Sequence record: NZ_CP044080.1
Source of the DNA: a plasmid
Length of the DNA: 64,000 bases
Direction: 5' to 3' (one strand)
The position numbers were made by a program, and so were the translations under genes. The notes beneath the pieces are model-generated. The model did not search any database. It was not told where the DNA came from and worked only from the letters and a program-made list of their open reading frames with translations. Positions 1 through 64,000 of the stretch are shown piece by piece; the stretch's first letter is position 1, and every line of letters begins with the position of its first letter.

Positions 1-958
1 CATCCGCGTCCTCGGAAATCAGCGCGAGCCATTCCTCGGCCGCCTCGGTCTGCGGCCGGATCGTGCGGTGGCCAAAGTCGATCAACCCTTCGGTCACGCC
101 ATAGCGGGCGGCGCGCCAGCGGTTTTCGGCCAGCAGGAAGTTGTCGTATTGCCGCCAGCGGATGTTGCGCCGCGCCAGGCGCCACAGCATCCGTAGCGTC
201 GCCTGGATCAGGGCGGCCATGGTCAGCGCGTCGCGCAGGCGCGGGCAGGCGTCGCAGATCCGGGTTTCCAGCGTCGGGAATTTCGACGACGGGCGCAGGT
301 CCCACCAGATCTTGCTGCTGTCCTCGATGATGTCCAGATCGATCAGGGCGCCGACCATGCGGTCGTATTCCTCCCATCCCGTCAACTGGGGCGGCAGGCC
401 GGTGCGGGGATAGCCGCCAAAGACCGTCGTTCGATACGAGGCCATGCCGCTGTCCTGCCCTTGCCAGAACGGGCTTGATGCCGAGAGGGCCAGCAGATGC
501 GGCAGGAAATAGGTCATCTGGTTCATCAGGTCGATGCGCAGGGCCTGGTCGGGAATGCCGACATGGACATGCATGCCGCAAATCAGCATGCGCCGGGCCA
601 TGCCTGCCATTTCCTGTGACAGCTGGTTGTAGCGGTCCTTGTCGGTATGGACCTGGTCGCGCCAGTCCGCCGCCGGGTGGCAGCCGGCCGAGATCGGTGC
701 CAGCCCGAATTCCGCCGCATGATCCGCGATCGAGCGGCGCAGCCGCGCCAGGTGGTCGCGCGCCTCGGCGATATTGGCGGAGACGGGGGTACCGATCTCG
801 ATCTGGCAGCGCAGGTATTCGGGGCTGACCTGATCCTTGAGATCCTGCTTGCAGGCGGCCATCAGCGCATCCGGGGCCGAGGCCAGGGCGCCGGTTTCGG
901 CATCGACCAGCAGATATTCCTCTTCGATCCCAAGCGAAAACGGTATGTCGTCGTCCAT
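1..958 (-). CDS. ybdK: Carboxylate-amine ligase, YbdK / glutamate-cysteine ligase family 2. The 3' end lies beyond the window start. N-terminus [19 protein letters not shown].
   Basis: Reverse-complement translation from the ATG at 958-956 gives the typical GCS2/YbdK N-terminal motif (GIEEEY). No stop codon before the window edge. RBS AAAGG upstream. Confidence 0.75.
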
Positions 959-1023
959 CGGTCTGCCTTTCTGCATGTCGCGGGGGAAACCCGCGGGCGG
1001 GCCGCGCCGTTCCGCACGGCTGA

Positions 1024-1051
1024 TTGACAGTATACTTACTAATAGTATACT
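1024..1051 (+). promoter_or_regulatory. Sigma70-like promoter TTGACA-16-TATACT overlapped by two direct copies of AGTATACTTA. Each copy contains the 8-bp palindrome AGTATACT. Probable MarR operator.
   Basis: TTGACA at 1024-1029 and TATACT at 1046-1051. Palindromes at 1029-1036 and 1044-1051. Sits 40 bp upstream of the RBS of the monooxygenase gene; a marR gene follows that gene. Confidence 0.45.
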
Positions 1052-1091
1052 TATCAATTGCGGCCTCGTGCCGATTCCTTGGGAGGATGCG

Positions 1092-2966
1092 ATGCAATTT
1101 CACCTGAACGGCTTTCGCGCCGGCGATCCGGCGATTCATGACCTCGTCCCCGCTGCCGGTGGCAGCGATGTCGATGTGCTGATCGTGGGCTGCGGCCCGG
1201 CTGGCCTGACCCTTGCCGCCCAGCTTGCGGCATTCCCCGAGATCCGCACCCGGATCGTCGAGCAGAAGGCCGGGCCCCTGGCCCTGGGCCAGGCCGACGG
1301 CATCGCCTGCCGCACGATGGAGATGTTCAACGCCTTCGGCTTCGCCGACCGTGTCGAACGCGAGGCCTATTGGGTGAACGAGACGACCTTCTGGAAGCCG
1401 GACGCCGACCGCCGCATCGTCCGCCACGGCCGCATTCCCGACACCGAGGAGGGGCTGTCGGAATTTCCCCATGTCATCCTGAACCAGGCCCGGGTGCATG
1501 ACTTCTACCTTAAGCGGATGCGGAACGCGCCGACCCGGCTGGAACCCGGCTACGGCCTGCGACTGCTCGACCTGACCGTTCCCGAGGACCCCTCGGCGCC
1601 GGTGACGGTGCGCCTGCAACCTGTGGACGCGACCGGCGACGAGGGGATCCAGACCGTTCGCGCGCGCTATGTCGTCGGTTGCGACGGCGCCCGCAGCAAT
1701 GTCCGCCGCGCCATCGGCCGCGAGTTGCAGGGCGATTCGGCCAACCAGGCCTGGGGCGTCATGGATGTCCTGGCCTATACCGACTTTCCCGACATCCGCC
1801 TGAAAAGCGCGATCCATTCCGCCAATGACGGCAATATTCTGATCATTCCGCGCGAGGGCGGCTATCTGGTGCGGCTGTATGTCGAACTGGACAAGCTGGC
1901 CGCCGACGAGCGCGTGGCCTCGAAAAACATCACCATCGAACAGCTGATCGCCGCCGCGCAGCGCATCCTGCACCCCTATGTGCTGGAGGTGCGCGAGGTC
2001 GCCTGGTGGTCCGTCTACGAGATCGGCCAGCGCCTGACCGACAAGTTCGACGACGTGCCCGAGGGGCTTGAGGCCGAGCGGCTGCCGCGCGTCTTCATCG
2101 CCGGGGATGCCTGCCACACCCACAGCCCCAAGGCGGGGCAGGGGATGAACGTGTCGATGCAGGACACGTTCAACCTGGGCTGGAAGCTGGCCGCCGTGCT
2201 GCGCGGACTGGCCGAGCCCGGCCTGTTGCACAGCTATTCCGCCGAGCGCCGCGCCATTGCGCAGGAGCTGATCGACTTCGACCGCGAATTCGCCAAGATG
2301 TTCAGCGCCAAGCCCAAGACCGACGCGGACCCGGACGGTGTCGACCCGGCCGAATTCCAGCGCTATTTCATCAAGCAGGGCCGCTTTACGGCGGGCACCG
2401 CGACGCGCTATCGGCCCTCGGTGCTGACCGGCGACGGGGCGCATCAGGACCTGGCGCGGGGCTTCCCGGTCGGCATGCGGTTCCATTCCGCGCCGGTGAT
2501 CCGGCTGGCCGACGCCAAGCCCATGCATCTGGGCCATGTGCACGAGGCCGATGGCCGCTGGCGGCTATATCTGTTCGCCGGAGAGGATGGGCTGGGCGGC
2601 GAATTCGCGCGTCTGTGCGACTGGCTTGCGGGGCCGGACAGCCCGGTTGCGCGCCATACCCCCCAGGGCGCGGACCGGGACGCCGTGCTGGATATCCGCG
2701 CCGTGCTGCAGCAATCGCACCAGTCCCTGTCGATGGACGACCTGCCTGCCATCCTGTGGCCGGAAAAGGGCCGCTATGGGCTGAAGGATTATGAAAAGGC
2801 TTTTTGCGCGGACCCGGCGGCGGACATCCATGCCATGCGCGGCATCGACCGGGCACGGGGCTGCATGGTGCTGGTCCGTCCCGACCAGTATGTCGCGCAG
2901 GTCCTGCCGCTGGACGCCCGCGCCGCGCTGTCGGATTACTGTGCGGGGGTGATGCGTGCGGTTTGA
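1092..2966 (+). CDS. FAD-dependent aromatic-ring monooxygenase, phenol / 3-hydroxybenzoate hydroxylase (PheA/TfdB) family, with a C-terminal thioredoxin-like domain.
   Basis: GxGxxG dinucleotide fold at the N-terminus ([14 protein letters not shown]). DG and GD motifs ([29 protein letters not shown]). About 620 aa. GGAGG RBS at 1083. Confidence 0.8.
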
Positions 2967-3006
2967 CCCTTGAGTCGGCCCTGCGCGGGGCCTTATCACC
3001 AAGGGC

Positions 3007-3483
3007 ATGAGCGATCTTCACACCATGCCGGGCCACCTGATCCGGCGGCTGCACCAGATCTCGGTCTCGCTGTTTGCCGCCCGCATGGCCGAGGCGGGAC
3101 TGGACCTGACCTCGGTGCAATATGCCGCACTGGTGACGGTCCGGGAAAACCCCGGGCTCGATCAGGCGACCCTGGCGGGGCTGATCGCCTATGACCGGGT
3201 GACCATCGGCGGCGTGGTCGAGCGGTTGGTGCAGAAGGGCCTGCTGCGGCGCGAGGTCAGCCCCCAGGACCGCCGCGCCCGGGTGCTGACGCTGACTCCG
3301 GCCGGTCAGGCCGTGCTTGAGACGGCCGACCCCTGGGTTGGGCGCGTGCAGGCCGATATCCTGTCGGACCTGACCGAATCCGAGCGGGCGATCTTTACCG
3401 AACTGCTGCGGAAATCGACCGAGGCCGGCAATGACAAAAGCCGCGCTCCGCTGCGTCCAGCACGCGGCGGGGGCGAATCCTGA
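3007..3483 (+). CDS. MarR-family transcriptional regulator.
   Basis: Winged-HTH MarR pattern (LTSVQYAALVTVRENPGLDQATLAGLIAYDRVTIGGVVERLVQKGLLRR). Co-directional with, and 40 bp after, the monooxygenase gene. Confidence 0.8.
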   Translation: MSDLHTMPGHLIRRLHQISVSLFAARMAEAGLDLTSVQYAALVTVRENPGLDQATLAGLIAYDRVTIGGVVERLVQKGLLRREVSPQDRRARVLTLTPAGQAVLETADPWVGRVQADILSDLTESERAIFTELLRKSTEAGNDKSRAPLRPARGGGES

Positions 3484-3606
3484 GCGAGAAAGCCGTCTAG
3501 TTTCATCAAGCTAAGACCAGGAAAGCCCTCCGAGAAAACACGTCTTGATTTATCGTGTTTTTGTGCCACTCTGGCCCCGTATCGCGGCGAAGAGGAGGCA
3601 GAGCCG

Positions 3607-4335
3607 ATGCAGCGACAGTTTCCCCGGTTGCGCGTCACGGGTCCGCAGGATTGCGCGGTGGCGCAAGGCGCCCGGCTTGCCCTGGCCCTGCGCGGCTGGC
3701 CGACCGGCGCCGCCGGGCAGGCCCAGGCCACGCGCCTGCTGGTCGAATCCCAGCCCGACGTGATCCTGACGATCGAGGACCCCGCCGCGATGATCGAGCT
3801 GATCGAGGATCTGCACCCCGGCCATCCCCTGCACCCCCGCGACCCCGCCGCCCGGGCGCGGCACCGCGAGTTGATCGCGCTGGTCGGCGCGGCGCGGGCC
3901 GAGTTGGGGCGGGTGACGGCGGCGCGGAACCTGCGCGATCTCGACATCGCGGTCTTTGCGCTGCGCGAGACGCTGGCGCGGCTGGACCGGGGGATCGCGG
4001 GCGAGACCGGGGTCGCGCTGACCAACCTCGACCTGGTGCTGGCGCCGGTGCTGTGGCGCGCGGCGATCCTGGACCGGCGCTTCGGCCTGCATCTGGGCGA
4101 CGGGCTGGCCGCCTGCCGGACGCGCATCGCGCAGGCCTATGGGCAGCCGCCGGTGCGGGCGATGCTGGACCGCGCGGCGGGGCGGCGCTTTCTGGACGGG
4201 TTGGACCCGCGGGCGGCGCTGTTCGATCTGGCGGGGGCCGCGGCGGAATGGCAGCGCGCCTTTGCCGACCTGCGCGCGCGCGTCCTGCCCTTTGCCCCGC
4301 CAGCCCCGCCCGCCCGCGCCGGGCGGCGCGGCTGA
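3607..4335 (+). CDS. Glutathione S-transferase-like protein.
   Basis: GST N-terminal thioredoxin-like signature (ILTIEDPAAMIELIEDLHPGHPLHPRDPAARARHREL). GAGGAGG RBS. Confidence 0.5.
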   Translation: MQRQFPRLRVTGPQDCAVAQGARLALALRGWPTGAAGQAQATRLLVESQPDVILTIEDPAAMIELIEDLHPGHPLHPRDPAARARHRELIALVGAARAELGRVTAARNLRDLDIAVFALRETLARLDRGIAGETGVALTNLDLVLAPVLWRAAILDRRFGLHLGDGLAACRTRIAQAYGQPPVRAMLDRAAGRRFLDGLDPRAALFDLAGAAAEWQRAFADLRARVLPFAPPAPPARAGRRG

Positions 4336-4360
4336 GCCGCCCTTGGCACGACAGCCGCCG

Positions 4361-5287
4361 ATGGACGGCCTGCCCCCGCGCGACGCACCCGAGGACCTGG
4401 ACCTGGGCCAGGTTGCCGAACAGCTGCGCCTGCTGCGGCTGGTGTCCCAGCAGCGCCGCTATGCCGGGCGCCCGGTCCCGCGCCTGCCGGTCCGGGCCGA
4501 GATCACCGACCTGCTGGCCGGCCTGATCGCGGCGCTTTACCCGCGCCACTACGGCCCCTCGGGACTGCCGCCCGATCGCACCGACGGCTATGTGGTGGCC
4601 TTGCTGCCGGCGCTGCGCGAACGCTTGGCCCGGCAGGTCGAACTGGAATTCCTGCTGACCGTCGATGCCGAGCCCGCCGACTGCCATGACCGCGCCCGCC
4701 AGACAGCCGACCGGGTGATGGGCGCCCTGCCGCGCATCCGCGACCTGCACGACACCGACATCGCTGCCGCCTATGCCGGCGATCCCTCGGCCAAAAGCCT
4801 GGACGAGATCGTGTTCTGCTATCCCGGGGTCGCCGCCGCCTTGCGGCACCGCATCGCGCACGAACTGTACGGAGCCGGGGCGACCATGATCGCCCGCATC
4901 ATGGCCGAGCATTCCCATTCCGTGACCGGCATCGACATCCATCCCGGCGCGCGGATCGGTCCGGCCTGCTTCATCGACCATGGCACCGGGGTCGTCATCG
5001 GGGAAACGGCGGTGATCGGGCGGAACGTACGGCTTTACCAGCAGGTGACGCTGGGTGCGAAGCGCTTCGAGGAGGCGGGCGACGGCTCGCTGGTCAAGGG
5101 CCAGCCGCGCCATCCGGTGATCGGCGACGATGTGGTGATCTATGCGGGCGCGACGATCCTGGGCCGCATCACCATCGGCCGGGGCGCGGTGATCGGGGGC
5201 GGGGTCTGGCTGACCCAGTCGGTCGCGCCGGGAACCGTGGTGACGCAGGCGCGCCCCAAGCTGGACAGCCTGCCCGCGCCGGACTGA
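4361..5287 (+). CDS. cysE: Serine O-acetyltransferase.
   Basis: SATase N-terminal helical region plus a left-handed beta-helix hexapeptide region (GIDIHPGARIGPACFIDHGTGVVIGETAVIG...GDDVVIYAGATILG). In-frame ATG at 4361 immediately after the upstream stop. Confidence 0.8.
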   Translation: MDGLPPRDAPEDLDLGQVAEQLRLLRLVSQQRRYAGRPVPRLPVRAEITDLLAGLIAALYPRHYGPSGLPPDRTDGYVVALLPALRERLARQVELEFLLTVDAEPADCHDRARQTADRVMGALPRIRDLHDTDIAAAYAGDPSAKSLDEIVFCYPGVAAALRHRIAHELYGAGATMIARIMAEHSHSVTGIDIHPGARIGPACFIDHGTGVVIGETAVIGRNVRLYQQVTLGAKRFEEAGDGSLVKGQPRHPVIGDDVVIYAGATILGRITIGRGAVIGGGVWLTQSVAPGTVVTQARPKLDSLPAPD

Positions 5288-5668
5288 CGGGGCGGGCGAT
5301 AGAACGAGCCTTCTCAACGCCGTCGCAAAAGGCAAGGGAACTGCTGTCGCGGCGCACGATATAAAACGACCTTAGCTATCGTGATTTGGCGGCGGCTGAT
5401 AGGATTTCCTGGTCCGAACCCTTCGACCAGGAAAGGCAAGACCATGATCCGCGCCCTTTTCAGCCCGCTGCGCCTTGCCCCCCTGCCGTCGCGGCAGGCC
5501 GGAGCCCCGAAACCCCGCGAAGGGATGCCCTCGGGCCTGTGGACCCCGGCCGAGGCGCGCCCCGCCCTTTGGCCCGAGGCCGGGCTGCTTGCCGACCGCC
5601 ACCGCCCGCTTCCCCGCCACGCCGAACGCCGCCATTGGCTGTAGGCCCGCACAGGAAAGGTTTCGACG

Positions 5669-6853
5669 ATGAACCGCATTTCCGAAATCCTGCATGACGA
5701 GGGCCTGGCCGGGATCTATTCGCGGCTGCGCTATCCCAAGGGCCGCACGGCGACGCATGACCTGCCCCCCATCGCGGCACGGGTGCAGGTGATCGGCGGC
5801 GACGCGACGCTGGCCGCCAGCCTGCGGCAGATGCTGCGCATGGCCGGTCGGCCCACGCTGCCCGAAGGGCCGGCGCCGGGCACGACGCGGTTCCACATCG
5901 ACCCCGATTTCACCGCCGCAAGCCGGCATGACGAACGCGACGTGCTGATCCTGACCTCGCGCACGCGGGCGGATCTGGCGCAGGTGATCCTGCACGGCCG
6001 GGGCTGCCACGCGCTGATCGACACGGTGCCGACGCGGCTGGATGCGCTGATCGCCTCGGGCCTGCCGGCCGAGCGGCTGTTCCTGGCGGCCGAGGATGTC
6101 ACCGGCTTTCGCCGCGGCCTGTTCCGCTTTCTGGTGGCGGGCCGGGCGGTCGACCCCGATGCCATCGACTGGCGCAGCGTGATGCCGGAAATCGCCCCGG
6201 CGACGGTGCCGCGCCTGTGCCTTGGCCTGCCCGAGACGCCGGCCCGGCGCGCCTCGTTCCAGCGCCAGCCGGTGCAGGGGTTCCGCGTCTTCGACGGGCT
6301 GCGCTATGATCCCGGCTGGATCGGCGCGGCGCTGAGCTTTCGCACCATGGCGCGGGCCTGCCTGGACGCCGGCGCGCCCTGGGCCATCTTTTGCGAGGAC
6401 GACATGCTGGCCGCCCCGGAGTTCGAGGCCCGGCTGCAGGTCGTGCAGGATTATCTGCGCGGGGTCGAATGGGACGTGTTCTCGGGGCTCTCGACGCATG
6501 TGCGCGACGACTATGCCCTGCAAGGCGTGGCACGGTTCGGGAGCGAGACCTTCCTGCACCTGGACCGCACGGCGGGGATGGTCTTCAACATCTTCAACCG
6601 CCGCGCGCTGGAGTGGCTGGCGGACTGGCGCATGGACGACCACGGCGCCCGGCGCGTGACCATCGACCGCCACCTTGAGGCGATGCCCGGGATGCGGGTC
6701 GTGACCACGCGCGATTTCCTGGTCGATCACAGCGACCTCTTGTCCTCGACGGCCTGGGGGTTCAGCAACCGGCGCTATCGGTCGCTGATCGCGGCCAGCC
6801 AGCGGCGGTTGCAGGCCAAGGCGAAGCAGGCGCCGGAGGGCGCCATCGCCTAG
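5669..6853 (+). CDS. Putative glycosyltransferase. C-terminal GT25-like domain with an N-terminal domain of about 200 aa of unknown function.
   Basis: C-terminal half carries a GT25-like block (PGWIGAALSFRTMARACLDAGAPWAIFCEDDM). AGGAAAGG RBS. Adjacent to kps export genes. Confidence 0.55.
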   Translation: MNRISEILHDEGLAGIYSRLRYPKGRTATHDLPPIAARVQVIGGDATLAASLRQMLRMAGRPTLPEGPAPGTTRFHIDPDFTAASRHDERDVLILTSRTRADLAQVILHGRGCHALIDTVPTRLDALIASGLPAERLFLAAEDVTGFRRGLFRFLVAGRAVDPDAIDWRSVMPEIAPATVPRLCLGLPETPARRASFQRQPVQGFRVFDGLRYDPGWIGAALSFRTMARACLDAGAPWAIFCEDDMLAAPEFEARLQVVQDYLRGVEWDVFSGLSTHVRDDYALQGVARFGSETFLHLDRTAGMVFNIFNRRALEWLADWRMDDHGARRVTIDRHLEAMPGMRVVTTRDFLVDHSDLLSSTAWGFSNRRYRSLIAASQRRLQAKAKQAPEGAIA

Positions 6854-7641
6854 CGCAGCGCCAGGTCGCGGTGCCAGCGGTAAAGCAGCGCCAGACCGAC
6901 CTGGAACAGCACCGCCGCGACCAGCGCGACATAGACCGGCTGGACATATTCCGCGCGGTAGGTCGCATAGACCCCCGCGCGGTTCATGCCGATGATGTGG
7001 ACGATGGGGTTGAACCACAGCACGTTCGCAAAGCTCTGCGGCAGCGCGTCGAACGGGATGAAGACGCAGGACAGCAGGAACAGCGGCCGCGTCGCGATGG
7101 ACCAGACATTCGCCCACAGCGGAAAGCGCCGCATCAGGAAGCAGTTGGTGCAGCCGAGCCCCAGGCCCAGCCCCGCCGCCATGCAGAAGGCCGTGACGAT
7201 GCGGGGCAGGTCCATGATCGGCTCGACATTGTCGTAAAGGATGATGCCGGTCAGCACGATGGCAAAGACCAGCGCATGGACGACGCAGGCCAGCACGAAG
7301 CGCGCCGCGATGGCATCGACGAAGGTGACGCCGGGATAGAACAGCAGCTGCCTGGAAAAGCTCAGCGACTGGGCGATCTTGCGGCTGATGTCGAGCACCA
7401 TCAGGAACGGCAGCAGGCCCGTCGCATAGAACAGCGCAAAGCTGGACCCCATCGGCGGCACCCGCACCGCCAGCGAAAAGATCAGCGTCAGCAGCGCGAT
7501 GCCGCCCACCGGCTCCAGCACCGTCCACAGGAACCCGCCGGGCGAGCGGCCATGGGTGGTCGCCATCTCGCGAAAGACCAGCGCGGTGACGGTGCGCAGG
7601 CCGGGCGTACGGCCCAGGGGGTGGCGGCGCTCAGTCGTCAT
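6850..7641 (-). CDS. kpsM: Capsule polysaccharide export ABC transporter permease (ABC-2 type).
   Basis: Six-TM ABC-2 permease with a KpsM-like sequence. Translationally coupled to kpsT (overlap 7631-7641). Confidence 0.85.
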   Translation of the reverse strand: MTTERRHPLGRTPGLRTVTALVFREMATTHGRSPGGFLWTVLEPVGGIALLTLIFSLAVRVPPMGSSFALFYATGLLPFLMVLDISRKIAQSLSFSRQLLFYPGVTFVDAIAARFVLACVVHALVFAIVLTGIILYDNVEPIMDLPRIVTAFCMAAGLGLGLGCTNCFLMRRFPLWANVWSIATRPLFLLSCVFIPFDALPQSFANVLWFNPIVHIIGMNRAGVYATYRAEYVQPVYVALVAAVLFQVGLALLYRWHRDLALR

Positions 7642-8311
7642 CGTCGTCCCCGGGCGCGGTGCCCATGTTGGCCTGGTGGACGGCGATGGCCTCGTTCACG
7701 TCGCTGTAATAGGTCAGCCGCCCCTGGTGCAGCACCGCGGCCGAGGTGCACAGCGCCCGCACCATGCTCATGGAATGGGACACCATGATGGCGCCGCTGT
7801 TCAGCAGGCGGTTGCGGAAGTAGGCCTTGCTTTTTTCCCGGAAATAGCCGTCGCCGACGCTGGTCACCTCGTCCACCAGATAGGTGTCGAAATGGATGCC
7901 CATCGAGACGCCGAAGGCCAGCCGCGACCGCATCCCCGAGGAATAATTGCGAAACGGCAGGTGCAGGTGGTGGCCCAGGTCGGAAAACCCGGCGACGAAA
8001 TCCAAGAGCGCCTCGGCATCCACGTCATAGACGCGGGCGATGAAGCGGGTGTTCTGCGCCCCGGTCAGGTCGGGATGGAAGCTGCCCGAAAAGCCCACCG
8101 GCCAGGACACGCTGCCGGTGGTCGCGACCCGGCCCCGGTCGGGGCGCACCACGCCGGCGATCATTCGCAGCAGGGTGGACTTGCCCGCGCCGTTGTGGCC
8201 CAGCAGCGCGATGGATTCCCGGCTGGGAAAGGTCACGGTCACGTCGCGCGCGACGATCGTGGTGCGGCCCTTGACCGTGAAGCTTTTCGACAGGTTCTCA
8301 AGCCGGATCAT
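7631..8311 (-). CDS. kpsT: Capsule polysaccharide export ABC transporter ATP-binding protein.
   Basis: Walker A GHNGAGKST, ABC signature YSSGMRSRL, Walker B LVDE. Start ATG at 8311 (MIRLENL). The larger annotated ORF upstream is an out-of-context extension. Confidence 0.85.
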   Translation of the reverse strand: MIRLENLSKSFTVKGRTTIVARDVTVTFPSRESIALLGHNGAGKSTLLRMIAGVVRPDRGRVATTGSVSWPVGFSGSFHPDLTGAQNTRFIARVYDVDAEALLDFVAGFSDLGHHLHLPFRNYSSGMRSRLAFGVSMGIHFDTYLVDEVTSVGDGYFREKSKAYFRNRLLNSGAIMVSHSMSMVRALCTSAAVLHQGRLTYYSDVNEAIAVHQANMGTAPGDDDDD

Positions 8312-9483
8312 GCCGTCCGGTCCCGGTTGCTGAGCGCGATCAGCACGGCGCTGAGCCAGGCGATGAAGATGAAGCAGGCCGCCAGTCCGATGATCATGGC
8401 ACGCCGCGGCCGGGTCGCGGTCTGCGGCAGGCCGGGCTGCACGAAGGTCGCAAGATAGCGGTTGTCCTGTTCGGCCTTCGAGCGCGCCGCCTCGACCCCC
8501 GCCAGCGCCAGGCTGTAGCTTTTCTCGGCCAGTTCCAGGTCCAGTTGCAGCTTGGTATAGCCGTCCAGCACCGCGCTGAAGCTGACGTCGCCCTTGGCGC
8601 CGGCGACATAGCCCTGGCGTTCCTCCTCGATCCGGCGGCGCAGCACGTCCACGCGCTTTTGCGCCTGGGTCAGGCGCACGTCGGCGGTGCCCTGTTCGCG
8701 CATGGTTTCCAGTTGCAGGATTGCCTCGGTCAGGTCCTGCGACAGGCTGGCCATCACCGCCGAGTTGATGTTGACGGCGGCCTGGGCGTCGATCAGCCGG
8801 TTTTCGTCGCGAAAGCGGGCGATGGCCAGGCGGGCCCGGGTCAGGCGCTGCTCCATCTCGGCCAGGTCGCGTTCGGCGTGCCGCAGGCTGTTTTCGCGCG
8901 CCTCGTCCGAGACTGTGTTGACCAGACGCCCCGCCGCCTGGTGGATGGCCTGCGCGATGCGCTGCGCATCGGCGGCGGCGAAGGCCCGCGCCTCGATGCC
9001 GATCATGCCGGTGGCGCTGTCCACGCTGATCGTGACCATGCGCCGCCAATAGGCGACCAGATCCTCAAGCGTGGCGCCGTCCTTCAGCGCAAAGACCGGA
9101 TCGCCCGGCCGCGCAAAGATCGCGCGCAGGTCCAGCTCTGCGTCGATCATGCGCACGAAGCCGGGGCTGCGCAGATATTCGTAGAGCATCTTGGCGTCGG
9201 TCGTGGTGTTGCCGACCGAGGACAGGCCCAGACCCGCCAGCATGCCCATGTTCGGCGATTCGTCGTCGCGCACCACGAACGAGACTTCGGACACATACTG
9301 GTCGCGCGCGATGGCGACCATGTAGCCCCCGACCAGCAGCGTCGGCAGCAGGAACCCCAGCAGGAAGCTGGCCAGCACCAGGCTGTGCCCGCGCGTCCAG
9401 CGCGCCCGCGCGACCGGGGGCGGGATGCGCGGATTGGCCGAGCGGACCCGCGCGGGCGGGGCTGGCGCCTCGAGGTCCTTCAC
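8308..9483 (-). CDS. kpsE: Capsule polysaccharide export inner-membrane protein, KpsE / polysaccharide co-polymerase-like.
   Basis: N-terminal TM segment, long coiled-coil periplasmic region and C-terminal TM segment. Position between kpsT and the biosynthesis gene. ATGA overlap with the upstream gene. Confidence 0.8.
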   Translation of the reverse strand: MKDLEAPAPPARVRSANPRIPPPVARARWTRGHSLVLASFLLGFLLPTLLVGGYMVAIARDQYVSEVSFVVRDDESPNMGMLAGLGLSSVGNTTTDAKMLYEYLRSPGFVRMIDAELDLRAIFARPGDPVFALKDGATLEDLVAYWRRMVTISVDSATGMIGIEARAFAAADAQRIAQAIHQAAGRLVNTVSDEARENSLRHAERDLAEMEQRLTRARLAIARFRDENRLIDAQAAVNINSAVMASLSQDLTEAILQLETMREQGTADVRLTQAQKRVDVLRRRIEEERQGYVAGAKGDVSFSAVLDGYTKLQLDLELAEKSYSLALAGVEAARSKAEQDNRYLATFVQPGLPQTATRPRRAMIIGLAACFIFIAWLSAVLIALSNRDRTA

Positions 9484-11324
9484 GATGCCGCCGCGACCCT
9501 GCCGCGCCCCCGGCCCCCGACCCGTTCCTGCGCGCGGTCGAAGGCGGCGGCGGCATCGGCTAGGGCAGAGGCCACATCGTCGACGATGCCCTGTGGCACG
9601 CGGTCGTGTTCCACCAGATCCTCGAGCCGGCGATGCCGCAGGTCCAGGCCCACCGGCACCGGCAGGTGTTCGGGGACCAGCGCCCCGGCGGCATAGTCGC
9701 GATACTTGATGCGGTCGCCGTGGACCGCGTCCTCGTGCCCTTCAAAGGTGATCAGCCCGACCGGAATCCCATAAGCCTGGCAGGTGATGTGGACATGCAT
9801 GGCGCTGGTCAGAACCGCGTCATAGCCGGCCAGGCGCTGGATCAGGTCCAGGATCTCGGCCCGGCCGGCGCGCAGGATCGACAGCTCGTCCACCGGCTCG
9901 GGCAGGCGCAGCGGGATCGAGCGGTGGGCGAAATGGCGCACCAGCGCCAGCCGCCCGTTGGTCGAGGCCGGGCGCGGAACCGGAAACAGCCGCGGCAGCA
10001 CCACCGCCGGGTCGCCGAAGCGTTCGATCCGGGGCCCGCCGGCCAGTGCCACCGCCTGCGCGGTATGCGGCCCCCGGACCGAAATGTATTGCGCATCGGG
10101 CGGAAGCGCCGTGTCGGCGCGGCTGATGCCGGTGCCCACGACGATGGTCGATCCCTGTGCGAACCGCCCGACCGAGCCGACGGCCATCAGATGGGGCGCT
10201 GCGCCGGGTTCGTCGTGGCGCTGGTGGACGACGGGCCGGCCGGTCGCCGTGGCCAGGATCAGGGGCGACAGCCAGTCGCCATAATTGCCGGGATAGGGCT
10301 TGTCCCACCAGTGCAGCCGCAGCGGCGCGCCCGGGCCGGCGCCATAGTCCAGGAAGGCCTGCGCCGCCCCGATCACCGCCTGGTCCGCGGGCCCGAGCAG
10401 GCGGCGTGCGCTGGCGGCCGCGATGCGCGTCCGGACCTGGGCGGCGTCCCCTTCGCGCGCGTCATGGATGATGCGGTAGATGCTGCCTGGGGACAGGCCC
10501 TGCGGCCGGGGCTGGCTGGGCGAGAGGTATTCGGTAAAGCCGATCCGGTCCGACAGCCGGCGCAGCGGCACCGAAAGCCCGTCGGGCAGGGCGCCCTGCA
10601 CCTGCCTGGCCGTTTCCAGGGCCAGCGCGCGCATTCCGCGCGACCGCGCCTGCCGGGCGGGCGTCGCGCGTGCGCCCGGCTGCCGGCTGTGCTGCGCGGC
10701 CTTGCCCTTGAAAGCCGCCACATTGCCGCTGGCGCCGAAGCAGAAGAACGGCCGCTGCCCCGCCTCGGCCGCGCGTCCGACCACCATGGTTGCGGGGATC
10801 ATCTGAAAGCTCAGCCGGTCGGCGTTCTTGCGCCAGGCTTCCTCGAAGAAATAATCGTCGGTCGCGCGCAGGGAAATGCTTTCGCAGGCCAAGTTGGCGT
10901 CGTGGATATAGGCGCGCGCGGCGGGCGTCGCGTTGATCCCCCAGAAGCACGGTTCCCAGAACCGGGCGCTGTTGGCATAGCCGATCCGCATGGGATGGCC
11001 GAAGCCGCGCTGAAAGCCGATGATGTCGGCCGAAAAGCCCGCGACGAAGCCGGGCAGATAGTCGATATCGCAGTCCACGTCGATCCAGAACACGCGGCTG
11101 CCGGGATTGTCCTGGCAGACCCCGTGCAGGAAGGGGATCTTGCGGCGGCAGATCTCCAGCCACTCCTCGCCCTCGGCCTTTTCGACGCGGGCGATGTGGT
11201 GGCGGATGCCCAGCCGGTCCAGCGATTGGCGCAGCCGGTCGGCCGCCCCCGCATAATAGTCGTCCGGCGTGTGGAACGAGCAGAACAGGACATCCGTCCC
11301 GGTGGTTTCCTGATGATCGCGCAA
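9480..11324 (-). CDS. Bifunctional capsule-modification protein. N-terminal nucleotide-sugar-transferase-like domain plus a C-terminal polysaccharide pyruvyl-transferase-like domain.
   Basis: C-terminal half matches CsaB/WcaK-type pyruvyl-transferase motifs (YPGNYGDWLSP...; AVLTSAMHVHITCQAYGIPVGLITFEG). N-terminal half has a DxD-like VFWIDVDCDIDY. 614 aa. Confidence 0.55.
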   Translation of the reverse strand: MRDHQETTGTDVLFCSFHTPDDYYAGAADRLRQSLDRLGIRHHIARVEKAEGEEWLEICRRKIPFLHGVCQDNPGSRVFWIDVDCDIDYLPGFVAGFSADIIGFQRGFGHPMRIGYANSARFWEPCFWGINATPAARAYIHDANLACESISLRATDDYFFEEAWRKNADRLSFQMIPATMVVGRAAEAGQRPFFCFGASGNVAAFKGKAAQHSRQPGARATPARQARSRGMRALALETARQVQGALPDGLSVPLRRLSDRIGFTEYLSPSQPRPQGLSPGSIYRIIHDAREGDAAQVRTRIAAASARRLLGPADQAVIGAAQAFLDYGAGPGAPLRLHWWDKPYPGNYGDWLSPLILATATGRPVVHQRHDEPGAAPHLMAVGSVGRFAQGSTIVVGTGISRADTALPPDAQYISVRGPHTAQAVALAGGPRIERFGDPAVVLPRLFPVPRPASTNGRLALVRHFAHRSIPLRLPEPVDELSILRAGRAEILDLIQRLAGYDAVLTSAMHVHITCQAYGIPVGLITFEGHEDAVHGDRIKYRDYAAGALVPEHLPVPVGLDLRHRRLEDLVEHDRVPQGIVDDVASALADAAAAFDRAQERVGGRGRGRVAAAS

Positions 11325-11456
11325 CTGGCGTGCTCCTGCCCGGATGGTCTTCAGGGCAGACTATCCCCCCAAGCCGGGGCGGCGGGCCATTCCAAACTGG
11401 CGCCTCGCGGGGGAAGGGCCGCGCTGCGCCACCCCCGCGAAAGGGAAGCAGATTCC

Positions 11457-11900
11457 CTATTCGCGGGGAATGATGCTGATGGCGCCGCTGACCTCAAGCA
11501 CCGCAGCCTCGATCTGGTCCAGCCGGGCCAGTCCATGCGTGATGCGCCCCGCCTCGAGGATGTCGCCCAGGCTGACGCGCGCCCGGCGCAGCGCCTCGTG
11601 GTCGATCCGCCCCTGGGAGATCAGCACGGTCGGATTGCCGTCCAGCCACAGCCCCAGCCGGCGCGACCGCATCTTGGCCAGCGACAGCGCCACGTCGGTG
11701 GCAAACAGCGTCACGATCAGCAAGAAGGCGTTTATCAGCGAAAAGTCGTCGCCCAGCAGCGCCTGCTGCGTGGTCTCGGCGATGATGAGCAGCAGGACGA
11801 AGTCAAAGGGGGTCATCTGCGCCATGGTGCGCCGGCCCGTCAGGCGGGTCAGGACCATCAGGATCAGATAGATGGCGACGCCTCGGATGACAGAGTCCAT
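11457..11900 (-). CDS. DUF421 / YetF-family membrane protein.
   Basis: N-terminal TM helices followed by the conserved YetF C-terminal region (ISQGRIDHEALRRARVSLGDILEAGR). Confidence 0.7.
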   Translation of the reverse strand: MDSVIRGVAIYLILMVLTRLTGRRTMAQMTPFDFVLLLIIAETTQQALLGDDFSLINAFLLIVTLFATDVALSLAKMRSRRLGLWLDGNPTVLISQGRIDHEALRRARVSLGDILEAGRITHGLARLDQIEAAVLEVSGAISIIPRE

Positions 11901-11908
11901 GATCGGTC

Positions 11909-12418
11909 CTATGGCAGGATGACGGTGGTGACGCGGCGCTGCTCGTCCCCGACGCGCAGGTCGAAGCGGGTCACGCCATAGTGCATGGGGCTGACGTCGA
12001 TGACGACGGTATGGGGCGGTGGACCGCCGGTGTCGAAGTCCAGCAGCAGCCCGCCCGAGGCCATGCGGCTCGACGCGGGCTCGGGCTGGATGCCGTCGAC
12101 GGCAAAGCGGTCCAGGAATTCATGCCCCAGCCAGAGGCTGTGGCGGTCCGCCGCGTTGTCAAAGCGCAGCATGAATCGGTCGCTGCCCTCCCACCGACTG
12201 ATGCGGGGGACCTGCGCCTCGGCCCCGGCAAAGGCGATCCGCTGGCTTTGCCACAGCCCGCCGCTGCCCGTCAGGCCCAGCAGGGCGGCCACGCAGATCA
12301 GCAGGTAGCATACCCAGGCGATCCGCTGGGCACGCCAGAGCCGGCGCTGAAAGGCGCGGTCCTCGTGCAACTGCAGCCCGTCTTTTCTGACCGGAGGACA
12401 AGGCGTTGTCTCATGCAT
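11909..12418 (-). CDS. Hypothetical membrane-anchored protein, about 169 aa.
   Basis: Most plausible start is MHETTPCP (ATG at 12418), followed by a TM segment (IAWVCYLLICVAALLGLTG). The longer annotated ORF extends into the GC-rich upstream region. Confidence 0.45.
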   Translation of the reverse strand: MHETTPCPPVRKDGLQLHEDRAFQRRLWRAQRIAWVCYLLICVAALLGLTGSGGLWQSQRIAFAGAEAQVPRISRWEGSDRFMLRFDNAADRHSLWLGHEFLDRFAVDGIQPEPASSRMASGGLLLDFDTGGPPPHTVVIDVSPMHYGVTRFDLRVGDEQRRVTTVILP

Positions 12419-12817
12419 GGCAGGTTCCTCCCTCTGGGGCCAAACCCGCGGAGAAAGGCCGGGTTCCCGGGCAAGGCGTGCTGCGGTCACGCGGAAGTGA
12501 TGTCTGCCGCGGTCGACTGCCGTGGGGCAGGGGGCAATCCCTTGATTCCGTTGGACCGGCGTGGTCCGGCCTTCTGCGGGCCTGCGCCGCGCCGGGACCA
12601 AGCGAAAGGAAATCAAAGGATTGGACGTTCATCCCGTGGCTTTTCCAGCCACGCCTGATCGGCGGTGGGGCGGGCACGAACCCGCCGACAGCCGCCGGCT
12701 TTTGTCTGGGCCTGGGAATCGTCATGGACGCAGGCGCCTTCACGCATTAGGGAGAATTGGAAAAACCCTGCGCGCCTGACACCCGCCTGCGCGCACAAGA
12801 ACCGGACAGAGTCGAGC

Positions 12818-13597
12818 GTGCAAGCACAAGGACCAAGGGAAAACGCGGCCTCGCGTGTCGCGACCGTCAGGCCACTTCAGATCAGGGGTCGCTTTTTCAC
12901 GGCGATCGCGCTGCAACCCGCGGGGCCGGTCGACGACCGCTTTCTTGAGGCGCTGGACGCCAAGCTGCGCGAGACGCCGGCCTTTTTCGAGAACGCCCCG
13001 CTGGTCATCGACCTGGAACAGTCCCACGGCCTGGACGACCCACGCGAGCTGATGCTGCTGGCGCAGGAATTGCGGGCGCGCAAGCTGTCGGTCTTTGGCA
13101 TCCAGCATGGCACGCCCCAGCAGGTGGCGGCCGCGGCCTCGGCCGGGCTGATCGCCCTGCCGGGCGGGCGCAGCGTTCCCGTCGAACAGGTGGCGGCGCG
13201 TGCCGAAAGCCGTGGCCGGAAAGCCGGGCAGGGGGGACGCGATGCTCCGGGCGAGGCCCCGGCCCCCGCGCCGGCCAAGATGATCACCCAGCCCGTGCGC
13301 TCGGGCCAGACGGTGCTGGCCGAGCAGGGCGATCTGGTCATCGTGGGCCCGGTCAGTTCCGGGGCCGAGGTCATCGCTGCGGGCAACATCCACATCTATG
13401 GCCGGCTGCGCGGCCGGGCGCTGGCGGGCGTCATGGGCGACACCACCGCCCGCATCTTCTGCCACGCGCTCGACGCCGAGCTGCTGGCCATCGCCGGGCT
13501 TTACCTGACCAGCGAGAATCTGGCGGCGGACGTGCCGCGTCACTATGTGCAGGCGTTCCTGGACGGCGAAAGCCTGCGTGTCGAAGCCCTCAAGTAA
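12818..13597 (+). CDS. minC: Septum site-determining protein MinC.
   Basis: MinC C-terminal beta-helix dimerisation region ([31 protein letters not shown]). Start assigned to the GTG at 12818; start uncertain. A 400-bp leader lies upstream. Confidence 0.75.
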
Positions 13598-13618
13598 CAC
13601 AGGATAAGGAATCGTTTC

Positions 13619-14437
13619 GTGAGCAAGGTCATCGTAGTCACATCGGGCAAGGGCGGCGTCGGCAAGACGACCTCCTCCGCTGCCATCAGCGCAGGGCTCG
13701 CGATGCGCGGGCACAAGACGGTCGTGATCGATTTCGACGTGGGCCTGCGCAACCTGGACATGATCATGGGCTGCGAACGCCGCGTGGTGTTCGATTTCAT
13801 CAATGTGATCCAGGGCGACGCCAAGCTGAAACAGGCCCTGATCAAGGACCGCCGGCTGGAAAACCTGTATGTCCTGCCGACCTCGCAGACCCGCGACAAG
13901 GACGCCCTGACCCAGGAAGGCGTCAAGGCCGTGCTGGACGAGCTGCGCGAGGACTTCGACTATATCGTCTGCGACAGCCCCGCCGGGATCGAGCGCGGCG
14001 CCCATCTGGCGATGTATTACGCCGACGAGGCTGTGGTCGTGACCAATCCCGAGGTCTCCTCGGTGCGCGACAGCGACCGGGTACTGGGGCTGCTGAACTC
14101 CAAGACCTTCGTGGCCGAAAAGGGCGATGGCAGCGCGGTCAAGGCGCAGCTTCTGCTGACCCGCTTCGACCCCGCCCGCTCGGCCAAGGGCGAGATGATG
14201 AGCGTCGAGGACGTCCTGGAGATCCTGGCCATCCCGCTTTTGGGCATCATCCCGGAAAGCACCACCGTGCTGAAGGCCTCGAACGAGGGCACGCCGGTCA
14301 TCATGGATGAGACCTCGGCCGCGGCCAAGGCCTATGCCGATGCCGTGGGCCGGCTGGTCGGCGAACAGATCGCGCTGCGCACCAGCCCGGAACAGCGGCG
14401 CGGCTTCTTCCAGCGGCTGCTGGGGCGGACGGCCTGA
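13619..14437 (+). CDS. minD: Septum site-determining ATPase MinD.
   Basis: Deviant Walker A GKGGVGKTT, 272 aa, highly MinD-like throughout. Confidence 0.95.
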   Translation: MSKVIVVTSGKGGVGKTTSSAAISAGLAMRGHKTVVIDFDVGLRNLDMIMGCERRVVFDFINVIQGDAKLKQALIKDRRLENLYVLPTSQTRDKDALTQEGVKAVLDELREDFDYIVCDSPAGIERGAHLAMYYADEAVVVTNPEVSSVRDSDRVLGLLNSKTFVAEKGDGSAVKAQLLLTRFDPARSAKGEMMSVEDVLEILAIPLLGIIPESTTVLKASNEGTPVIMDETSAAAKAYADAVGRLVGEQIALRTSPEQRRGFFQRLLGRTA

Positions 14438-14438
14438 C

Positions 14439-14708
14439 ATGTTCGGTTCGCTTTTCCGCCAACGCAAGCCCGGCTCGGCCCAGACCGCCAAGGAGCGCCT
14501 GCAGATCCTGCTGGCCCATGAGCGCGCCATCGGCGGCTCGAGCCCCGATTTCCTGCCGCTGCTGCAACGCGACATCCTCGAGGTCGTGCGCCGCCACCTC
14601 GAGATCGACAGCGACGCCGTCGACGTCAAGCTCGAGCGCAGCGACGATCTGTCGAGCCTGGAGATCAACATCGAACTGCCCGGATCGAAGTCCCGGTCAG
14701 CCGTCTGA
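14439..14708 (+). CDS. minE: Cell division topological specificity factor MinE.
   Basis: 89 aa, MFGSLFRQRK...KERLQILLAHER. ATG lies 1 nt after the minD stop. Confidence 0.9.
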   Translation: MFGSLFRQRKPGSAQTAKERLQILLAHERAIGGSSPDFLPLLQRDILEVVRRHLEIDSDAVDVKLERSDDLSSLEINIELPGSKSRSAV

Positions 14709-14730
14709 CTGCCATCCCCGTGGTGTTTGA

Positions 14731-14768
14731 GGCGCCGCATCCCAGGCCGGGGCGCGGCGCCTTTGTCG
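14731..14768 (+). terminator. Rho-independent terminator after minE. GC hairpin GGCGCCGC...GCGGCGCC followed by CTTTGTC.
   Basis: Inverted repeat with an 8-bp stem and a downstream T-rich tract. Confidence 0.5.
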
Positions 14769-14857
14769 TGCCGCGTGCCGCACGGTTGGCGGCCCTGCAA
14801 ATTCTGCCGCCAAGCCCCTTGCATTCCCCGCGTCGCCGGGTTACCTGCCCCCCACGG

Positions 14858-14934
14858 TCGGAGCGTAGCGCAGCCTGGTAGCGCACCTGCTTCGGGAGCA
14901 GGGGGTCGGAGGTTCGAATCCTCTCGCTCCGACC
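14858..14934 (+). tRNA. tRNA-Pro, anticodon CGG.
   Basis: Manual cloverleaf. Acceptor stem CGGAGCG/CGCTCCG, D-arm GCGC-AGCCTGGTA-GCGC, anticodon stem CCTGC/GCAGG with loop TTCGGGA, T-arm GGAGG-TTCGAAT-CCTCT, discriminator A, CCA encoded. Confidence 0.85.
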
Positions 14935-15182
14935 AGTTTTGCGGTGTTCTGTGGCACATAGTTCTGCCTTTTCTGTCGGGCAGTCTGCCTCTCGGGCTTC
15001 TCAGCGTAACGAAAGCGGACGGTCAACGGTCGGCGCAACGGCGACGCGAAGAGCCCTTAGCGGACGGTCGCAAAGCGACAAACAATCGCCCCATAACGGT
15101 CTCTACTCGATGCCGTCGAGTTTCCGCGTCAGGGCCTCCTGTGAACCGCCCCGGGTTTACCGGAGAGTTTCTGGTTCAATGA

Positions 15183-16108
15183 TTAGGCTGCTTTTGCGGC
15201 GGCGTTCAAGCTTGTGTAGAATTCCTCCTCTGCTTCGTTCGGTGTGACGTAACCGATGGCGCTGTGCAGGCGCGTCTTGTTATACCAGTCGACCCACTTC
15301 AGGGTTTCCCACTCGACTTGACCCACGGATTTCCAAGGGCCGAGGAACTTGATGACCTCGGTCTTGAACAGGCCGATGATGCTTTCAGCCAGAGCGTTGT
15401 CATAGGAATCACCGACGCTGCCGACCGAGGTGTCGATGCCCGCCTCGGCCAGCCGCTCGGTATATCGGATCGAGAGATATTGGCTGCCCCGGTCGCTGTG
15501 ATGGATCAGCTTGTCAGCCTCGGACGGCGCGCGCTGGCAGATGGCCTGATTCAGAGCGTCGAGGACGAAACCGGTGGTCATCGAAGTCGAGACGCGCCAG
15601 CCGACGATCTTGCGGGCGAAGACGTCGATCACGAAGGCCACATAAACCATGCCCTGCCAACTTGAGACGTAGGTGAAATCGCTGACCCACAGCTGGTTCG
15701 GCATGTCTGCCACGAAGACCCGGTTCACCTTGTCGTCCGGACAGGGTTGGGCCGCATCGGGGTTGGTCGTGACGACCTTCTTGCCGCGCACAACGCCTTG
15801 CAACCCCATGACCTTCATCAGCCGCTCCACTGTGCAACGGGCGATGTCGCACCCTTCGCGGCGCAACTGGTGCCAAACCTTACGCGCGCCATATCGGCCT
15901 CTGCTGCCGTCGAATATCTGCTTGATGGCAGTCATGTCCTTCTGGTCCTGCCTGGCCCGATCCGATGCCAGGGTGGGATCACGCTCCACAGCCTTGAAAC
16001 TGTAGAACGTCGATGGTGCGATCCCCAGAACCCGGCAGATCGGCCCGACACCAAAGACGCCACGGTGATCGTCGAGAAACGCGATCATTTGCGGAACGGG
16101 CGGTCGAG
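15183..16108 (-). CDS. IS3-family transposase OrfB (DDE catalytic / integrase core domain). Separated from orfA by the nested IS110.
   Basis: Identical to orfB of copy 2. Integrase-core motifs (HSDRGSQYLS...). The annotated ORF acquires 12 extra N-terminal codons reading into the IS110 end. Confidence 0.85.
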
Positions 16109-16120
16109 TATCCGTCTTGG

Positions 16121-17059
16121 TCAAGGGCGGTCAGGCAGCCAATCTCGCCTCTCGCGCAGCAAGGTGTTTGCAAGGATGATGATGCGCCGCATGATGGCGG
16201 TAATGGCGACTTTCTTCGCTTTGCCGGCCTTTAGCAGCTGCTGATACTTGTCGTGGAGGTCCCGGTTGAAACGAATGGCGACAAGTGCGGGCATGTAGAT
16301 CGCGCGCCGAATTGATGACCGACCGCCGGTGATCCGCTCCTTGCCCTGCCACTTTCCAGATTGCTGCGTCATGGGCGCAAGCCCGGCGAGAGCGGTGATC
16401 TTCTTGCCCTCGAGGTGCCCAAGTTCCGGCATGTCGATCAGCATGGTGGTCGCGGTCAGACGACCAATCCCCGGAATGGTCATCAAACGGCGGATGCGCT
16501 CTTCAAGGGTGCCTCGCTGCCTGGCGATCTGCGCGATGACCTCATCAAGCGCTTGGATATCGGCACCAATGTCCTCAATGCGGCGACCAAGCTGTTCTCG
16601 CACGAGCGGGTTCAGTGCAGTAGCAAGCCGCGTCTTCGCGGTCACCTGATCTTTGATCAAAGCGCGGCGGGCAGTCAGCAACTCTCTGAGATCATGAACA
16701 TCTTCGCCTTCAACGACTTGAGGCGTCAGGTCAAGCACAACGCCCATGCGCGCCAGCATTCTGGCGTCGACGCTATCAGTCTTTGCCAATCGTCCGATTG
16801 CTTGCGCAAAGCGCCGCGCCTGCTTTGGATTGACTTTGATGAAAGGCAGCCCCGCCAGACCCAGATGCCGCTCAAGCCCCCGGTGATAGGCGCCGGTCGC
16901 CTCGAAGACGATGAGAACGTCTTCCTCCTTTCCCAGCCAGGCGCACAATTGCCCGAAACCTTCAGGCGTATTGGGCAGGCAGCACGCCTCCGTCCGGGAA
17001 TGCCAGAATGCGTCAAGACGGTCTTTCGACACGTCAATGCCGATGGTATCCTTGGCCAT
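16121..17059 (-). CDS. IS110-family DEDD transposase / recombinase.
   Basis: N-terminal DEDD RuvC-like domain (IGIDVSKDRL). C-terminal Transposase_20 motif (IPGIGRLTATTMLIDMPELGHL...LAGLAPMTQQSGKWQGK). Confidence 0.9.
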   Translation of the reverse strand: MAKDTIGIDVSKDRLDAFWHSRTEACCLPNTPEGFGQLCAWLGKEEDVLIVFEATGAYHRGLERHLGLAGLPFIKVNPKQARRFAQAIGRLAKTDSVDARMLARMGVVLDLTPQVVEGEDVHDLRELLTARRALIKDQVTAKTRLATALNPLVREQLGRRIEDIGADIQALDEVIAQIARQRGTLEERIRRLMTIPGIGRLTATTMLIDMPELGHLEGKKITALAGLAPMTQQSGKWQGKERITGGRSSIRRAIYMPALVAIRFNRDLHDKYQQLLKAGKAKKVAITAIMRRIIILANTLLRERRDWLPDRP

Positions 17060-17264
17060 CTTTTCTTCCTACCTATGCTTGTCGTTCGGGCCCGCAGCCC
17101 ACGTATCCGTTCAGGTCGTTAGAAAAGACGGGGGCTCGTCAAACTCGACCGCGGTCCTTCAAGACCAAGCTCCGCACGGCGCCACCCCCGCCGCTGCCCC
17201 GCAGTTTGCGGTGCTGGGCAGCGGCTCCCTTTTGCCTCAGGAGCCTCAAATCTCATAAGACAAG
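17060..17264 (-). ncRNA. Candidate IS110-family bridge RNA (non-coding left end).
   Basis: 205-bp non-coding end with strong stem-loops (CCGCTGCCCCGCAGTTTGCGGTGCTGGGCAGCGG). Minus-strand RNA contains GCGGUCGAG, identical to the 9 nt of target immediately left of the insertion point. A 6-nt segment complementary to the right flank (CTCCGC) lies about 20 nt away. Confidence 0.4.
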
Positions 17265-17582
17265 CTCCGCCGCAGCGAAATATGCGCTGGCCTTCTTCAG
17301 GATCTCATTGGCGGTGCGAAGCTCCCGCACCTCGCGTTCCAGTTCCTTGATCCGGTCCTTCTCCGCGCTCGTCAGCCCGCCGCGCTCTCCGCGGTCACGC
17401 TCCGCCTGCTGGCACCAGACGCGCAGACTGTCGGGAGAGCAGCCAAGCTTCGGCGCGATCGCCTTGTAGGCCGCACTGTCGCTGGCGTAGTCGCCGCGGT
17501 TCTCGCGGAAAAGCCGAACACCGCGTTCGCGCAGTTCGGCCGGATAGGCGGGGGTGAATCTTTGCTTCGTCATAGGGCTCAT
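17253..17582 (-). CDS. IS3-family transposase OrfA (HTH). The 3' end is altered by the nested IS110, and the frameshift fusion to orfB is abolished.
   Basis: Identical to orfA of copy 2 up to AAAEL, then reads into IS110 (..VL*). Confidence 0.8.
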   Translation of the reverse strand: MSPMTKQRFTPAYPAELRERGVRLFRENRGDYASDSAAYKAIAPKLGCSPDSLRVWCQQAERDRGERGGLTSAEKDRIKELEREVRELRTANEILKKASAYFAAAELVL

Positions 17583-18066
17583 CCTTTGAGTGCTCTACTC
17601 TCCGGTAAACCCGGGGCGGTTCAAACCCGCGGAACGAAAGCACAAGTCCGTTGAAGGGAACGTTCTGCAATGTAGACAATGAAGAGTTTCTGGCCGTAAC
17701 GGGCGTGAATTCCGTTGTGAGCCACTACACGACCGGACAATATGCGCCTCAGGCGAGTTCGGGCATCTCGCCAGACAACGCGTTTAATCTGACCAGAACC
17801 AATGCGGAGCGGGTTGGCGGCGCGATCACGGTGCCGAATGGCTTCGATAGCTGCCTGATCGCGGTCGATACATTCATGTCCAACAAATATGCAAAGGCCC
17901 GGCTGTTTCCGATATCTCTGTATCTTCGCTTCCTGGGGGGAGATTTGAACTACACCGGCACGGCAAATGCCTGGAATTGAGGCGTAAAGACGGAGGTTTC
18001 TCACGGTTGCCGACCGGCTTTCGACCAAGGAGGGTGCGTGAGCTTTTGCGAGGAGACGGCGGCCTG

Positions 18067-18474
18067 TTACCCATGATGATCCGGATCAATATATCGCCGG
18101 AATGCGATGAGGATTGCCGCGTCATTTTTCCCGAATCGGTCAGCGGGAGCGCCGTCGAAATCGACGTGAGCGCGGGTCAGCCAATAGCAGAGCCTCAGGT
18201 TGCTGATGCGAGCCGGTCTGAGCCTCAGGATGTCACGGACGATATCAAAGACACCGCCGTTCGCCGTGTCGAACTGGAACAGTGGCAACCTGATCTCACC
18301 ATTCTGGACCAGGGTGATGACGGTATCGTCTCGGGCCATGGCCTGGATGGCGGCTTCCGGGTCATCCGTTTCGATGCGCAAGAGCGCGCAGGCCTGCGAC
18401 GCATCGATCAGGTCGATGCTGGCGAGAAGGCGTTCCTCGACACCGGGCTTGTCGGTGGAATTTTCCGGCGGCAT
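18067..18474 (-). CDS. DUF2384 (Xre / MbcA / ParS antitoxin-like toxin-binding domain) protein. Last gene of the five-gene operon.
   Basis: C-terminal block RLCYWLTRAHVDFDGAPADRFGKNDAAIL resembles the DUF2384 antitoxin signature. AAGGGGAA RBS. ATG lies 1 nt after the TAG stop of the upstream gene. Confidence 0.45.
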   Translation of the reverse strand: MPPENSTDKPGVEERLLASIDLIDASQACALLRIETDDPEAAIQAMARDDTVITLVQNGEIRLPLFQFDTANGGVFDIVRDILRLRPARISNLRLCYWLTRAHVDFDGAPADRFGKNDAAILIAFRRYIDPDHHG

Positions 18475-18475
18475 T

Positions 18476-19295
18476 CTATTTCCCCTTCGAAACGGCTCGG
18501 TTCCGCATCTCATCGAACGTAAATCCGGCGGGCAGCGTGACCTCGCTGACGGAGAGGTAGCCGCCAATGCATTCCGGGCAGACATGCCGGCCCTCCGGCA
18601 GCCATTTGCGCACGGCCTCTCCTATGGTGACAATTGTCTCGTTCGTCGCAGCTACGACAATCCGCCCGTTGCGCACCACGGCCTGCCCCGAGACCAAGGC
18701 CGGATCGAGGATCCGGCCGCAGCCCGCGCACAGCACCGTGGGCCAGGCGCGGCCCGGTTCCACCTGATCCCAATGCGCATTCACCGGGAGTCTGGCGGCG
18801 CGGCGCAAGATTTCCGGCAGCATTACCGGCCGGAAATCCCAGACATCCGCACCGACGTTGACGGAGTTACGGCTGCCCTGCCAGTTCTGGTGGAACATGC
18901 CCGAAAAGTTGCAAACCTTGGTGCCGTGCGCCGGGCCAGGTGATCATGGGATAGTGGCAGAGAAACAGCCGCCGCTTGTCGACGACGATGTCGGCAGTTT
19001 CCGCGACGCTGTCCCAGGGCAGGTCGCAGACCCAGTCGTCGTCATGGTTGCCCCGGATCAGGTGCCTGCGGCCCGGCAAGGCATGGAAGATGCCGCGAAC
19101 CTCGCGCCGTTGCGCATCGGTGGCCCTTCCCGCGGTGAAATCTCCCAGGATCCACAGATCGTCATCGGGTCCAACCCGGGCCCGGCACTCGGCCAGCTGG
19201 TGGGCGTTCATCGTGGCCACCTCCGGGAACGGGCGGTCGCAGAAGCGGATGATATTGCCGTGCGAATAGTGCGGATCGGCGGTGAACCAATGCAT
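18476..19295 (-). pseudogene. Calcineurin-like metallophosphoesterase with a C-terminal Cys-rich zinc-ribbon extension. Single-nucleotide frameshift near 18888 (possibly a sequencing error).
   Basis: Motifs DPHYSHGN, LGDFT, GNHDD in frame A. GHV(H)QNWQGSRNSVNVG is restored by deleting one C in GTTCCACCA. Frame B carries CAGCGR...CPEC. GGAGGG RBS. ATG lies 1 nt after the upstream stop. Confidence 0.6.
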
Positions 19296-19296
19296 G

Positions 19297-19770
19297 TCAG
19301 CCCTCCCTTCCGGAGGCGGTCCGGTCCGCCGCGTCGATCTCGCGCACCCACGTGATATATTCGGTCAGGAGCTTCTGAAGCAGTTCCGGATCATCGTTGT
19401 TGGTGAATCCGGGAAGAGTGAACCGGATGGCGGCGGCTTCGGCTTTCTTCCCGTTCAGGGATTCCGCCAGTTCCGCTGCGAGCGCGTCGATGGACCGGCC
19501 GAGCCGATACCAGCGCGATGCGGTCCGGGCCCAGCCGGCTTCGGGATCGATGGCGATGAGCTGCGAGGTGTGGATGCTTGCATTGCCGAGAAGCGGGTGA
19601 TCGGTCACCTCGCCCCAAAGCATCGTATGCCTGTCCGGCGAAATTGCCGCTTTCCAGTTGGACAGGACCGGCGCTTGCGCGAGGTCCGCCTCGGACGGCC
19701 CGGCCTCGGCGGCGGCGATGGCGCGCAGCACCTTGTCGAACCAAGCGCGGTCGCTGGGCGAGAGTTTCAT
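19297..19770 (-). CDS. Hypothetical protein, 157 aa, in the operon.
   Basis: GGAGAA RBS 7 nt upstream of the ATG. Tight coupling to the downstream metallophosphoesterase. No recognisable domain. Confidence 0.55.
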   Translation of the reverse strand: MKLSPSDRAWFDKVLRAIAAAEAGPSEADLAQAPVLSNWKAAISPDRHTMLWGEVTDHPLLGNASIHTSQLIAIDPEAGWARTASRWYRLGRSIDALAAELAESLNGKKAEAAAIRFTLPGFTNNDDPELLQKLLTEYITWVREIDAADRTASGREG

Positions 19771-19865
19771 GATGGTTTCTCCGGTTTGATGGCATGAAGG
19801 GGGCGGCTACGGCGATGCCGCAGGCGCGTCGGATTCCGGGAGGTATGAAAAAGGGAGGGGCCGGC

Positions 19866-20975
19866 TCAGTGGAGCGTCGGCCCCTGTTCCAGATCGGCGG
19901 CGCGTTGCAGCATGCGGGCCGCGACCCGAAGGCTGGGCTGATGCTGCCGCAGGGAGGGATGGCAGAGGATCTCGCAGATCGCCTCGATGGAGGTCGCGGA
20001 CAGGTTGCGCTTTTCGCCCTCGCGGCGCACGAAGGCCGTCAGTTCGGCGAGGGTGAGATAACGCAGCCGGATCGGCGGGCAGCGGCTCAGCAGCGGTTCC
20101 GGCAGCAGCCGATAGTCGTTGGATGTCAGCACCCAGATCACCCAGCTCATGTCGAACTTCACCTGGTAATAGGGGCAGCTCCAGCGCTGCGCGGTCAGCG
20201 GCTCCAATAGCGGCAGCAGCGCCTCGGCCAGACCGAAGGCCTGCCCGCTCGTGGATGTGGCCCGACCGGCCTTTTCGATCTCGTCCACAATCATGACCGG
20301 ATTGGCGATGCGGCTTTGCAGGACGGTTTCGATCAGTCGACCGGGGTAGGACCCACCCCAGCCACGTTGCGAACCGACAATGCCGAATGAGGCATTCTCG
20401 CCGGTGGCCTCGATCACCGTGGTTGACGTGGCCAGAAGTTCGCCAAGACGGCGGGCATAGCGGCTTTTGCCAATGCCGGGCGGGCCGTCGAGCAGGAGCG
20501 GCGGCATCCGAAACCCCGGCCAGCCCTCGCGCACCGAGCGGCGCATCGCGTGCCAGACCACCTCGGTGGCCGGGGCCATCCAGGACATGTCCCCGTGCAG
20601 GCCCGCGGCCAGTTCGTCGGCGTGATGCTCGTTCCGGATCCGGATCAGCCGGGCGCCGTCTTTCAGAACTTCAAGCCGCTCGCGATCATCGCGCTTCAGA
20701 TGTTCGAGGCCGGAAGCCGCCTTGCGGCGCTCCAGGAGCCGTTTGACCCGGCGCTTGATGCGGGCCTCGTCGTCATCGCTGAACCTGATGATACCCATCA
20801 GATCCGCGTCCGAGATATTGCTTGGCGCGCCGGCTTCGTCGGGCGGGGCCGGAAGATCCGGAGGGATCCTCCTGCAGCGCAGCTTGCGCAGATGCCGCAT
20901 GAAGCGGGTTTCGAGTTCAATGCGGCCCTCGTTCGGGCTGAAGAAACGGGCTTCTATGAAGGGGATGGTAGACAT
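19866..20975 (-). CDS. Lon-type AAA+ ATPase module without a protease domain (369 aa), with an N-terminal region of about 150 aa of unknown function.
   Basis: Walker A GPPGIGKS and Walker B MIVDEIEKAG. Extended similarity to the LonA AAA+ core (YPGRLIETV.., VIWVLTSNDYRLLPEPLLSRCPPIRLRYLT versus Lon VMFVATSN..IPAPLLDRMEVIRLSGYT). Confidence 0.65.
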   Translation of the reverse strand: MSTIPFIEARFFSPNEGRIELETRFMRHLRKLRCRRIPPDLPAPPDEAGAPSNISDADLMGIIRFSDDDEARIKRRVKRLLERRKAASGLEHLKRDDRERLEVLKDGARLIRIRNEHHADELAAGLHGDMSWMAPATEVVWHAMRRSVREGWPGFRMPPLLLDGPPGIGKSRYARRLGELLATSTTVIEATGENASFGIVGSQRGWGGSYPGRLIETVLQSRIANPVMIVDEIEKAGRATSTSGQAFGLAEALLPLLEPLTAQRWSCPYYQVKFDMSWVIWVLTSNDYRLLPEPLLSRCPPIRLRYLTLAELTAFVRREGEKRNLSATSIEAICEILCHPSLRQHQPSLRVAARMLQRAADLEQGPTLH

Positions 20976-21050
20976 GGGATTACTCCGGACATGTGGGGAC
21001 TATCGGCTGGGAGGGGCCCGGCCGGGGAAGACGCGTTGGGAGAATGGCGA

Positions 21051-21839
21051 TCAGGCGCCGGGGAAGATCAGGCCGCGCAGCAGCAGTTCTGCCTCACCGC
21101 CCTCGGGCACCTCGTCGGGATAGCCGAGAGAGACGTTGACAACCGGCGCGCCGCGGATGCGGGCCGAGAGCGGCCGGTGGGTATGGCCGAAGAACCAGTA
21201 ATCAGGTCGGTGCGCCTCGATCCAGCCGTCAAGATCCGAGGCGAAGGCCGGACTGATGCCGGAGATCGGACCGGAGACCGCCGGGCTTGGGGCGTGATGG
21301 GTGATGACAATGGTCTGTCCGCGCCAGGGCTTGGCCATCTCCCGCGTCAGCCAGTCGAGGTGATCGCGGTGGATCTCGACGGTATCCTCGGGGCGGATGA
21401 GCCTGCCCTCCGCCCGGCAGATCCGGGCGTAGTCCAGCATCCCCATCCCGGCGTGGGCCATGGCCGCCTCCGGATCGCCGGTCAGTGCGAAGTCGGTCCA
21501 GAGCGTGCAGCACAGCAGGCGGCAGCTGCCGAAGGTCAAAACCTGCTTCTGGGCAAGGCTCGCCCCGGCCTCCGTTACGATCCGGACCAGAACATTGTCG
21601 TCGAGCGTGGCGCCGTAATAGTCATGGTTACCGGGAATGACCCAGATCCGGGCGGGCGAGACCAGCCGCCCGAGCCGGGACAGTGCCAGGGGCCAGCTCC
21701 GCCGCGGATCATTGGCCAAGTCGCCCGCGATGATCAGCGCGTCTAGGTCGCGCAGCACGGGCACGATGCCGGCGAATGGATCGCGCCCGGCGTCGGCCCA
21801 GAGGTCGAGATGCAGGTCGGCGGTGATCAGGATGTTCAT
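21051..21839 (-). CDS. Calcineurin-like metallophosphoesterase (262 aa). First gene of the operon.
   Basis: All five MPP motifs: ADLHLD, AGDL, GNHD, ITHH, GHTH. Start is the ATG at 21839 (MNILITADLH). The longer annotated ORF upstream is an extension. Confidence 0.8.
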   Translation of the reverse strand: MNILITADLHLDLWADAGRDPFAGIVPVLRDLDALIIAGDLANDPRRSWPLALSRLGRLVSPARIWVIPGNHDYYGATLDDNVLVRIVTEAGASLAQKQVLTFGSCRLLCCTLWTDFALTGDPEAAMAHAGMGMLDYARICRAEGRLIRPEDTVEIHRDHLDWLTREMAKPWRGQTIVITHHAPSPAVSGPISGISPAFASDLDGWIEAHRPDYWFFGHTHRPLSARIRGAPVVNVSLGYPDEVPEGGEAELLLRGLIFPGA

Positions 21840-22071
21840 TGGATGCGCACCTCTGCGGCGAGAATGGGGTTGGGCGCACCGTGCCCGGCTATAGCGTGGC
21901 CGGCTTTGGCCGGCGGGATGATGGAGAGCGGAACAACAACCTGGTCGCGCGAATGTCCTGAAAGCATGGATATATCCCTTGAAAGCAGGCATGATGGATC
22001 GGAGCCGTGGCACGACATGCCCGGCGCTGTGCGGGTGAAAGCCGGAAGGACGATTCCGGTCCGTGGGTTGG

Positions 22072-22422
22072 TCAGAGGAACGAGGGTTTGCGCACCGAGG
22101 CCCCCGTCACGGCGCGCCAGTCGATCCCCTCGAACAGCGCATCGAACTGCACCTTGCTCAGCACCACCGGCCCGGCCTGCGGCTTCGGCCAGGTGAACCG
22201 CCCGCCGTTCAGGCGCTTCATGGTCAGCACCAGCCCGGTGCCGTCCCAGACCAGCAGTTTCAGCCGGTCGGCGCGACGGGAGCGAAACACGTAGATGGCG
22301 CCATCGAAGGGATCGAGCTCGAAATGGTTGGCGACATGCGCCGCCAACCCGTCCATCCCCTTGCGAAAATCGACCGGTTCGGAGGCGAGGAAAATGCGGT
22401 AACTGCCGGCGGGGGAAATCAC
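22072..22422 (-). CDS. tnpB: IS66-family accessory protein TnpB (orf2). Orphan: no tnpC follows.
   Basis: YRIFLASEPVDFRKGMDGLAAHVA...LKLLVWDGTGLVLTMKRLNGGRFTWP matches the IS66 Orf2 consensus. Confidence 0.8.
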   Translation of the reverse strand: MISPAGSYRIFLASEPVDFRKGMDGLAAHVANHFELDPFDGAIYVFRSRRADRLKLLVWDGTGLVLTMKRLNGGRFTWPKPQAGPVVLSKVQFDALFEGIDWRAVTGASVRKPSFL

Positions 22423-23006
22423 TGCGAAGCCCTCAAGAGGGTAGGGCGTGGCCGGCAGGCATGCATCAGGCGAACAGTCCGAGCAAATTCCGAAAGCAGA
22501 CTTTCCAGCATCCTTGGGTCGATGGGCATATAGCCTGCGGCCTCGATCATGCCTATCTGGCTTGCGATGCCGTTCAAATGCGAGGGTGCCCGTGACCGTT
22601 GCTGGGCGAAGGGAAGTCCCAGACGGATCAAGCCCTGCAAGCTGCGGGCCCAGCCGTCGGATCGCTCAATCGCCAGCAGTCGCGGTGTCAACACGGAGCG
22701 GCACCCGAGGCGGGGATCATCCATCAGAACTCCCCAAAGCGCAGGAAACCCTTGCATGGAAAGGCAGGGCTGCCAGGCCTCAAGGACGATCGCGTGTGCG
22801 AGATCGTTGGGGCAGGGCGGGTCCGCGCAAAGCAAGGCAAGAATGCGCCCGAAATGCGTTTCGGTAATCGACTCGGGGGCTGTTGTGACCTTTGAGTGGC
22901 CTTGAAGGGATGGCGAAAGTTGCTCGGCAGCCGGAGCGCGTGAGTTGATAGAACAGGACAGCATCTTCAGCGGACCTTTCAGCATAACCTGCTGTTCAGG
23001 GAACAA
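22419..23006 (-). CDS. Hypothetical protein translationally coupled to IS66 tnpB (ATGA overlap). Possibly a divergent IS66 orf1-like accessory protein.
   Basis: ORF of 195 aa whose stop overlaps the tnpB start. No recognisable motifs. Confidence 0.35.
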   Translation of the reverse strand: MFPEQQVMLKGPLKMLSCSINSRAPAAEQLSPSLQGHSKVTTAPESITETHFGRILALLCADPPCPNDLAHAIVLEAWQPCLSMQGFPALWGVLMDDPRLGCRSVLTPRLLAIERSDGWARSLQGLIRLGLPFAQQRSRAPSHLNGIASQIGMIEAAGYMPIDPRMLESLLSEFARTVRLMHACRPRPTLLRASQ

Positions 23007-23365
23007 AGGTTCTCCGACGCAGCAGCGACGACATTGTAGCTGGCCAGCCAGTGCTCGGAGGCTATCGCTGGTCAGTGCCTAAGGTGTTGCTGAAATGTTC
23101 CCGCGGCGTCAATCGGGCCGAACGAGTATCGCAGTGGCCTCGGCCTCTGGTTGGAAGGGAAAGCGAGAAAGTCGGTCTTGACTGTAAGAGATTGAAATAT
23201 ACCAACATCGATCAGGTCGACGGTCCAATGGTAAACATTTGGCCAACCAATGGTCGCCGAAACGGGCCAAATGGCTTCTTTTTGGCCGTCGGTTCACAAA
23301 TGCCCATGATAGATCGGTATTGTCTGTGAATCAACCCATGAGTATCACGATAGAAATAATGAAGA

Positions 23366-24108
23366 TTATGTAAATAACATTGCTTTGCACCTCTTCGTCT
23401 CAACTAACGAAGCGAGCATCATGCTGTGGAGCGACCCGCATTCTAGTATCAGCCTGGGCTGCCCGCAGCGCAATGGATTGTCATCGGCATCGGTGTAGTT
23501 CTGCCTGCTCTCCGGCTCGTCGATGTAGCCCGACCGGATGTGGTTCCCGTTAAACTCGATGGTGTCGCCGTGGATCATCGATCCGGGCCACTGAACGGTC
23601 TGGTCGCGCCATCGGAAGGAGGGCAGGACGATCGCGATCTGCCAGGGCGATCGGCGGATTTAGCGAGGGAAATAGCCCTCTGGCCCGCAGGCCGTTGCTC
23701 ATACAATTCGCAGCGTACTGCTCAGTCCCAAAAAGTCATCTTCGAGAGCGGCCCGTTTGCGACCTCGTTCTTTTACGCCTTAACGGAGGAAAGGCTGCCG
23801 CGATCTGCCTCGAGGCGTCACGCTCAGAAGATACTCAGCAATGCCCCTGAAATTTCAGGCATGCGCGGGATCGAGCCAGGCCCTCTGATCAGGCGGCCAT
23901 AGCCATGGTCGCAGGCACGGACCTCAACCGTATGCGGCGGCTGCGCCCCATTCGTCGCTTGCGCGCTCAGCGTGCTCTCGGCCACGTTCGAGAGATTCAG
24001 CGCGCCGAGATAGTCAGGCGGCGTATGTGAGTGCTGGCCGTAATCTCCCCAAAACGGCTGGATGAAAAATCCCCATTCCGGCGCTTTTGCCGATGATCCG
24101 GGGGGCAT
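23366..24108 (-). pseudogene. Decayed gene remnant(s) in a lower-GC segment. Broken reading frames, 5' end removed by IS21-A.
   Basis: Protein-like stretches in different frames separated by stops (..FIQPFWGDYGQHSHTPPDYLGALNLSNV.. and ..MIHGDTIEFNGNHIRSGYIDEPE..). GC content near 50% against about 67% elsewhere. Confidence 0.25.
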
Positions 24109-24125
24109 GCCCCCCGGATCATCGG
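24090..24125. repeat. Perfect 36-bp palindrome CCGATGATCCGGGGGGCATGCCCCCCGGATCATCGG abutting the IS21-A left terminus.
   Basis: Read directly. Equals its own reverse complement. Confidence 0.8.
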
Positions 24126-24193
24126 AAGCGCAGAATTCCCCCTGCTGATGCCATGGGAAAGGCGCGCAGGTGGTTCGATTGAGGGAGATTGTG

Positions 24194-25418
24194 ATGATCT
24201 TGGAGTTGAGGCGGCAAGGGCTTGGAGTCAGCGCGATTGCGCGACAGACCGGGCTCGATCGCAAGACGGTCCGGAAGTATCTCGCCCAGGGGCTCGAGGC
24301 GCCGGTCTATGGCCCGCGCGCCCGGGGTGAACGACTGGCGGAGCAATTCAGGGCCTATCTTTCCGAACGAGTCGAGGCCTTTTCGGGTCTCTCGGCGCGC
24401 AGGCTGCATCGAGAGGTCCGGGCGATGGCTATAAGGGCGCCTATTCCTCGCTGACGGAATATCTGCGGCTGATCCGGCCCGCCGCCCCAAGGCAATTCGA
24501 GCGGCGCTTCGAGACGGCGCCGGGCCAACAGGCGCAGGTCGATTTTGCCGAGTTCCAGGTGGAATTCGCCGTCGAGCCGGGCATCCTGCGCAAGGTCTGG
24601 CTGTTCAGCATGGTGCTCGGGCACAGCCGCTGGCTCTGGGGACGGTTCTGCCCGAACCAGACGCTGGAAACGGTGATGCGCTGCCACATCGCCGCATTCG
24701 ACGCCATGGGCGGGGTCTGTCGCGAGATACTCTATGATCGGATGAAGACCGCCGTCATCGGCGAAGATGCTGCGGGGGTGGTGACCTACAACGCGTCCCT
24801 GGTGGCCTTGCTGGGGCATTACGGTTCGGCGCCCCGGGCCTGCCAGCCCTACCGGGCCAAAACCAAGGGCAAGGTCGAGCGGCCCTTCCGCTATGTGCGG
24901 CAGGACTTCTTCCTCGGCCGCAGCTTCCAGGATCTCGACGATCTGAACGCCCAATTCGATGAATGGCGCCTGACCATCGCCAATCCCCGTCTGCATGCCA
25001 CGACCCAGAAGATCGTGGACGCGCATTTTGAGGAAGAACGCCCCCAGCTGCTGCCCCTGCCGCCCCGTCCCTATGAGGCGGTTCTGACCGTCGAGCGGCG
25101 GATCAGCCAGGAAGGCATGGTCGCCGTGGGCGGCAACCAATACAGCGTTCCCGACACCACCCGGCGGCGCATCGTCGAGGTCCAGAACCACCCTGCCGAG
25201 GTCAGGATCTTCGAGGATGGCGCATTGATCGCCAGCCACCCGGTGCTGGAAGGCAAGAACCAGCGCCGGGTCGATCCCAGCCATCGCAAGCCGGTCCTGA
25301 CCGCGCAGCGCGCCCTGCAACTGCCATCCGTGACCGAGGCTGCGGTCGCCCGCCGACCCTTGGCCTTCTACGAGGCAGTCGGCAGCGTTTGGCAGGCGCG
25401 CCGGAGCATCGCCCATGA
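24194..25418 (+). pseudogene. istA: IS21-family transposase IstA, disrupted by at least two frameshifts.
   Basis: N-terminal HTH (MILELRRQGLGVSAIARQTGLDRKTVRKYL) in frame 2. Middle part (PGDGYKGAYSSLTEYLRLIRP..QVDFAEF.., DDE core) in frame 1 after a shift near 24420. The frame does not terminate at the ATGA overlap with istB. Confidence 0.7.
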
Positions 25419-26260
25419 TCCCGGTCATCGAGAGGATCCGCCAGAGCCTGGTCTGCCTTCACATGGCCCGCGCCCTCGAGACGCTGGATCAGATCCTCAG
25501 CCGGCTGGAGAAAGGCGAGATCAGCGCCATCGAGGCCATCGACGAACTCCTGGCCGAGGAACTGAGCCTGCGCGAAGGTCGCCGCATCGGCGTTGCCCTG
25601 CGCACCGCCCGCCTGATGCCGATCAAGACGATGGAAAGCTTCGACTTCTCCTTCCAGCCGTCGCTTGACCGGAACCGCATCATGGCACTCGCTCAGCTCG
25701 AGTTCATCCGCCGTGCGGAGGTCCTGCACTTCCTCGGTCCGCCTGGGACGGGGAAATCCCACCTTGCCACAGCCATCGGCGTTGCCGCCGTGAAGGCCGG
25801 GCGAAGCGTCTATCGCTGCACCCTCGCAGAGCTGATCGAGGCCTTGGCCAAGGCCGAGCGAGAGGGACGTCTCCCCGAAAAAATCCGCTTCTATGCCCGG
25901 GCCTCCCTGCTGATCGTCGACGAGATCGGATACCTGCCCATCACCACGGGCGGGGCCAACCTGTTCTTCCAACTCGTCAATGCCCGCTATGAAAAGGGTG
26001 CCATGATCCTGACCTCCAATCGCGGCTTTGCCGAATGGGGCGAGATCTTCGGGGATCCCGTGGTCGCGACCGCACTTCTGGATCGGCTGCTGCATCACGC
26101 TGTCGTCATCCAGATCGAAGGGGCCAGCTACCGCCTGCGGGCGCATGCCGATCTGATCCCGGAACACACCCGCTCACATGCCGCAATCACTCCGCCGCCG
26201 CCGCCAAAGCGCCGTGGTCGGCCGCCCAGAAATGGAGGCGCCCATCACCTGCAAGGCTGA
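25415..26260 (+). CDS. istB: IS21-family helper ATPase IstB.
   Basis: Walker A GPPGTGKSHLA and Walker B LLIVDEIGY, plus the IstB C-terminal motif. Confidence 0.9.
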   Translation: MIPVIERIRQSLVCLHMARALETLDQILSRLEKGEISAIEAIDELLAEELSLREGRRIGVALRTARLMPIKTMESFDFSFQPSLDRNRIMALAQLEFIRRAEVLHFLGPPGTGKSHLATAIGVAAVKAGRSVYRCTLAELIEALAKAEREGRLPEKIRFYARASLLIVDEIGYLPITTGGANLFFQLVNARYEKGAMILTSNRGFAEWGEIFGDPVVATALLDRLLHHAVVIQIEGASYRLRAHADLIPEHTRSHAAITPPPPPKRRGRPPRNGGAHHLQG

Positions 26261-26334
26261 TCGCCAAACCCGTAAAGTGGGGAATTTTGCGCCAGCACTT
26301 CTGGGGAAAGTTGATCCAGCATTTACAGACGAGG

Positions 26335-26483
26335 TCATTGTGAGGCGATGGTCTGCTTTGCATGGGCCCAAGGCATCAAGGCGTCGATGTCCTTGGCCAA
26401 GTGTCCGTAAGCAAGACGGGTGAACAGGTCGCGCAGGTAGGCGTAGGGTTCGACGCCGTTCATCTTGCAGGTGCCGATCAGGC
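26335..26483 (-). pseudogene. tnpC: 3'-terminal fragment of an IS66-family transposase TnpC, truncated upstream by IS21-B.
   Basis: Reverse translation QVSLIGTCKMNGVEPYAYLRDLFTRL...IDALMPW matches the conserved IS66 TnpC C-terminus. Confidence 0.6.
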
Positions 26484-26561
26484 TGACCTGTTGATTTCCA
26501 CCGAGACGTGACCCGGTTTTTCCACCGAGAACTGACCCACCTTGAGATTATGCGAAGTGGG

Positions 26562-26802
26562 TCATGGCTGGGTCAAGACATTGCTGGCCTCCTTCTTTTT
26601 TCGGGCGGCGGCTTCGATGCTGGCCTTGAAGCGGAAGCTGTCGTTTCCAGTTTCCAGGATGTGGCAGCGGTGGGTGAGGCGGTCGAGGAGCGCCGTGGTC
26701 ATCTTGGCGTCGCCGAAGACCGTGGCCCATTCGCTGAAGCTGAGATTGGTGGTGATGATGACGCTGGTGCGCTCGTAAAGCTTGCTCAGAAGATGGAAGA
26801 GC
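26562..26802 (-). pseudogene. istB: IstB C-terminal fragment (IS21-B), fused to the IS3 end.
   Basis: [50 protein letters not shown] is the IstB C-terminal region. The annotated ORF starts inside the IS3 inverted repeat. Confidence 0.75.
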
Positions 26803-26843
26803 TGAACCGCCCCGGGTTTACCGGAGAGTTTCTGGTTCAATGA

Positions 26844-27749
26844 TTAGGCTGCTTTTGCGGCGGCGTTCAAGCTTGTGTAGAATTCCTCCTCTGCTTCGTT
26901 CGGTGTGACGTAACCGATGGCGCTGTGCAGGCGCGTCTTGTTATACCAGTCGACCCACTTCAGGGTTTCCCACTCGACTTGACCCACGGATTTCCAAGGG
27001 CCGAGGAACTTGATGACCTCGGTCTTGAACAGGCCGATGATGCTTTCAGCCAGAGCGTTGTCATAGGAATCACCGACGCTGCCGACCGAGGTGTCGATGC
27101 CCGCCTCGGCCAGCCGCTCGGTATATCGGATCGAGAGATATTGGCTGCCCCGGTCGCTGTGATGGATCAGCTTGTCAGCCTCGGACGGCGCGCGCTGGCA
27201 GATGGCCTGATTCAGAGCGTCGAGGACGAAACCGGTGGTCATCGAAGTCGAGACGCGCCAGCCGACGATCTTGCGGGCGAAGACGTCGATCACGAAGGCC
27301 ACATAAACCATGCCCTGCCAACTTGAGACGTAGGTGAAATCGCTGACCCACAGCTGGTTCGGCATGTCTGCCACGAAGACCCGGTTCACCTTGTCGTCCG
27401 GACAGGGTTGGGCCGCATCGGGGTTGGTCGTGACGACCTTCTTGCCGCGCACAACGCCTTGCAACCCCATGACCTTCATCAGCCGCTCCACTGTGCAACG
27501 GGCGATGTCGCACCCTTCGCGGCGCAACTGGTGCCAAACCTTACGCGCGCCATATCGGCCTCTGCTGCCGTCGAATATCTGCTTGATGGCAGTCATGTCC
27601 TTCTGGTCCTGCCTGGCCCGATCCGATGCCAGGGTGGGATCACGCTCCACAGCCTTGAAACTGTAGAACGTCGATGGTGCGATCCCCAGAACCCGGCAGA
27701 TCGGCCCGACACCAAAGACGCCACGGTGATCGTCGAGAAACGCGATCAT
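26844..27749 (-). CDS. IS3-family transposase OrfB (DDE integrase core).
   Basis: rve integrase-core motifs. Overlaps orfA in the -1 frame. Confidence 0.9.
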   Translation of the reverse strand: MIAFLDDHRGVFGVGPICRVLGIAPSTFYSFKAVERDPTLASDRARQDQKDMTAIKQIFDGSRGRYGARKVWHQLRREGCDIARCTVERLMKVMGLQGVVRGKKVVTTNPDAAQPCPDDKVNRVFVADMPNQLWVSDFTYVSSWQGMVYVAFVIDVFARKIVGWRVSTSMTTGFVLDALNQAICQRAPSEADKLIHHSDRGSQYLSIRYTERLAEAGIDTSVGSVGDSYDNALAESIIGLFKTEVIKFLGPWKSVGQVEWETLKWVDWYNKTRLHSAIGYVTPNEAEEEFYTSLNAAAKAA

Positions 27750-28087
27750 TTGCGGAACGGGCGGTCGAGCTCCGCCGCAGCGAAATATGCGCTGGCCTTC
27801 TTCAGGATCTCATTGGCGGTGCGAAGCTCCCGCACCTCGCGTTCCAGTTCCTTGATCCGGTCCTTCTCCGCGCTCGTCAGCCCGCCGCGCTCTCCGCGGT
27901 CACGCTCCGCCTGCTGGCACCAGACGCGCAGACTGTCGGGAGAGCAGCCAAGCTTCGGCGCGATCGCCTTGTAGGCCGCACTGTCGCTGGCGTAGTCGCC
28001 GCGGTTCTCGCGGAAAAGCCGAACACCGCGTTCGCGCAGTTCGGCCGGATAGGCGGGGGTGAATCTTTGCTTCGTCATAGGGCTCAT
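27746..28087 (-). CDS. IS3-family transposase OrfA (HTH).
   Basis: HTH and leucine-zipper-like region (ELEREVRELRTANEILKKASAYFAAAEL). Confidence 0.9.
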   Translation of the reverse strand: MSPMTKQRFTPAYPAELRERGVRLFRENRGDYASDSAAYKAIAPKLGCSPDSLRVWCQQAERDRGERGGLTSAEKDRIKELEREVRELRTANEILKKASAYFAAAELDRPFRK

Positions 28088-28128
28088 CCTTTGAGTGCTC
28101 TACTCTCCGGTAAACCCGGGGCGGTTCA

Positions 28129-28534
28129 TTCCGGTGCCGGGCCCACCGATCAGAACGATGTTCTGCGCCCCGTCCATGAACTCGCCACGATGGAGTTGGC
28201 GCACCGTGGCCTCGTTCATCTCGCAGTTCGAGAAGTCAAAGCCGGACAGATCCTTGTAGGCCGGGAAGCGTGCCGCCTTCATGTGATAAGCGATTGACCG
28301 GACTTCTCGTTCTGCCGTCTCGGCCTTCAACAACTGGGTCAGGACTGGCACTGCGGCTTCGAATGCCGGTGCGCCCTGTTCGATCAGGTCGGTCACCGCT
28401 TGTGCCATGCCATGCATCTTGAGGCTGCGGAGCATGATGATGACGGCGCCGCTGGCGGGATCATGACGCATGACGGCCTCCGGTTTTACGGGCGCGCAGA
28501 TCGTCGTAGCGCCCGACATTGGCCGTGGGCTCAC
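28129..28534 (-). pseudogene. istB: IstB N-terminal fragment (IS21-B), truncated at the P-loop by the IS3 insertion.
   Basis: ...IVLIGGPGTG then reads into the IS3 end. Start overlaps the istA stop, as is typical for IS21. Confidence 0.75.
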
Positions 28535-29990
28535 GGCGCAGCAACAACGCCTGCGGTGTGTCGATCAGCGGCCCGTCATTGGTTTTGCCGTCGATCAGGC
28601 GGTGGAGAATGTTCAACACATGGGTCTTGGTAGCGACCCCTTCGGCCAGCGCCAGTTCTACGGCCGTCAGCACCGCCTGTTCGTCGTGATGCAGGACCAG
28701 CGCAAGGATATCGACCAGCTCGCGATCCCCACCGGGCCGCCGCAGCATCTGCTCCTGCAACTGCCTGAACCCTGTCGGCAGTTCAGCAAACGGTGCGCCA
28801 TTTCGAAGGGCACCGGGCTTGCGTTGAATAACGGCCAGATAATGCCGCCAGTCGTAGATCGTTCGTGGCAGTTGGTGAGAGCGATCAATATGACGCGTAT
28901 GCTCGCAAAGGATTTGCCCCTCTGCGGCGATGACAAGCCGGTCGGGATAAACACGCAGGCTGACAGGACGGTTCGCGAACGACGCCGGCACGCTGTATCG
29001 ATTGCGTTCGAAGCTGATCAGGCAGGTGGGTGAGACGCGCTTGCTTTGCTCGACGAAGCCGTCGAAGGCAGGTGGCACTGGCATCAGGGCGGCCTGCTCC
29101 TCGGCCCAGGTATCCGCAACGCTCCCGGCCAGGCGACCGTGCGGGATCTCTTGCCATATCTCTCTGCAGCGTCGCTCCAGCCAGGTGTTCAGCGTCGCGA
29201 GATCGGGGAAGTTCGGCATCGGTTGCCACAGGCGTGGCCGTGCATCTTGCACGTTCTTCTCGACCTGACCCTTCTCCCAACCTGCGGCGGGGTTGCAGAA
29301 CTCCGGCTCGAAGACGTAGTGGTTTGCCATGGCAAGGAAGCGCATGTTGACCTGACGCTCCTTGCCGCGCCCGATCCGATCCACGGCTGTCCGCATATTA
29401 TCGTAGATGCCCCGTTCCGGAACACCGCCGAGCACGCGGAAGCCGTGCCAATGGGCATCGAACAGCATCTCGTGGGTCTGAAGCAAATAGGCCCGCACAA
29501 GAAAGGCCCGGCTGTGCGACAGCTTGATATGGGCCACCTGCAGCTTCGTGCGCTCGCCGCCCAGGACGGCATAATCTTCGCTCCAGTCGAACTGGAAGGC
29601 TTCGCCCGGGCGGAAAGTCAGTGGCACGTAGCTGCCGCGTCCCGTGGTCTGTTGTTCGCGCTGACGGTCTTCGCGCCATGCCCGGGCAAAAGCCGCGACC
29701 CTGCCATATGAACCGGTGAAGCCGAGTGCTACGAGATCGGCGTGAATGCGCGTGAGCGGACGGCGCTGTTTGCGCGACTTCGACGTCTCGGTCTTCAGCC
29801 ACGCTGCAAGCTTGTCTGCGTAGGGATCGAGCTTGCTCGGGCGCTCCGGCACGACGAACTTCGGCTCAACCGTGCCAGCGTTAAGATACTTCTTGATGGT
29901 GTTGCGCGACAGACCAGTCCGGCGAGCAATCTCGCGGATCGGAAGCTTCTCTCGCAGCGCCATTCGGCGGATGACATTCAAAAGTCCCAT
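28461..29990 (-). CDS. istA: IS21-family transposase IstA (intact).
   Basis: N-terminal HTH (MGLLNVIRRMALREKLPIREIARRTGLSRNTIKKYL) and DDE core (..FQFDWSEDYAV..). Start taken at the internal Met at 29990. Confidence 0.85.
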   Translation of the reverse strand: MGLLNVIRRMALREKLPIREIARRTGLSRNTIKKYLNAGTVEPKFVVPERPSKLDPYADKLAAWLKTETSKSRKQRRPLTRIHADLVALGFTGSYGRVAAFARAWREDRQREQQTTGRGSYVPLTFRPGEAFQFDWSEDYAVLGGERTKLQVAHIKLSHSRAFLVRAYLLQTHEMLFDAHWHGFRVLGGVPERGIYDNMRTAVDRIGRGKERQVNMRFLAMANHYVFEPEFCNPAAGWEKGQVEKNVQDARPRLWQPMPNFPDLATLNTWLERRCREIWQEIPHGRLAGSVADTWAEEQAALMPVPPAFDGFVEQSKRVSPTCLISFERNRYSVPASFANRPVSLRVYPDRLVIAAEGQILCEHTRHIDRSHQLPRTIYDWRHYLAVIQRKPGALRNGAPFAELPTGFRQLQEQMLRRPGGDRELVDILALVLHHDEQAVLTAVELALAEGVATKTHVLNILHRLIDGKTNDGPLIDTPQALLLRREPTANVGRYDDLRARKTGGRHAS

Positions 29991-30242
29991 GTGGATCACT
30001 CCTTGGCCCCCCGTCGCTCGCCGCGTTGGGGGAAGGGTCACATGGGTCAACTCTCAATGGAAATTATCGCCCGAACCGGATCACGTCTCGGTGGAAATCA
30101 ACACAAATGGGGAACAGACTCGGCAATGCCTTGCAGAAAATCACCCTGATCGTGCTTTGGCAGAAGCTCGGACAGGTCCACGTTGGTCTTGGCCAGTGAA
30201 CACACGATTGCGGCTAGACCGGAGCCACAGACCCCTCCCCGA

Positions 30243-30839
30243 TCACCCGGGACAGGCGGCTCCGGTGTCGATCCAGGCCCGCGTCAGCTGGCCGAAGATC
30301 TCCTGGCTGCCGGGGGCGGGCTCGCGGCCTGCGCCGGGGTGCCAGCCCCAGCCGACCAGGCCGTCATGGGCGTTGTGTTCGTGAAGCTCTTCCAGCGTCT
30401 TGCCGCCGTTGCGCTCGGGATCCTTGATCTGCTGGCAGATCTCGCCCAGGGACAGGCCGACCCAGCCCATGCTGACCGGGGCCAGCGACCAGGGCTCGTG
30501 CCCCGGAATGCTGCCCTGGCCGCCGGTCAGGGTGACATTCTCGGCCCCGTGGCAGGTGTTGCAGGTCATCCCCGGCGCGCCGAAATCGGCCTCTCCGCGC
30601 ACCACGGGCGGATCGTGGGGATGCATGTCGTCGCCCTGCGTCGGCCCGCCGGTGACCGGGTGGCAGTTCAGGCAGCGCGGATGGGTAAGCACCTTGCCCA
30701 TCTCCTGGAACAGGGCGGCGGACCTTTGGGCCTTGTCGGCGATGGCGTCGAAAGCATCTGGGGTTTGCAGGTCGTCCTGCGCCCAAAGCGGCGCGGCGCA
30801 GAACAGCGCCGGGACAAGAACGGCCGTGACTGATCTCAT
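30243..30839 (-). CDS. Dihaem c-type cytochrome subunit of a molybdo-aldehyde oxidoreductase, with a signal peptide.
   Basis: Two CxxCH motifs (CLNCH, CNTCH). N-terminal signal peptide. ATGA overlap with the large-subunit stop. Confidence 0.7.
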   Translation of the reverse strand: MRSVTAVLVPALFCAAPLWAQDDLQTPDAFDAIADKAQRSAALFQEMGKVLTHPRCLNCHPVTGGPTQGDDMHPHDPPVVRGEADFGAPGMTCNTCHGAENVTLTGGQGSIPGHEPWSLAPVSMGWVGLSLGEICQQIKDPERNGGKTLEELHEHNAHDGLVGWGWHPGAGREPAPGSQEIFGQLTRAWIDTGAACPG

Positions 30840-32977
30840 GAAATCGCTCCGCCGAAAGGAAGCTGGTATTGCCGGGCGCCGTTCAAGGCGCGCCAGGCAT
30901 TGGCCATCGCCGGGGCCAGCGGCGGCACGCCCGGTTCGCCGACGCCGGTCGGATCCGCGGCGCTGCGGATGATCGAGACCTCGACCGCCGGCATCTCTGC
31001 GATCCGCAGCATCGGATAGTCGTGGAAATTCGACTGTTCCACCGTGCCGCCCGGCGCCAGGGTGATGCGGCTGTGCAGCGCGGCGGACAGCGCATAGCCG
31101 ATGCCGCCCTCCATCTGCGCGCGGATCACGTTGGGATTGACGGCGATGCCGCAATCGATGGCGCACCAGACGCGGGTGACGCGCGGGGTGCCGCCGCGAT
31201 CCTCGACCTCGACCACCTCGGCGACATAGGTGCCGAAGCTTTTCGCATAGGCGATGCCATAGCCCTTGCCGTCGCGGCGCGGTCCCTGCCAACCGGCCAT
31301 GCGGGCGGCCTCGGCGATCACGGCGCGTTCGCGCGCGGCCTCGGGCGGCAGCAGGTCCAGGCGGCCCTGCACGGGATCCTTTCCGGCGGCCTCCAGAACC
31401 TCGTCCAGGAAGGTCTCGACCGCATAGGTGGTGTGGGTATGCCCCACCGACCGCCACCACAGCACGCTGACAGGGCTTTCCATCCGCGCCCAGCCGATGC
31501 GCCGCGCGCCCAGGCGGTAGGGCAGGCCGGTGGAGCCTTCGAACGAGCTGTTGTCCGGGCCGCCCTTCAGCATCGCCTCCATCGGCGTTCCTGCCATGAT
31601 CGACTGGTTCGCGACGACGTTTTCCCACCCGATGATGGTGCCGTCCGCATCCAGGCCGGCGCGCAGGCGGTGGACGGTCATCGGGCGGTAATAGCCGCCC
31701 TTCACGTCGTCCTCTCGGGTCCAGACCAGCTTGAAGGCGCCGTCTCGCCCGGCGGCCTTGGCGATTTCGCCCACCTCGGCCGCCAGATGGGCCGAGCCCT
31801 GCGCCCGCCGACCGAAGGATCCGCCCGCCATCAGCACGTTGATCGTCACGTCCTCGGGCGCGATGCCCAGGGCGCCCGCGATGGTGGGCTTGTCAAAGGA
31901 CGGGAACTGGCTGCCGAACCACAGCTCGGCCTTGCCGCCCTTGGTCTCGATCACCGCATCCAGGGGTTCCATCGGCGCATGGGCCAGATAGGGGAAACGG
32001 TATTCGGCCGTCAGCACCCTGGCCGCGCCGTCGATGGCTGACAGGTCGCCCTCTTCCTCGACCGTCTCGCCGCCCTGGGCGGCGGCCTCGGCGAAGGCCG
32101 CGAACATCTGGGTGGAGCTGCGCGTTTCCGCCTTGCTGTCGTCCCATTCCAGGATCAGCGCGTCGCGGCCCTTCAACGCGGCATAGGTGTTGGTCGCATA
32201 GACCGCCACGCCCGAGGGCACGGTCCGCACCATCTCGACCCCTTTCACCGCCAGGGCGGCGCTGTCGTCCACGCGGGCCAGGGTCGCGCCGAACCGGGGC
32301 GGATGCGCCACCACCACGGTCAGCATCCCGTCGCGATAGACATCCAGGGTGAACTGCGCGGTGCCGGTGGATTTCGACGCGCTGTCCAGCTTGGGCCGGT
32401 TGGTGCCGATCAGCACGAAATCGGCGGGGGCCTTGACCGGCGGGTCTTCGGGCACCGGCTGGCGGGCGGCGGCGGTCGACAGCGCGCCGAAGCCGGACGA
32501 CCGGCCCGAGGCCTCATGCGCGACGACCCCCGCCTTGACGGTGATCTCGGAGGCGGGGACGCCCCATTCCTCGGCGGCAGCGGCGACCAGCATGGCGCGG
32601 GCGGCGGCGCCGGCCTTGCGCATCTGCATGAAGCTGTTGGCGATGGCGGTGGACCCCCCGGTCCCCTGCGCCCCGAAGGCCAGATTGGCATACAGCGTGT
32701 CGTCGGCGGGCGCGCCTTCGGCCCGCATCTGCGACCAGTCGGCGTCCAGTTCCTCGGCCACCAGGGTCGCAAGGCCGGTATAGGGCCCCTGCCCCATCTC
32801 AAGGTGCTTGATCATCACCGTGACCAGATCGTCGGTCCCGATGCGGATGAAGGCATTGGGCGCGAATGGCCCGGCCACCGTCACCTGCGCGCGGCCCCGG
32901 CCGACCGGAAGCGCCAGCGCCAGCAACAGCCCTGTCCCACCTGCCAGGAAACCCCGGCGCGTCGTCTGCACGGTCAC
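30836..32977 (-). CDS. iorB: Molybdopterin-binding large subunit of an aldehyde oxidase / xanthine dehydrogenase-family oxidoreductase (IorB-like), Tat-secreted.
   Basis: GTG start with a GGAGGG RBS. Twin-arginine signal TTRRGFLAGG. Long IorB-type sequence, 713 aa. Confidence 0.8.
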   Translation of the reverse strand: MTVQTTRRGFLAGGTGLLLALALPVGRGRAQVTVAGPFAPNAFIRIGTDDLVTVMIKHLEMGQGPYTGLATLVAEELDADWSQMRAEGAPADDTLYANLAFGAQGTGGSTAIANSFMQMRKAGAAARAMLVAAAAEEWGVPASEITVKAGVVAHEASGRSSGFGALSTAAARQPVPEDPPVKAPADFVLIGTNRPKLDSASKSTGTAQFTLDVYRDGMLTVVVAHPPRFGATLARVDDSAALAVKGVEMVRTVPSGVAVYATNTYAALKGRDALILEWDDSKAETRSSTQMFAAFAEAAAQGGETVEEEGDLSAIDGAARVLTAEYRFPYLAHAPMEPLDAVIETKGGKAELWFGSQFPSFDKPTIAGALGIAPEDVTINVLMAGGSFGRRAQGSAHLAAEVGEIAKAAGRDGAFKLVWTREDDVKGGYYRPMTVHRLRAGLDADGTIIGWENVVANQSIMAGTPMEAMLKGGPDNSSFEGSTGLPYRLGARRIGWARMESPVSVLWWRSVGHTHTTYAVETFLDEVLEAAGKDPVQGRLDLLPPEAARERAVIAEAARMAGWQGPRRDGKGYGIAYAKSFGTYVAEVVEVEDRGGTPRVTRVWCAIDCGIAVNPNVIRAQMEGGIGYALSAALHSRITLAPGGTVEQSNFHDYPMLRIAEMPAVEVSIIRSAADPTGVGEPGVPPLAPAMANAWRALNGARQYQLPFGGAIS

Positions 32978-32979
32978 GA

Positions 32980-33438
32980 TCAGCCCTCCAGCGTCCGGGC
33001 GGCGTCGTGGATGGCCTGCCGGATCCGCACATAGGTGGCGCAGCGGCAGATGTTTCCCGCCATCGCGTTGTTGATGTCCTCGTCGCTGGGCTGCGGGATC
33101 TGTTGCAGGAGGGCGGTCGCCGACATGACCTGCCCCGACTGGCACCAGCCGCATTGCGGCACGTCGATGGCCGTCCAGGCTGCCTGCACGGCGGCGACCT
33201 CGGGGCCTTCCATGCCCTCGATGGTGGTGACCTCGCTGCCCTCGATCATGCCGATGGGGGTCACGCAGGACCGCCGGGGCATCCCGTCCAGCATCACCGT
33301 GCAGGCACCGCATTGGGCGATGCCGCAGCCGAACTTGGTGCCGGTCAGGCGCAGTTCGTCGCGCAGAACCCACAGCAGCGGCGTTTCGGGATCCACGTCC
33401 AGATCGTGATCCCGGCCATTCACACGAAGTCGCGTCAT
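32980..33438 (-). CDS. iorA: [2Fe-2S]-binding small subunit (IorA-like).
   Basis: Plant-ferredoxin-like CGxxQCGACT motif and a second cluster motif CGWCQSG...CRCATY. Confidence 0.8.
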
Positions 33439-33581
33439 CCCTGGCCTCATTCGCTGGGTCCGGGAATGATGGCCCCCCTGTCCCTCAGGTCAAGCGAAAA
33501 GCTGCCCCGGCGCGTGGCAGAGCCCATTGCGCGCGGCCAGGATCGGGCGCAAGCTGAACTTTCCTCAAAGGAAAGATTGCC

Positions 33582-34226
33582 GTGGCCAAGACCTCCAGTC
33601 CTGCGAAGACCCTGACCCAGAACCCCCATGCCCTGCGCGACACGCCCGAGCGCAACCTGGAAGTCGCGATCGGTCGCGCCGTGCGCGAGCTGCGCAAGCG
33701 CCAGCGCATGACCGGGTCGGACCTGTCGGCGCAGACCGGGATTTCCATCGGCATGCTGTCCAAGATCGAGAACGGGGTGATCTCGCCCTCGCTCGGCACC
33801 TTGCAGGCGCTGGCCAATGCGTTGCGCGTGCCGCTGGTCCAGCTTTTCGCCGGCTTTGCCGAGCCGCGCGGCGCGATGCACGTCAAGGCGGGCCAGGGTG
33901 TCGAGATCGAGCGCCAGGGCACCCGCGCCGGCCACCAGTATCACCTGCTGGGCCATATCGGGTCGAACAACTCGGGCGTGGTGGTCGAGCCCTATCTGAT
34001 CGTGCTCAGCGCAGAAAGCGACCGCTTCCCGACCTTCCAGCACGAGGGGATCGAGATGCTGTACATGCTGGACGGAATCGTCGGCTATCGCCATGGCGAA
34101 CAGGTTTATCGGCTTGAGCCGGGCGACACGCTGCTGTTCGACGCCGATGCGCCGCATGGGCCGGTGGACCTGATCTCGCTTCCGGCGCGCTATCTGTCGG
34201 TCATCACCTATCCGCAATCCCGCTGA
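33582..34226 (+). CDS. XRE-family transcriptional regulator with a C-terminal cupin domain.
   Basis: HTH_3 (MTGSDLSAQTGISIGMLSKIENGVISPSLGTLQALANAL) plus a cupin sensor. Divergent from iorA. Confidence 0.8.
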   Translation: MAKTSSPAKTLTQNPHALRDTPERNLEVAIGRAVRELRKRQRMTGSDLSAQTGISIGMLSKIENGVISPSLGTLQALANALRVPLVQLFAGFAEPRGAMHVKAGQGVEIERQGTRAGHQYHLLGHIGSNNSGVVVEPYLIVLSAESDRFPTFQHEGIEMLYMLDGIVGYRHGEQVYRLEPGDTLLFDADAPHGPVDLISLPARYLSVITYPQSR

Positions 34227-34277
34227 ACGGGAAAGGGGCCGGGATGAACCCGGCCCCCCAAAGCAGGGCATAGGGTG

Positions 34278-35666
34278 TCAGCCCGGCTGCCCGGCGGGCG
34301 CGACGGCAGGACGCGCGGCGGCGGGCGCGTGTTCGACGGGCTGGCTGGGTGCCCCGGCATAGACGCCATCGCCCAGGCGATAGCCGACCTCGCCATGCTC
34401 GCCCGTGTCCAGGCCGTCGAACTCGACTTCCGGGTCGACGCGCAGCCCGACCAGCGCATCCGCCACCTTCAGCGCGATCCAGGTGGTGACCAGCGACACG
34501 CCGATGCTGAAGCCCATGATCAGGACCTGCGGCACCATCTGGGACAGCATCGTGCGCCCTTCGGGATAGCCCAGGCCGCCAAGCGCGGGGGCGGCGAAGA
34601 TCACGGTCAGGATGCCGCCCACCGCCGCGCCGACGCCGTGGACGCCGAACACGTCGAAACTGTCGTCATAGCCGAAGCGGCGCTTGACGCTTTCGACGGC
34701 ATAAAGGCAGACCGGCGCGGTCAGGAACCCGACCGCGATGGCGCCCGCGGGTCCGACAAAGCCGCAGGCCGGGGTGATCGCGACCAGCCCGGCGATGCAG
34801 CCCGACAGCAGGCCGAAGGTGCTGGGGCGCTTGCGATGCACCCATTCCGTCGCCATCCAGCCAAGCGCGCCGCCGGCCCCGCCCAGGGCGGTGTTCAGCA
34901 TGACCAGCGTGGCAAAGCCGTTCGCCGCCAGTGCGCAGCCGCCGCAGAAGGCCAGCCAGCCCACCCACAGCATGGCGCCGCCGGTATAGGTCATCGTCAT
35001 GTTGTGGGGCGCCATCATCGCGGTGCCGTAGCCCTGGCGCGGCCCCACGACCAGCGCGCAGACCAGCGCCGCCATGCCGGCGTTCAGGTGGACGACGTTG
35101 CCGCCCGCGAAGTCCTGCACCGCCAAGCCAAAGACCCAGCCGCCGCCCCAGGCCATGTGCGCCATCGGCACATAGTTGATCGTCAACCAGACCGCCATGA
35201 AGATCAGCACGGCCGAGAACTTCATCCGCTCGGCGAAGGCGCCGACGATCAGGGGCGGGGTGATCGCGGCGAACATCATCATGAACAGGACATACAGGTA
35301 TTCGGGGATGGTCCCGACCAGGCTGTCCTGGGTGATGCCCGACAGGAACATCTTGCCGGTGCCGCCGATCACCGCCATCCAGGAGGACGGCGCAAAGGTC
35401 AGCGAATAGCCGAACAGGATCCACAGCACGCAGACCAGCGCGATGGTGGCCAGGATATGGGTCATCACCGACAGCACGTTCTTGCTGCGGGCCATGCCGG
35501 CATAGAACAGGCCCAGGCCGGGCAGCATCATCAGCATGACGATCATCGCGCAGGCGGCGACAAAGGCGGTGTCGCCGCTGTCCAGCGCCGGCTCGGCCGT
35601 CTGGGCCAGGGCCCCCAGCGGCAGGGCGGTGGCGGCCAGGGCCGCCAGGGCAGTCTTGAGGTTCAT
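34278..35666 (-). CDS. amt: Ammonium / methylammonium transporter, Amt family, with a signal peptide.
   Basis: 11 TM helices. Amt signature (..FAGGNVVHLNAG.. and ..GFDDSFDVFGVHGVGG..). Confidence 0.85.
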   Translation of the reverse strand: MNLKTALAALAATALPLGALAQTAEPALDSGDTAFVAACAMIVMLMMLPGLGLFYAGMARSKNVLSVMTHILATIALVCVLWILFGYSLTFAPSSWMAVIGGTGKMFLSGITQDSLVGTIPEYLYVLFMMMFAAITPPLIVGAFAERMKFSAVLIFMAVWLTINYVPMAHMAWGGGWVFGLAVQDFAGGNVVHLNAGMAALVCALVVGPRQGYGTAMMAPHNMTMTYTGGAMLWVGWLAFCGGCALAANGFATLVMLNTALGGAGGALGWMATEWVHRKRPSTFGLLSGCIAGLVAITPACGFVGPAGAIAVGFLTAPVCLYAVESVKRRFGYDDSFDVFGVHGVGAAVGGILTVIFAAPALGGLGYPEGRTMLSQMVPQVLIMGFSIGVSLVTTWIALKVADALVGLRVDPEVEFDGLDTGEHGEVGYRLGDGVYAGAPSQPVEHAPAAARPAVAPAGQPG

Positions 35667-35950
35667 GGCATGGTTCCCGTGTCCAGAAGATCGCTCCCAG
35701 CATCGGCGCGAGACTGCCGTCGCCGCAAAGTTTCCTGAAGATCAAGATTGTTGTGCATCAGGAATTGCGCCGATGCGCCGCAAAATGCGCCAGCCTGCCC
35801 GCGCGGCGGTCATCCTGTGAAATCCGGCGGGCGAATCGCGCCATCATACCTTCCCTGCCTGTTTTCCCGTCCCCGGATGCGCTCTGCCGCCCGTTTCCTG
35901 ATCACATGGCGGCTTGGCGGAAGTGCAGGGTGTTTCCCATAATTTTCCTG

Positions 35951-35980
35951 TTGCGAATTTAATTTTCGTGTAAGTTATAT
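35951..35980 (+). promoter_or_regulatory. Putative sigma70 promoter for the mgsABC-gmaS operon, TTGCGA-18-TTATAT.
   Basis: AT-rich patch in the amt-mgsA divergent region, with an imperfect palindrome CGAATTTAATTTTCG in the spacer. Confidence 0.3.
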
Positions 35981-35994
35981 GAGGAAACCCGAAC

Positions 35995-36897
35995 ATGACG
36001 GAGACGAAGATGTGCGGCATCGTAGGCCTGTTCCTGAAAAAGGAAGAACTGCGCCCGAAACTTGGTGAGTTGCTGACCGACATGCTGGTCACCATGACCG
36101 ACCGCGGACCCGACAGCGCGGGCATCGCGATCTATGGCGACGAGGCCGGCCGGCTGAAGCTGACCGTCCAGTCGGACACGCCCGAGGCGACCTTCCACGG
36201 CCTTGACGTGGCGCTGTCCCATGCGATCGAAAGCCCGGTCGCGATGCGCGTGATCGACACCCACGCCGTCCTGACCCTGCCGGAGGCGGCCGAGGCGCAG
36301 GCCCGCGCCTATCTGGCCGAAAAGGGCATTCGCGTTATGGGCGCGGGCCATGCGATGGAGATCTACAAGGAGGTCGGCCTGCCCCGCGACGTGGCTCGGC
36401 GGTTCCAGCTGCGCGGCATGGCCGGCAGCCACGGCATCGGCCATACCCGCATGGCGACCGAAAGCGCGGTGACGACGCTGGGGGCGCATCCGTTCTCGAC
36501 CGGCACGGACCAGTGCCTGGTGCACAACGGGTCGCTCTCGAACCACAACCAGATGCGCCGCGTGCTGTCGGAAAAGGGCTTCGCCCCCCAGACCGCGAAC
36601 GATACCGAGGTCGCCGCCTGCTACATCTCGTCCCGCCTGGCCGAGGGCGCGAACCTGGGCGAGGCGCTGGAAGGCACGCTGAAGGACCTGGACGGGTTCT
36701 TCACCTTTGTCGTCGGCACCAGGAACGGCTTCGGCGTGGTGCGCGACCCCATCGCCTGCAAGCCCGCCGTGATGGCCGAGACCGAGGATTACGTCGCCTT
36801 CGGCAGCGAATACCGCGCACTGGCCAACCTGCCCGGGATCGAGACCGCCCGCGTCTGGGAACCCGAACCCGCCACCGTCTATTTCTGGGAACGCTGA
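35995..36897 (+). CDS. mgsA: N-methylglutamate synthase subunit A (class-II glutamine amidotransferase domain).
   Basis: Ntn-hydrolase start MCGIVG. GltB N-domain-like. GAGGAAA RBS. Confidence 0.85.
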   Translation: MTETKMCGIVGLFLKKEELRPKLGELLTDMLVTMTDRGPDSAGIAIYGDEAGRLKLTVQSDTPEATFHGLDVALSHAIESPVAMRVIDTHAVLTLPEAAEAQARAYLAEKGIRVMGAGHAMEIYKEVGLPRDVARRFQLRGMAGSHGIGHTRMATESAVTTLGAHPFSTGTDQCLVHNGSLSNHNQMRRVLSEKGFAPQTANDTEVAACYISSRLAEGANLGEALEGTLKDLDGFFTFVVGTRNGFGVVRDPIACKPAVMAETEDYVAFGSEYRALANLPGIETARVWEPEPATVYFWER

Positions 36898-36898
36898 A

Positions 36899-37582
36899 AT
36901 GCAGACCATCGACCTGTCATCGACGACCCTGCGCGACCTGAACAGCGCCTTGCAGGCGCAGGCCGCGCAGACCAACCAGACCGAATGGGTGGTCGAGAAC
37001 CCCAAGGGCGCCCATGCCATCGCGGTCGGCCTCGATGCGCCCATCGAGGTCACCGTCAAGGGTTCGACCGGCTATTACTGCGCCGGCATGAACAAGCAGG
37101 CCACCGTCCGGGTCACCGGCTCGGCCGGGCCGGGGGTGGCGGAAAACATGATGTCGGGCACCGTCATCATCGACGGCGACGCCAGCCAGTACGCGGGCGC
37201 CACCGGCCACGGCGGGCTTCTGGTCATCAAGGGCAACGCCAGTTCGCGCTGCGGCATTTCGATGAAGGGCATCGACATCGTGGTGTTCGGCAACATCGGC
37301 CACATGTCGGCCTTCATGGCGCAATCGGGCAATCTGGTCGTGCTGGGCGATGCCGGCGACGCGCTGGGGGACAGCCTTTACGAGGCGCGACTGTTCGTGC
37401 GCGGTTCGGTGAAATCGCTCGGCTCGGACTGCATCGAGAAAGAGATGCGCCCCGAACATATCGAGATCCTCAGGGACCTGCTGCAGCGCTCGGGCGCCGA
37501 TGCCGACCCTTCGGAATTCAAGCGATACGGCTCGGCCCGGACGCTTTACAACTTCCACGTCGATCACGCCGGTGCCTATTGA
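36899..37582 (+). CDS. mgsB: N-methylglutamate synthase subunit B (GXGXG / GltB C-terminal-domain-like).
   Basis: Repeated GxGxG beta-helix motifs (VTGSAGPGVAENMMSGTVIIDGDASQYAGATGHGGLLVIKGNAS). Confidence 0.85.
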   Translation: MQTIDLSSTTLRDLNSALQAQAAQTNQTEWVVENPKGAHAIAVGLDAPIEVTVKGSTGYYCAGMNKQATVRVTGSAGPGVAENMMSGTVIIDGDASQYAGATGHGGLLVIKGNASSRCGISMKGIDIVVFGNIGHMSAFMAQSGNLVVLGDAGDALGDSLYEARLFVRGSVKSLGSDCIEKEMRPEHIEILRDLLQRSGADADPSEFKRYGSARTLYNFHVDHAGAY

Positions 37583-38919
37583 TGAGGGACATCATGGACA
37601 AGACCCCGCAAACCAAGCCGCGCGACAGCTGGACCTTTTCGCCGTCCGTGAACGCCGAAATCCGCCGCGCTGCCGAAACCGGCATCTACGACATCCGGGG
37701 CGGCGGGGCCAAGCGGCGGGTGCCGCATTTCGACGACCTGCTGTTTCTGGGCGCCTCGATCAGCCGCTATCCGCTGGAAGGCTACCGCGAGAAATGCGAC
37801 ACCTCGGTCGTGCTGGGCACGCGCTTTGCGAAAAAACCGATCGAACTGAAGATCCCGATCACCATCGCCGGCATGAGCTTCGGCGCGCTGTCCGGCCCCG
37901 CGAAAGAGGCGCTGGGGCGCGGCGCCACCCTGGCCGGCACCTCGACCACCACCGGCGACGGCGGCATGACCAACGAGGAACGCGGGCATAGCGAAAAGCT
38001 GGTCTATCAGTACCTGCCCTCGCGCTACGGCATGAACCCCGACGACCTGCGCCGCGCCGATGCCATCGAGATCGTCGTGGGCCAGGGCGCGAAGCCCGGC
38101 GGCGGCGGCATGCTCCTGGGCCAGAAGATCACCCAGCGGGTGGCGAACATGCGCAACCTGCCGGTGGGCATCGACCAGCGGTCGGCCTGCCGCCACCCGG
38201 ACTGGACCGGACCGGATGATCTGGAAATCAAGATCCTGGAACTGCGCGAGATCACCAACTGGGAAAAGCCGATCTATATCAAGGTGGGCGGCGCCCGGCC
38301 CTATTACGACACCGCCCTGGCGGTGAAGGCCGGGGCCGATGTGGTGGTGCTGGACGGCATGCAGGGCGGCACCGCCGCGACCCAGGACGTGTTCATCGAA
38401 AACGTCGGCCAGCCGACGCTGGCCTGCATCCGCCCCGCGGTGAAGGCGCTGCAGGACCTGGGCATGCACCGCAAGGTGCAGCTGGTCGTCTCGGGGGGCA
38501 TCCGCTCGGGCGCGGACGTGGCCAAGGCGTTGGCACTTGGCGCGGATGCGGTGGCCATCGGCACCGCCGCGCTGATCGCGCTGGGGGAAAACGACCCCAA
38601 GTGGGGCGACGAATATGCCGCGCTTGGCACCACCGCCGATGCCTATGACGACTGGCACGAAGGCCGCGACCCCGCCGGCATCACCACCCAGGACCCCGAG
38701 CTGATGGCCCGCTTCGACCCGGTCGAGGGCGCGCGCCGGCTGCGCAATTACCTTGCGGTCATGACCCTGGAATGTCAGACAATCGCGCGCGCCTGCGGCA
38801 AGAGCCATGTCCACAACCTCGAGCCCGAGGACCTTTGCGCCCTGACCATCGAGGCGGCCGCCATGGCGGGCGTGCCGCTGGCCGGCACCAGCTGGATCCC
38901 CGGTCAGGGCGGCTTCTGA
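37582..38919 (+). CDS. mgsC: N-methylglutamate synthase subunit C (FMN-dependent glutamate-synthase domain).
   Basis: GltB FMN/Fe-S domain motifs (..VVGQGAKPGGGGML.., ..VVLDGMQGGTAA..). Start overlaps the mgsB stop (TGATGA). Confidence 0.85.
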   Translation: MRDIMDKTPQTKPRDSWTFSPSVNAEIRRAAETGIYDIRGGGAKRRVPHFDDLLFLGASISRYPLEGYREKCDTSVVLGTRFAKKPIELKIPITIAGMSFGALSGPAKEALGRGATLAGTSTTTGDGGMTNEERGHSEKLVYQYLPSRYGMNPDDLRRADAIEIVVGQGAKPGGGGMLLGQKITQRVANMRNLPVGIDQRSACRHPDWTGPDDLEIKILELREITNWEKPIYIKVGGARPYYDTALAVKAGADVVVLDGMQGGTAATQDVFIENVGQPTLACIRPAVKALQDLGMHRKVQLVVSGGIRSGADVAKALALGADAVAIGTAALIALGENDPKWGDEYAALGTTADAYDDWHEGRDPAGITTQDPELMARFDPVEGARRLRNYLAVMTLECQTIARACGKSHVHNLEPEDLCALTIEAAAMAGVPLAGTSWIPGQGGF

Positions 38920-38987
38920 TCTTGACCAGAAGGGCGGGGCACAGACCCCGCCCCGGTTTAATCCTCACCCAACAGGGACCTGATCCT

Positions 38988-40292
38988 ATGACAGATCTTG
39001 TCGAGTTCGCCCGCGAAAAGGGCGTCAAATACTTCATGATTTCCTATACGGACCTGTTCGGCGCACAGCGCGCCAAGCTGGCGCCGGCCCAGGCAATCGC
39101 CGACATGCAGGAAAACGGCGCGGGCTTTGCTGGCTTTGCGACCTGGCTGGACCTGACGCCCGCCCATCCCGACATGCTGGGCATGCCGGATGCGAACTCG
39201 GTCATCCAGCTGCCATGGAAAAAGGAAGTCGCCTGGGTCGCGTCGAACTGCGTCATGTCGGGAAACGGCCCGCTGGAACAGGCGCCCCGCAATGTGCTGG
39301 GCAAGCTGGTCGCCGAGGCCGCCGGCATGGGGCTTGAGGTCAAGACCGGGGTCGAGCCCGAATTCTTTCTGCTGACGCCGGACGGCAAGGCGATCTCGGA
39401 CAGCGCCGACACCGCCGTGAAGCCCTGCTATGACCAGCAGGCGATCCTGCGCCGCTATGACGTGATCGCGGAAATCAGCGACTACATGCTGGACCTGGGT
39501 TGGGAACCCTATCAAAGCGACCACGAGGACGCGAACGGCCAGTTCGAGATGAACTGGAAATACGACAATGCCATGGCCACGGCCGACAAGCATTCGTTCT
39601 TCAAGTTCATGACCCGCGCCGTTGCCGAAAAGCACGGCCTGCGCGCGACCTTCATGCCCAAGCCGATCATGGGCATGACGGGAAACGGCTGCCATGCCCA
39701 TATCTCGGTCTGGACCAGGGACGGCCGGAACGCCTTTTCCGACGACAGCAAGGACCTGAGCCTGTCCGATGAAGGCCGGCATTTCCTGGGCGGCATCATG
39801 AAGCACGCCTCGGCCCTGGCGCTGCCCTGCTGTCCCACCGTGAACAGCTACAAGCGCATCAACGCGCCGCGCACCTCCTCGGGGGCGACCTGGGCGCCGA
39901 ACTCGGTCACCTGGACCGGCAACAACCGGACCCATATGGTGCGTGTTCCGGGCCCGGGCCGGTTCGAGCTGCGCCTGCCGGACGGCGCCGTGAACCCCTA
40001 TCTTCTGCAGGCCGTCATCATCGCGGCGGGTCTGTCCGGGCTGAAGTCCAAGGCCGACCCGGGCCGGCGCTGGGACATCGACATGTATGCCGATGGCCAC
40101 ACCGTCACCGACGCGCCGAAACTGCCGCTGAACCTGCTGGATGCCATCCGCGCCTTCGACGAGGACACCGAACTGAAAGGCGCGCTTGGGGACGCCTTCT
40201 CGGCGGCGTTCATCAAGATGAAGACGCAGGAATGGAACGCCTATACCGCGCACCTGACCCAATGGGAGCGGGATACCACGCTGGACATCTGA
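38988..40292 (+). CDS. gmaS: Gamma-glutamylmethylamide synthetase (glutamine synthetase type III-like).
   Basis: GS catalytic domain. Position directly after mgsABC. Confidence 0.8.
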   Translation: MTDLVEFAREKGVKYFMISYTDLFGAQRAKLAPAQAIADMQENGAGFAGFATWLDLTPAHPDMLGMPDANSVIQLPWKKEVAWVASNCVMSGNGPLEQAPRNVLGKLVAEAAGMGLEVKTGVEPEFFLLTPDGKAISDSADTAVKPCYDQQAILRRYDVIAEISDYMLDLGWEPYQSDHEDANGQFEMNWKYDNAMATADKHSFFKFMTRAVAEKHGLRATFMPKPIMGMTGNGCHAHISVWTRDGRNAFSDDSKDLSLSDEGRHFLGGIMKHASALALPCCPTVNSYKRINAPRTSSGATWAPNSVTWTGNNRTHMVRVPGPGRFELRLPDGAVNPYLLQAVIIAAGLSGLKSKADPGRRWDIDMYADGHTVTDAPKLPLNLLDAIRAFDEDTELKGALGDAFSAAFIKMKTQEWNAYTAHLTQWERDTTLDI

Positions 40293-40387
40293 ACCAGACG
40301 GGAACTGGATCAACTGGTTCCCTGTCGGGCTGGAAAACCCCTGCCCGACGCGCTAGACAGGGCTGATCGTTTTATGGGTCCTTTGCC

Positions 40388-41098
40388 TTGTCGCCGTTGC
40401 CACAGCCGCCGCAATCCCTTGTTCCCGGACGGGCGGGACCGTCCGTGCAAATGGTGGTCGATGTCCTCTGCGCGCGCCTGGCCTCGGGGGTCTATCCGCA
40501 AGGCAGCCGCCTGCCGTCCGAACGCCAGTTGGCCGCCAGCATGCAGGTGGCCCGCAACACCTTGCGCGAGGCGCTGGACATCCTTGAGCAGAAGGGCCTG
40601 ATCCTGCGCCGGGCCGGCGCCGGATCCTTCGTCGTGGATCCCGACCGATCGGACAACGCGCTGCCTGTGGTGGCCAGCAGCGGGCCGCTGCATCTGCATG
40701 TGATGCGCGGCATCCTTGAACCCGAAATCGCCCGCCTGGCCATCCTCAACATGTCGCTGGCCCGGATCGAGGCGCTGACCCGGATCACCGAGGACCTGGG
40801 CCGCACCACCGATCCGGCGCAATTCGCCCGGCTCGAGGAGGATTTCCAGCAAAAGCTGGCCGAGGGCACCGGCAACCCGCTGCTGGTGGCCTGCTACGAC
40901 CTGGTGCTCAAGGCGCGCCGTCAGCGCCATCGCAGCGCGATGCTGCGCCGGCTGCTGACGCCGGACCGGATGGACGAGTTGCGCCGCATCCATGTCGATC
41001 TGTTGGGCGCCCTGGCGTCCGGGGACATCGCCGCCGCGACCGACCTGGTCCAGCAGATGCTGATCGACGAACAACGCCTTCTCATGCAAGAGGGCTGA
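40388..41098 (+). CDS. GntR-family transcriptional regulator (FadR/FCD subfamily). Start uncertain (40388 or 40451).
   Basis: GntR HTH (LPSERQLAASMQVARNTLREALDILEQKGLILRRAGAGSFVV) plus an FCD ligand domain. Confidence 0.8.
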   Translation: MSPLPQPPQSLVPGRAGPSVQMVVDVLCARLASGVYPQGSRLPSERQLAASMQVARNTLREALDILEQKGLILRRAGAGSFVVDPDRSDNALPVVASSGPLHLHVMRGILEPEIARLAILNMSLARIEALTRITEDLGRTTDPAQFARLEEDFQQKLAEGTGNPLLVACYDLVLKARRQRHRSAMLRRLLTPDRMDELRRIHVDLLGALASGDIAAATDLVQQMLIDEQRLLMQEG

Positions 41099-42368
41099 CC
41101 GCCCCGGCCGGCCCCATCCCGGCCCGCTGCTGCCACAAAAGGCCAAGCGCCTGCATCTCGCACAGCAGCAGGGGTTCGTGCCGGTCCAGCCAGCCCAGGA
41201 CCGAGCGAAAGCCCGCGATGCGCGCGACGCCCTGGGTCACGCGCACGACGGGCCAACTGCCGATCAGGGCATTGTCGATGCCGAACAGCGCCTCGCCGTA
41301 CCAGCGCGCGGGTCCGAACACCTGCATCATCTGGCCGCCGCGTTTCATCGAATCCAGGGCCTTGGCCGGATCGGTGCTGCCGGCGATTTCGACCGCCTGC
41401 TGCCACAGGTCCAGCGCCGCCGCATATTCCTAGCTGACCGCCGACCAATGGCCGGGATAGCGCTGCTGGTATGCCGCGTGAAAGGCTGCGGGCTGGCGAA
41501 AGAAGAAGGCGGTCTCTGCCAGGGCAGGATCGTCGAAGTCGGGAAAGTGAAAGATGAAATTCTCCATGAACGCGGCCGAGGTCCGCGCCACCATGCGCCG
41601 ATAGTTGTCGCCGGTGCAGGACAGGATCGGACCGGCAAAGCCCGCCTGGAAGGCGGCCTCGGTCAGGGCATGGACCATATGCGGCTCGGACGAGCACCAG
41701 CACAGCACCTGCGGGTCGTCCTGCAGCATCGCCGCCACCATGCCCACGGCATCGGCGGTCTGGGGCGGATAGCGCAGTTCGCGGACGATCTGCATCCCCT
41801 CGGCCGCGAAGGCGGCGCGATAGGTGGCCAGCGACGGCAGGCCCATCATGTCCTGCTGGCTGCACAGGGCCACGCGCTTCAGCTCGGGCCGGGTGCTTGC
41901 CAGCCATTCGACCCCCGTCACCACGAAGATCGGATGCACTTCGGCCGGGGCGATCAGCGTGGGCGTCTCGGGGCTCAGGTCAAAGGGCAGCAGCGTCGTG
42001 GTCAGGACGCGCCGCGACATCAGCCAGGGCAGCGCGGGCGCAAGCGAATCGCCCCCCAGCGTCAGGATGATGCGGACGCCGGCCCGCTCGACCAGCTCTG
42101 TCGCGGCGATGCGGGTTTCCTGATCGCTGATGGCCGCGTCGCGCGCCAGGACCTCGACCCTGCGTCGTTGCTGCCCGATCGCCAGGCCGCCCTGTTCGTT
42201 CACCCAGTTGGCCCAGATCAGGCAGCCCTCCAGCCCGGGCGTGCCCCAGGGCGAGGATGGGCCGCTGAGCGGCGCCAGAAATCCGATTCGAATGGGCGAG
42301 CCCGCCCGGTGTAGGTTCCGCGGCAGGCTGCCGGTGACCGCCAGCCGCTGCGCCAAGGATGAATGCAC
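41082..42368 (-). pseudogene. AmiC-like cytoplasmic periplasmic-binding-protein-fold (Peripla_BP_6) ligand sensor, interrupted by a single in-frame TAG at 41430-41432.
   Basis: Continuous same-frame PBP sequence across the stop (..AYQQRYPGHWSAVS*EYAAALDLWQQAVEIAGSTDPAKALDSMKRGGQMMQVFGPARW..VVRVTQG). No signal peptide. Divergent from tmm. Confidence 0.6.
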
Positions 42369-42445
42369 GCGATCCCCCGATTGCCCGAATAACGGCAACG
42401 TTTCGCCAAATTTCGCAGCATAGTTCTTCTTTGCAATTAAAAATG

Positions 42446-42518
42446 TTGACCGAAAGGGAATCTGAGCCTCTAATTGGTTCAATCCAAAAGAACAGAACCG
42501 CAAAATTGGTTCGAACCA
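42446..42518 (+). promoter_or_regulatory. tmm promoter (TTGACC-17-TCTAAT) with two GntR-type operator palindromes, TGGTTCAATCCA and TGGTTCGAACCA.
   Basis: -35 hexamer at 42446-42451 and -10 hexamer at 42469-42474. Operators at 42475-42486 (one mismatch) and 42507-42518 (perfect 12-bp palindrome of the T.GT-N4-AC.A type). AT-rich region. Confidence 0.5.
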
Positions 42519-42531
42519 CAGGGAAATCGAC

Positions 42532-43875
42532 ATGACAAAGCGAGTCGCCATCATCGGCGCTGGCCCTTCGGGGCTTGCCCAGCTGCGTGCCTTTCAATCC
42601 GCTTTCCGCAAAGGGGCCGAGATCCCCGAGCTCGTCTGTTTCGAAAAGCAGTCGAACTGGGGCGGGCTGTGGAACTACACTTGGCGCACCGGGACCGACG
42701 AACATGGCGAACCCGTGCACGGCTCGATGTATCGCTATCTGTGGACCAACGGACCCAAGGAGGGGCTGGAGTTCGCCGATTATTCCTTCGAGGAGCATTT
42801 CGGCAAGCAGATCGCCTCGTATCCGCCCCGGGCCGTGATGTTCGACTATATCGAGGGCCGGGTCAAAAAGGCCGGGGTGCGCGACTGGATCCGCTTCAAT
42901 TCGGTGGTGCGCTGGGTCGAATACGACGACCAGGCCGAGGACTTTACCGTCACCGTCCACGACATGGAACGCGACCATGTCTATAAGGAGCGCTTCGATC
43001 ACGTGATCGTCGCCTCGGGCCATTTCTCCAGCCCCAATGTCCCCGAATATCCCGGCTTCACGCATTTCTATGGCCGCATCACCCATGCCCATGACTTTCG
43101 CGACGCGCGAGAGTTCAGCGGACAGGACGTGCTGATCGTCGGCGCCAGCTACTCGGCCGAGGACATCGGCTCGCAATGCTGGAAATACGGCGCGAAATCG
43201 GTCACGTCCTGCTATCGCACCGCACCCATGGGCTTCAACTGGCCCGACAACTGGGACGAAAAGCCGGCACTGGTCCGGGTCGAAGGCAAGACCGCCCATT
43301 TCAGCGACGGCACCAGCAAGACGGTCGATGCGATCATCCTGTGCACGGGCTATCGGCATTATTTCCCGTTCCTGCCGGACGATCTGCGGCTGAAGACGGC
43401 GAACCGGCTGGCGACGGCCGATCTCTACAAGGGGGTGGTCTATGTCCACAATCCCAGGATGTTCTACCTGGGCATGCAGGACCAGTGGTTCACCTTCAAC
43501 ATGTTCGACGCCCAGGCCTGGTATGTGCGCGACATCATCCTGGGCCGCATCGCGGTACCTGCCGACAAGCAGGCGATGCTGGCCGACGTGGCCGAGCGCG
43601 AGGCGCGCGAGGAAGCCGACGACGACGTGAAATATGCGATCAAGTACCAGGGCGATTACGTCAAGGAACTGATCGCGGAAACCGACTATCCCAGCTTCGA
43701 CGTCGATGGCGCCTGCGCGGCCTTCTATGAATGGAAGCATCACAAGGCCGAGGACATCATGGCCTTCCGCAACCACTGCTATCGCTCGGTCATCACCGGG
43801 ACCATGGCGCCGGTGCACCACACGCCCTGGAAGGACGCGCTGGACGACAGCATGGAAGCCTATCTGCGAAACTGA
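42532..43875 (+). CDS. tmm: Trimethylamine monooxygenase (flavin-containing monooxygenase).
   Basis: FMO motifs: GAGPSG FAD site, FxGxxxHxxxY, [15 protein letters not shown] site, about 447 aa. Followed by tdm. Confidence 0.85.
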
Positions 43876-43906
43876 CCCCGTCCTTTCCCCGGCAATGGAG
43901 GCTCGG

Positions 43907-46270
43907 ATGAGCGCCATCACCTATCCCGGCATGCTGCGCCCCGGCCCGCCCCGGCCCAGCGGGTTGCGCGTCGCCTCGCCCGTCGGCCGCCCGCCGGCGC
44001 AGGAACGCCACAGCGTGGCGGGCGGGGGCGCGCTGCTGCTGCCGCTGGCGCAGGGCGACCGCGTCAGCGTCATCAACGCCGAGGGCGGCCAGCGCGCCGA
44101 ACTGGTCGCGGTGGACATGCAGGGCCGGCCCGGCCTGCTGGGCCCGGCCTCGGACGAGCCGCACGGGCTGCGCCGGGCGCTGAGCTCGGGCGAGGAGAGC
44201 CTGACCCGGCTGGCGCGCGGCATCGCGGCGCGCGGCATCGACCTGTCGAAAAACCACGCCATCACGCTGTTCGGCGCCGCAAGCCCGGCCGGCGACCGCG
44301 CCGAATTCACCGCCGAAGGCGCCGGCTGGCTGATCGCCTGCGCGCCCGGCGACCCGATGGACCCGGAAAGCGGCGACACCGCCAGTCCGCTGACCCTGCT
44401 GATCGACCGCGCCAGCCCGCGCGCCAAGCAGGAGTTCGCGCTGCCCGACCCGCTGGCCGATCCGATCCTGGACATCCGGGTGAAATCCGCCACGGCCGAG
44501 GCCTATCTGGTCCGCGCCGGCGAATACATCCAGATCCAGGATGTGGACGGCCGGCAATGCACGGATTTCCAGTGTTTCGACGCCCGCAAGCTGGATCGCG
44601 GCATCCAGAACCCGCTGGACGTGACCACGACGCGCACCATCCTGGGCCACAGCTATGCCATGCCCGGGCTGCACGCGAAATATTTCGACCAAGACATGGA
44701 TGCGCTGGTCGAGGTGGTGCAGGACACCTGCGGCCGGCACGACGCCTTTGCCATGGCCTGCGCCGCGAAATATTACGACGACATCGGCTATCCCGGCCAT
44801 GCCAACTGCTCGGACAATTTCAACGGCGCGCTGGCGGAATACGGCGTCGATCCGCGCAAGGGCTGGATGGCGGCGAATTTCTTCTTCAACACCTGGATCG
44901 ACGCCCATGGTGTGCTGATGACCGACGAGCCCTGGTCGCGGCCCGGCGACTATGTGCTGCTGCGGGCGCTGACCGACGTGGTCTGCGTGTCCTCGGCCTG
45001 CCCCGACGACACCACCCCCGCCAACGGCTGGCACCTGTCGGACATCCATGTCCGCAGCTATGCCGCCAGCGAACGCTTCCAGCGCGCCACCGCCTGGCGG
45101 CCCATGCCCGAGTCCGAGCCGATCATGACCCGACAGACCGCCTTCCACGACCAGTTCGCCGAATTGACCCGCGATTTCATCGAATACAAGGGCTTCTGGC
45201 TGCCGAACACCTTCCCGAACTCCTCGCCCGAGGAGGAGTATCGCACCTGCCGCAGCGGCGTCGCCATGATGGACCTGTCGGCGTTGCGCAAGTTCGAGGT
45301 CACCGGCCCGGACAGCGAGGCCCTGATGCAATGGGTGCTGACCCGCGACGTCAAGAAGCTGGGCGTGGGCCAGGTGGTCTATTCCGCGATGTGCTATCCG
45401 CATGGCGGCATGGTCGACGACGGCACGCTGTTTCGCATGGGGCCGGACCGCTTCCGCTGGATCGGCGGCACCGATTACGGCGGCGAATGGATGCGCGAAC
45501 AGGCTCAGGCGCTGGGGCTGAACGTGATGATCCGCGCCTCGACCGACCAGCTGCACAACCTGGCCGTCCAGGGGCCGAAAAGCCGCGAGGTGATGAACGC
45601 TGCGATCTGGACCGCGCCGCACCAGACCGCGATCCCGGAACTGGGCTGGTTCCGCTGGACCGTGGGCCGGGTGAACGGCCCGAACGGCGCCCCGGTGGTG
45701 GTCTCGCGCACCGGCTACACCGGCGAATTGGGCTATGAGATCTTCTGCCACCCCAAGGACGGGGCCGAGGTCTTTGCTGCCGTGACCGAGGCCGGCGCGC
45801 CCCATGGCATCAAGCCCATGGGCCTGGCCGCGCTGGACCTTTTGCGCATCGAGGCCGGGCTGATCTTTGCCGATTACGAATTCACCGACCAGACAGACCC
45901 GTTCGAGGCAGGCATCGGCTTCACCGTGCCCTTGAAGACCAAGCCCGACGACTTCATCGGCCGGGAGGCGCTGATCCGGCGCAAGGAGAACCCGCGCTGG
46001 AAGCTGGTGGGCCTTGAGATCGACAGCCGCATCCCGGCCCATCACGGCGACTGCCTGCATATCGGCCGGGCGCAGGTGGGCGAAATCACCTCGGCCATGT
46101 GGTCGCCGCTGTTGGACCGCCAGATCGCGCTGGCCCGCGTGGACGTGACCCATGCGGCCGAGGGCACCGAAATCGAGGTCGGCAAGCTCGACGGGCAGCA
46201 AAAGCGCCTGCCCGCGCGCATCACCGCCTTTCCGCATTACGACCCGAAGAAAGAACGACCGCGGTCCTGA
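43907..46270 (+). CDS. tdm: Trimethylamine-N-oxide demethylase (DUF1989 N-domain plus a GcvT-like THF-binding C-domain).
   Basis: 787 aa. C-terminal aminomethyltransferase-like region (..TGYTGELGYEIF..). Conserved tmm-tdm synteny. GGAGG RBS. Confidence 0.8.
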   Translation: MSAITYPGMLRPGPPRPSGLRVASPVGRPPAQERHSVAGGGALLLPLAQGDRVSVINAEGGQRAELVAVDMQGRPGLLGPASDEPHGLRRALSSGEESLTRLARGIAARGIDLSKNHAITLFGAASPAGDRAEFTAEGAGWLIACAPGDPMDPESGDTASPLTLLIDRASPRAKQEFALPDPLADPILDIRVKSATAEAYLVRAGEYIQIQDVDGRQCTDFQCFDARKLDRGIQNPLDVTTTRTILGHSYAMPGLHAKYFDQDMDALVEVVQDTCGRHDAFAMACAAKYYDDIGYPGHANCSDNFNGALAEYGVDPRKGWMAANFFFNTWIDAHGVLMTDEPWSRPGDYVLLRALTDVVCVSSACPDDTTPANGWHLSDIHVRSYAASERFQRATAWRPMPESEPIMTRQTAFHDQFAELTRDFIEYKGFWLPNTFPNSSPEEEYRTCRSGVAMMDLSALRKFEVTGPDSEALMQWVLTRDVKKLGVGQVVYSAMCYPHGGMVDDGTLFRMGPDRFRWIGGTDYGGEWMREQAQALGLNVMIRASTDQLHNLAVQGPKSREVMNAAIWTAPHQTAIPELGWFRWTVGRVNGPNGAPVVVSRTGYTGELGYEIFCHPKDGAEVFAAVTEAGAPHGIKPMGLAALDLLRIEAGLIFADYEFTDQTDPFEAGIGFTVPLKTKPDDFIGREALIRRKENPRWKLVGLEIDSRIPAHHGDCLHIGRAQVGEITSAMWSPLLDRQIALARVDVTHAAEGTEIEVGKLDGQQKRLPARITAFPHYDPKKERPRS

Positions 46271-46540
46271 AACCGCGGCGCTGACGACAGAGAGGTTCGA
46301 CATGATTGCAGCCCGGCGTCCCAAGACGCTGGCCGGTCCCTTGCAGCCCGATGGCTGCCGGGCGCCGGACGGAACCCCCGCCGCATCGCGGAGGGGCGCG
46401 CCTGTCGCTGCCTGTGACGGACAAAGCAAGGGACTGCCGCCGGGACATAGGGGATGCCCCGGCGCCGCAACATGCCGAGCCAGCCTGAAAGCGACCCGCG
46501 ACAGGGTCCGGGGCGGCTTGTCCAACAGGGAAATGCGCAA

Positions 46541-48352
46541 ATGGTTGAACAATCGACGACCGGCCCGATGGCCGGCGTGGCGGGGGGCGACATTCCCGCC
46601 GCGCAGGGAACGCTGCACCGCGCGCTGGACTGGCGAGGTGCCTTCTGGGTGGCGGCCGGGGTGCCGCCCCTGGTCCTGTTTTCCATCGGGGGCATCGCCG
46701 GGGTGGCGGGCAAGGCCGCCTTCGTCGTCTGGATGCTGTCCATGTGCATGGGCTTTCTGCAAAGCTTCACCTATGCCGAAATGGCCGGCATGTTCGGCAA
46801 CAAGTCGGGCGGCGCCTCGGTCTATGGCGCGACGGCCTGGCTGCGTTACTCCAAGCTGATCGCGCCCCTGTCGGTCTGGTGCAACTGGTTCGCGTGGTCG
46901 CCGGTGCTGTCGCTCGGCTGCGCCATTGCGGCGGGCTATATCCTGAACGCGCTGTTCCCCATTCCCCTGGCCAGCGCGCCGCAGGTCGCCGACTGGGTTG
47001 CGGCCCATATCGCGAGCTATGGCGCGCAGACGCAGGCGGTCATCGACTACCTGGCCGCCAATCCCGGCACCCCCGTCGATGCCGCCATCCGGGCCGTGGC
47101 CCAGGCCGACGGCGTCGCGGCCCTGACGCCGGCCTTCCGCAACTGGGAGGCGCTGGCCCTGACCGTCCCGGGCCTCGGCACGCTGCATTTCAACGCGACC
47201 TTCGTGATCGGGCTGATCCTGATGCTGGTGATCTTTGCGATCCAGCACCGCGGGATTTCCTCGACCGCCAAGGCGCAGCGGGTCATGGCGATCGTCGTGC
47301 TGGTGCCGCTGCTGCTGGTCGGGCTGGTGCCGATCCTGAACGGCTCGATCGACACGATGAACGTCACCGGCATCGTGCCGCCGACCAGCGCCTATGCCGC
47401 GAGCGACGGGGCCTGGGACATCGGCGGCTGGACGCTGTTCCTGGGCGCCATGTATATCGCCGCCTGGTCCACCTATGGCTTCGAGACCGCGGTCTGCTAC
47501 ACGGCCGAGTTCAGGAACCCCGAGACCGACACCTTCAAGGCCATCTTCTATTCCGGCCTGCTGTGCATCGTCTTCTTCTTTCTGATCCCCTTCGCCTTCC
47601 AGGGCGTGCTGGGGCACGAAGGGATGCTGGCGCCCGGCATCGTCGACGGCACCGGCGTCGGCGCGGCGCTGGCCGGTCTTGTGAACGGTGGCGCGGTCAT
47701 CACGCAGATCCTGGTCATCCTGATGATCCTGGCGCTGTTCCTGGCCATCATGACCGCCATGGCCGGGTCGTCGCGCACGCTCTACCAGGGGTCGCGCGAC
47801 GGCTGGCTGCCGCGTTACCTGAGCCACGTGAACGAGCATGGCGCGCCCACGAACGCCATGTGGACCGATCTGGGCTTCAACCTGTTCCTGCTGGCGCTGG
47901 CGTCCGATGCGACGGGCTATTTCTACGTCCTCGCCATCTCGAACGTGGGCTATATCATGTTCAATTTCCTGAACCTGAACGCCGGCTGGATCCACCGCAT
48001 CGACAGCCCGCACCTGAAGCGGCCCTGGCGGGCGCCAACCGTGCTGATCGGGCTGAACACGCTTCTGGCCTTCGTGAACGCCATGTTCCTGGGCGCCGGC
48101 GCCAAGGTCTGGGGCTATTCCGGCGCGCTGTGGTCGGGGCTGATCTTCGCCAGCTTCATCCTGCCGGTGTTCTGGTTCCGCCATTACTACCAGGACAAGG
48201 GCCATTTCCCGCGCGAGGCGATGGAGGATCTGGGCCTTTCCGACCACGGCGATCTAGGCCCGCGCCGCGCCGGCATCCTGCCCTATCTGGCCCTGATCGC
48301 GGGCGCCTGCGTGGTGCTGGTCAGCAACTGGTTCTTCCAGCTGCCCACCTGA
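46541..48352 (+). CDS. APC-family amino-acid / amine permease. Start uncertain.
   Basis: 12-TM APC permease located between tdm and dmm genes. Candidate methylated-amine or TMAO transporter. Confidence 0.7.
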   Translation: MVEQSTTGPMAGVAGGDIPAAQGTLHRALDWRGAFWVAAGVPPLVLFSIGGIAGVAGKAAFVVWMLSMCMGFLQSFTYAEMAGMFGNKSGGASVYGATAWLRYSKLIAPLSVWCNWFAWSPVLSLGCAIAAGYILNALFPIPLASAPQVADWVAAHIASYGAQTQAVIDYLAANPGTPVDAAIRAVAQADGVAALTPAFRNWEALALTVPGLGTLHFNATFVIGLILMLVIFAIQHRGISSTAKAQRVMAIVVLVPLLLVGLVPILNGSIDTMNVTGIVPPTSAYAASDGAWDIGGWTLFLGAMYIAAWSTYGFETAVCYTAEFRNPETDTFKAIFYSGLLCIVFFFLIPFAFQGVLGHEGMLAPGIVDGTGVGAALAGLVNGGAVITQILVILMILALFLAIMTAMAGSSRTLYQGSRDGWLPRYLSHVNEHGAPTNAMWTDLGFNLFLLALASDATGYFYVLAISNVGYIMFNFLNLNAGWIHRIDSPHLKRPWRAPTVLIGLNTLLAFVNAMFLGAGAKVWGYSGALWSGLIFASFILPVFWFRHYYQDKGHFPREAMEDLGLSDHGDLGPRRAGILPYLALIAGACVVLVSNWFFQLPT

Positions 48353-48415
48353 GCCGAAATCGGCGGGGCCGGCAGCCCGGCCCCGCCCCAACTAAGACCA
48401 TGGGAGAATGACGAG

Positions 48416-49555
48416 ATGACGAATTCCTGGCGCTTTTCGACGCTGGCCGACCGCCACCGCGCCCTCGGCTCGGAGCTTGAGGACTGGAGCGGCATGGGCA
48501 CCGCCTGGTCCTATGCCTCGGGCGACCCGGATGCCGAATACATGGCGATCCGCACCAAGGCCGGGCTGATGGATGTGTCGGGCCTGAAAAAGGTCCATAT
48601 CACCGGCGCCGCCGCCAGCCATGTCATCGAACGCGCGACCACGCGCAACCTGGAAAAGCTGATGCCCGGCCGCTCGGTCTATGCCTGCATGCTGAACGAC
48701 GCCGGCAAGTTCATCGACGACTGCGTGATCTATCGCACCGGCCCCAACGCCTTCATGGTGGTCCATGGCGCCGGCCAGGGCTTCGAGCAGCTGACCATGG
48801 CCACCCATGGCCGCGATGTCTCGGTGCGCTTCGACGACAACCTGCACGACCTGTCGCTGCAAGGCCCGCTGGCGGTGGACTACCTGGCCCAGCACGTCCC
48901 GGGCATCCGCGACCTGCCCTATTTCGCGCATCTGCAAACCTCGCTCTTCGGCAAGCCCGCGATGATCTCGCGCACCGGCTATACCGGCGAGCGCGGTTAT
49001 GAGCTGTTCGTGCGCGGCCAGGACGCGCCGATGGTCTGGGACCGCATCCTGGACGAGGGCAAGGAGATGGGCATCATCCCCTGCCGCTTCACCACGCTCG
49101 ACATGCTGCGGACGGAAAGCTACCTGCTGTTCTTCCCCTACGACAATTCGGAAATGTACCCCTTCGACAACGAGCCGGGCGGGGATACGCTGTGGGAGCT
49201 GGGGCTGGACTTCACCGTCTCGCCCGGCAAGACCGGCTTCCGCGGCGCGGACGAGCATTACCGCCTGAAGGGCAAGGAGCGCTTCAAGATCTGGGGCCTG
49301 AAGCTGGAAGGCGACAAGGTTCCGGGAAACGGCGCGCCGGTGCTGCAGGACGGCAAGCAGGTCGGCGTGGTGACGCAGGCCATGCATTCGCCGCTGAACA
49401 ACTGGACCGTCGCCATCGCCCGCCTGCCGGTCGCACTGGCGAACGACGGCACCAAGCTGGTCGTGAACTGCGCCACCCATGGCGAGATCGCGGCCACCAC
49501 CGGGCAGATGCCGTTCTTCGACCCGGAAAAGAAACGCCGCACCGCCAAGGGCTAA
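48416..49555 (+). CDS. dmmD: GcvT-like THF-binding subunit of dimethylamine monooxygenase. Name assigned by gene order.
   Basis: Aminomethyltransferase fold (..SRTGYTGERGYELF..). GGGAGA RBS. Confidence 0.7.
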   Translation: MTNSWRFSTLADRHRALGSELEDWSGMGTAWSYASGDPDAEYMAIRTKAGLMDVSGLKKVHITGAAASHVIERATTRNLEKLMPGRSVYACMLNDAGKFIDDCVIYRTGPNAFMVVHGAGQGFEQLTMATHGRDVSVRFDDNLHDLSLQGPLAVDYLAQHVPGIRDLPYFAHLQTSLFGKPAMISRTGYTGERGYELFVRGQDAPMVWDRILDEGKEMGIIPCRFTTLDMLRTESYLLFFPYDNSEMYPFDNEPGGDTLWELGLDFTVSPGKTGFRGADEHYRLKGKERFKIWGLKLEGDKVPGNGAPVLQDGKQVGVVTQAMHSPLNNWTVAIARLPVALANDGTKLVVNCATHGEIAATTGQMPFFDPEKKRRTAKG

Positions 49556-49618
49556 GACACCGGCCGGGGGCGGGATCGCCGCCCCCGGCCTCAGCCAAAT
49601 CTGCCAGGGACCAATCGA

Positions 49619-50215
49619 ATGACCTCGCCGCCGACCGCCCCCTTTGCCAGCCGCCCGCGCCATGCCCCGCTTGAGCCGCGGCCCTGTCGCAGCGCGCTGA
49701 TCGTCGCCGATGACGCGGGCGCGGCGGCGGTCGTGGCGCTGGCCGAACGATCCCCCGAACTGATCGGCAAGGCCGTGGTGCTGCATGTCCAGGACGGCTT
49801 TTCCATGGCGCCGGCGTTGGCCGCGCTGAACCCGGCGCAGCTGGTCGGCGTCGCCTCGACCGCCGAACTGCCCGCCGCGCTGGACCGCGCCCTGCAGGGC
49901 GCCGCGATGGGGCTGCAAGCCTTTCTCGCCGGCTCCGAGGGCCTGATCGGCCAGGCACAGGCGCAGCTGCTGGCCGCCGGCCTGCCTCTGGGCGCCATCC
50001 AGTCCGAACATCGCGGCACCGCCGCCCGCCGGATGCAATGCGTGCATTGCAAGACCATCGCCGAAAACGTGACCGTGGACCCCTATACCTGCCCCGGCTG
50101 CGGCCGCGCCCTGTTCGTGCGCGATCACTTCTCGCGCCGGCTGGGCGCCTTTCAGGGCGTCTGCATCGACGCCGAAACCCCCGGCGAGGTGCCTGAACCC
50201 GTGGAGATCCGCTGA
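49619..50215 (+). CDS. dmmA: Small dimethylamine-monooxygenase subunit with a C-terminal Cys4 zinc-ribbon-like motif. Name assigned by gene order.
   Basis: CVHCKT...CPGCGRALF. Translationally coupled to the next gene. Confidence 0.5.
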   Translation: MTSPPTAPFASRPRHAPLEPRPCRSALIVADDAGAAAVVALAERSPELIGKAVVLHVQDGFSMAPALAALNPAQLVGVASTAELPAALDRALQGAAMGLQAFLAGSEGLIGQAQAQLLAAGLPLGAIQSEHRGTAARRMQCVHCKTIAENVTVDPYTCPGCGRALFVRDHFSRRLGAFQGVCIDAETPGEVPEPVEIR

Positions 50216-51144
50216 TGCAGCCCCTGATCCTGACCGCGCGCGAAACGCTGTCGCCCCGCATCACCCGCTTTCGCTTCGAACGCCCCGACAAGGGCCCGCT
50301 GCCGCTGTTTTCCGGCGGCGCCCATGTCATGGTCGAGATGCAGGACGGCGACATCCTGCGCCGCAACGCCTATTCGCTGATCTCGGACCCCGAGGACGGT
50401 TCGGGCTATGAAATCGCCGTGCAGCGCGAGGACCAGGGCCGGGGCGGGTCGCGGTTCATGCACGAACAGGCCCAGCCGGGCATGCTGATGCATATCGGCC
50501 TGCCGGTGAACCTGTTTGCGCTGAACCTGACGGCCAGAAAGCACCTGCTGATCGCCGGCGGCGTCGGCATCACCCCCTTCATCGCCCAGACCCGCGAATT
50601 GCAGCGGCTGGGCCTGCCCTATGAGCTGCATTACGCCGTGCGGGCGCGGGACGAGCTGGCCGCCCTGCCCCTGCTGCCCGAGGGCGTGCATGTCCATGTC
50701 AGCGCCGAAGGCTCGCGCATGGACCTGGACGCAATCCTGTCCGAGCAGCCGCTTGGCACGCATCTTTACGTCTGCGCCTCGGACCGGATGATTTCCACCG
50801 TGCTCGACACCGCGCAATCGCTGGGCTGGCCCAGGGACGCGCTGCATTCCGAGGAATTCCTGGCCCCCGCCCCCGGCGAGCCGTTCCAGGTGTTCTGCGC
50901 CCGCAGCCACAAGACGCTGACCGTCGGCGCCCATGAAAGCCTGCTGGAAGCCCTTGAAAACGCCGGCATCGCCGCGCCCTGGCTGTGCCGGGGCGGCGCC
51001 TGCGGGCAATGCGAAACCGATGTCATCGCCTGCGACGGCACCATCGAACACCACGACCATTGGCTGGAACCCGAGGAACGCGCCCGCAAGATCATGCCCT
51101 GCGTCTCGCGCTTTCGCGGCCAGCTTCTGACCATCGACCGATAG
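50215..51144 (+). CDS. dmmB: PDR/VanB-type reductase subunit (flavin / NAD(P)H domain plus a C-terminal plant-type 2Fe-2S ferredoxin). Name assigned by gene order.
   Basis: FNR-like fold and CRGGACGQCET cluster motif. Confidence 0.7.
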   Translation: MQPLILTARETLSPRITRFRFERPDKGPLPLFSGGAHVMVEMQDGDILRRNAYSLISDPEDGSGYEIAVQREDQGRGGSRFMHEQAQPGMLMHIGLPVNLFALNLTARKHLLIAGGVGITPFIAQTRELQRLGLPYELHYAVRARDELAALPLLPEGVHVHVSAEGSRMDLDAILSEQPLGTHLYVCASDRMISTVLDTAQSLGWPRDALHSEEFLAPAPGEPFQVFCARSHKTLTVGAHESLLEALENAGIAAPWLCRGGACGQCETDVIACDGTIEHHDHWLEPEERARKIMPCVSRFRGQLLTIDR

Positions 51145-51153
51145 GAGGCTCCG

Positions 51154-52197
51154 ATGACCATCACCTTCAACAAGGAAAGCTTTCGCGGCGACTACAGCTA
51201 TCGCAACTCGCCCGCCGCGCTGCGCCGCTTTCCGTTCCCCTTCGACCGCGACGAATACATGTATTCCGTCAATATGGAGCCGCACCACGCCGCCGGTCCC
51301 GACCACAGCGTGTTCCAGCGCCGCTTCGACGTCGACGAGCATTACTTGGCCGAGATGGCGGACCGCGCCATCACGCTGCAGCGCGACCCGGGCCGCTGCC
51401 AGTCCCTGCCGCATATGCGGCTGGCGGGCTGGGATCTGCTGGAACTGATCATGACCGCCAAGTCCGAGGATTACCCGGACCTGTTCGAACTGCACCGCGA
51501 CGGCGACCGCTGGCGCTGGGTGAACAGGCCGCTGGGCATCGACGACACGTTCACCTTCATGGACGATGCCACCCTGCCCTACGGGCCGATGGAATACATC
51601 ACCCGCCAGACCCAGGGCGATTTCGCGTTGCTGGACCAGCGCGAGAACAACCTGTGGATGGATGCAGGCATGGTGACCTCGCAGGCCGACTGGAGCCTGG
51701 ATTTCGACATCGGCATGAACTTCTTCGAATGGCACGCGCCGGTGCCGCGCGCGGCCGAGATGGGCATCTTCCAACGCGCGCTGAAATTCCTGCTGAACGT
51801 GCAGCAGGACACGCCCGCCCGGCGGCTGAACTGGACCATGACCGTGAACCCGCGGCTGGACACGTCGCCCGAGACCTATCCCGAATGGGGCCCGGAAAAG
51901 CGCACGCTGACCCCGGAAAACGTCGGCGAAAAGCAGTTCTTGCGCGTCGAACTGCAGACCTTCTTCCGGCTGCCGCGCTCGAACGCCATCGTGTTCCCGA
52001 TCCGCTGCTATCTGTGCGCGTTGCAGGACATCGTGACGGTGCCGAAATGGGGCCGGCGGCTGCATCGGGTGATCCGCGACCTGCCGGACGACCTGGCGAC
52101 CTACAAGGGTTTCCTGGTCAACAAGCCAATGATCGTCGAATACCTGTCGAAGTTCGACGACGGCGCGCCGACCTCGCCCGGGATCTATCCGGACTAG
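51154..52197 (+). CDS. dmmC: Haem-dependent oxidative N-demethylase family (DUF3445) catalytic subunit. Name assigned by gene order.
   Basis: 347 aa. AGGAGG RBS. Typical position after the reductase. Confidence 0.65.
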   Translation: MTITFNKESFRGDYSYRNSPAALRRFPFPFDRDEYMYSVNMEPHHAAGPDHSVFQRRFDVDEHYLAEMADRAITLQRDPGRCQSLPHMRLAGWDLLELIMTAKSEDYPDLFELHRDGDRWRWVNRPLGIDDTFTFMDDATLPYGPMEYITRQTQGDFALLDQRENNLWMDAGMVTSQADWSLDFDIGMNFFEWHAPVPRAAEMGIFQRALKFLLNVQQDTPARRLNWTMTVNPRLDTSPETYPEWGPEKRTLTPENVGEKQFLRVELQTFFRLPRSNAIVFPIRCYLCALQDIVTVPKWGRRLHRVIRDLPDDLATYKGFLVNKPMIVEYLSKFDDGAPTSPGIYPD

Positions 52198-53153
52198 GCT
52201 TTCCGGCGCATCGCCTGCCGGCGCCGGGCCGGCGGCATCCCGAAGCGCGCCGCATAGAGGCGCGAGAAATGCGCCGCGCTGGTGAAACCTGTCACCAGCG
52301 CCACGTCGAGCATGCTCAGCGCCGTCTGCTGCACCAGCTCGTCGGCCTTGCGCAGCCGCATCTCGCGATAGAACTCCATCATCGAGGATCCCAGTTGATC
52401 GTTGAACAATCTCTGCAACTGACGCGGGCTGCACCCGACCTGGGCGGCGATCTGTTCCGGCGTCAGCGGGTCGGACAGGTGGCTGAACATCAGGTCCACC
52501 GCCTGCGCAAGCATGGGGTGGCGCAGGTCGAAGCGCTCGGCGACCGGGGATTGCTGCGGCTCGTCGGCGCTGCGGGTGCGCGGGTGGATGAACCATTCGG
52601 CCACCTGCCGGGCGAAAGCGGCGCCGTGGTCGCGGGCGATCAGCGCGCACATCATGTCCAGCGCGGCGACCCCGCCGGCGCAGGTGAAGCGGTCGCGGTC
52701 GATGACATACAGCGCGCGTTCGATCAGCAGGTCGGGCTGGTGCTCGGCCAAGGCGTCGATATGCGCCCAGTGCAGGGTAAAGCGTCGACCCTCCATCAGC
52801 CCCAGCCGGGCCAGGATCGCGGCGCCGCCGGAAATCCCGCCCAGCCGGACCTTGCGGTTCTGCAGCGCCCGCAGCCCCCGCGCCAGCGCCGCATCCTCAT
52901 AGCGCAGCGGGTTGCCGCCGGCCACGACCAGCGCCAGGTCCAGCGCGGCCGGATCGGGCAAGGTCTCGGTCGCGAAACCGCCGCCCGAGGTGGACGCGGC
53001 AAAGTCGCCGGCGACGGAATGATAGCTGGGCCGATAGAGCGCGCGCCCCGCCAGCTGGTTCGCCGCGCGCAGGGGCTCGACCGCCGCGGTCAAGGACATC
53101 AGCGAATAATCCGGCGTCAGGATGAACCCGATGCGCAGCGGTTCGTCCGCCAT
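52194..53153 (-). CDS. GlxA-family regulator (DJ-1/PfpI-like domain plus an AraC-type HTH).
   Basis: N-terminal class-I glutamine-amidotransferase-like domain. C-terminal AraC HTH (..LSMLDVALVTGFTSAAHFSRLYAARFG..). Divergent from mgdA. Confidence 0.8.
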   Translation of the reverse strand: MADEPLRIGFILTPDYSLMSLTAAVEPLRAANQLAGRALYRPSYHSVAGDFAASTSGGGFATETLPDPAALDLALVVAGGNPLRYEDAALARGLRALQNRKVRLGGISGGAAILARLGLMEGRRFTLHWAHIDALAEHQPDLLIERALYVIDRDRFTCAGGVAALDMMCALIARDHGAAFARQVAEWFIHPRTRSADEPQQSPVAERFDLRHPMLAQAVDLMFSHLSDPLTPEQIAAQVGCSPRQLQRLFNDQLGSSMMEFYREMRLRKADELVQQTALSMLDVALVTGFTSAAHFSRLYAARFGMPPARRRQAMRRKA

Positions 53154-53281
53154 GCCGTCCCCGCGTCACAAAAACCTTGCGCCTGTCCCTTACAGGCAAA
53201 TCCCTGTCCTCTCAAGGCAAATGACACCCGAAATCTTGCGTATCTTTCCTGCGAAGAAAGGCGAATCGGAGTGCTGGCGCC

Positions 53282-54532
53282 GTGAGATATTCGGGATTTC
53301 GTGTCATCAAGGAGGCCCTGACCGGCCACAAGGGCTGGAAGCCGATCTGGCGCAATCCCGATCCGCAGCCGTCCTACGATTACATCATCGTCGGCGGCGG
53401 CGGGCATGGACTGGCAACCGCCTATTACCTGGCCAGGACCTTCAAGCAGGCCCGCATCGCGGTGCTCGAGAAAAGCTGGCTGGGCTCGGGCAACATCGGG
53501 CGCAACACCACGATCATCCGCTCGAACTACCTGCTGCCGGGCAACGAGCCGTTCTACGAATTCTCGATGAAGCTTTGGGAAGGGCTTGAACAGGAATTCA
53601 ATTTCAACGCCATGGTCAGCCAGCGCGGCATCCTGAACCTGATCCACAGCGACGGCCAGCGCGACGCCTATCGCCGGCGCGGCAATGCCATGCTGCTGGC
53701 GGGTGCCGACGCCGAACTGCTGGACCGCGAGCGCGTGCGCGCGATGTATCCCTGGCTGAACTTCGACAATGCGCGCTTCCCGATCAAGGGCGGGCTGCTG
53801 CAGCGCCGGGCCGGGACCGCGCGCCATGACGGCGTCGCCTGGGGCTATGCCCGCGGCGCCGACCGGGCCGGCGTCGACCTGATCCAGAACTGCGAAGTCA
53901 CCGGCTTCCGCATCGAGGGCGGCAGGCTGCGCGGCGTCGAGACCTCGCGCGGCTATATCGCCGCGAAGAAGGTCGGCGTGGCGGTCGCGGGCTCGTCGGG
54001 CCGGGTCATGGCCATGGCCGGAATGCGCCTGCCGATCGAAAGCCATGTGCTGCAAGCCTTCGTCTCCGAGGGGCTGAAGCCGGTGATCGACGGCGTCATC
54101 ACCTTTGGCGCCGGGCATTTCTATGTCAGCCAGTCCGACAAGGGCGGGTTGGTCTTTGGCGGCGACATCGACGGCTACAATTCGTACGCCCAACGCGGCA
54201 ACATGGCGGTGATCGAAGACGTCGCCCAGGGCGGCATGGCGCTGATGCCGGCCATCGGCCGGGCGCGGCTGCTGCGGGTCTGGGGCGGCATCATGGACAT
54301 GTCGATGGACGGCTCGCCCATCATCGACAAGACGCCGGTCGAGGGGCTCTATCTGAACGCTGGCTGGTGCTATGGCGGCTTCAAGGCCACCCCGGCCTCG
54401 GGCTATGCCTTCGCGCATCTTCTGGCCACCGACACGCCGCACGACACCGCCCGCGCCTATCGCCTGGACCGGTTCGAGCGCGGCTATCCCATCGACGAAA
54501 AAGGCATGGGCGCGACGCCCAATCTGCACTGA
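53282..54532 (+). CDS. mgdA: N-methylglutamate dehydrogenase subunit A (sarcosine-oxidase beta-like FAD protein).
   Basis: N-terminal GxGxxG (IIVGGGGHGLATAYYL). SoxB-like. First gene of a soxBDAG-like cluster. Confidence 0.8.
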   Translation: MRYSGFRVIKEALTGHKGWKPIWRNPDPQPSYDYIIVGGGGHGLATAYYLARTFKQARIAVLEKSWLGSGNIGRNTTIIRSNYLLPGNEPFYEFSMKLWEGLEQEFNFNAMVSQRGILNLIHSDGQRDAYRRRGNAMLLAGADAELLDRERVRAMYPWLNFDNARFPIKGGLLQRRAGTARHDGVAWGYARGADRAGVDLIQNCEVTGFRIEGGRLRGVETSRGYIAAKKVGVAVAGSSGRVMAMAGMRLPIESHVLQAFVSEGLKPVIDGVITFGAGHFYVSQSDKGGLVFGGDIDGYNSYAQRGNMAVIEDVAQGGMALMPAIGRARLLRVWGGIMDMSMDGSPIIDKTPVEGLYLNAGWCYGGFKATPASGYAFAHLLATDTPHDTARAYRLDRFERGYPIDEKGMGATPNLH

Positions 54533-54542
54533 GGGCCAAACG

Positions 54543-54836
54543 ATGCTGATCCCCCATCCCCTGCTTGGCCTGCGCGACTCGGAAGAGTTCTCGTATCTCG
54601 GCGATGCCACCCTGCTCGCGCGTCCCGATGGCATGGCCGCCGACGCGCCGCAACGCTTTTACGAATACCAGCACCTGCGCGACAACCCGGCCGGCGTCCA
54701 CCGCGAGTTGTGGTTCCACGAACAGGGCGACCGCAGCTGGCTGGTCGTCACCCGCAACACCGTCACGCATGAGATCCTGGGCGCCGAACTGGCCCGCGAC
54801 GTCAAGCTGGCGATGCTGAAAGGCGGTGCGGCATGA
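54543..54836 (+). CDS. mgdB: N-methylglutamate dehydrogenase subunit B (sarcosine-oxidase delta-like).
   Basis: 97-aa SoxD-like protein (MLIPHPLLGLRDSEEFSY..). Confidence 0.75.
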   Translation: MLIPHPLLGLRDSEEFSYLGDATLLARPDGMAADAPQRFYEYQHLRDNPAGVHRELWFHEQGDRSWLVVTRNTVTHEILGAELARDVKLAMLKGGAA

Positions 54837-57763
54837 CCCGGCTTTCCGGCGGTCTGATCGACCGCAACCGCAGCCTGAACTTCAGCTTCGACGGCAAGTC
54901 CTATACCGGGCACGCCGGCGACACGCTGGCCTCGGCGCTGCTTGCCAATGACGTGCGGCTGATGGGCCGCGGCTTCAAATATCACCGCCCGCGCGGCGTC
55001 TTTACCGCGGGCTCCGAGGAACCGAACGCGCTGGTGGAACTGCGCCAGGGCAACCGGCAAGAGCCGAACACCCGCGCCACCGCGGCCGAGCTGTTCGAGG
55101 GGCTGGACGCCCGCAGCCAGAACCATGTCGGCTCGCTGGGCTTCGACCTGCTGGCGGTGAACGACCTGATGTCGCCCTTCTTTGCGGCGGGCTTCTATTA
55201 CAAGACCTTCATGTGGCCCAAGGCGTTCTGGGAAAAGCTTTATGAGCCGATGATCCGTCGCGCGGCGGGCCTTGGCAGCCTGTCGATGCAGGCCGACCCG
55301 GACAGCTATGACTCGGGCTTCCTGCATTGCGACCTGCTGGTGATCGGCGGCGGCGCGGCGGGGCTTGCGGCGGCGCTGACCGCGGCGCGGACCGGCGCAC
55401 GGGTGATCCTGGCCGACGAGGACTTCCGCCTGGGCGGCCGCTTGCTTGCCGAAAGCGCGCCGCTGGACCGGCCGGCGACCGAATGGATCGCCGAGGTCGA
55501 GGCCGAATTCGCCAGCCTGCCGAACCTGCGCGTCATGCGCCGCACCACGGTCTGGGGCGCCTTCGACCATGGCATCTATGGCGCGGTCGAGCGGGTCTCG
55601 GACCACCTTCCGACGCCCGGCAAGCGCGTGCGGCAATCGCTGTGGCGCATCACCGCCAAGCGCGCGATCCTGGCCGCCGGCGCGACCGAGCGGCACATCC
55701 CCTTCGCCAACAACGACCGGCCCGGGGTGATGATGGCGGGCGCGATGCGGGCCTATGCCAACCGCTGGGCGGTCAGCCCGGCCAAGCGGGTGGCGATCTT
55801 CACCAACAACGACGACGGCCACCGCACCGCCGCCGACCTGGCCGCCAAGGGGGTCGAGATCGCCGCCGTGGTCGACAGTCGTCCCGACGCGCCCGCGCGC
55901 GGCAGCTGGCGCACCATTGCCGGCGGCATGGTCACCGACAGCAGGGGCCGGCTGGGCCTGGCCAAGGTCGAGGTGACGCAGAACGGCCGCGCGGAATGGA
56001 TCGACTGCGGCGCGCTCGGCGTCTCGGGCGGCTGGAACCCGAACCTGCATATCGCCTCGCACCATCGCGGGCGGCCGGTCTGGAACGAAGCCGCGCAAGC
56101 CTTCCTGGCCGAGGACGGCAATGTCGCGGGCCTCAGCATCGCCGGCGCCGCCGCCGGCAAGGGCTCGACCGTGCAGGCGCTGGCCTCGGGCGCGCAGGCG
56201 GCGGTCGCCGCGTTGGCCGACATCGGCATCAGCGCGCATCTGCCCGACCTGCCCCGCGCCGAGGACGAGGCGCTGAACCTCAAGCCGCTGTGGCACGTCC
56301 CCGGCAAGGGCCGCGCCTGGGTCGATTTCCAGAACGACGTGACCGTCAAGGACGTGAAGCTGGCCTATGTGGAAAACCTGCGCCCGGTCGAGCACCTGAA
56401 GCGCTGGACCACGCTTGGGATGGCGACCGACCAGGGCAAGACCTCGAACGTGACCGCGATCGCGGTGATGGCGGAACTGACGGGCCAGTCGTTGGGCCAG
56501 ACCGGCACCACGATCTTCCGCCCGCCCTATACGCCGGTCTCCATGTCGGTGCTGGGCGGCGGCGACACCGGCGCGCATTTCCGCCCGCGCCGGCTGACGC
56601 CGACGCATGAATGGGCGGCATCGCAGGGCGCGGTCTTCGTCGAGGTCGGGCAATGGATGCGGGCGCAATATTTCCCCCGCAAGGGCGAGACCACCTGGCG
56701 CCAGACCGTCGACCGCGAGGTTCTGGCCACCCGCGCGGGCGTCGGCATCTGCGACGTGACCACGCTGGGCAAGGTCGACGTGCAGGGCGCCGACGCCGGC
56801 GAGTTCCTGGACCGGGTCTATGCCAATGCCATGAAATCGCTGAAAGTCGGCATGGTCCGCTATGGCCTGATGCTGCGCGAGGACGGCTTTGCCTGGGACG
56901 ACGGCACCTGCGCCCGGCTGGCCGAGGACCAATATGTCGTGACCACGACCACGGCCAACGCCGGCACCATCTACAAGCATATGGAGTTCTGCCGGCAGTG
57001 CCTGTGGCCGGAACTCGACGTGCAGCTGATCTCGACCACCGACGCTTGGGCGCAATTGTCGGTCGCCGGCCCCCATGCCCGCAAGCTGCTGGAGCGGGTG
57101 GTGGACGGGTTCGACATCTCGAACGAGGGCTTCCCCTTCATGGCCTGCACCAACCTGACGGTCTGCGGCGGCCTTCGGGCGCGGCTCTTCCGCATCAGCT
57201 TCTCGGGCGAGTTGGCCTACGAGATCGCGGTGCCGGCGCGCTATGGCAATGCGCTGATGGCGCGGATGATGCAGGTCGGCGCCGACCTGGGCGCCACGCC
57301 CTATGGCACCGAGACGCTGGGCGTCCTGCGCATCGAAAAGGGCCATGCCGCCGGCAATGAGCTGAACGGCCAGACCACGGCGCAGATGCTGGGCATGGGC
57401 AAGATGGTCTCGACCAGGAAGGACTCGATCGGCGCGGTGCTGTCGCGGCGCGAGGGGCTGGTCGCCGACCGCCGCGTGCTGGTCGGGTTCCAGCCTGTCA
57501 ACGCCGCCGATCCGGTCATGGCCGGGGCGCATCTCTTTGCCGAAGGCGCGGCGCAGGATACTGCGAACGACCAGGGCTGGATCACCTCGGCCTGCTATTC
57601 GCCGCATGTCGGCAGCGCCATCGGGCTGGGCTATCTGGTGAATGGCGACAGCCGCAAGGGCGAGGTGGTGGTCGCCGCCAACCCGCTGCAAGGCCAGTCC
57701 GTGCGCGTTCGCGTGGTCTCGGCCCATTTCGTTGACCCCGAAGGAGGCCGTGTCCGTGACTGA
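54833..57763 (+). CDS. mgdC: N-methylglutamate dehydrogenase subunit C (sarcosine-oxidase alpha-like: FAD/NAD and GcvT-like domains).
   Basis: 976 aa. GxGxxG (VIGGGAAGLAAAL). C-terminal aminomethyltransferase-like region. ATGA coupling to mgdB. Confidence 0.8.
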   Translation: MTRLSGGLIDRNRSLNFSFDGKSYTGHAGDTLASALLANDVRLMGRGFKYHRPRGVFTAGSEEPNALVELRQGNRQEPNTRATAAELFEGLDARSQNHVGSLGFDLLAVNDLMSPFFAAGFYYKTFMWPKAFWEKLYEPMIRRAAGLGSLSMQADPDSYDSGFLHCDLLVIGGGAAGLAAALTAARTGARVILADEDFRLGGRLLAESAPLDRPATEWIAEVEAEFASLPNLRVMRRTTVWGAFDHGIYGAVERVSDHLPTPGKRVRQSLWRITAKRAILAAGATERHIPFANNDRPGVMMAGAMRAYANRWAVSPAKRVAIFTNNDDGHRTAADLAAKGVEIAAVVDSRPDAPARGSWRTIAGGMVTDSRGRLGLAKVEVTQNGRAEWIDCGALGVSGGWNPNLHIASHHRGRPVWNEAAQAFLAEDGNVAGLSIAGAAAGKGSTVQALASGAQAAVAALADIGISAHLPDLPRAEDEALNLKPLWHVPGKGRAWVDFQNDVTVKDVKLAYVENLRPVEHLKRWTTLGMATDQGKTSNVTAIAVMAELTGQSLGQTGTTIFRPPYTPVSMSVLGGGDTGAHFRPRRLTPTHEWAASQGAVFVEVGQWMRAQYFPRKGETTWRQTVDREVLATRAGVGICDVTTLGKVDVQGADAGEFLDRVYANAMKSLKVGMVRYGLMLREDGFAWDDGTCARLAEDQYVVTTTTANAGTIYKHMEFCRQCLWPELDVQLISTTDAWAQLSVAGPHARKLLERVVDGFDISNEGFPFMACTNLTVCGGLRARLFRISFSGELAYEIAVPARYGNALMARMMQVGADLGATPYGTETLGVLRIEKGHAAGNELNGQTTAQMLGMGKMVSTRKDSIGAVLSRREGLVADRRVLVGFQPVNAADPVMAGAHLFAEGAAQDTANDQGWITSACYSPHVGSAIGLGYLVNGDSRKGEVVVAANPLQGQSVRVRVVSAHFVDPEGGRVRD

Positions 57764-58319
57764 GCCCGTCAAGACTGATCTGGCGCCGATCTGCGCCCTG
57801 GGCGCCGCCGTGCCGCAAAGCCGCACCATCGGCGCGGTGACCCTGACCGAGAATGCCGAGCTGGGCCTCGCCTCGCTGGCCCTGCGCCGGGGTGGCGCGG
57901 CGCCCGGGCTGGGCTTCGCCCTGCCCGGCCCCGGCGGCTGGGCCGAAGGCGAGGGCATCGCCGCCTTCTGGACCGGGCCCGACCAGTGGATGGTCGAATT
58001 CCCCGGCCGGGCGGCCTCGGATGTCGCGGCCGGGCTCGCCGGCCCCGGCGTCTCGGTCACCGAGCAGACCGACGGTTTCGCCGCATTCGAGATCGCCGCG
58101 CCCGAGCCGGTACTGGTCGCGCTGATGGAAAAGCTGGTGAACGTCGATCCGGCCCGCTTCGGCCCCGGCTCGGCCACCCGCTGCGGCTTTCACCACATGA
58201 GCATTTTCGTCATCCGTCGCGCGGCGGATCAGTTGGCGGTGCTGGGCATGCGCTCGGCCGCCGGCACCATCTGGCACGCGCTCGCCAACGCCGCCGAACA
58301 GCAGGAGACCCGGGCATGA
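57756..58319 (+). CDS. mgdD: N-methylglutamate dehydrogenase subunit D (sarcosine-oxidase gamma-like).
   Basis: GTG start with an AAGGAGG RBS. SoxG-like. Stop overlaps the folD start. Confidence 0.7.
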
Positions 58320-59203
58320 GCAACATCATTGACGGGAAGTCCTTTGCGTCTGGCTTGCGGGGTCGGGTTGCGTCTGGGGTTTCGGGGCTTGCGGCGCGGG
58401 GGATCGTGCCGGGGTTGGCGGTGGTGCTGGTGGGCGAGGACCCGGCCTCGGCGGTCTATGTCAGGAACAAGGGCGTCCAGACCCGCGAGGCGGGCATGGC
58501 CTCGTGGGAGCACAGGCTGCCGGCCGAGACGGCGCAGGCGGATCTGCTGGCGCTGATCGAGACGCTGAACCATGACCCGGCGGTGCACGGCATCCTGGTG
58601 CAGCTGCCGCTGCCCGGGCACATGGATGCCGAGGCGGTGATCAACGCCATCGACCCCGCCAAGGACGTGGACGGGTTCACCATCGGCAACGTGGGCCTTC
58701 TGGGCACCGGGCAAAGGGCGATGGTGCCCTGCACGCCCCTGGGCTGCATCATGCTGCTCAAGGACCGGCTGGGCGATCTTTCCGGGCTGAACGCGGTGGT
58801 GGTCGGGCGCTCGAACATCGTCGGCAAGCCGATGGCGCAGCTTCTGCTGGCCGAGAACTGCACGGTGACCATCGCCCATTCGCGCACCCGCGACCTGGCG
58901 GCGGTCTGCCGCGGCGCCGACATCCTGGTCGCCGCCGTCGGCCGGCCGCGGATGATCCGGGGCGACTGGATCAAGCCTGGGGCCACGGTGATCGACGTCG
59001 GCATCAACCGCATCGCTGAGGACGGCCGCACCCGGCTGGTCGGCGACGTGGATTTCGACAGCGCGGCCCGGGTCGCCGGCGCCATCACCCCGGTGCCGGG
59101 GGGCGTCGGGCCGATGACCATCGCCTGCCTGCTGGCCAACACGCTGACCGCCTGCTGCCGGGCGAACGGGCTGGCCGAGCCCGATCTGACCGGGGCCGCG
59201 TGA
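58316..59203 (+). CDS. folD: Bifunctional methylene-THF dehydrogenase / methenyl-THF cyclohydrolase.
   Basis: FolD motifs (..VQLPLP.., ..[13 protein letters not shown].., ..[11 protein letters not shown]..). Confidence 0.9.
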
Positions 59204-59320
59204 GCCTGCGGCGGGGGCGCTGCCCCCACGCCCGTGCCGGGCGTCCCCCCGGGGTATTTGACAAACAGTGAAAGCCGGGCCCGGCGCGTGCCGCGGCGAC
59301 ATGACAGTGGAGAGAGCCCG

Positions 59321-60205
59321 ATGACCAAGTATTGCCTGACCGTCACCTGCCCCTCGACCCGGGGGATCGTGGCCGCGATCTCGACCGCGCTGGCCGAGCA
59401 GGGCTGCAACATCGTCGATTCGAGCCAGTTCGACGATGTCGAGACCGGCCGCTTCTTCATGCGCGTGAGCTTTGTCTCCGAAGAGGGCACCGGGCTCGCG
59501 GCGCTGCAGCAAAGCCTGGCGCCCGCGGCGCAGGCCTTCGGCATGGACTATGCCTTCCACGACGAGGCCGAGAAGATGAAGGTCGTGATCATGGTCTCGC
59601 GCTTCGGGCATTGCCTGAACGACCTTCTCTACCGCTGGCGCATCGGCGCGCTGCCGATCGAGATCGTGGCGGTGATCTCGAACCACATGGACTATCAGAA
59701 GGTGGTGGTGAACCACGACATCCCGTTCCACATGATCCGCGTCACCAAGGAGAACAAGCCCGAGGCCGAGGCGCGCATCCTGGCGGTGGTCGAGGAGACC
59801 GGGGCCGAGCTGATCGTGCTGGCGCGCTACATGCAGGTCTTGTCGGACGCGATGTGCCAGAAGATGTCGGGCCGGATCATCAACATCCACCATTCGTTCC
59901 TGCCGTCTTTCAAGGGGGCGAACCCCTACAAGCAGGCCTTCGAGCGCGGCGTGAAGCTGATCGGGGCGACCAGCCACTATGTGACCGCCGACCTGGACGA
60001 GGGCCCGATCATCGAGCAGGACACCATCCGCGTGACCCACGCCCAGTCGCCCGAGGATTACGTGAGCCTTGGCCGCGACGTGGAAAGCCAGGTGCTGGCG
60101 CGTGCCATCCACGCCCACATCCACCGCCGCGTGTTCCTCAACGGCAACAAGACCGTCGTCTTCCCCGCATCGCCGGGAAGCTACGCCTCCGAGCGCATGG
60201 GCTGA
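59321..60205 (+). CDS. purU: Formyltetrahydrofolate deformylase.
   Basis: N-terminal ACT domain plus a formyltransferase domain (..IINIHHSFLPSF.., HYVTADLDEGPII). GGAGAG RBS. Confidence 0.9.
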   Translation: MTKYCLTVTCPSTRGIVAAISTALAEQGCNIVDSSQFDDVETGRFFMRVSFVSEEGTGLAALQQSLAPAAQAFGMDYAFHDEAEKMKVVIMVSRFGHCLNDLLYRWRIGALPIEIVAVISNHMDYQKVVVNHDIPFHMIRVTKENKPEAEARILAVVEETGAELIVLARYMQVLSDAMCQKMSGRIINIHHSFLPSFKGANPYKQAFERGVKLIGATSHYVTADLDEGPIIEQDTIRVTHAQSPEDYVSLGRDVESQVLARAIHAHIHRRVFLNGNKTVVFPASPGSYASERMG

Positions 60206-60496
60206 AAAGGACGGGGGGCGGCCACCGAGCCGCCCGCACCCCGGCTTCTTTCGTGGTCAAATATCCCCGCCGGAGGCGGAACCGGGGCCTTGATCCCCCC
60301 GCCGCGAAAGCGCCGACAACCTGATCGTCGCCGGCGGCACCAGCTGCCGCCACCAGATCCACGGCGGCACGGGGCCGTCCGGGCCGGCGGCGCAATTTGC
60401 CGCTGTCGGCCATTGCTCCCTAGGCGCAACTGCACCAAATTCAGGCAAGGCCCCGGCGTCGCGACAGCCGGGGTCGGAGCAAGCAAAGAGGACCCT

Positions 60497-60787
60497 ATGT
60501 GTCAAGTCTATGCCAGCCAGCGTCCTGAAAGCTATGAACCCGTTACCCGGCGCCTTCGGCTCAGCGGCCATTCGACCAGCATCCGGCTGGAGCGCGGCTT
60601 CTGGTGCATCCTCGACGGCATGGCCGCGCGCGAGGGGATGACGACGCCGGCCTTCATCTCGCGGCTTTACGACGAGGTGCAGGAACTGCAAAGCGAGACT
60701 CGGAACTTCGCCTCGCTTCTGCGCTGCGCCTGCCTGATCGAGGCCCAGCACGGCCGGGACGCCGCCTTCGCGGCGGCGGCCGAATAG
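60497..60787 (+). CDS. Small ribbon-helix-helix (RHH_4-like) domain protein.
   Basis: 96 aa. Pattern ..RRLRLSGHSTSIRLERGFWCILDGMAAREGMTTPAFIS.. with an AAGAGGA RBS. Confidence 0.5.
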   Translation: MCQVYASQRPESYEPVTRRLRLSGHSTSIRLERGFWCILDGMAAREGMTTPAFISRLYDEVQELQSETRNFASLLRCACLIEAQHGRDAAFAAAAE

Positions 60788-60882
60788 CGCTCCGGAACCG
60801 CCTGTAGTACCCTGCTACTACCGGCCCGCGCCCGAATGTCCGTACCATCAGGACAGACAGGGGACGGGACGGGAACGGCGCG

Positions 60883-61278
60883 ATGGCCAAGGCAATCCAT
60901 TCGATGATCCGGGTGCTGGACGAAGGGCGCTCGGTGGATTTCTACGACCGCGCCTTCGGGCTCAAGGTGGACACGCGGCTGGACTTCGAGGGCTTCACCC
61001 TGCTCTATCTGCGCAATGCCGAGGCCGATTTCGAACTGGAACTGACCGTCAACAAGGACCGCCAGCGGCCCTATGACCTGGGCGACGGCTATGGCCACCT
61101 GGCCTTCGTGGTCGACGACCTGGCGGGTGAACACGCGCGCCTGACGGATGCCGGCTTCGCGCCGCGCAAGCTGGTCGACTTTGCCCCGGGGGGCGAGGTG
61201 ATCGCGCGCTTCTTCTTCATCGCCGACCCGGACGGCTATCAGATCGAGGTGCTGCAGCGGCAGGGCCGCTATCGCTGA
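60883..61278 (+). CDS. VOC-family protein / glyoxalase I-like.
   Basis: Glyoxalase fold motifs (..HSMIRV.D...S..FY...FG.., ..GYGHLAFVVDD.., ..DPDGYQIEV..). Confidence 0.8.
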   Translation: MAKAIHSMIRVLDEGRSVDFYDRAFGLKVDTRLDFEGFTLLYLRNAEADFELELTVNKDRQRPYDLGDGYGHLAFVVDDLAGEHARLTDAGFAPRKLVDFAPGGEVIARFFFIADPDGYQIEVLQRQGRYR

Positions 61279-61315
61279 AGGCCCCGGGGAGGGGGCCTGA
61301 CCAAGGGAGGACAGA

Positions 61316-61837
61316 ATGAACAGGATCGACCGCGCGGGGCTGACCCGGCGCGCGCTGCTGACGCACAGCGTGGCGGCGGGGGCCAGCCTTCTTGTCGGCG
61401 CGCATTGGGTCACGGGCCGCTCGGCGGCCTGGGCGCTTGAGGTGACGGCCGTGAAGCCGCAGACCATGGCGACGCTGGTGCAGATGGCGCGCGACATCTA
61501 TCCTCACGACCGCATCCCCGACGACCGCTATGCCGTCGCCGTCAAGGGCTATGACACCGTCGAAAAGGCCCCCATGGTCGAGGCGGGGATCGCCAGCCTT
61601 GACGCCGCCGCGCGCGCCCAGGGCCATGCCAGCTATGTCGCCGCCCTGTGGGAGGCGGACCGCGTGGCGGTGCTGCGCGCCATCGAAAAGGACGCGTTCT
61701 TTCGAACGGTGCGCGCCGGGCTGGTGACGGATCTTTACAACCAGAAAGAGATCTGGCCGCTGTTCGGCTATGAAGGGGAAAGCTTCAGCCACGGCGGCTA
61801 TATCGACCGCGGCTTCAACGACATCGCCTGGCTCTAG
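61316..61837 (+). CDS. Small (gamma) subunit of a GMC-type membrane-associated dehydrogenase (gluconate 2-dehydrogenase subunit-3 family), with a Tat signal.
   Basis: Twin-arginine motif TRRALLTHSVAAGASLL. Immediately upstream of the flavoprotein subunit. Confidence 0.7.
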   Translation: MNRIDRAGLTRRALLTHSVAAGASLLVGAHWVTGRSAAWALEVTAVKPQTMATLVQMARDIYPHDRIPDDRYAVAVKGYDTVEKAPMVEAGIASLDAAARAQGHASYVAALWEADRVAVLRAIEKDAFFRTVRAGLVTDLYNQKEIWPLFGYEGESFSHGGYIDRGFNDIAWL

Positions 61838-61851
61838 GGGGGACCGGGAAC

Positions 61852-63423
61852 ATGGCTGCTCCGTTCAGCAAGACCAACGACAGCGTGGTCGTCATCATCG
61901 GCACCGGCGCGGGCGGCGGCACGCTCGCCAACGAACTGGCGCAAAAGGGCATCCCGGTCGTCGCGCTCGAAGCCGGCGGCCGCTATCTGCCCGAGGATTA
62001 CGTCAACGACGAATGGGCCAGCTTTGCGCAGCTTGCCTGGCTGGATACCCGCCGGTCGGACGGCAGCTTCCGGCTGGCGCGCGACTTCGCGGGCCTGCCG
62101 TCCTGGATCGTCAAGGCGGTGGGCGGCACCACCACCCATTGGGCCGGCGCCTCGCTGCGCTTTCAGGACCACGAATGGAAGGCGCTGACGACCTATGGGC
62201 GGGTCGAAGGCGCCAGCCTGATGGACTGGCCCATCGACGCGGCCGAGATGGACCCCTGGTACACGCGCGCCGAGGCCAAGATGGGCGTCACCCGCACCAA
62301 TGGCCTGCCCGGGCTGCCCGGCAACAACAACTATCTGGTGATGGAAAAGGGCGCGAAGGCCGTCGGCTATGACAAGGTTCACACCGGCCGCATGGCGATC
62401 AATTCCATCGAATACGGCAACCGGCAGGCCTGCCAGCAGACCGGCTTCTGCTTTCAAGGCTGCAAATGGGGCGCCAAATGGTCCACCGCCTATACCGAAA
62501 TCCCGCTGGGCGAGGAAACCGGCAACCTCGAGGTGCGCGAACGCTGCCACGCCGCCCGGATCGAACATGACGACAAGGGCCGGGTGACGGGCGTGGTCTA
62601 TTTCGACGCCGAGGGCGTCGAGCAGCGCCAGGCCGCGCGGCTGGTCTGCGTGGCCGGCAACACAATCGAAAGTCCGCGACTGCTGCTGAACTCGGCCTCG
62701 TCGATGTTCCCGGACGGGCTGGCCAATTCCTCGGGGCAGGTCGGGCGCAACTACATGCGCCATGTGACGGGCTCGGTCTACAGCATCTTCGAGCAGCCGG
62801 TGCGGATGTGGCGCGGCACCGTCATGGCCGGGATCATGCAGGACGAGGCCCATCACGACCCCGCGCGCGGCTTCGTCGCCGGGTACGAGCTGGAAACCCT
62901 GTCGCTGGGCCTGCCCTTCATGGCGGCCTTCCTGGACCCCGGCGCCTGGGGGCGCGAATTCACCAGCGCGCTGGACGGCTATGAAAATATGGCCGGCATG
63001 TGGATCGTGGGCGAGGACATGCCCCAGGAAACCAACCGCATCACGGTGGACACGGGCGTTCTGGACCAGTTCGGCCTGCCGACGCCGGTGGTCCATTACG
63101 ACGACCACCCGAACGACGTCGCCATGCGCGACCACGCCTATGCACGCGGCATCGCGATCCACAAGGCGGCGGGGGCGGTGCGTTCGCTGCCCACGCCGCC
63201 CTATCCCTCGACGCACAACATCGGCTCGAACCGCATGTCGGACAATCCGCGCGACGGGGTGGTGAACCGCTGGGGGCAAAGCCACGACATCCCGAACCTG
63301 TTCGTGTCCGACGGCTCGCAATTCACCACCGGCGCGGCCGAGAACCCGACCCTGACCATCGTGGCGCTGGCCATCCGCCAGGCCGACCACATCGCCCGCG
63401 AGATGGGCGCGGGCACTCTGTGA
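61852..63423 (+). CDS. GMC-family FAD-dependent oxidoreductase (flavoprotein dehydrogenase subunit).
   Basis: N-terminal GxGxxG (VVVIIGTGAGGGTLANELA). GMC C-terminal active-site region (..NPTLTIVALA..). Confidence 0.85.
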   Translation: MAAPFSKTNDSVVVIIGTGAGGGTLANELAQKGIPVVALEAGGRYLPEDYVNDEWASFAQLAWLDTRRSDGSFRLARDFAGLPSWIVKAVGGTTTHWAGASLRFQDHEWKALTTYGRVEGASLMDWPIDAAEMDPWYTRAEAKMGVTRTNGLPGLPGNNNYLVMEKGAKAVGYDKVHTGRMAINSIEYGNRQACQQTGFCFQGCKWGAKWSTAYTEIPLGEETGNLEVRERCHAARIEHDDKGRVTGVVYFDAEGVEQRQAARLVCVAGNTIESPRLLLNSASSMFPDGLANSSGQVGRNYMRHVTGSVYSIFEQPVRMWRGTVMAGIMQDEAHHDPARGFVAGYELETLSLGLPFMAAFLDPGAWGREFTSALDGYENMAGMWIVGEDMPQETNRITVDTGVLDQFGLPTPVVHYDDHPNDVAMRDHAYARGIAIHKAAGAVRSLPTPPYPSTHNIGSNRMSDNPRDGVVNRWGQSHDIPNLFVSDGSQFTTGAAENPTLTIVALAIRQADHIAREMGAGTL

Positions 63424-63483
63424 CGCCGGACGAGCGGGCGCCCGCTCGTCCCCTTTCGGTCCCGCAAGGAGGGAGGTTCCAGG

Positions 63484-63822
63484 ATGAAACTCGTGCTTTC
63501 CGCAATCGTCATGGTGGCTGCGACCCCTGGCCTTGCGCAGGACGCGGCCGCCCGGCTCGAGGCGATGACCTGCCGCGACTTCCTGGCCCTTGGGGCCCGG
63601 GACCGCGAAACGGTCAAGGCCGCGCTGCTGGCCCATGCCTCGGGCGACCCGTTGCCCGACACGGCCCTGCCCTTGTCCCCGGCGGCGGATGCCACGGCAC
63701 CTGCGGCCGAAGGGACCGGGGGCGAGGATCGCGGCGTTGTCGCCATGCGCACGTCCTGCGACGGCGCCCCGGACGTGTGGGCGCTGGACGCCCTGCGGGC
63801 GGCGTTCGGAAACAACCTGTGA
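63484..63822 (+). CDS. Small secreted protein of unknown function, with a signal peptide.
   Basis: N-terminal signal MKLVLSAIVMVAATPGLAQD. GGAGG RBS. Confidence 0.45.
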   Translation: MKLVLSAIVMVAATPGLAQDAAARLEAMTCRDFLALGARDRETVKAALLAHASGDPLPDTALPLSPAADATAPAAEGTGGEDRGVVAMRTSCDGAPDVWALDALRAAFGNNL

Positions 63823-63873
63823 GGCAGGCGAGGGCGCACCCGCGTCCGCCGGTTCATTCGAGGAGTTGAAGCC

Positions 63874-64000
63874 ATGTCACAGCGTCTGACCGTCCTTGCG
63901 TCGCTTGCCTTGCCCCTGCTGATGGGGACGGCCTGGGCACAGGGCGACCCGCAATCGGTCGGGGTCGCGGTGGACGGCACCGTCGTCGAGGTGCCGGTCG
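63874..64000 (+). CDS. Secreted protein, 5' partial (continues beyond the window). Possibly the third subunit of the GMC dehydrogenase.
   Basis: Signal peptide MSQRLTVLASLALPLLMGTAWAQ. GAGGAG RBS. Confidence 0.4.
   Translation, partial: MSQRLTVLASLALPLLMGTAWAQGDPQSVGVAVDGTVVEVPV

Follow-up and report, generated by a model that had tools for sequence, protein, structure and literature searches.

RNA-guided insertion by IS110-family elements is a mechanism class that has been in the literature since 2024, and its protein family is already labelled accordingly, so a specialist should find little surprise in the locus described here, which leaves the known mechanism unchanged. In IS621, the left target guide of the bridge RNA is identical to the target's top strand, and diversity among bridge RNAs has been reported (Durrant et al. 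2024, PMC11208160); given this diversity, we did not treat a scored RNA likeness to IS621 as a strict criterion. ISEc21 is directed by its seekRNA to the codons that surround the second D in the DDE motif of IS3 (Siddiquee et al. 2024, PMC11187229) and is hence a precedent for an IS110-family element homing into IS3 elements.

Here we analyse an element of this kind in a plasmid (NZ_CP044080.1), of which a stretch of 64,000 nt forms the window. A sequence-only reading had proposed a bridge RNA in its left end, and the follow-up bears this out: the candidate guides fit both the insertion site and the element ends, stems and guides covary, and the segments stand in the register of IS621. We therefore read 17060 to about 17245 on the minus strand as the highly probable bridge RNA of an active IS110-group element of the IS621 type, with a probability of roughly 0.93. 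Features are compiled in Table 1.

A complete IS110-family element inside an IS3 copy

The window contains two copies of a 1326-bp IS3-family element, one intact (26803-28128) and one interrupted, whose two halves are both 100% identical to the intact copy. With the intact copy as reference, the empty site reads GCGGTCGAG^CTCCGCC on the plus strand and GGCGGAG-CT-CGACCGCC on the element strand. Alignment recovered the same insertion point that had been fixed earlier from the 26803-28128 copy. Terminal inverted repeats and a target duplication are absent, and the insertion is scarless and centred on a CT core, with CT present at both junctions and the site otherwise unaltered in the empty-site comparison. 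Because CT stands at both junctions, the boundaries are ambiguous by 2 bp and the two BLAST segments overlap by 2 nt; the earlier statement of exact ends without target duplication thus holds for the duplication but not for the exactness. An identical junction type was seen in 20+ relatives.

The left end consists of 205 non-coding nucleotides (17060-17264) upstream of the recombinase gene and is the sole long non-coding stretch, as the sequence-only reading had stated: the gene begins directly beside it, and the short right end has just 12 nt after the stop codon. The whole element is 100% identical to part of the Paracoccus yeei FDAARGOS_643 plasmid NZ_CP044079.1, and the 1156-bp element is absent from the IS110/IS1111 lists for CCUG 32053 in the supplements of the P. 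yeei genome paper.

The recombinase matches both PF01548 (DEDD_Tnp_IS110) and PF02371 (Transposase_20) in Pfam, and the NCBIfam equivalog NF033542 "IS110 family RNA-guided transposase" with 210.9 bits at a cutoff of 140; the exact protein is already named RNA-guided transposase by NCBI. Solved structures matched are those of ISCro4 (9t56, E = 1.2e-28) and IS621 (8wt6, E = 8.9e-26). Identity to the IS621 recombinase is 31%, and D9, E53, D95, D98 and S234-G235 align with D11, E60, D102, D105 and S241-G242 of IS621, where the five catalytic residues (D11, E60, D102, D105, S241) have been shown to be essential.

Table 1. Features of the nested element and its surroundings, in window coordinates
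Feature	Coordinates	Strand	Basis or remarks
IS110-family insertion sequence, complete, nested in IS3-family element	16109..17264	minus	1156 bp; ends set by intact-IS3 alignment
Host IS3-family element, split in two	15142-16108 + 17263/5-17623	minus	alignment to intact copy
Recombinase gene, 312 aa	17059..16121	minus	DEDD RuvC-like domain and Tnp domain with catalytic serine
Predicted bridge RNA	17060..17245	minus	covariation-supported consensus; 3' end adjoins start codon
Two predicted 5' hairpins, GGCUCC...GGGAGCC and GCUGCCC...GGGCAGC	17193..17245	minus	helices 1 and 2
Predicted target-binding module	17130..17189	minus	basal stem 17179-17189 with 17130-17141; internal loop; apical hairpin 17153-17166
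Predicted donor-binding module	17060..17127	minus	minimum-free-energy fold; apical hairpin 17088-17100
Putative left target guide GCGGAGCU	17168..17175	minus	identical to left target plus CT core, element strand
Putative right target guide GGUCGAG, with GC linker	17144-17150 + 17151-17152	minus	reverse complement of CT+CGACC(GC)
Putative left donor guide ACGGAUAC	17103..17110	minus	equals right-end terminus ACGGATA plus core C
Putative right donor guide GACAAG	17078..17083	minus	reverse complement of left-end start CTTGTC
Candidate -35 box TTGACC	16119..16124	minus	read from sequence; overlaps recombinase stop
Candidate -10 box TATGAG	17252..17257	minus	read from sequence; 4/6 positions, without T at position 6, weak
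Perfect unoccupied target GGCGGAGCTCGACCGC	27761..27776	minus	in intact IS3 copy 26803-28128, inside ALIL match

Predicted guide segments in the non-coding left end

Read on the transposase strand, the left end presents CGU, GCGGAGCU, a hairpin, GC and GGUCGAG in this order, followed by GA, ACGGAUAC, a second hairpin and GACAAG. With the segment coordinates of IS621 (Hiraizumi et al. 2024, PMC11208158; IS621 copy taken from E. coli), the two elements can be laid side by side. The target module of IS621 reads CGU / AUCGGGCCU / U / hairpin / GU / UGCGUAG / AU, and that of the present element CGU / GCGGAGCU / U / hairpin / GC / GGUCGAG / UU. Likewise, the donor modules read GG / ACAGUAUC / AU / hairpin / GU / AUUUGCAAG / GU in IS621 and GA / ACGGAUAC / GU / hairpin / GA / ACGACAAG / CA here. 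The segments line up one-to-one, including the CGU and G-N linkers, a 7-nt right target guide, an 8-nt left donor guide and 2-nt handshakes. As to the handshakes, C188 stands opposite target G7 and U122 opposite donor A7, and the fit is limited to the first of the two positions.

The sequence-only reading had started from a 9-nt match to the insertion site, GCGGUCGAG, which indeed lies at plus 17144-17152 when read on the transposase strand. It comprises GGUCGAG and the GC linker together and is the reverse complement of CT+CGACCGC; in register with IS621, which sets the 7+2 split, it probably combines a right target guide of 7 nt with a linker of 2 nt whose fit to the target is coincidental. 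The second match, described as GCGGAG some 20 nt away, is present too, but it is really 8 nt long (GCGGAGCU), lies at a distance of 15 nt and extends over the CT core. On the element strand, GCGGAGCU equals the left target together with this core, and the predicted guide would therefore pair with the bottom strand. The guide polarity is thus as had been expected, whereas the left and right labels had to be exchanged, the earlier note having used the plus strand of the window and not the element strand. Complementarity of the donor loop to the element ends, which had been suggested as a check, was found as well: ACGGAUAC fits the right end plus C, and GACAAG fits the left end.

Could these matches have arisen by chance in a segment that serves solely as 5' UTR and promoter? 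The target is GC-rich and an imperfect palindrome (GGCGG...CCGCC), and hence both "guides" begin with GCGG, which lends this explanation some substance. The expectation from composition per 205 nt is 0.0027 for the 9-mer (earlier figure about 2e-3) and 0.0077 for the 8-mer. Both target motifs co-occur, however, in just 7/200,000 composition-preserving shuffles, a count that leaves order, strand polarity and spacing unconstrained, and two more matches, to the element ends, occupy the equivalent loop of the second module. Together with the covariation described below, these findings make a mere UTR or promoter extremely unlikely.

Conserved RNA structure

We gathered 56 related loci, one genome per species, and aligned 32 distinct left ends; the accompanying recombinases are between 98% and about 50% identical to the one studied here. 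The curated structure that was scored has a pair of 5' hairpins, a target module with basal stem and apical hairpin, the apical hairpin of the donor module, and a short basal stem; the RNAalifold consensus agrees with its counts. Across the 32 relatives, pairing holds in 96.2% of cells, compared with 33-53% once the 3' partners have been shifted by 1-3 columns. Changes on both sides occur in 18/40 pairs, and none of 500 shuffles matched the observed values. Helices 1 and 2 have both-side changes in 10/16 pairs; helix 3, the target basal stem, is 98% paired with 5 such pairs, helix 4 is 100% paired, and helix 6, the apical hairpin of the donor module, has 3 pairs with both-side changes. There are two stem / loop / stem-loop modules, and each houses one of the two guide pairs in its unpaired internal loop. 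Target- and donor-binding loops were thus recovered by the fold that the sequence-only reading had proposed as a check, and their stems show compensatory changes.

Not every part of the structure is backed in the same way. The basal stem of the donor module takes in the ribosome-binding region just before AUG, an overlap that a plain UTR would account for, and its backing comes mainly from the single-sequence fold. Further, single-sequence fold z-scores are modest, at -2.24 and -2.41 for the two strands; as they do not tell the strands apart, we gave them no weight, although they would suit a UTR or promoter. It is the compensatory changes in the stems, and the covariation of guides with flanks across subfamilies, that speak against such a segment. 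RNAalifold also placed pairs in the target loop (columns 87-112 and 88-111), which we discarded as artefacts of the palindromic target showing no compensatory change.

A different explanation grants the motifs a function but places it in double-stranded DNA, as subterminal recombinase sites shared by element and target. This was the usual view of subterminal similarity in site-specific IS elements before 2024, and the present analysis rests on sequence. Nevertheless, the loops are flanked by helices kept through compensatory changes and G-U pairs, which is a strand-specific pattern: the conserved G-U pairs would be C-A on the other strand, so that the constraint is single-stranded and of minus-strand polarity. 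Moreover, the two halves have opposite polarity, one identical and one complementary, as in the solved RNA-DNA pairing of IS621, and the homologous recombinases of IS621 and ISCro4 have solved structures, that of IS621 with its bridge RNA. We consider shared DNA sites very unlikely and return to the bridge RNA as the preferred reading.

Searches with covariance models help to delimit the family. Rfam 15, run in E-value mode over 15000-18500, gave no match in the left end, only ALIL at the junction and a chance snoRNA match. A model built from the left ends of the 32 relatives (R1) found a single copy in the window and recovered two more relatives, L044 and L046, whose recombinase is just 36% identical (E = 3e-6 and 3e-3). 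The left end of IS621 was not recovered by R1, even with filters off. As neither Rfam nor R1 gave a scored match, RNA homology to IS621 rests on architecture and register. A 7-bit R1 match in L057 proved to be a REP-like hairpin outside the element. A comparison of the guides of L044 and L046 with their flanks was dropped, there being one copy each and element ends that cannot be fixed.

Guides and targets across relatives

Full-length relatives with the same guide were found in Paracoccus, Falsochrobactrum, Daeguia, Falsirhodobacter, Donghicola, Sphingobium, Novosphingobium and other genera, inserted at ...TATTTTGC...GGCGGAG^CTCGACCGCC.... Their outer flanks differ, and thus they sit in different host IS3 elements. 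A few same-guide relatives occupy target-like sites outside IS3, namely GGCGGTG-CT-CGACCGA (L006), TGCGGAG-CT-CGACTGA (L009) and GGGGAG-CT-CGAGCGG (L016).

Distant subfamilies keep the donor ends and the donor loop, while their target loops differ and the flanks differ to match. In the Tateyamaria subfamily, CUUUGGGCU is combined with UUUCGAG. The guides CUUUGGGCU and GUUUUCGAG go with the flanking target TT(C/T)GGG-CT-CGAAGC, CUUUGGGCU and GUUUUUGAG with TTTGGG-CT-CAAA.., CUAUGGGCU and GUUUCUGAG with TATGGG-CT-CAGAGCC, and UUGCCCUCU and GUUCCCGAG with CACCCT-CT-CGGGACC. Scored at non-core positions, with targets permuted among guide classes, the matched arrangement of 29 insertions and 10 guide pairs reached 105 against a permuted mean of 65.7, and 105 was attained by 3/100,000 permutations in this small sample of related sequences. 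The fit is poor in four loci, with 7/14 positions in L034, 6/14 in L035, 8/14 in L036 and 9/14 in L037 (right half poor).

Changes in the element ends are mirrored in the donor guides. L020 shows an A in place of G at matching positions of the right end and the left donor guide, L023 combines the end CTTTTC with the guide GAAAAG, and L012 combines CTTATC with GATAAG. Next to the right donor guide, on its 3' side, stands a C in elements whose target has G at position 7; L040, with T at that target position, has an A instead, in keeping with the handshake described for IS621. A survey of other copies, likewise recommended at the outset, thus gave the outcome predicted from a guide RNA: the same guide at the same site, and subfamilies with different guides at correspondingly different targets.

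Mobility and proposed expression

Recombinase and 205-nt left end recur in identical form at nine more places, of which at least 8 belong to a single other P. yeei genome and 1 to a metagenome contig; the exact protein occurs on 268 contigs. All nine lie in the same IS3 site and none in unrelated targets, the latter being what the sequence-only reading had named as evidence against itself. The nine identical places suggest that the element was recently active or was carried along by IS3. The places in P. yeei may be non-independent, since an IS3::IS110 composite could have transposed.

By analogy with IS621, the element would leave as a circle whose junction would read ...GACGGATA-CT-TGTCTTATG..., with GGCGGAGCTCGACCGCC as the restored IS3 site. 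The joined right and left ends would then form a promoter for both RNA and recombinase, TTGACC-17 nt-TATGAG, in a geometry equal to that of IS621 (TTGCAG-17-TATTAT). TTGACC in the right end would work as a -35 box only in this excised circle, and judging from the candidate junction promoter the RNA would start near 17245. Among relatives down to 50% amino-acid identity the right end shows no variation; position 6 of the -10 box varies among relatives. The transcript might form two stem / internal-loop / hairpin modules preceded by one or two 5' hairpins, and a tetramer of the DEDD/Ser recombinase would swap strands at the common CT core. Transcription, RNA ends, protein binding and recombination chemistry are what we infer for this element. 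As it always lies in sense orientation inside a transcribed IS3, read-through from IS3 could supply the low expression needed for excision.

The copy at hand might instead be an inactive relic of a former bridge-RNA element, locked inside a dead IS3. Consistent with this, the window contains, at a distance of only about 10 kb, an intact IS3 whose perfect target is unoccupied, and a promoter scan of the integrated locus found no sigma-70 site that passes. By contrast, the gene has an uninterrupted reading frame that encodes every catalytic residue, the recombinase and left end recur unchanged elsewhere as described above, and guides, ends and the -35 box of the right end all stand at the family consensus. 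It is hence most improbable that the element is a relic, and we regard its predicted bridge RNA as part of an active element.

The IS3 frameshift hairpin as target

The ALIL pseudoknot is the -1 frameshift stimulator of IS3-family elements. The insertion point lies inside its first hairpin (Rfam RF01497), and the target matches the conserved first hairpin GGCGGA.GCUCGACCGCC of the RF01497 consensus. ALIL scores 101.3 bits in the intact copy (27675-27791) and 70.5 bits in the interrupted copy, at a gathering score of 50; in the latter, the match adjoins the right end of the element, as it does on the same strand in 14/19 related loci. The insertion has destroyed the frameshift hairpin of the host IS3 and parted orfA from orfB, and a UGA at nt 10-12 of the left end now terminates orfA. 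With this hairpin as its target, the element consequently lands in IS3 copies in one orientation and separates orfA from orfB.

Such a target invites the idea of an IS110 lineage that acts as a dedicated, reversible silencer of IS3-family elements. The hairpin hit, in sense orientation, would be the one IS3 needs for its OrfAB transposase, the integrated element could borrow IS3 transcription for its own RNA and recombinase, and scarless excision would give back a working IS3. Additionally, in mRNA from intact IS3 copies the 3' arm of this hairpin is complementary to GCGGUCGAG, and the bridge RNA might also lower IS3 frameshifting in trans. Both the fixed orientation and this complementarity follow automatically from the targeting scheme, and we consider a silencer role very unlikely.

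Significance and comparison with described systems

At this locus the window itself supplies an empty site with which the guide loops can be compared directly, and close relatives provide an example of natural reprogramming of the target loop with the donor loop fixed. The natural target belongs to a different IS family, whose conserved frameshift hairpin is hit in many alphaproteobacterial genera. Relatives with different guides on a shared scaffold might serve as a small test set for guide-prediction methods, and could supply orthologues for the engineering of bridge recombinases.

Among the described systems, the IS1111 group (IS4321/IS5075, ISEc11, ISPa11) shares an RNA-guided DEDD recombinase and a specific target, often another mobile element; its circular intermediate carries a junction promoter, as is proposed for the present element. 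In contrast to the present element, its non-coding region lies downstream, its ends carry subterminal inverted repeats and the order of target matches is reversed (PMC11187229). We accordingly rejected an identity as an IS1111-group seekRNA: the non-coding region is upstream, 12 nt remain downstream, and the match order is of the IS110 type. ISEc21 is closer in being of the IS110 type, with a guide RNA upstream of the recombinase gene and, as natural target, a conserved stretch inside IS3-family elements, but the present element and its relatives hit the frameshift hairpin between orfA and orfB. ISCro4 (IS622) belongs to the same family of RNA-guided DEDD/Ser recombinases and provides the best-scoring solved structure (9t56); it is a distant orthologue, and the likeness is drawn from the recombinase alone.

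The comparison with IS621 reaches furthest. Both elements have a long left end holding the RNA (predicted in our case), a short right end and a CT core, with neither inverted repeats nor target duplication, and the candidate -35 in the right end and candidate -10 in the left end of the present element would stand 17 nt apart, as in IS621. The two pseudo-symmetric modules, the segment order, guide polarity, linkers and handshake positions are alike, and the recombinase, though 31% identical, keeps DEDD and Ser. On the other hand, RNA similarity is too low for R1 to bridge. Some minor differences concern the RNA: the left target guide has 9 nt in IS621 and 8 nt here, whereas target complementarity on the right side can reach 9 nt in the present element. 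The latter probably has two 5' hairpins where IS621 has one, and the apical hairpin of its donor module is much shorter. Finally, the two differ in where they land: IS621 targets a REP element, and the present element the IS3 frameshift hairpin.

Right end and free target sites

The stop codon of the recombinase gene (TGA) of the resident IS110-family element lies within the hexamer TTGACC, the proposed -35 box of the circle-junction promoter, so that promoter and coding constraints would overlap in the 12-nt right end. These 12 nt are unchanged among relatives down to 50% protein identity.

The intact IS3 copy still carries a perfect, free 16-nt target about 10 kb away from the resident element. 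A second target-like sequence, GGCGGAGCGTGACCGC, differs from the target by two mismatches, lacks the CT core and is unoccupied in both IS3 copies of the window. About 210 bp separate a tRNA gene from the outer boundary of the interrupted IS3, and the end of a long ORF on the minus strand (12740..14959) overlaps this gene.

Coordinates of features in the window and in the collected loci
Feature	Position	Strand	Remark
TTGACC hexamer, proposed -35 box of the circle-junction promoter	16119-16124	-	
Unoccupied 16-nt target, perfect copy	27761-27776	-	intact IS3 copy
Second target-like site GGCGGAGCGTGACCGC	17391-17406 and 27896-27911	-	inside IS3 orfA
tRNA gene	14859-14932	+	Rfam RF00005, 65 bits
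Second IS110-family element	~640-980 or 3410-3720		L059-L067, locus coordinates

Atypical relatives and an IS621 copy

Several relatives are deletion derivatives, among them the loci L054, L013 and L028. L054 (1373-1530) retains the target module but has lost the donor module together with the first ~85 codons, and the upstream regions of L013 and L028 have a left end without its 5' part. The relative in Paenochrobactrum gallinarii (L034, 1294-2452) carries guides similar to those that target IS3, but its flanks do not match them (CCCGTAC-CT / CA-CGACGAG; guide match 7/14), which may reflect an off-target insertion or subsequent rearrangement. In the IS621 copy of E. coli BS15R-A (L057, 1560-1700), the left end is partially duplicated in tandem. 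The repeat begins directly after ATCGGGC-CT, within DNA encoding the element's own left target guide, and judging from this position it looks as if the guide-coding DNA itself had acted as a half-target.

A second IS110-family element in the same IS3

Another, distinct IS110-family element was observed in nine loci (L059-L067), where it is inserted in a terminal inverted repeat of this IS3. The loci come from another P. yeei genome, GCA_049391675.1, and from a single metagenome contig; the window has no copy of the second element. It is found at either IS3 end, oriented inward in every case, with the insertion point TGAACC^GCCCCGGG. With IS110-family elements at two conserved sites, the IS3 of GCA_049391675.1 has thus been struck by two probably RNA-guided elements. 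The second one encodes a recombinase of 338 aa, followed 3' of the gene by ~300 nt of non-coding DNA that contains TGAACC motifs, and this arrangement corresponds to the IS1111-type layout.

Follow-up and report, generated by a model that had tools for sequence, protein, structure and literature searches.

An ATPase-headed gene block with two metallophosphoesterase genes on a Paracoccus yeei-like plasmid and its IS66-associated relatives

Members of the IS66 family in Paracoccus make 8-bp target duplications, and the canonical elements, 2.7-2.8 kb long, transpose without a Lon-like ATPase gene (PMC3281130). Examples of the family are ISPpa5a and ISPpa7 of Paracoccus and the IS679 type with its tnpA-tnpB-tnpC order. 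Relatives of the locus described here resemble these elements in having an HTH-encoding tnpA orf1 that overlaps tnpB (PF05717), a DDE transposase gene (tnpC) on the same strand, terminal repeats beginning GTAAGCG or GTAACCG and 8-bp target duplications, but they differ in carrying an ATPase-headed passenger block of 1 to >9 kb between tnpB and tnpC. A second parallel comes from those Tn7-like elements that carry defence systems as cargo. The relatives likewise combine a mobile element with variable anti-phage cargo, and homologues of their ATPase adjoin tnsABC-tniQ genes, but the mobile element in their case is of IS66 type.

We examined a block of minus-strand genes within a 64,000-nucleotide stretch of plasmid NZ_CP044080.1 (the window). 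The reading that we favour, with a probability of roughly 0.6, is that this Paracoccus yeei-like locus represents a modular mobile-element/defence-island block circulating in Rhodobacterales, in a copy that has degenerated and is probably immobile. The composition of that block is best read as a backbone of tnpB, the ATPase gene, DUF6634 and often MPP1, with MPP2-P5 as a toxin/antitoxin-like cargo pair.

Composition of the block in the window

The five same-direction reading frames described in an earlier note are present (Table 1). Three of the intergenic gaps given there (95, 1 and 1 nt) are correct and the first in order measures 75 rather than 76 nt, and Shine-Dalgarno-like purine-rich motifs (GAGG, GGAG, GGAG, GGGAGGG and AAGGGGA) do lie 6-13 nt 5' of every start. 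The unit was, however, said to begin with MPP1, and the same-strand head formed by an IS66 Orf2 tnpB and a second DUF6634 gene further upstream, which brings the block to seven genes, was overlooked. Other aspects of the setting agree with the earlier description: a tRNA-Pro(CGG) gene is nearby (14859-14935), IS3 and IS21 sequences flank the block, with IS110 as a further flanking element, and GC content is 0.60-0.65 over 14-30 kb versus 0.67-0.72 outside.

Table 1. Features of the block in the window, in minus-strand order
Feature	Position	Strand	Characteristics
Conserved leader, 5' of first gene (DUF6634b)	23007..23374	-	sharp homology onset and promoter-like sites
DUF6634b, DUF6634 paralogue	22419..23006	-	PF20339 at 1.5e-14
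IS66 Orf2-like TnpB accessory protein, 116 aa	22072..22422	-	PF05717 at 1.1e-37
MPP1, calcineurin-like metallophosphoesterase, 262 aa	21051..21839	-	PF00149 at 6.3e-17
Lon-type AAA+ ATPase without protease domain, 369 aa	19866..20975	-	PF00004 at 5.5e-10; TIGR00763 at 3e-23
DUF6634a, DUF6634 family protein, 157 aa	19297..19770	-	PF20339 at 6e-88
MPP2 N-terminal fragment, 142 aa	18867..19295	-	reading frame with DxH, GD, GNHD, H
MPP2 C-terminal fragment, 140 aa	18476..18898	-	rest of phosphoesterase fold and CxxC...CxxC region
P5, 135 aa	18067..18474	-	N-terminal excisionase/MerR-type winged HTH and C-terminal DUF2384-like domain

The ATPase is, as proposed, a protease-less Lon-type AAA+ protein with a private N-domain. 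Its match to the Lon equivalog is confined to aa 160-308, and in the PDB its family profile retrieves the AAA+ modules of LonA (1.7e-19). The core can be aligned to LonA across aa 156-339, a stretch that takes in the pore-loop aromatic (W206 aligns with the Lon pore-loop Tyr in the PDB profile comparison) and the Lon-type 'LLSR' arginine finger region, but both the S16 protease domain and the LonA N-domain are lacking; in place of the latter is a 155-aa N-domain (aa 1-155) that is limited to the family itself, with 231 representatives among 1.84 billion. Among 14 diverse members there is no variation at Walker A K170, Walker B D231/E232, N286, R298 or W206. Because the Walker A/B, sensor, arginine finger and pore-loop residues are all conserved in this way, the ATPase is predicted to be an active hexameric substrate-threading remodeller.

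MPP1 has all five expected motifs (DxH, GD, GNHD, H and GHTH), and its Metallophos match spans the whole profile. For MPP2, the phosphoesterase and CxxC...CxxC regions reported previously are both present but are not encoded by a single gene: they lie in two open reading frames in different frames, so that the effector proposed earlier is in fact broken in the window. The +1 frameshift, at ~18893, reflects a 1-nt insertion within the GHxH motif ('catgTtccac' in the window versus 'catg-tccac' in 10 homologues). Four independent metagenome assemblies (L087-L090) have the identical split, which is therefore a feature of the lineage and not a read error. Elsewhere the gene is annotated as an intact 272-aa orthologue, namely on Paracoccus aminovorans and Ketogulonicigenium plasmids and in a second P. 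yeei copy.

MPP1 matches phrog_1649 (3e-27) and, weakly, Rv0805/Icc-type cyclic-nucleotide phosphodiesterases (3e-3), and reconstructed MPP2 (272 aa) matches phrog_547 (2e-37), PdeM-like TIGR04123 (4.7e-7) and aq_1665 (1xm7; 3e-9), with scores to known phosphoesterases that are all far under equivalog cut-offs. MPP2 orthologues thus resemble PdeM/aq_1665-type and PHROG 547 proteins but add a C-terminal region of ~100 aa with CxxC...CxxC, and neither MPP1 nor MPP2 has a ligase, Lhr or SbcC partner at the block.

What had been listed as a 157-aa hypothetical protein is a full-length member of Pfam DUF6634. Full-text literature searches found no paper on DUF6634 or on the block architecture. The upstream paralogue DUF6634b is 33% identical to DUF6634a, overlaps tnpB by 4 nt and is also found in L002, L006, L011, L039 and L087.

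P5 has an overall Rv2175c-like fold. Its earlier designation as DUF2384-like holds at a structural or sub-threshold level but not at the Pfam level, at which P5 has no match at E<=0.1. In this respect it differs from Rv2175c of M. tuberculosis and from the Xre/MbcA/ParS (DUF2384) antitoxins. It also differs from Xre/MbcA/ParS systems in its neighbours, as P5 has neither a RES nor an ADP-ribosyltransferase toxin gene nearby and its upstream partner is a metallophosphoesterase.

The PHROG matches of both phosphoesterases, together with similarity of the DUF6634 core to small uncharacterised alphaproteobacterial phage proteins (E 2e-5), might suggest that these are phage-derived or housekeeping genes (such as two Ser/Thr phosphatases and an ATPase of replication or clamp-loader-like type) whose location in an IS-rich region is incidental. 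We regard this as very improbable. A DNA search of 50,697 phage records gave no match, the ATPase is Lon-like and clamp-loader models match it at 3.7e-5 or weaker, and the family is patchily distributed, multi-copy within genomes, located at contig ends and carried within transposons flanked by target duplications.

IS66-type elements among relatives

The status of the block as an IS66 passenger in related genomes had escaped the earlier note. We surveyed 87 ATPase loci, nearly all from Rhodobacterales. In about 25 of them the gene order is tnpA-tnpB-ATPase, with a 'GTAAGCG...' repeat ~80 bp 5' of tnpA and flanks that differ from genome to genome. Both inverted repeats and 8-bp target duplications were present in three elements (duplications GACCAATC, GAAGGAAG and GGCCCATT). 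The DDE transposase gene tnpC has the same orientation and is located 7.3-10 kb further downstream; it was not found in two duplication-flanked elements (L025 and L053). The intact order is left inverted repeat, tnpA, tnpB, ATPase-headed passengers (often including DUF6634 and/or MPP1), variable cargo, tnpC and right inverted repeat.

In the Paracoccus clade, MPP2-P5 occupies the cargo position and MPP1 lies between tnpB and the ATPase gene. Three loci of the window's clade, all with different flanks, have the left repeat, tnpA and tnpB before MPP1 and the ATPase gene, and two of these (L003 and L013) also have DUF6634, MPP2 and P5. For the five-gene copies, a search out to 10 kb revealed neither a right end nor tnpC.

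The window copy lacks tnpA, tnpC and the inverted repeats and, of the IS66 genes, retains tnpB only. GTAAGCG is absent from the entire window, and the sole trace of TnpC there is a 40-aa remnant at 26368-26487. DUF6634b sits in the position of tnpA in related loci, and it was ruled out as a TnpA homologue (hhalign probability 0.2%). This second DUF6634 gene has taken the place of tnpA and the left repeat. The copy has no remaining tnpC or inverted repeats, its MPP2 is frameshifted, and its surroundings have been invaded by IS3, IS110 and IS21 elements. Upstream of DUF6634b, homology of the leader to L002, L006 and L011 begins abruptly at 23296-23307. The sole two sigma-70-like sites on the minus strand in this region are located at 23374-23347 and 23334-23306, a number that is not significant (1.2 expected).

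Might the ATPase, with DUF6634, instead be a transposition accessory factor of an IS66 sub-family that remodels or disassembles the TnpC transpososome or picks targets, comparable to ClpX for Mu, IstB for IS21 or TnsC for Tn7, with the phosphoesterases and P5 as unrelated passengers? In repeat- and duplication-flanked elements the ATPase gene is always directly 3' of tnpB (gap 1-80 nt), the identities of the two genes co-vary among loci, tnpB is under strong selection along with the ATPase gene, and homologues occur immediately 5' of Tn7-like tnsA-like/tnsB/tnsC/tniQ operons. Nevertheless, we consider this quite unlikely. IS66 genes are absent near the ATPase gene at ~55 of the 87 loci, where the upstream search gave no tnpB remnants; the IS66 link therefore does not extend to the family as a whole but applies to a large sub-clade of it. 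Moreover, window-type copies retain an intact ATPase gene and tnpB without transposase or ends, and the canonical Paracoccus elements cited above transpose without the ATPase. Lon-clade AAA+ proteins are protein unfoldases, unlike the DNA-bound target selectors of IS21, Tn7 and Mu.

Modularity and selection

Across the survey the ATPase is the sole constant gene. MPP1 is present at 20 loci, at each of which it adjoins the ATPase gene on either the upstream or downstream side, DUF6634 at 22, and MPP2 and P5 at 13 each; tnpB lies directly 5' of the ATPase gene or MPP1 at 29. All five genes occur together at 8 of the 87 loci, contrary to the notion of one dedicated five-gene machine, and at 37 the ATPase gene has none of tnpB, DUF6634 or MPP1 nearby. 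The block is inherited together across genera at ~85% nucleotide identity, but its modules have different histories. Synonymous divergence is unequal between modules of the same genome pair (dS 0.12-0.15 versus 0.45-0.58), and homology blocks stop at gene borders.

All of the genes are real, and purifying selection acts on each (dN/dS 0.11-0.43). The lowest values belong to tnpB (0.11-0.18), and this holds also for copies that lack tnpA, tnpC and the inverted repeats; those of DUF6634b are 0.25-0.30. In Ketogulonicigenium, as in other Paracoccus, both genes are inherited along with the block. Several copies are frameshifted in MPP1, the ATPase gene, MPP2 or DUF6634, which fits dispensable cargo and weakens claims of function for individual copies.

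This purifying selection, the tight gene coupling, inheritance of the block in at least eight loci from four genera (Paracoccus, Ketogulonicigenium, Falsirhodobacter and Paenirhodobacter) and neighbourhoods that are defence islands would all suit a single integrated ATP-driven anti-phage or abortive-infection system, in which the ATPase senses or unfolds a target and unleashes both phosphoesterases and P5 is the antitoxin. Such a system seems unlikely to us, if less so than the two alternatives above, given that 74 of the 87 ATPase loci lack MPP2 and P5 and 67 lack MPP1, that modules recombine independently, that the second P. yeei copy lacks MPP1 and has an extra 154-aa gene, that MPP2 is inactivated in the window lineage while the other genes are intact, and that no PADLOC model is matched.

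Under the modular reading that we prefer, the ATPase and DUF6634, probably joined by the IS66 Orf2 protein, probably form a backbone module that would serve a mobile element or defence island, and MPP1 would be a second phosphoesterase associated with the ATPase. MPP2-P5 would be a separate toxin/antitoxin-like or abortive-infection-type pair, in which MPP2 is a candidate phosphodiesterase or nuclease effector and P5, with its HTH and DUF2384-like domains, would restrain MPP2 and autoregulate.

Defence genes around the ATPase family

In line with the earlier note, which could name no corresponding defence or TA architecture, the five proteins match no PADLOC system; PADLOC gives partial matches at best, the top ones being to PDC-M37B (9e-7) and PDC-S10 (4e-5). 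A defence role is suggested by genomic context, and the mobile-element/defence-island setting proposed for the block is borne out by its homologues. The variable cargo of the IS66 elements is usually a recognised anti-phage system; between the ATPase gene and tnpC we found Lamassu (LmuB 4e-205, LmuA 5e-64), Zorya (ZorA 7e-240, ZorB 1e-111, ZorD E=0) or type I R-M, and further cargo includes PD-T4-10_B (8e-26). Homologues outside IS66 elements adjoin CBASS Cap2/Cap4, Gabija GajA/GajB, DRT, PDC-S06, PDC-S20 and DISARM DrmD, as well as type I and type III methyltransferases. Defence genes occupy either flank of the ATPase gene.

Gene content of the block

The five minus-strand ORFs that an earlier note, made from sequence alone, had described at 18067-21839 are present, with gaps of 75, 95, 1 and 1 nt and, as it had claimed, a purine-rich Shine-Dalgarno-like motif ahead of every start. 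The block is nevertheless longer than the five genes proposed, since the genes for IS66 Orf2 (TnpB) and a second DUF6634 protein (DUF6634b) sit co-directionally further upstream and bring it to seven. The protein noted as a 157-aa hypothetical is a full-length DUF6634 member (DUF6634a), scoring 293 bits against a gathering cut-off of 27 bits (54.5 bits for DUF6634b), and MPP2, noted as one gene, is divided between two ORFs in different frames. P5 and DUF6634 of the window match Paracoccus yeei proteins at 100% identity. Promoter and terminator scans gave nothing beyond shuffled expectation, and the Rfam scan returned only the tRNA and two IS3 ALIL pseudoknots.

Coordinates of the block genes and surrounding features in the window
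Feature	Coordinates	Strand	Match or remark
Possible minC (presumed)	12665-13597		assigned by sequence recognition
minD (presumed)	13619-14437		assigned by sequence recognition
minE (presumed), inside ORF	14307-14708		directly ahead of tRNA-Pro; assigned by sequence recognition
IS3 orfB	15183-16124		element interrupted by IS110-family gene
ALIL frameshift pseudoknot	16014-16129		Rfam
IS110-family transposase gene	16121-17059		interrupts IS3 element
IS3 orfA	17253-17582
P5, 135 aa	18067-18474	minus	no Pfam match
MPP2, two ORFs (142 + 140 aa)	18867-19295 + 18476-18898	minus	different frames
DUF6634a, 157 aa	19297-19770	minus	PF20339, 6e-88, full length
AAA+ ATPase, 369 aa	19866-20975	minus	LonA AAA+ module
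MPP1, 262 aa	21051-21839	minus	full Metallophos profile, 6e-17
IS66 Orf2 TnpB	22072-22422	minus	PF05717, 1.1e-37
DUF6634b	22419-23006	minus	PF20339, 1.5e-14; 4-nt overlap with TnpB gene
IS21 istA, apparently two ORFs	24170-24454 + 24559-25668
istB	25415-26260
TnpC C-terminal remnant, 40 aa	26368-26487	minus
IstB C-terminal fragment	26562-26840
ALIL frameshift pseudoknot	27675-27791		Rfam; second IS3 copy

The ATPase aligns to the LonA AAA+ module (TIGR00763, 3e-23 over aa 160-308; PDB Lon, 1.7e-19 over aa 156-339) and has in common with LonA the Lon-type module, the Walker A and B motifs and the pore loop, but it lacks both the LonA N-domain and the C-terminal S16 protease domain with its Ser-Lys dyad. 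The protein stops 30 aa past the AAA lid and its Lon matches cover only aa 156-339, which bears out its description as a protease-less Lon-type ATPase. Walker A K170, Walker B D231/E232, N286, R298 and W206 are invariant among 14 members down to 55% identity, and W206 pairs with the Lon pore-loop tyrosine in the alignment; from these residues we would naturally infer an active, substrate-threading AAA+ protein. The first 155 residues are confined to the ATPase's own family (231 representatives among 1.84 billion), and nearly all carriers of this N-domain are about 370 aa or shorter, with a few longer outliers. Unlike SbcCD and Mre11-Rad50, which have an SMC-type ATPase, the block encodes an AAA+ protein, and matches to SbcD and Mre11 are at E values of 0.04-0.085 only.

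MPP1 is a complete calcineurin-like phosphoesterase with all five metal-binding motifs in one polypeptide; it also matches phrog_1649 (3e-27) and is faintly similar to Icc/Rv0805 phosphodiesterases. For MPP2 the five motifs occur in one polypeptide only in orthologues, as the frameshift in the window splits motif V, and alignment with ten homologues locates one surplus base inside the GHxH motif. Because the same 142 + 140 aa split was also called in four independent metagenome assemblies, MPP2 of the window lineage is a true pseudogene or split gene. The reconstructed protein matches phrog_547 (phage phosphoesterases, 2e-37), PdeM (4.7e-7) and aq_1665 (3e-9).

P5 had been called DUF2384-like, a label that probably fits its fold and is only tentative for family membership. 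Its structure model is confident (pLDDT 88.9), and the N-terminal half is predicted to be an excisionase/MerR-type winged helix; at the Pfam threshold window P5 has no match to PF09722 (DUF2384), and two of 19 relatives match this family at E 0.049. Pfam scans of all neighbours revealed no RES or ART-type toxin gene beside P5. The DUF6634 model (pLDDT 91) has no PDB analogue, and its beta core resembles only small uncharacterised alphaproteobacterial phage proteins. We also considered DUF6634 as a diverged IS66 TnpA, which was ruled out (hhalign probability 0.2%). Against PADLOC-DB 2.0 the five block proteins gave no significant full-length match, in keeping with the original statement, which could name no defence or TA architecture for the combination; the best matches were partial (PDC-M37B, 9e-7 over 80 aa; PDC-S10, 4e-5 over 50 aa).

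Relatives of the block and their IS66 architecture

Plasmids of Paracoccus aminovorans and Ketogulonicigenium vulgare carry the 3.8-kb block at ~85% identity, both with an intact MPP2 (272 aa), and the Ketogulonicigenium copy (plasmid 2, 84,017-89,000) repeats the seven-gene order. We scanned one genome per species and obtained 80 loci, almost all in Rhodobacterales; several genomes were multi-copy and many loci lay at contig ends. Four plasmid loci and the window were joined to these, and neighbours were counted by clustering all ORFs in 87 loci (designated by L-numbers).

The ATPase is the sole gene constant across these loci. Near it we found tnpB in 29 of the 87, IS66 tnpA in 25, DUF6634 in 22, MPP1 (on either side) in 20, and MPP2 and P5 in 13 each. 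The earlier note had read the five genes as one integrated machine, possibly an ATP-driven nucleic-acid-targeting or abortive-infection module. This synteny counts against a single five-gene system, as all five genes occur together in only 8/87 loci, and we disfavour it; overall, both the observations and the interpretation of that note survive in part.

The gene order tnpA-tnpB-ATPase occurs in ~25 loci. Homology between genomes sets in abruptly at GTAAGCGTTGCATCTGACCCC or GTAAGCGGTGCAAAGACCCC, ~80 bp ahead of tnpA, with an unrelated flank in each genome, and we therefore take this boundary as the IS66 left inverted repeat. Three loci also have the matching right repeat, and perfect direct repeats of 8 bp (GACCAATC, GAAGGAAG and GGCCCATT) flank all three; elements with both repeats and 8-bp duplications arose by genuine transposition. 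The gene for the DDE transposase, tnpC, lies 7.3-10 kb downstream of the ATPase on the same strand, so the ATPase heads a passenger block inserted between tnpB and tnpC. In the window's own clade, L003, L004 and L013 show the repeat GTAACCGGTGCAAAGACCCC, tnpA and tnpB, then MPP1 and the ATPase, with flanks that differ per locus; DUF6634, MPP2 and P5 follow in L003 and L013 but not in L004. Canonical IS66 members of Paracoccus measure 2.7-2.8 kb, have 8-bp duplications and lack such an ATPase gene (PMC3281130). The locus is an IS66-family transposon derivative with a previously undescribed passenger backbone, and we found no paper on DUF6634 or on an ATPase-headed IS66 architecture.

One tnpA-tnpB-ATPase element, bearing a type I restriction-modification (R-M) system in most loci, is 87-96% identical at the DNA level across nine genera (L033-L036, L038, L082, L025, L028 and L053; hosts Pseudodonghicola, Sagittula, Mesobaculum, Alloyangia, Phaeobacter, Oceanicella, Chachezhania, Sulfitobacter and a Methylocystaceae MAG). 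Such identity indicates that the element spread horizontally very recently.

Selection, modularity and the state of the window copy

Every gene is under purifying selection, with dN/dS of 0.11-0.43 between the window and six relatives (the value for the L007 ATPase was set aside as an alignment artefact). The most constrained is tnpB (0.11-0.18), even in pairs in which both members lack tnpA, tnpC and inverted repeats, which argues that the IS66 Orf2 protein may serve the block itself.

Inheritance is modular. Synonymous divergence varies several-fold among modules of one genome pair, dS against Ketogulonicigenium being 0.12-0.15 in DUF6634b/tnpB, compared with 0.45-0.58 in the ATPase and P5. 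The borders of nucleotide homology coincide with gene borders: in eight loci they lie no more than 3 nt from the P5 stop, and elsewhere they fall immediately ahead of MPP1 or of tnpB, or at 23296-23307. Frameshifts affect many copies, in differing genes.

The window copy retains tnpB, but it has no TnpA match above chance (the gene overlapping tnpB being DUF6634), and its only trace of tnpC is a remnant upstream of the block. GTAAGCG is absent from the entire window, and no inverted-repeat variant was found there within 7 mismatches, whereas relatives do have repeats and the 8-bp duplication. The window copy is best regarded as stranded and decayed, with one broken effector gene. Its own biological weight is smaller, and the interest lies mainly in what the ATPase family reveals.

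The TnpC remnant adjoins an IstB fragment amid IS21 and IS3 fragments, a patchwork of IS debris; the apparently split istA may be another frameshifted IS gene. On the other side, 3.1 kb separate the block from tRNA-Pro, filled by the IS3 copy that IS110 splits; the putative min genes (12665-14708) mark a conserved island edge.

Defence cargo and the possible role of the ATPase

Known defence systems travel as cargo of IS66-headed loci: Zorya type I in L016 (ZorA 7e-240, ZorB 1e-111, ZorD E=0), type I R-M in the L033 group and L037, and PD-T4-10_B in L022 (8e-26). In L059, from P. cavernae, a Lamassu system (LmuB 4e-205, LmuA 5e-64) lies within an element flanked by target-site duplications. 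Beside ATPase homologues without IS66 genes we found CBASS Cap2 (2.6e-154) and Cap4 (1.2e-158), Gabija GajB (7e-182), a DRT reverse transcriptase (3e-151), PDC-S06, PDC-S20 and a Hachiman-like helicase. Among 52 non-redundant loci, in which every ORF of 250 aa or more was scanned up to 5.5 kb from the ATPase, both flanks are rich in defence proteins (GajA, REase_I, DrmD, type I and III methyltransferases, PDC-S11 and PDC-S36). Defence proteins on both sides, together with the cargo, identify the ATPase family as a defence-island resident.

The many loci free of IS66 genes lead us to disfavour a role of the ATPase in transposition alone. A search for hidden tnpB remnants ahead of the non-IS66 homologues gave two truncated cases only. 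A phage or housekeeping origin of the block genes is likewise disfavoured by the distribution of the family. A phage collection yielded no DNA match.

A more far-reaching reading, to which we assign a probability of roughly 0.3, would place the protease-less Lon-type ATPase at the centre of a so far undescribed module of Rhodobacterales. This module would accompany anti-phage defence cargo on IS66-type and other mobile elements and might service or regulate it; DUF6634, an exapted IS66 Orf2 and often MPP1 would be its partners, and MPP2-P5 would be a new phosphoesterase-based toxin/antitoxin or abortive-infection pair. In our main reading the ATPase would act as an active, unfoldase-like remodeller, forming a backbone module with DUF6634 and the Orf2 protein; MPP1 might be an ATPase-associated phosphoesterase, and MPP2-P5 a toxin/antitoxin-like cargo pair.

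The role of IS66 Orf2 is not addressed in the papers we found. If the Lon-type ATPase module is real, this long-enigmatic protein would gain a testable partner and function, and its conserved Lon-like neighbour and selection without transposase offer a direct experimental handle. MPP2-P5 and MPP1 could represent new cargo for defence or addiction. Tn7-like transposons shuttle defence systems, and if the architecture holds, IS66-family elements would join them as vehicles for whole systems between genera; one element type is 90-96% identical in nine genera.

In L043, L045, L054, L072, L074, L075 and L078 the ATPase homologue, at ~10001-11100 (1148-2047 in L072), directly precedes a Tn7-like tnsA-like/tnsB/tnsC/tniQ operon and is read in the same direction; tnsB/tnsC is the immediate downstream neighbour in 10/87 loci. 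No TnsB-site end repeats were seen on either side of the ATPase; it may provide the attachment site of the Tn7-like elements or be their leading gene.

A second P. yeei copy (L093; chromosome CP038095, 269,495-285,902, with the block itself at 274.5-278 kb) has an intact MPP2 (272 aa) and no MPP1. An additional 154-aa gene separates its ATPase and DUF6634 genes, three further small co-directional genes follow P5, and the copy adjoins a UvrD-like helicase and an R-M system of the XcyI type. Several separate branches of the ATPase tree include loci with the ATPase, or the block in its entirety, ~320 bp downstream of nrdJ, the class II ribonucleotide reductase gene, which is the immediate upstream neighbour in 13/87 loci (L005, L008, L020, L046, L047, L048, L050, L060, L062, L063, L068, L070 and L081). 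An ABC-transporter operon is the second recurrent upstream neighbour (L026, L041, L057 and L061), and both sites look like recurrent island insertion points.
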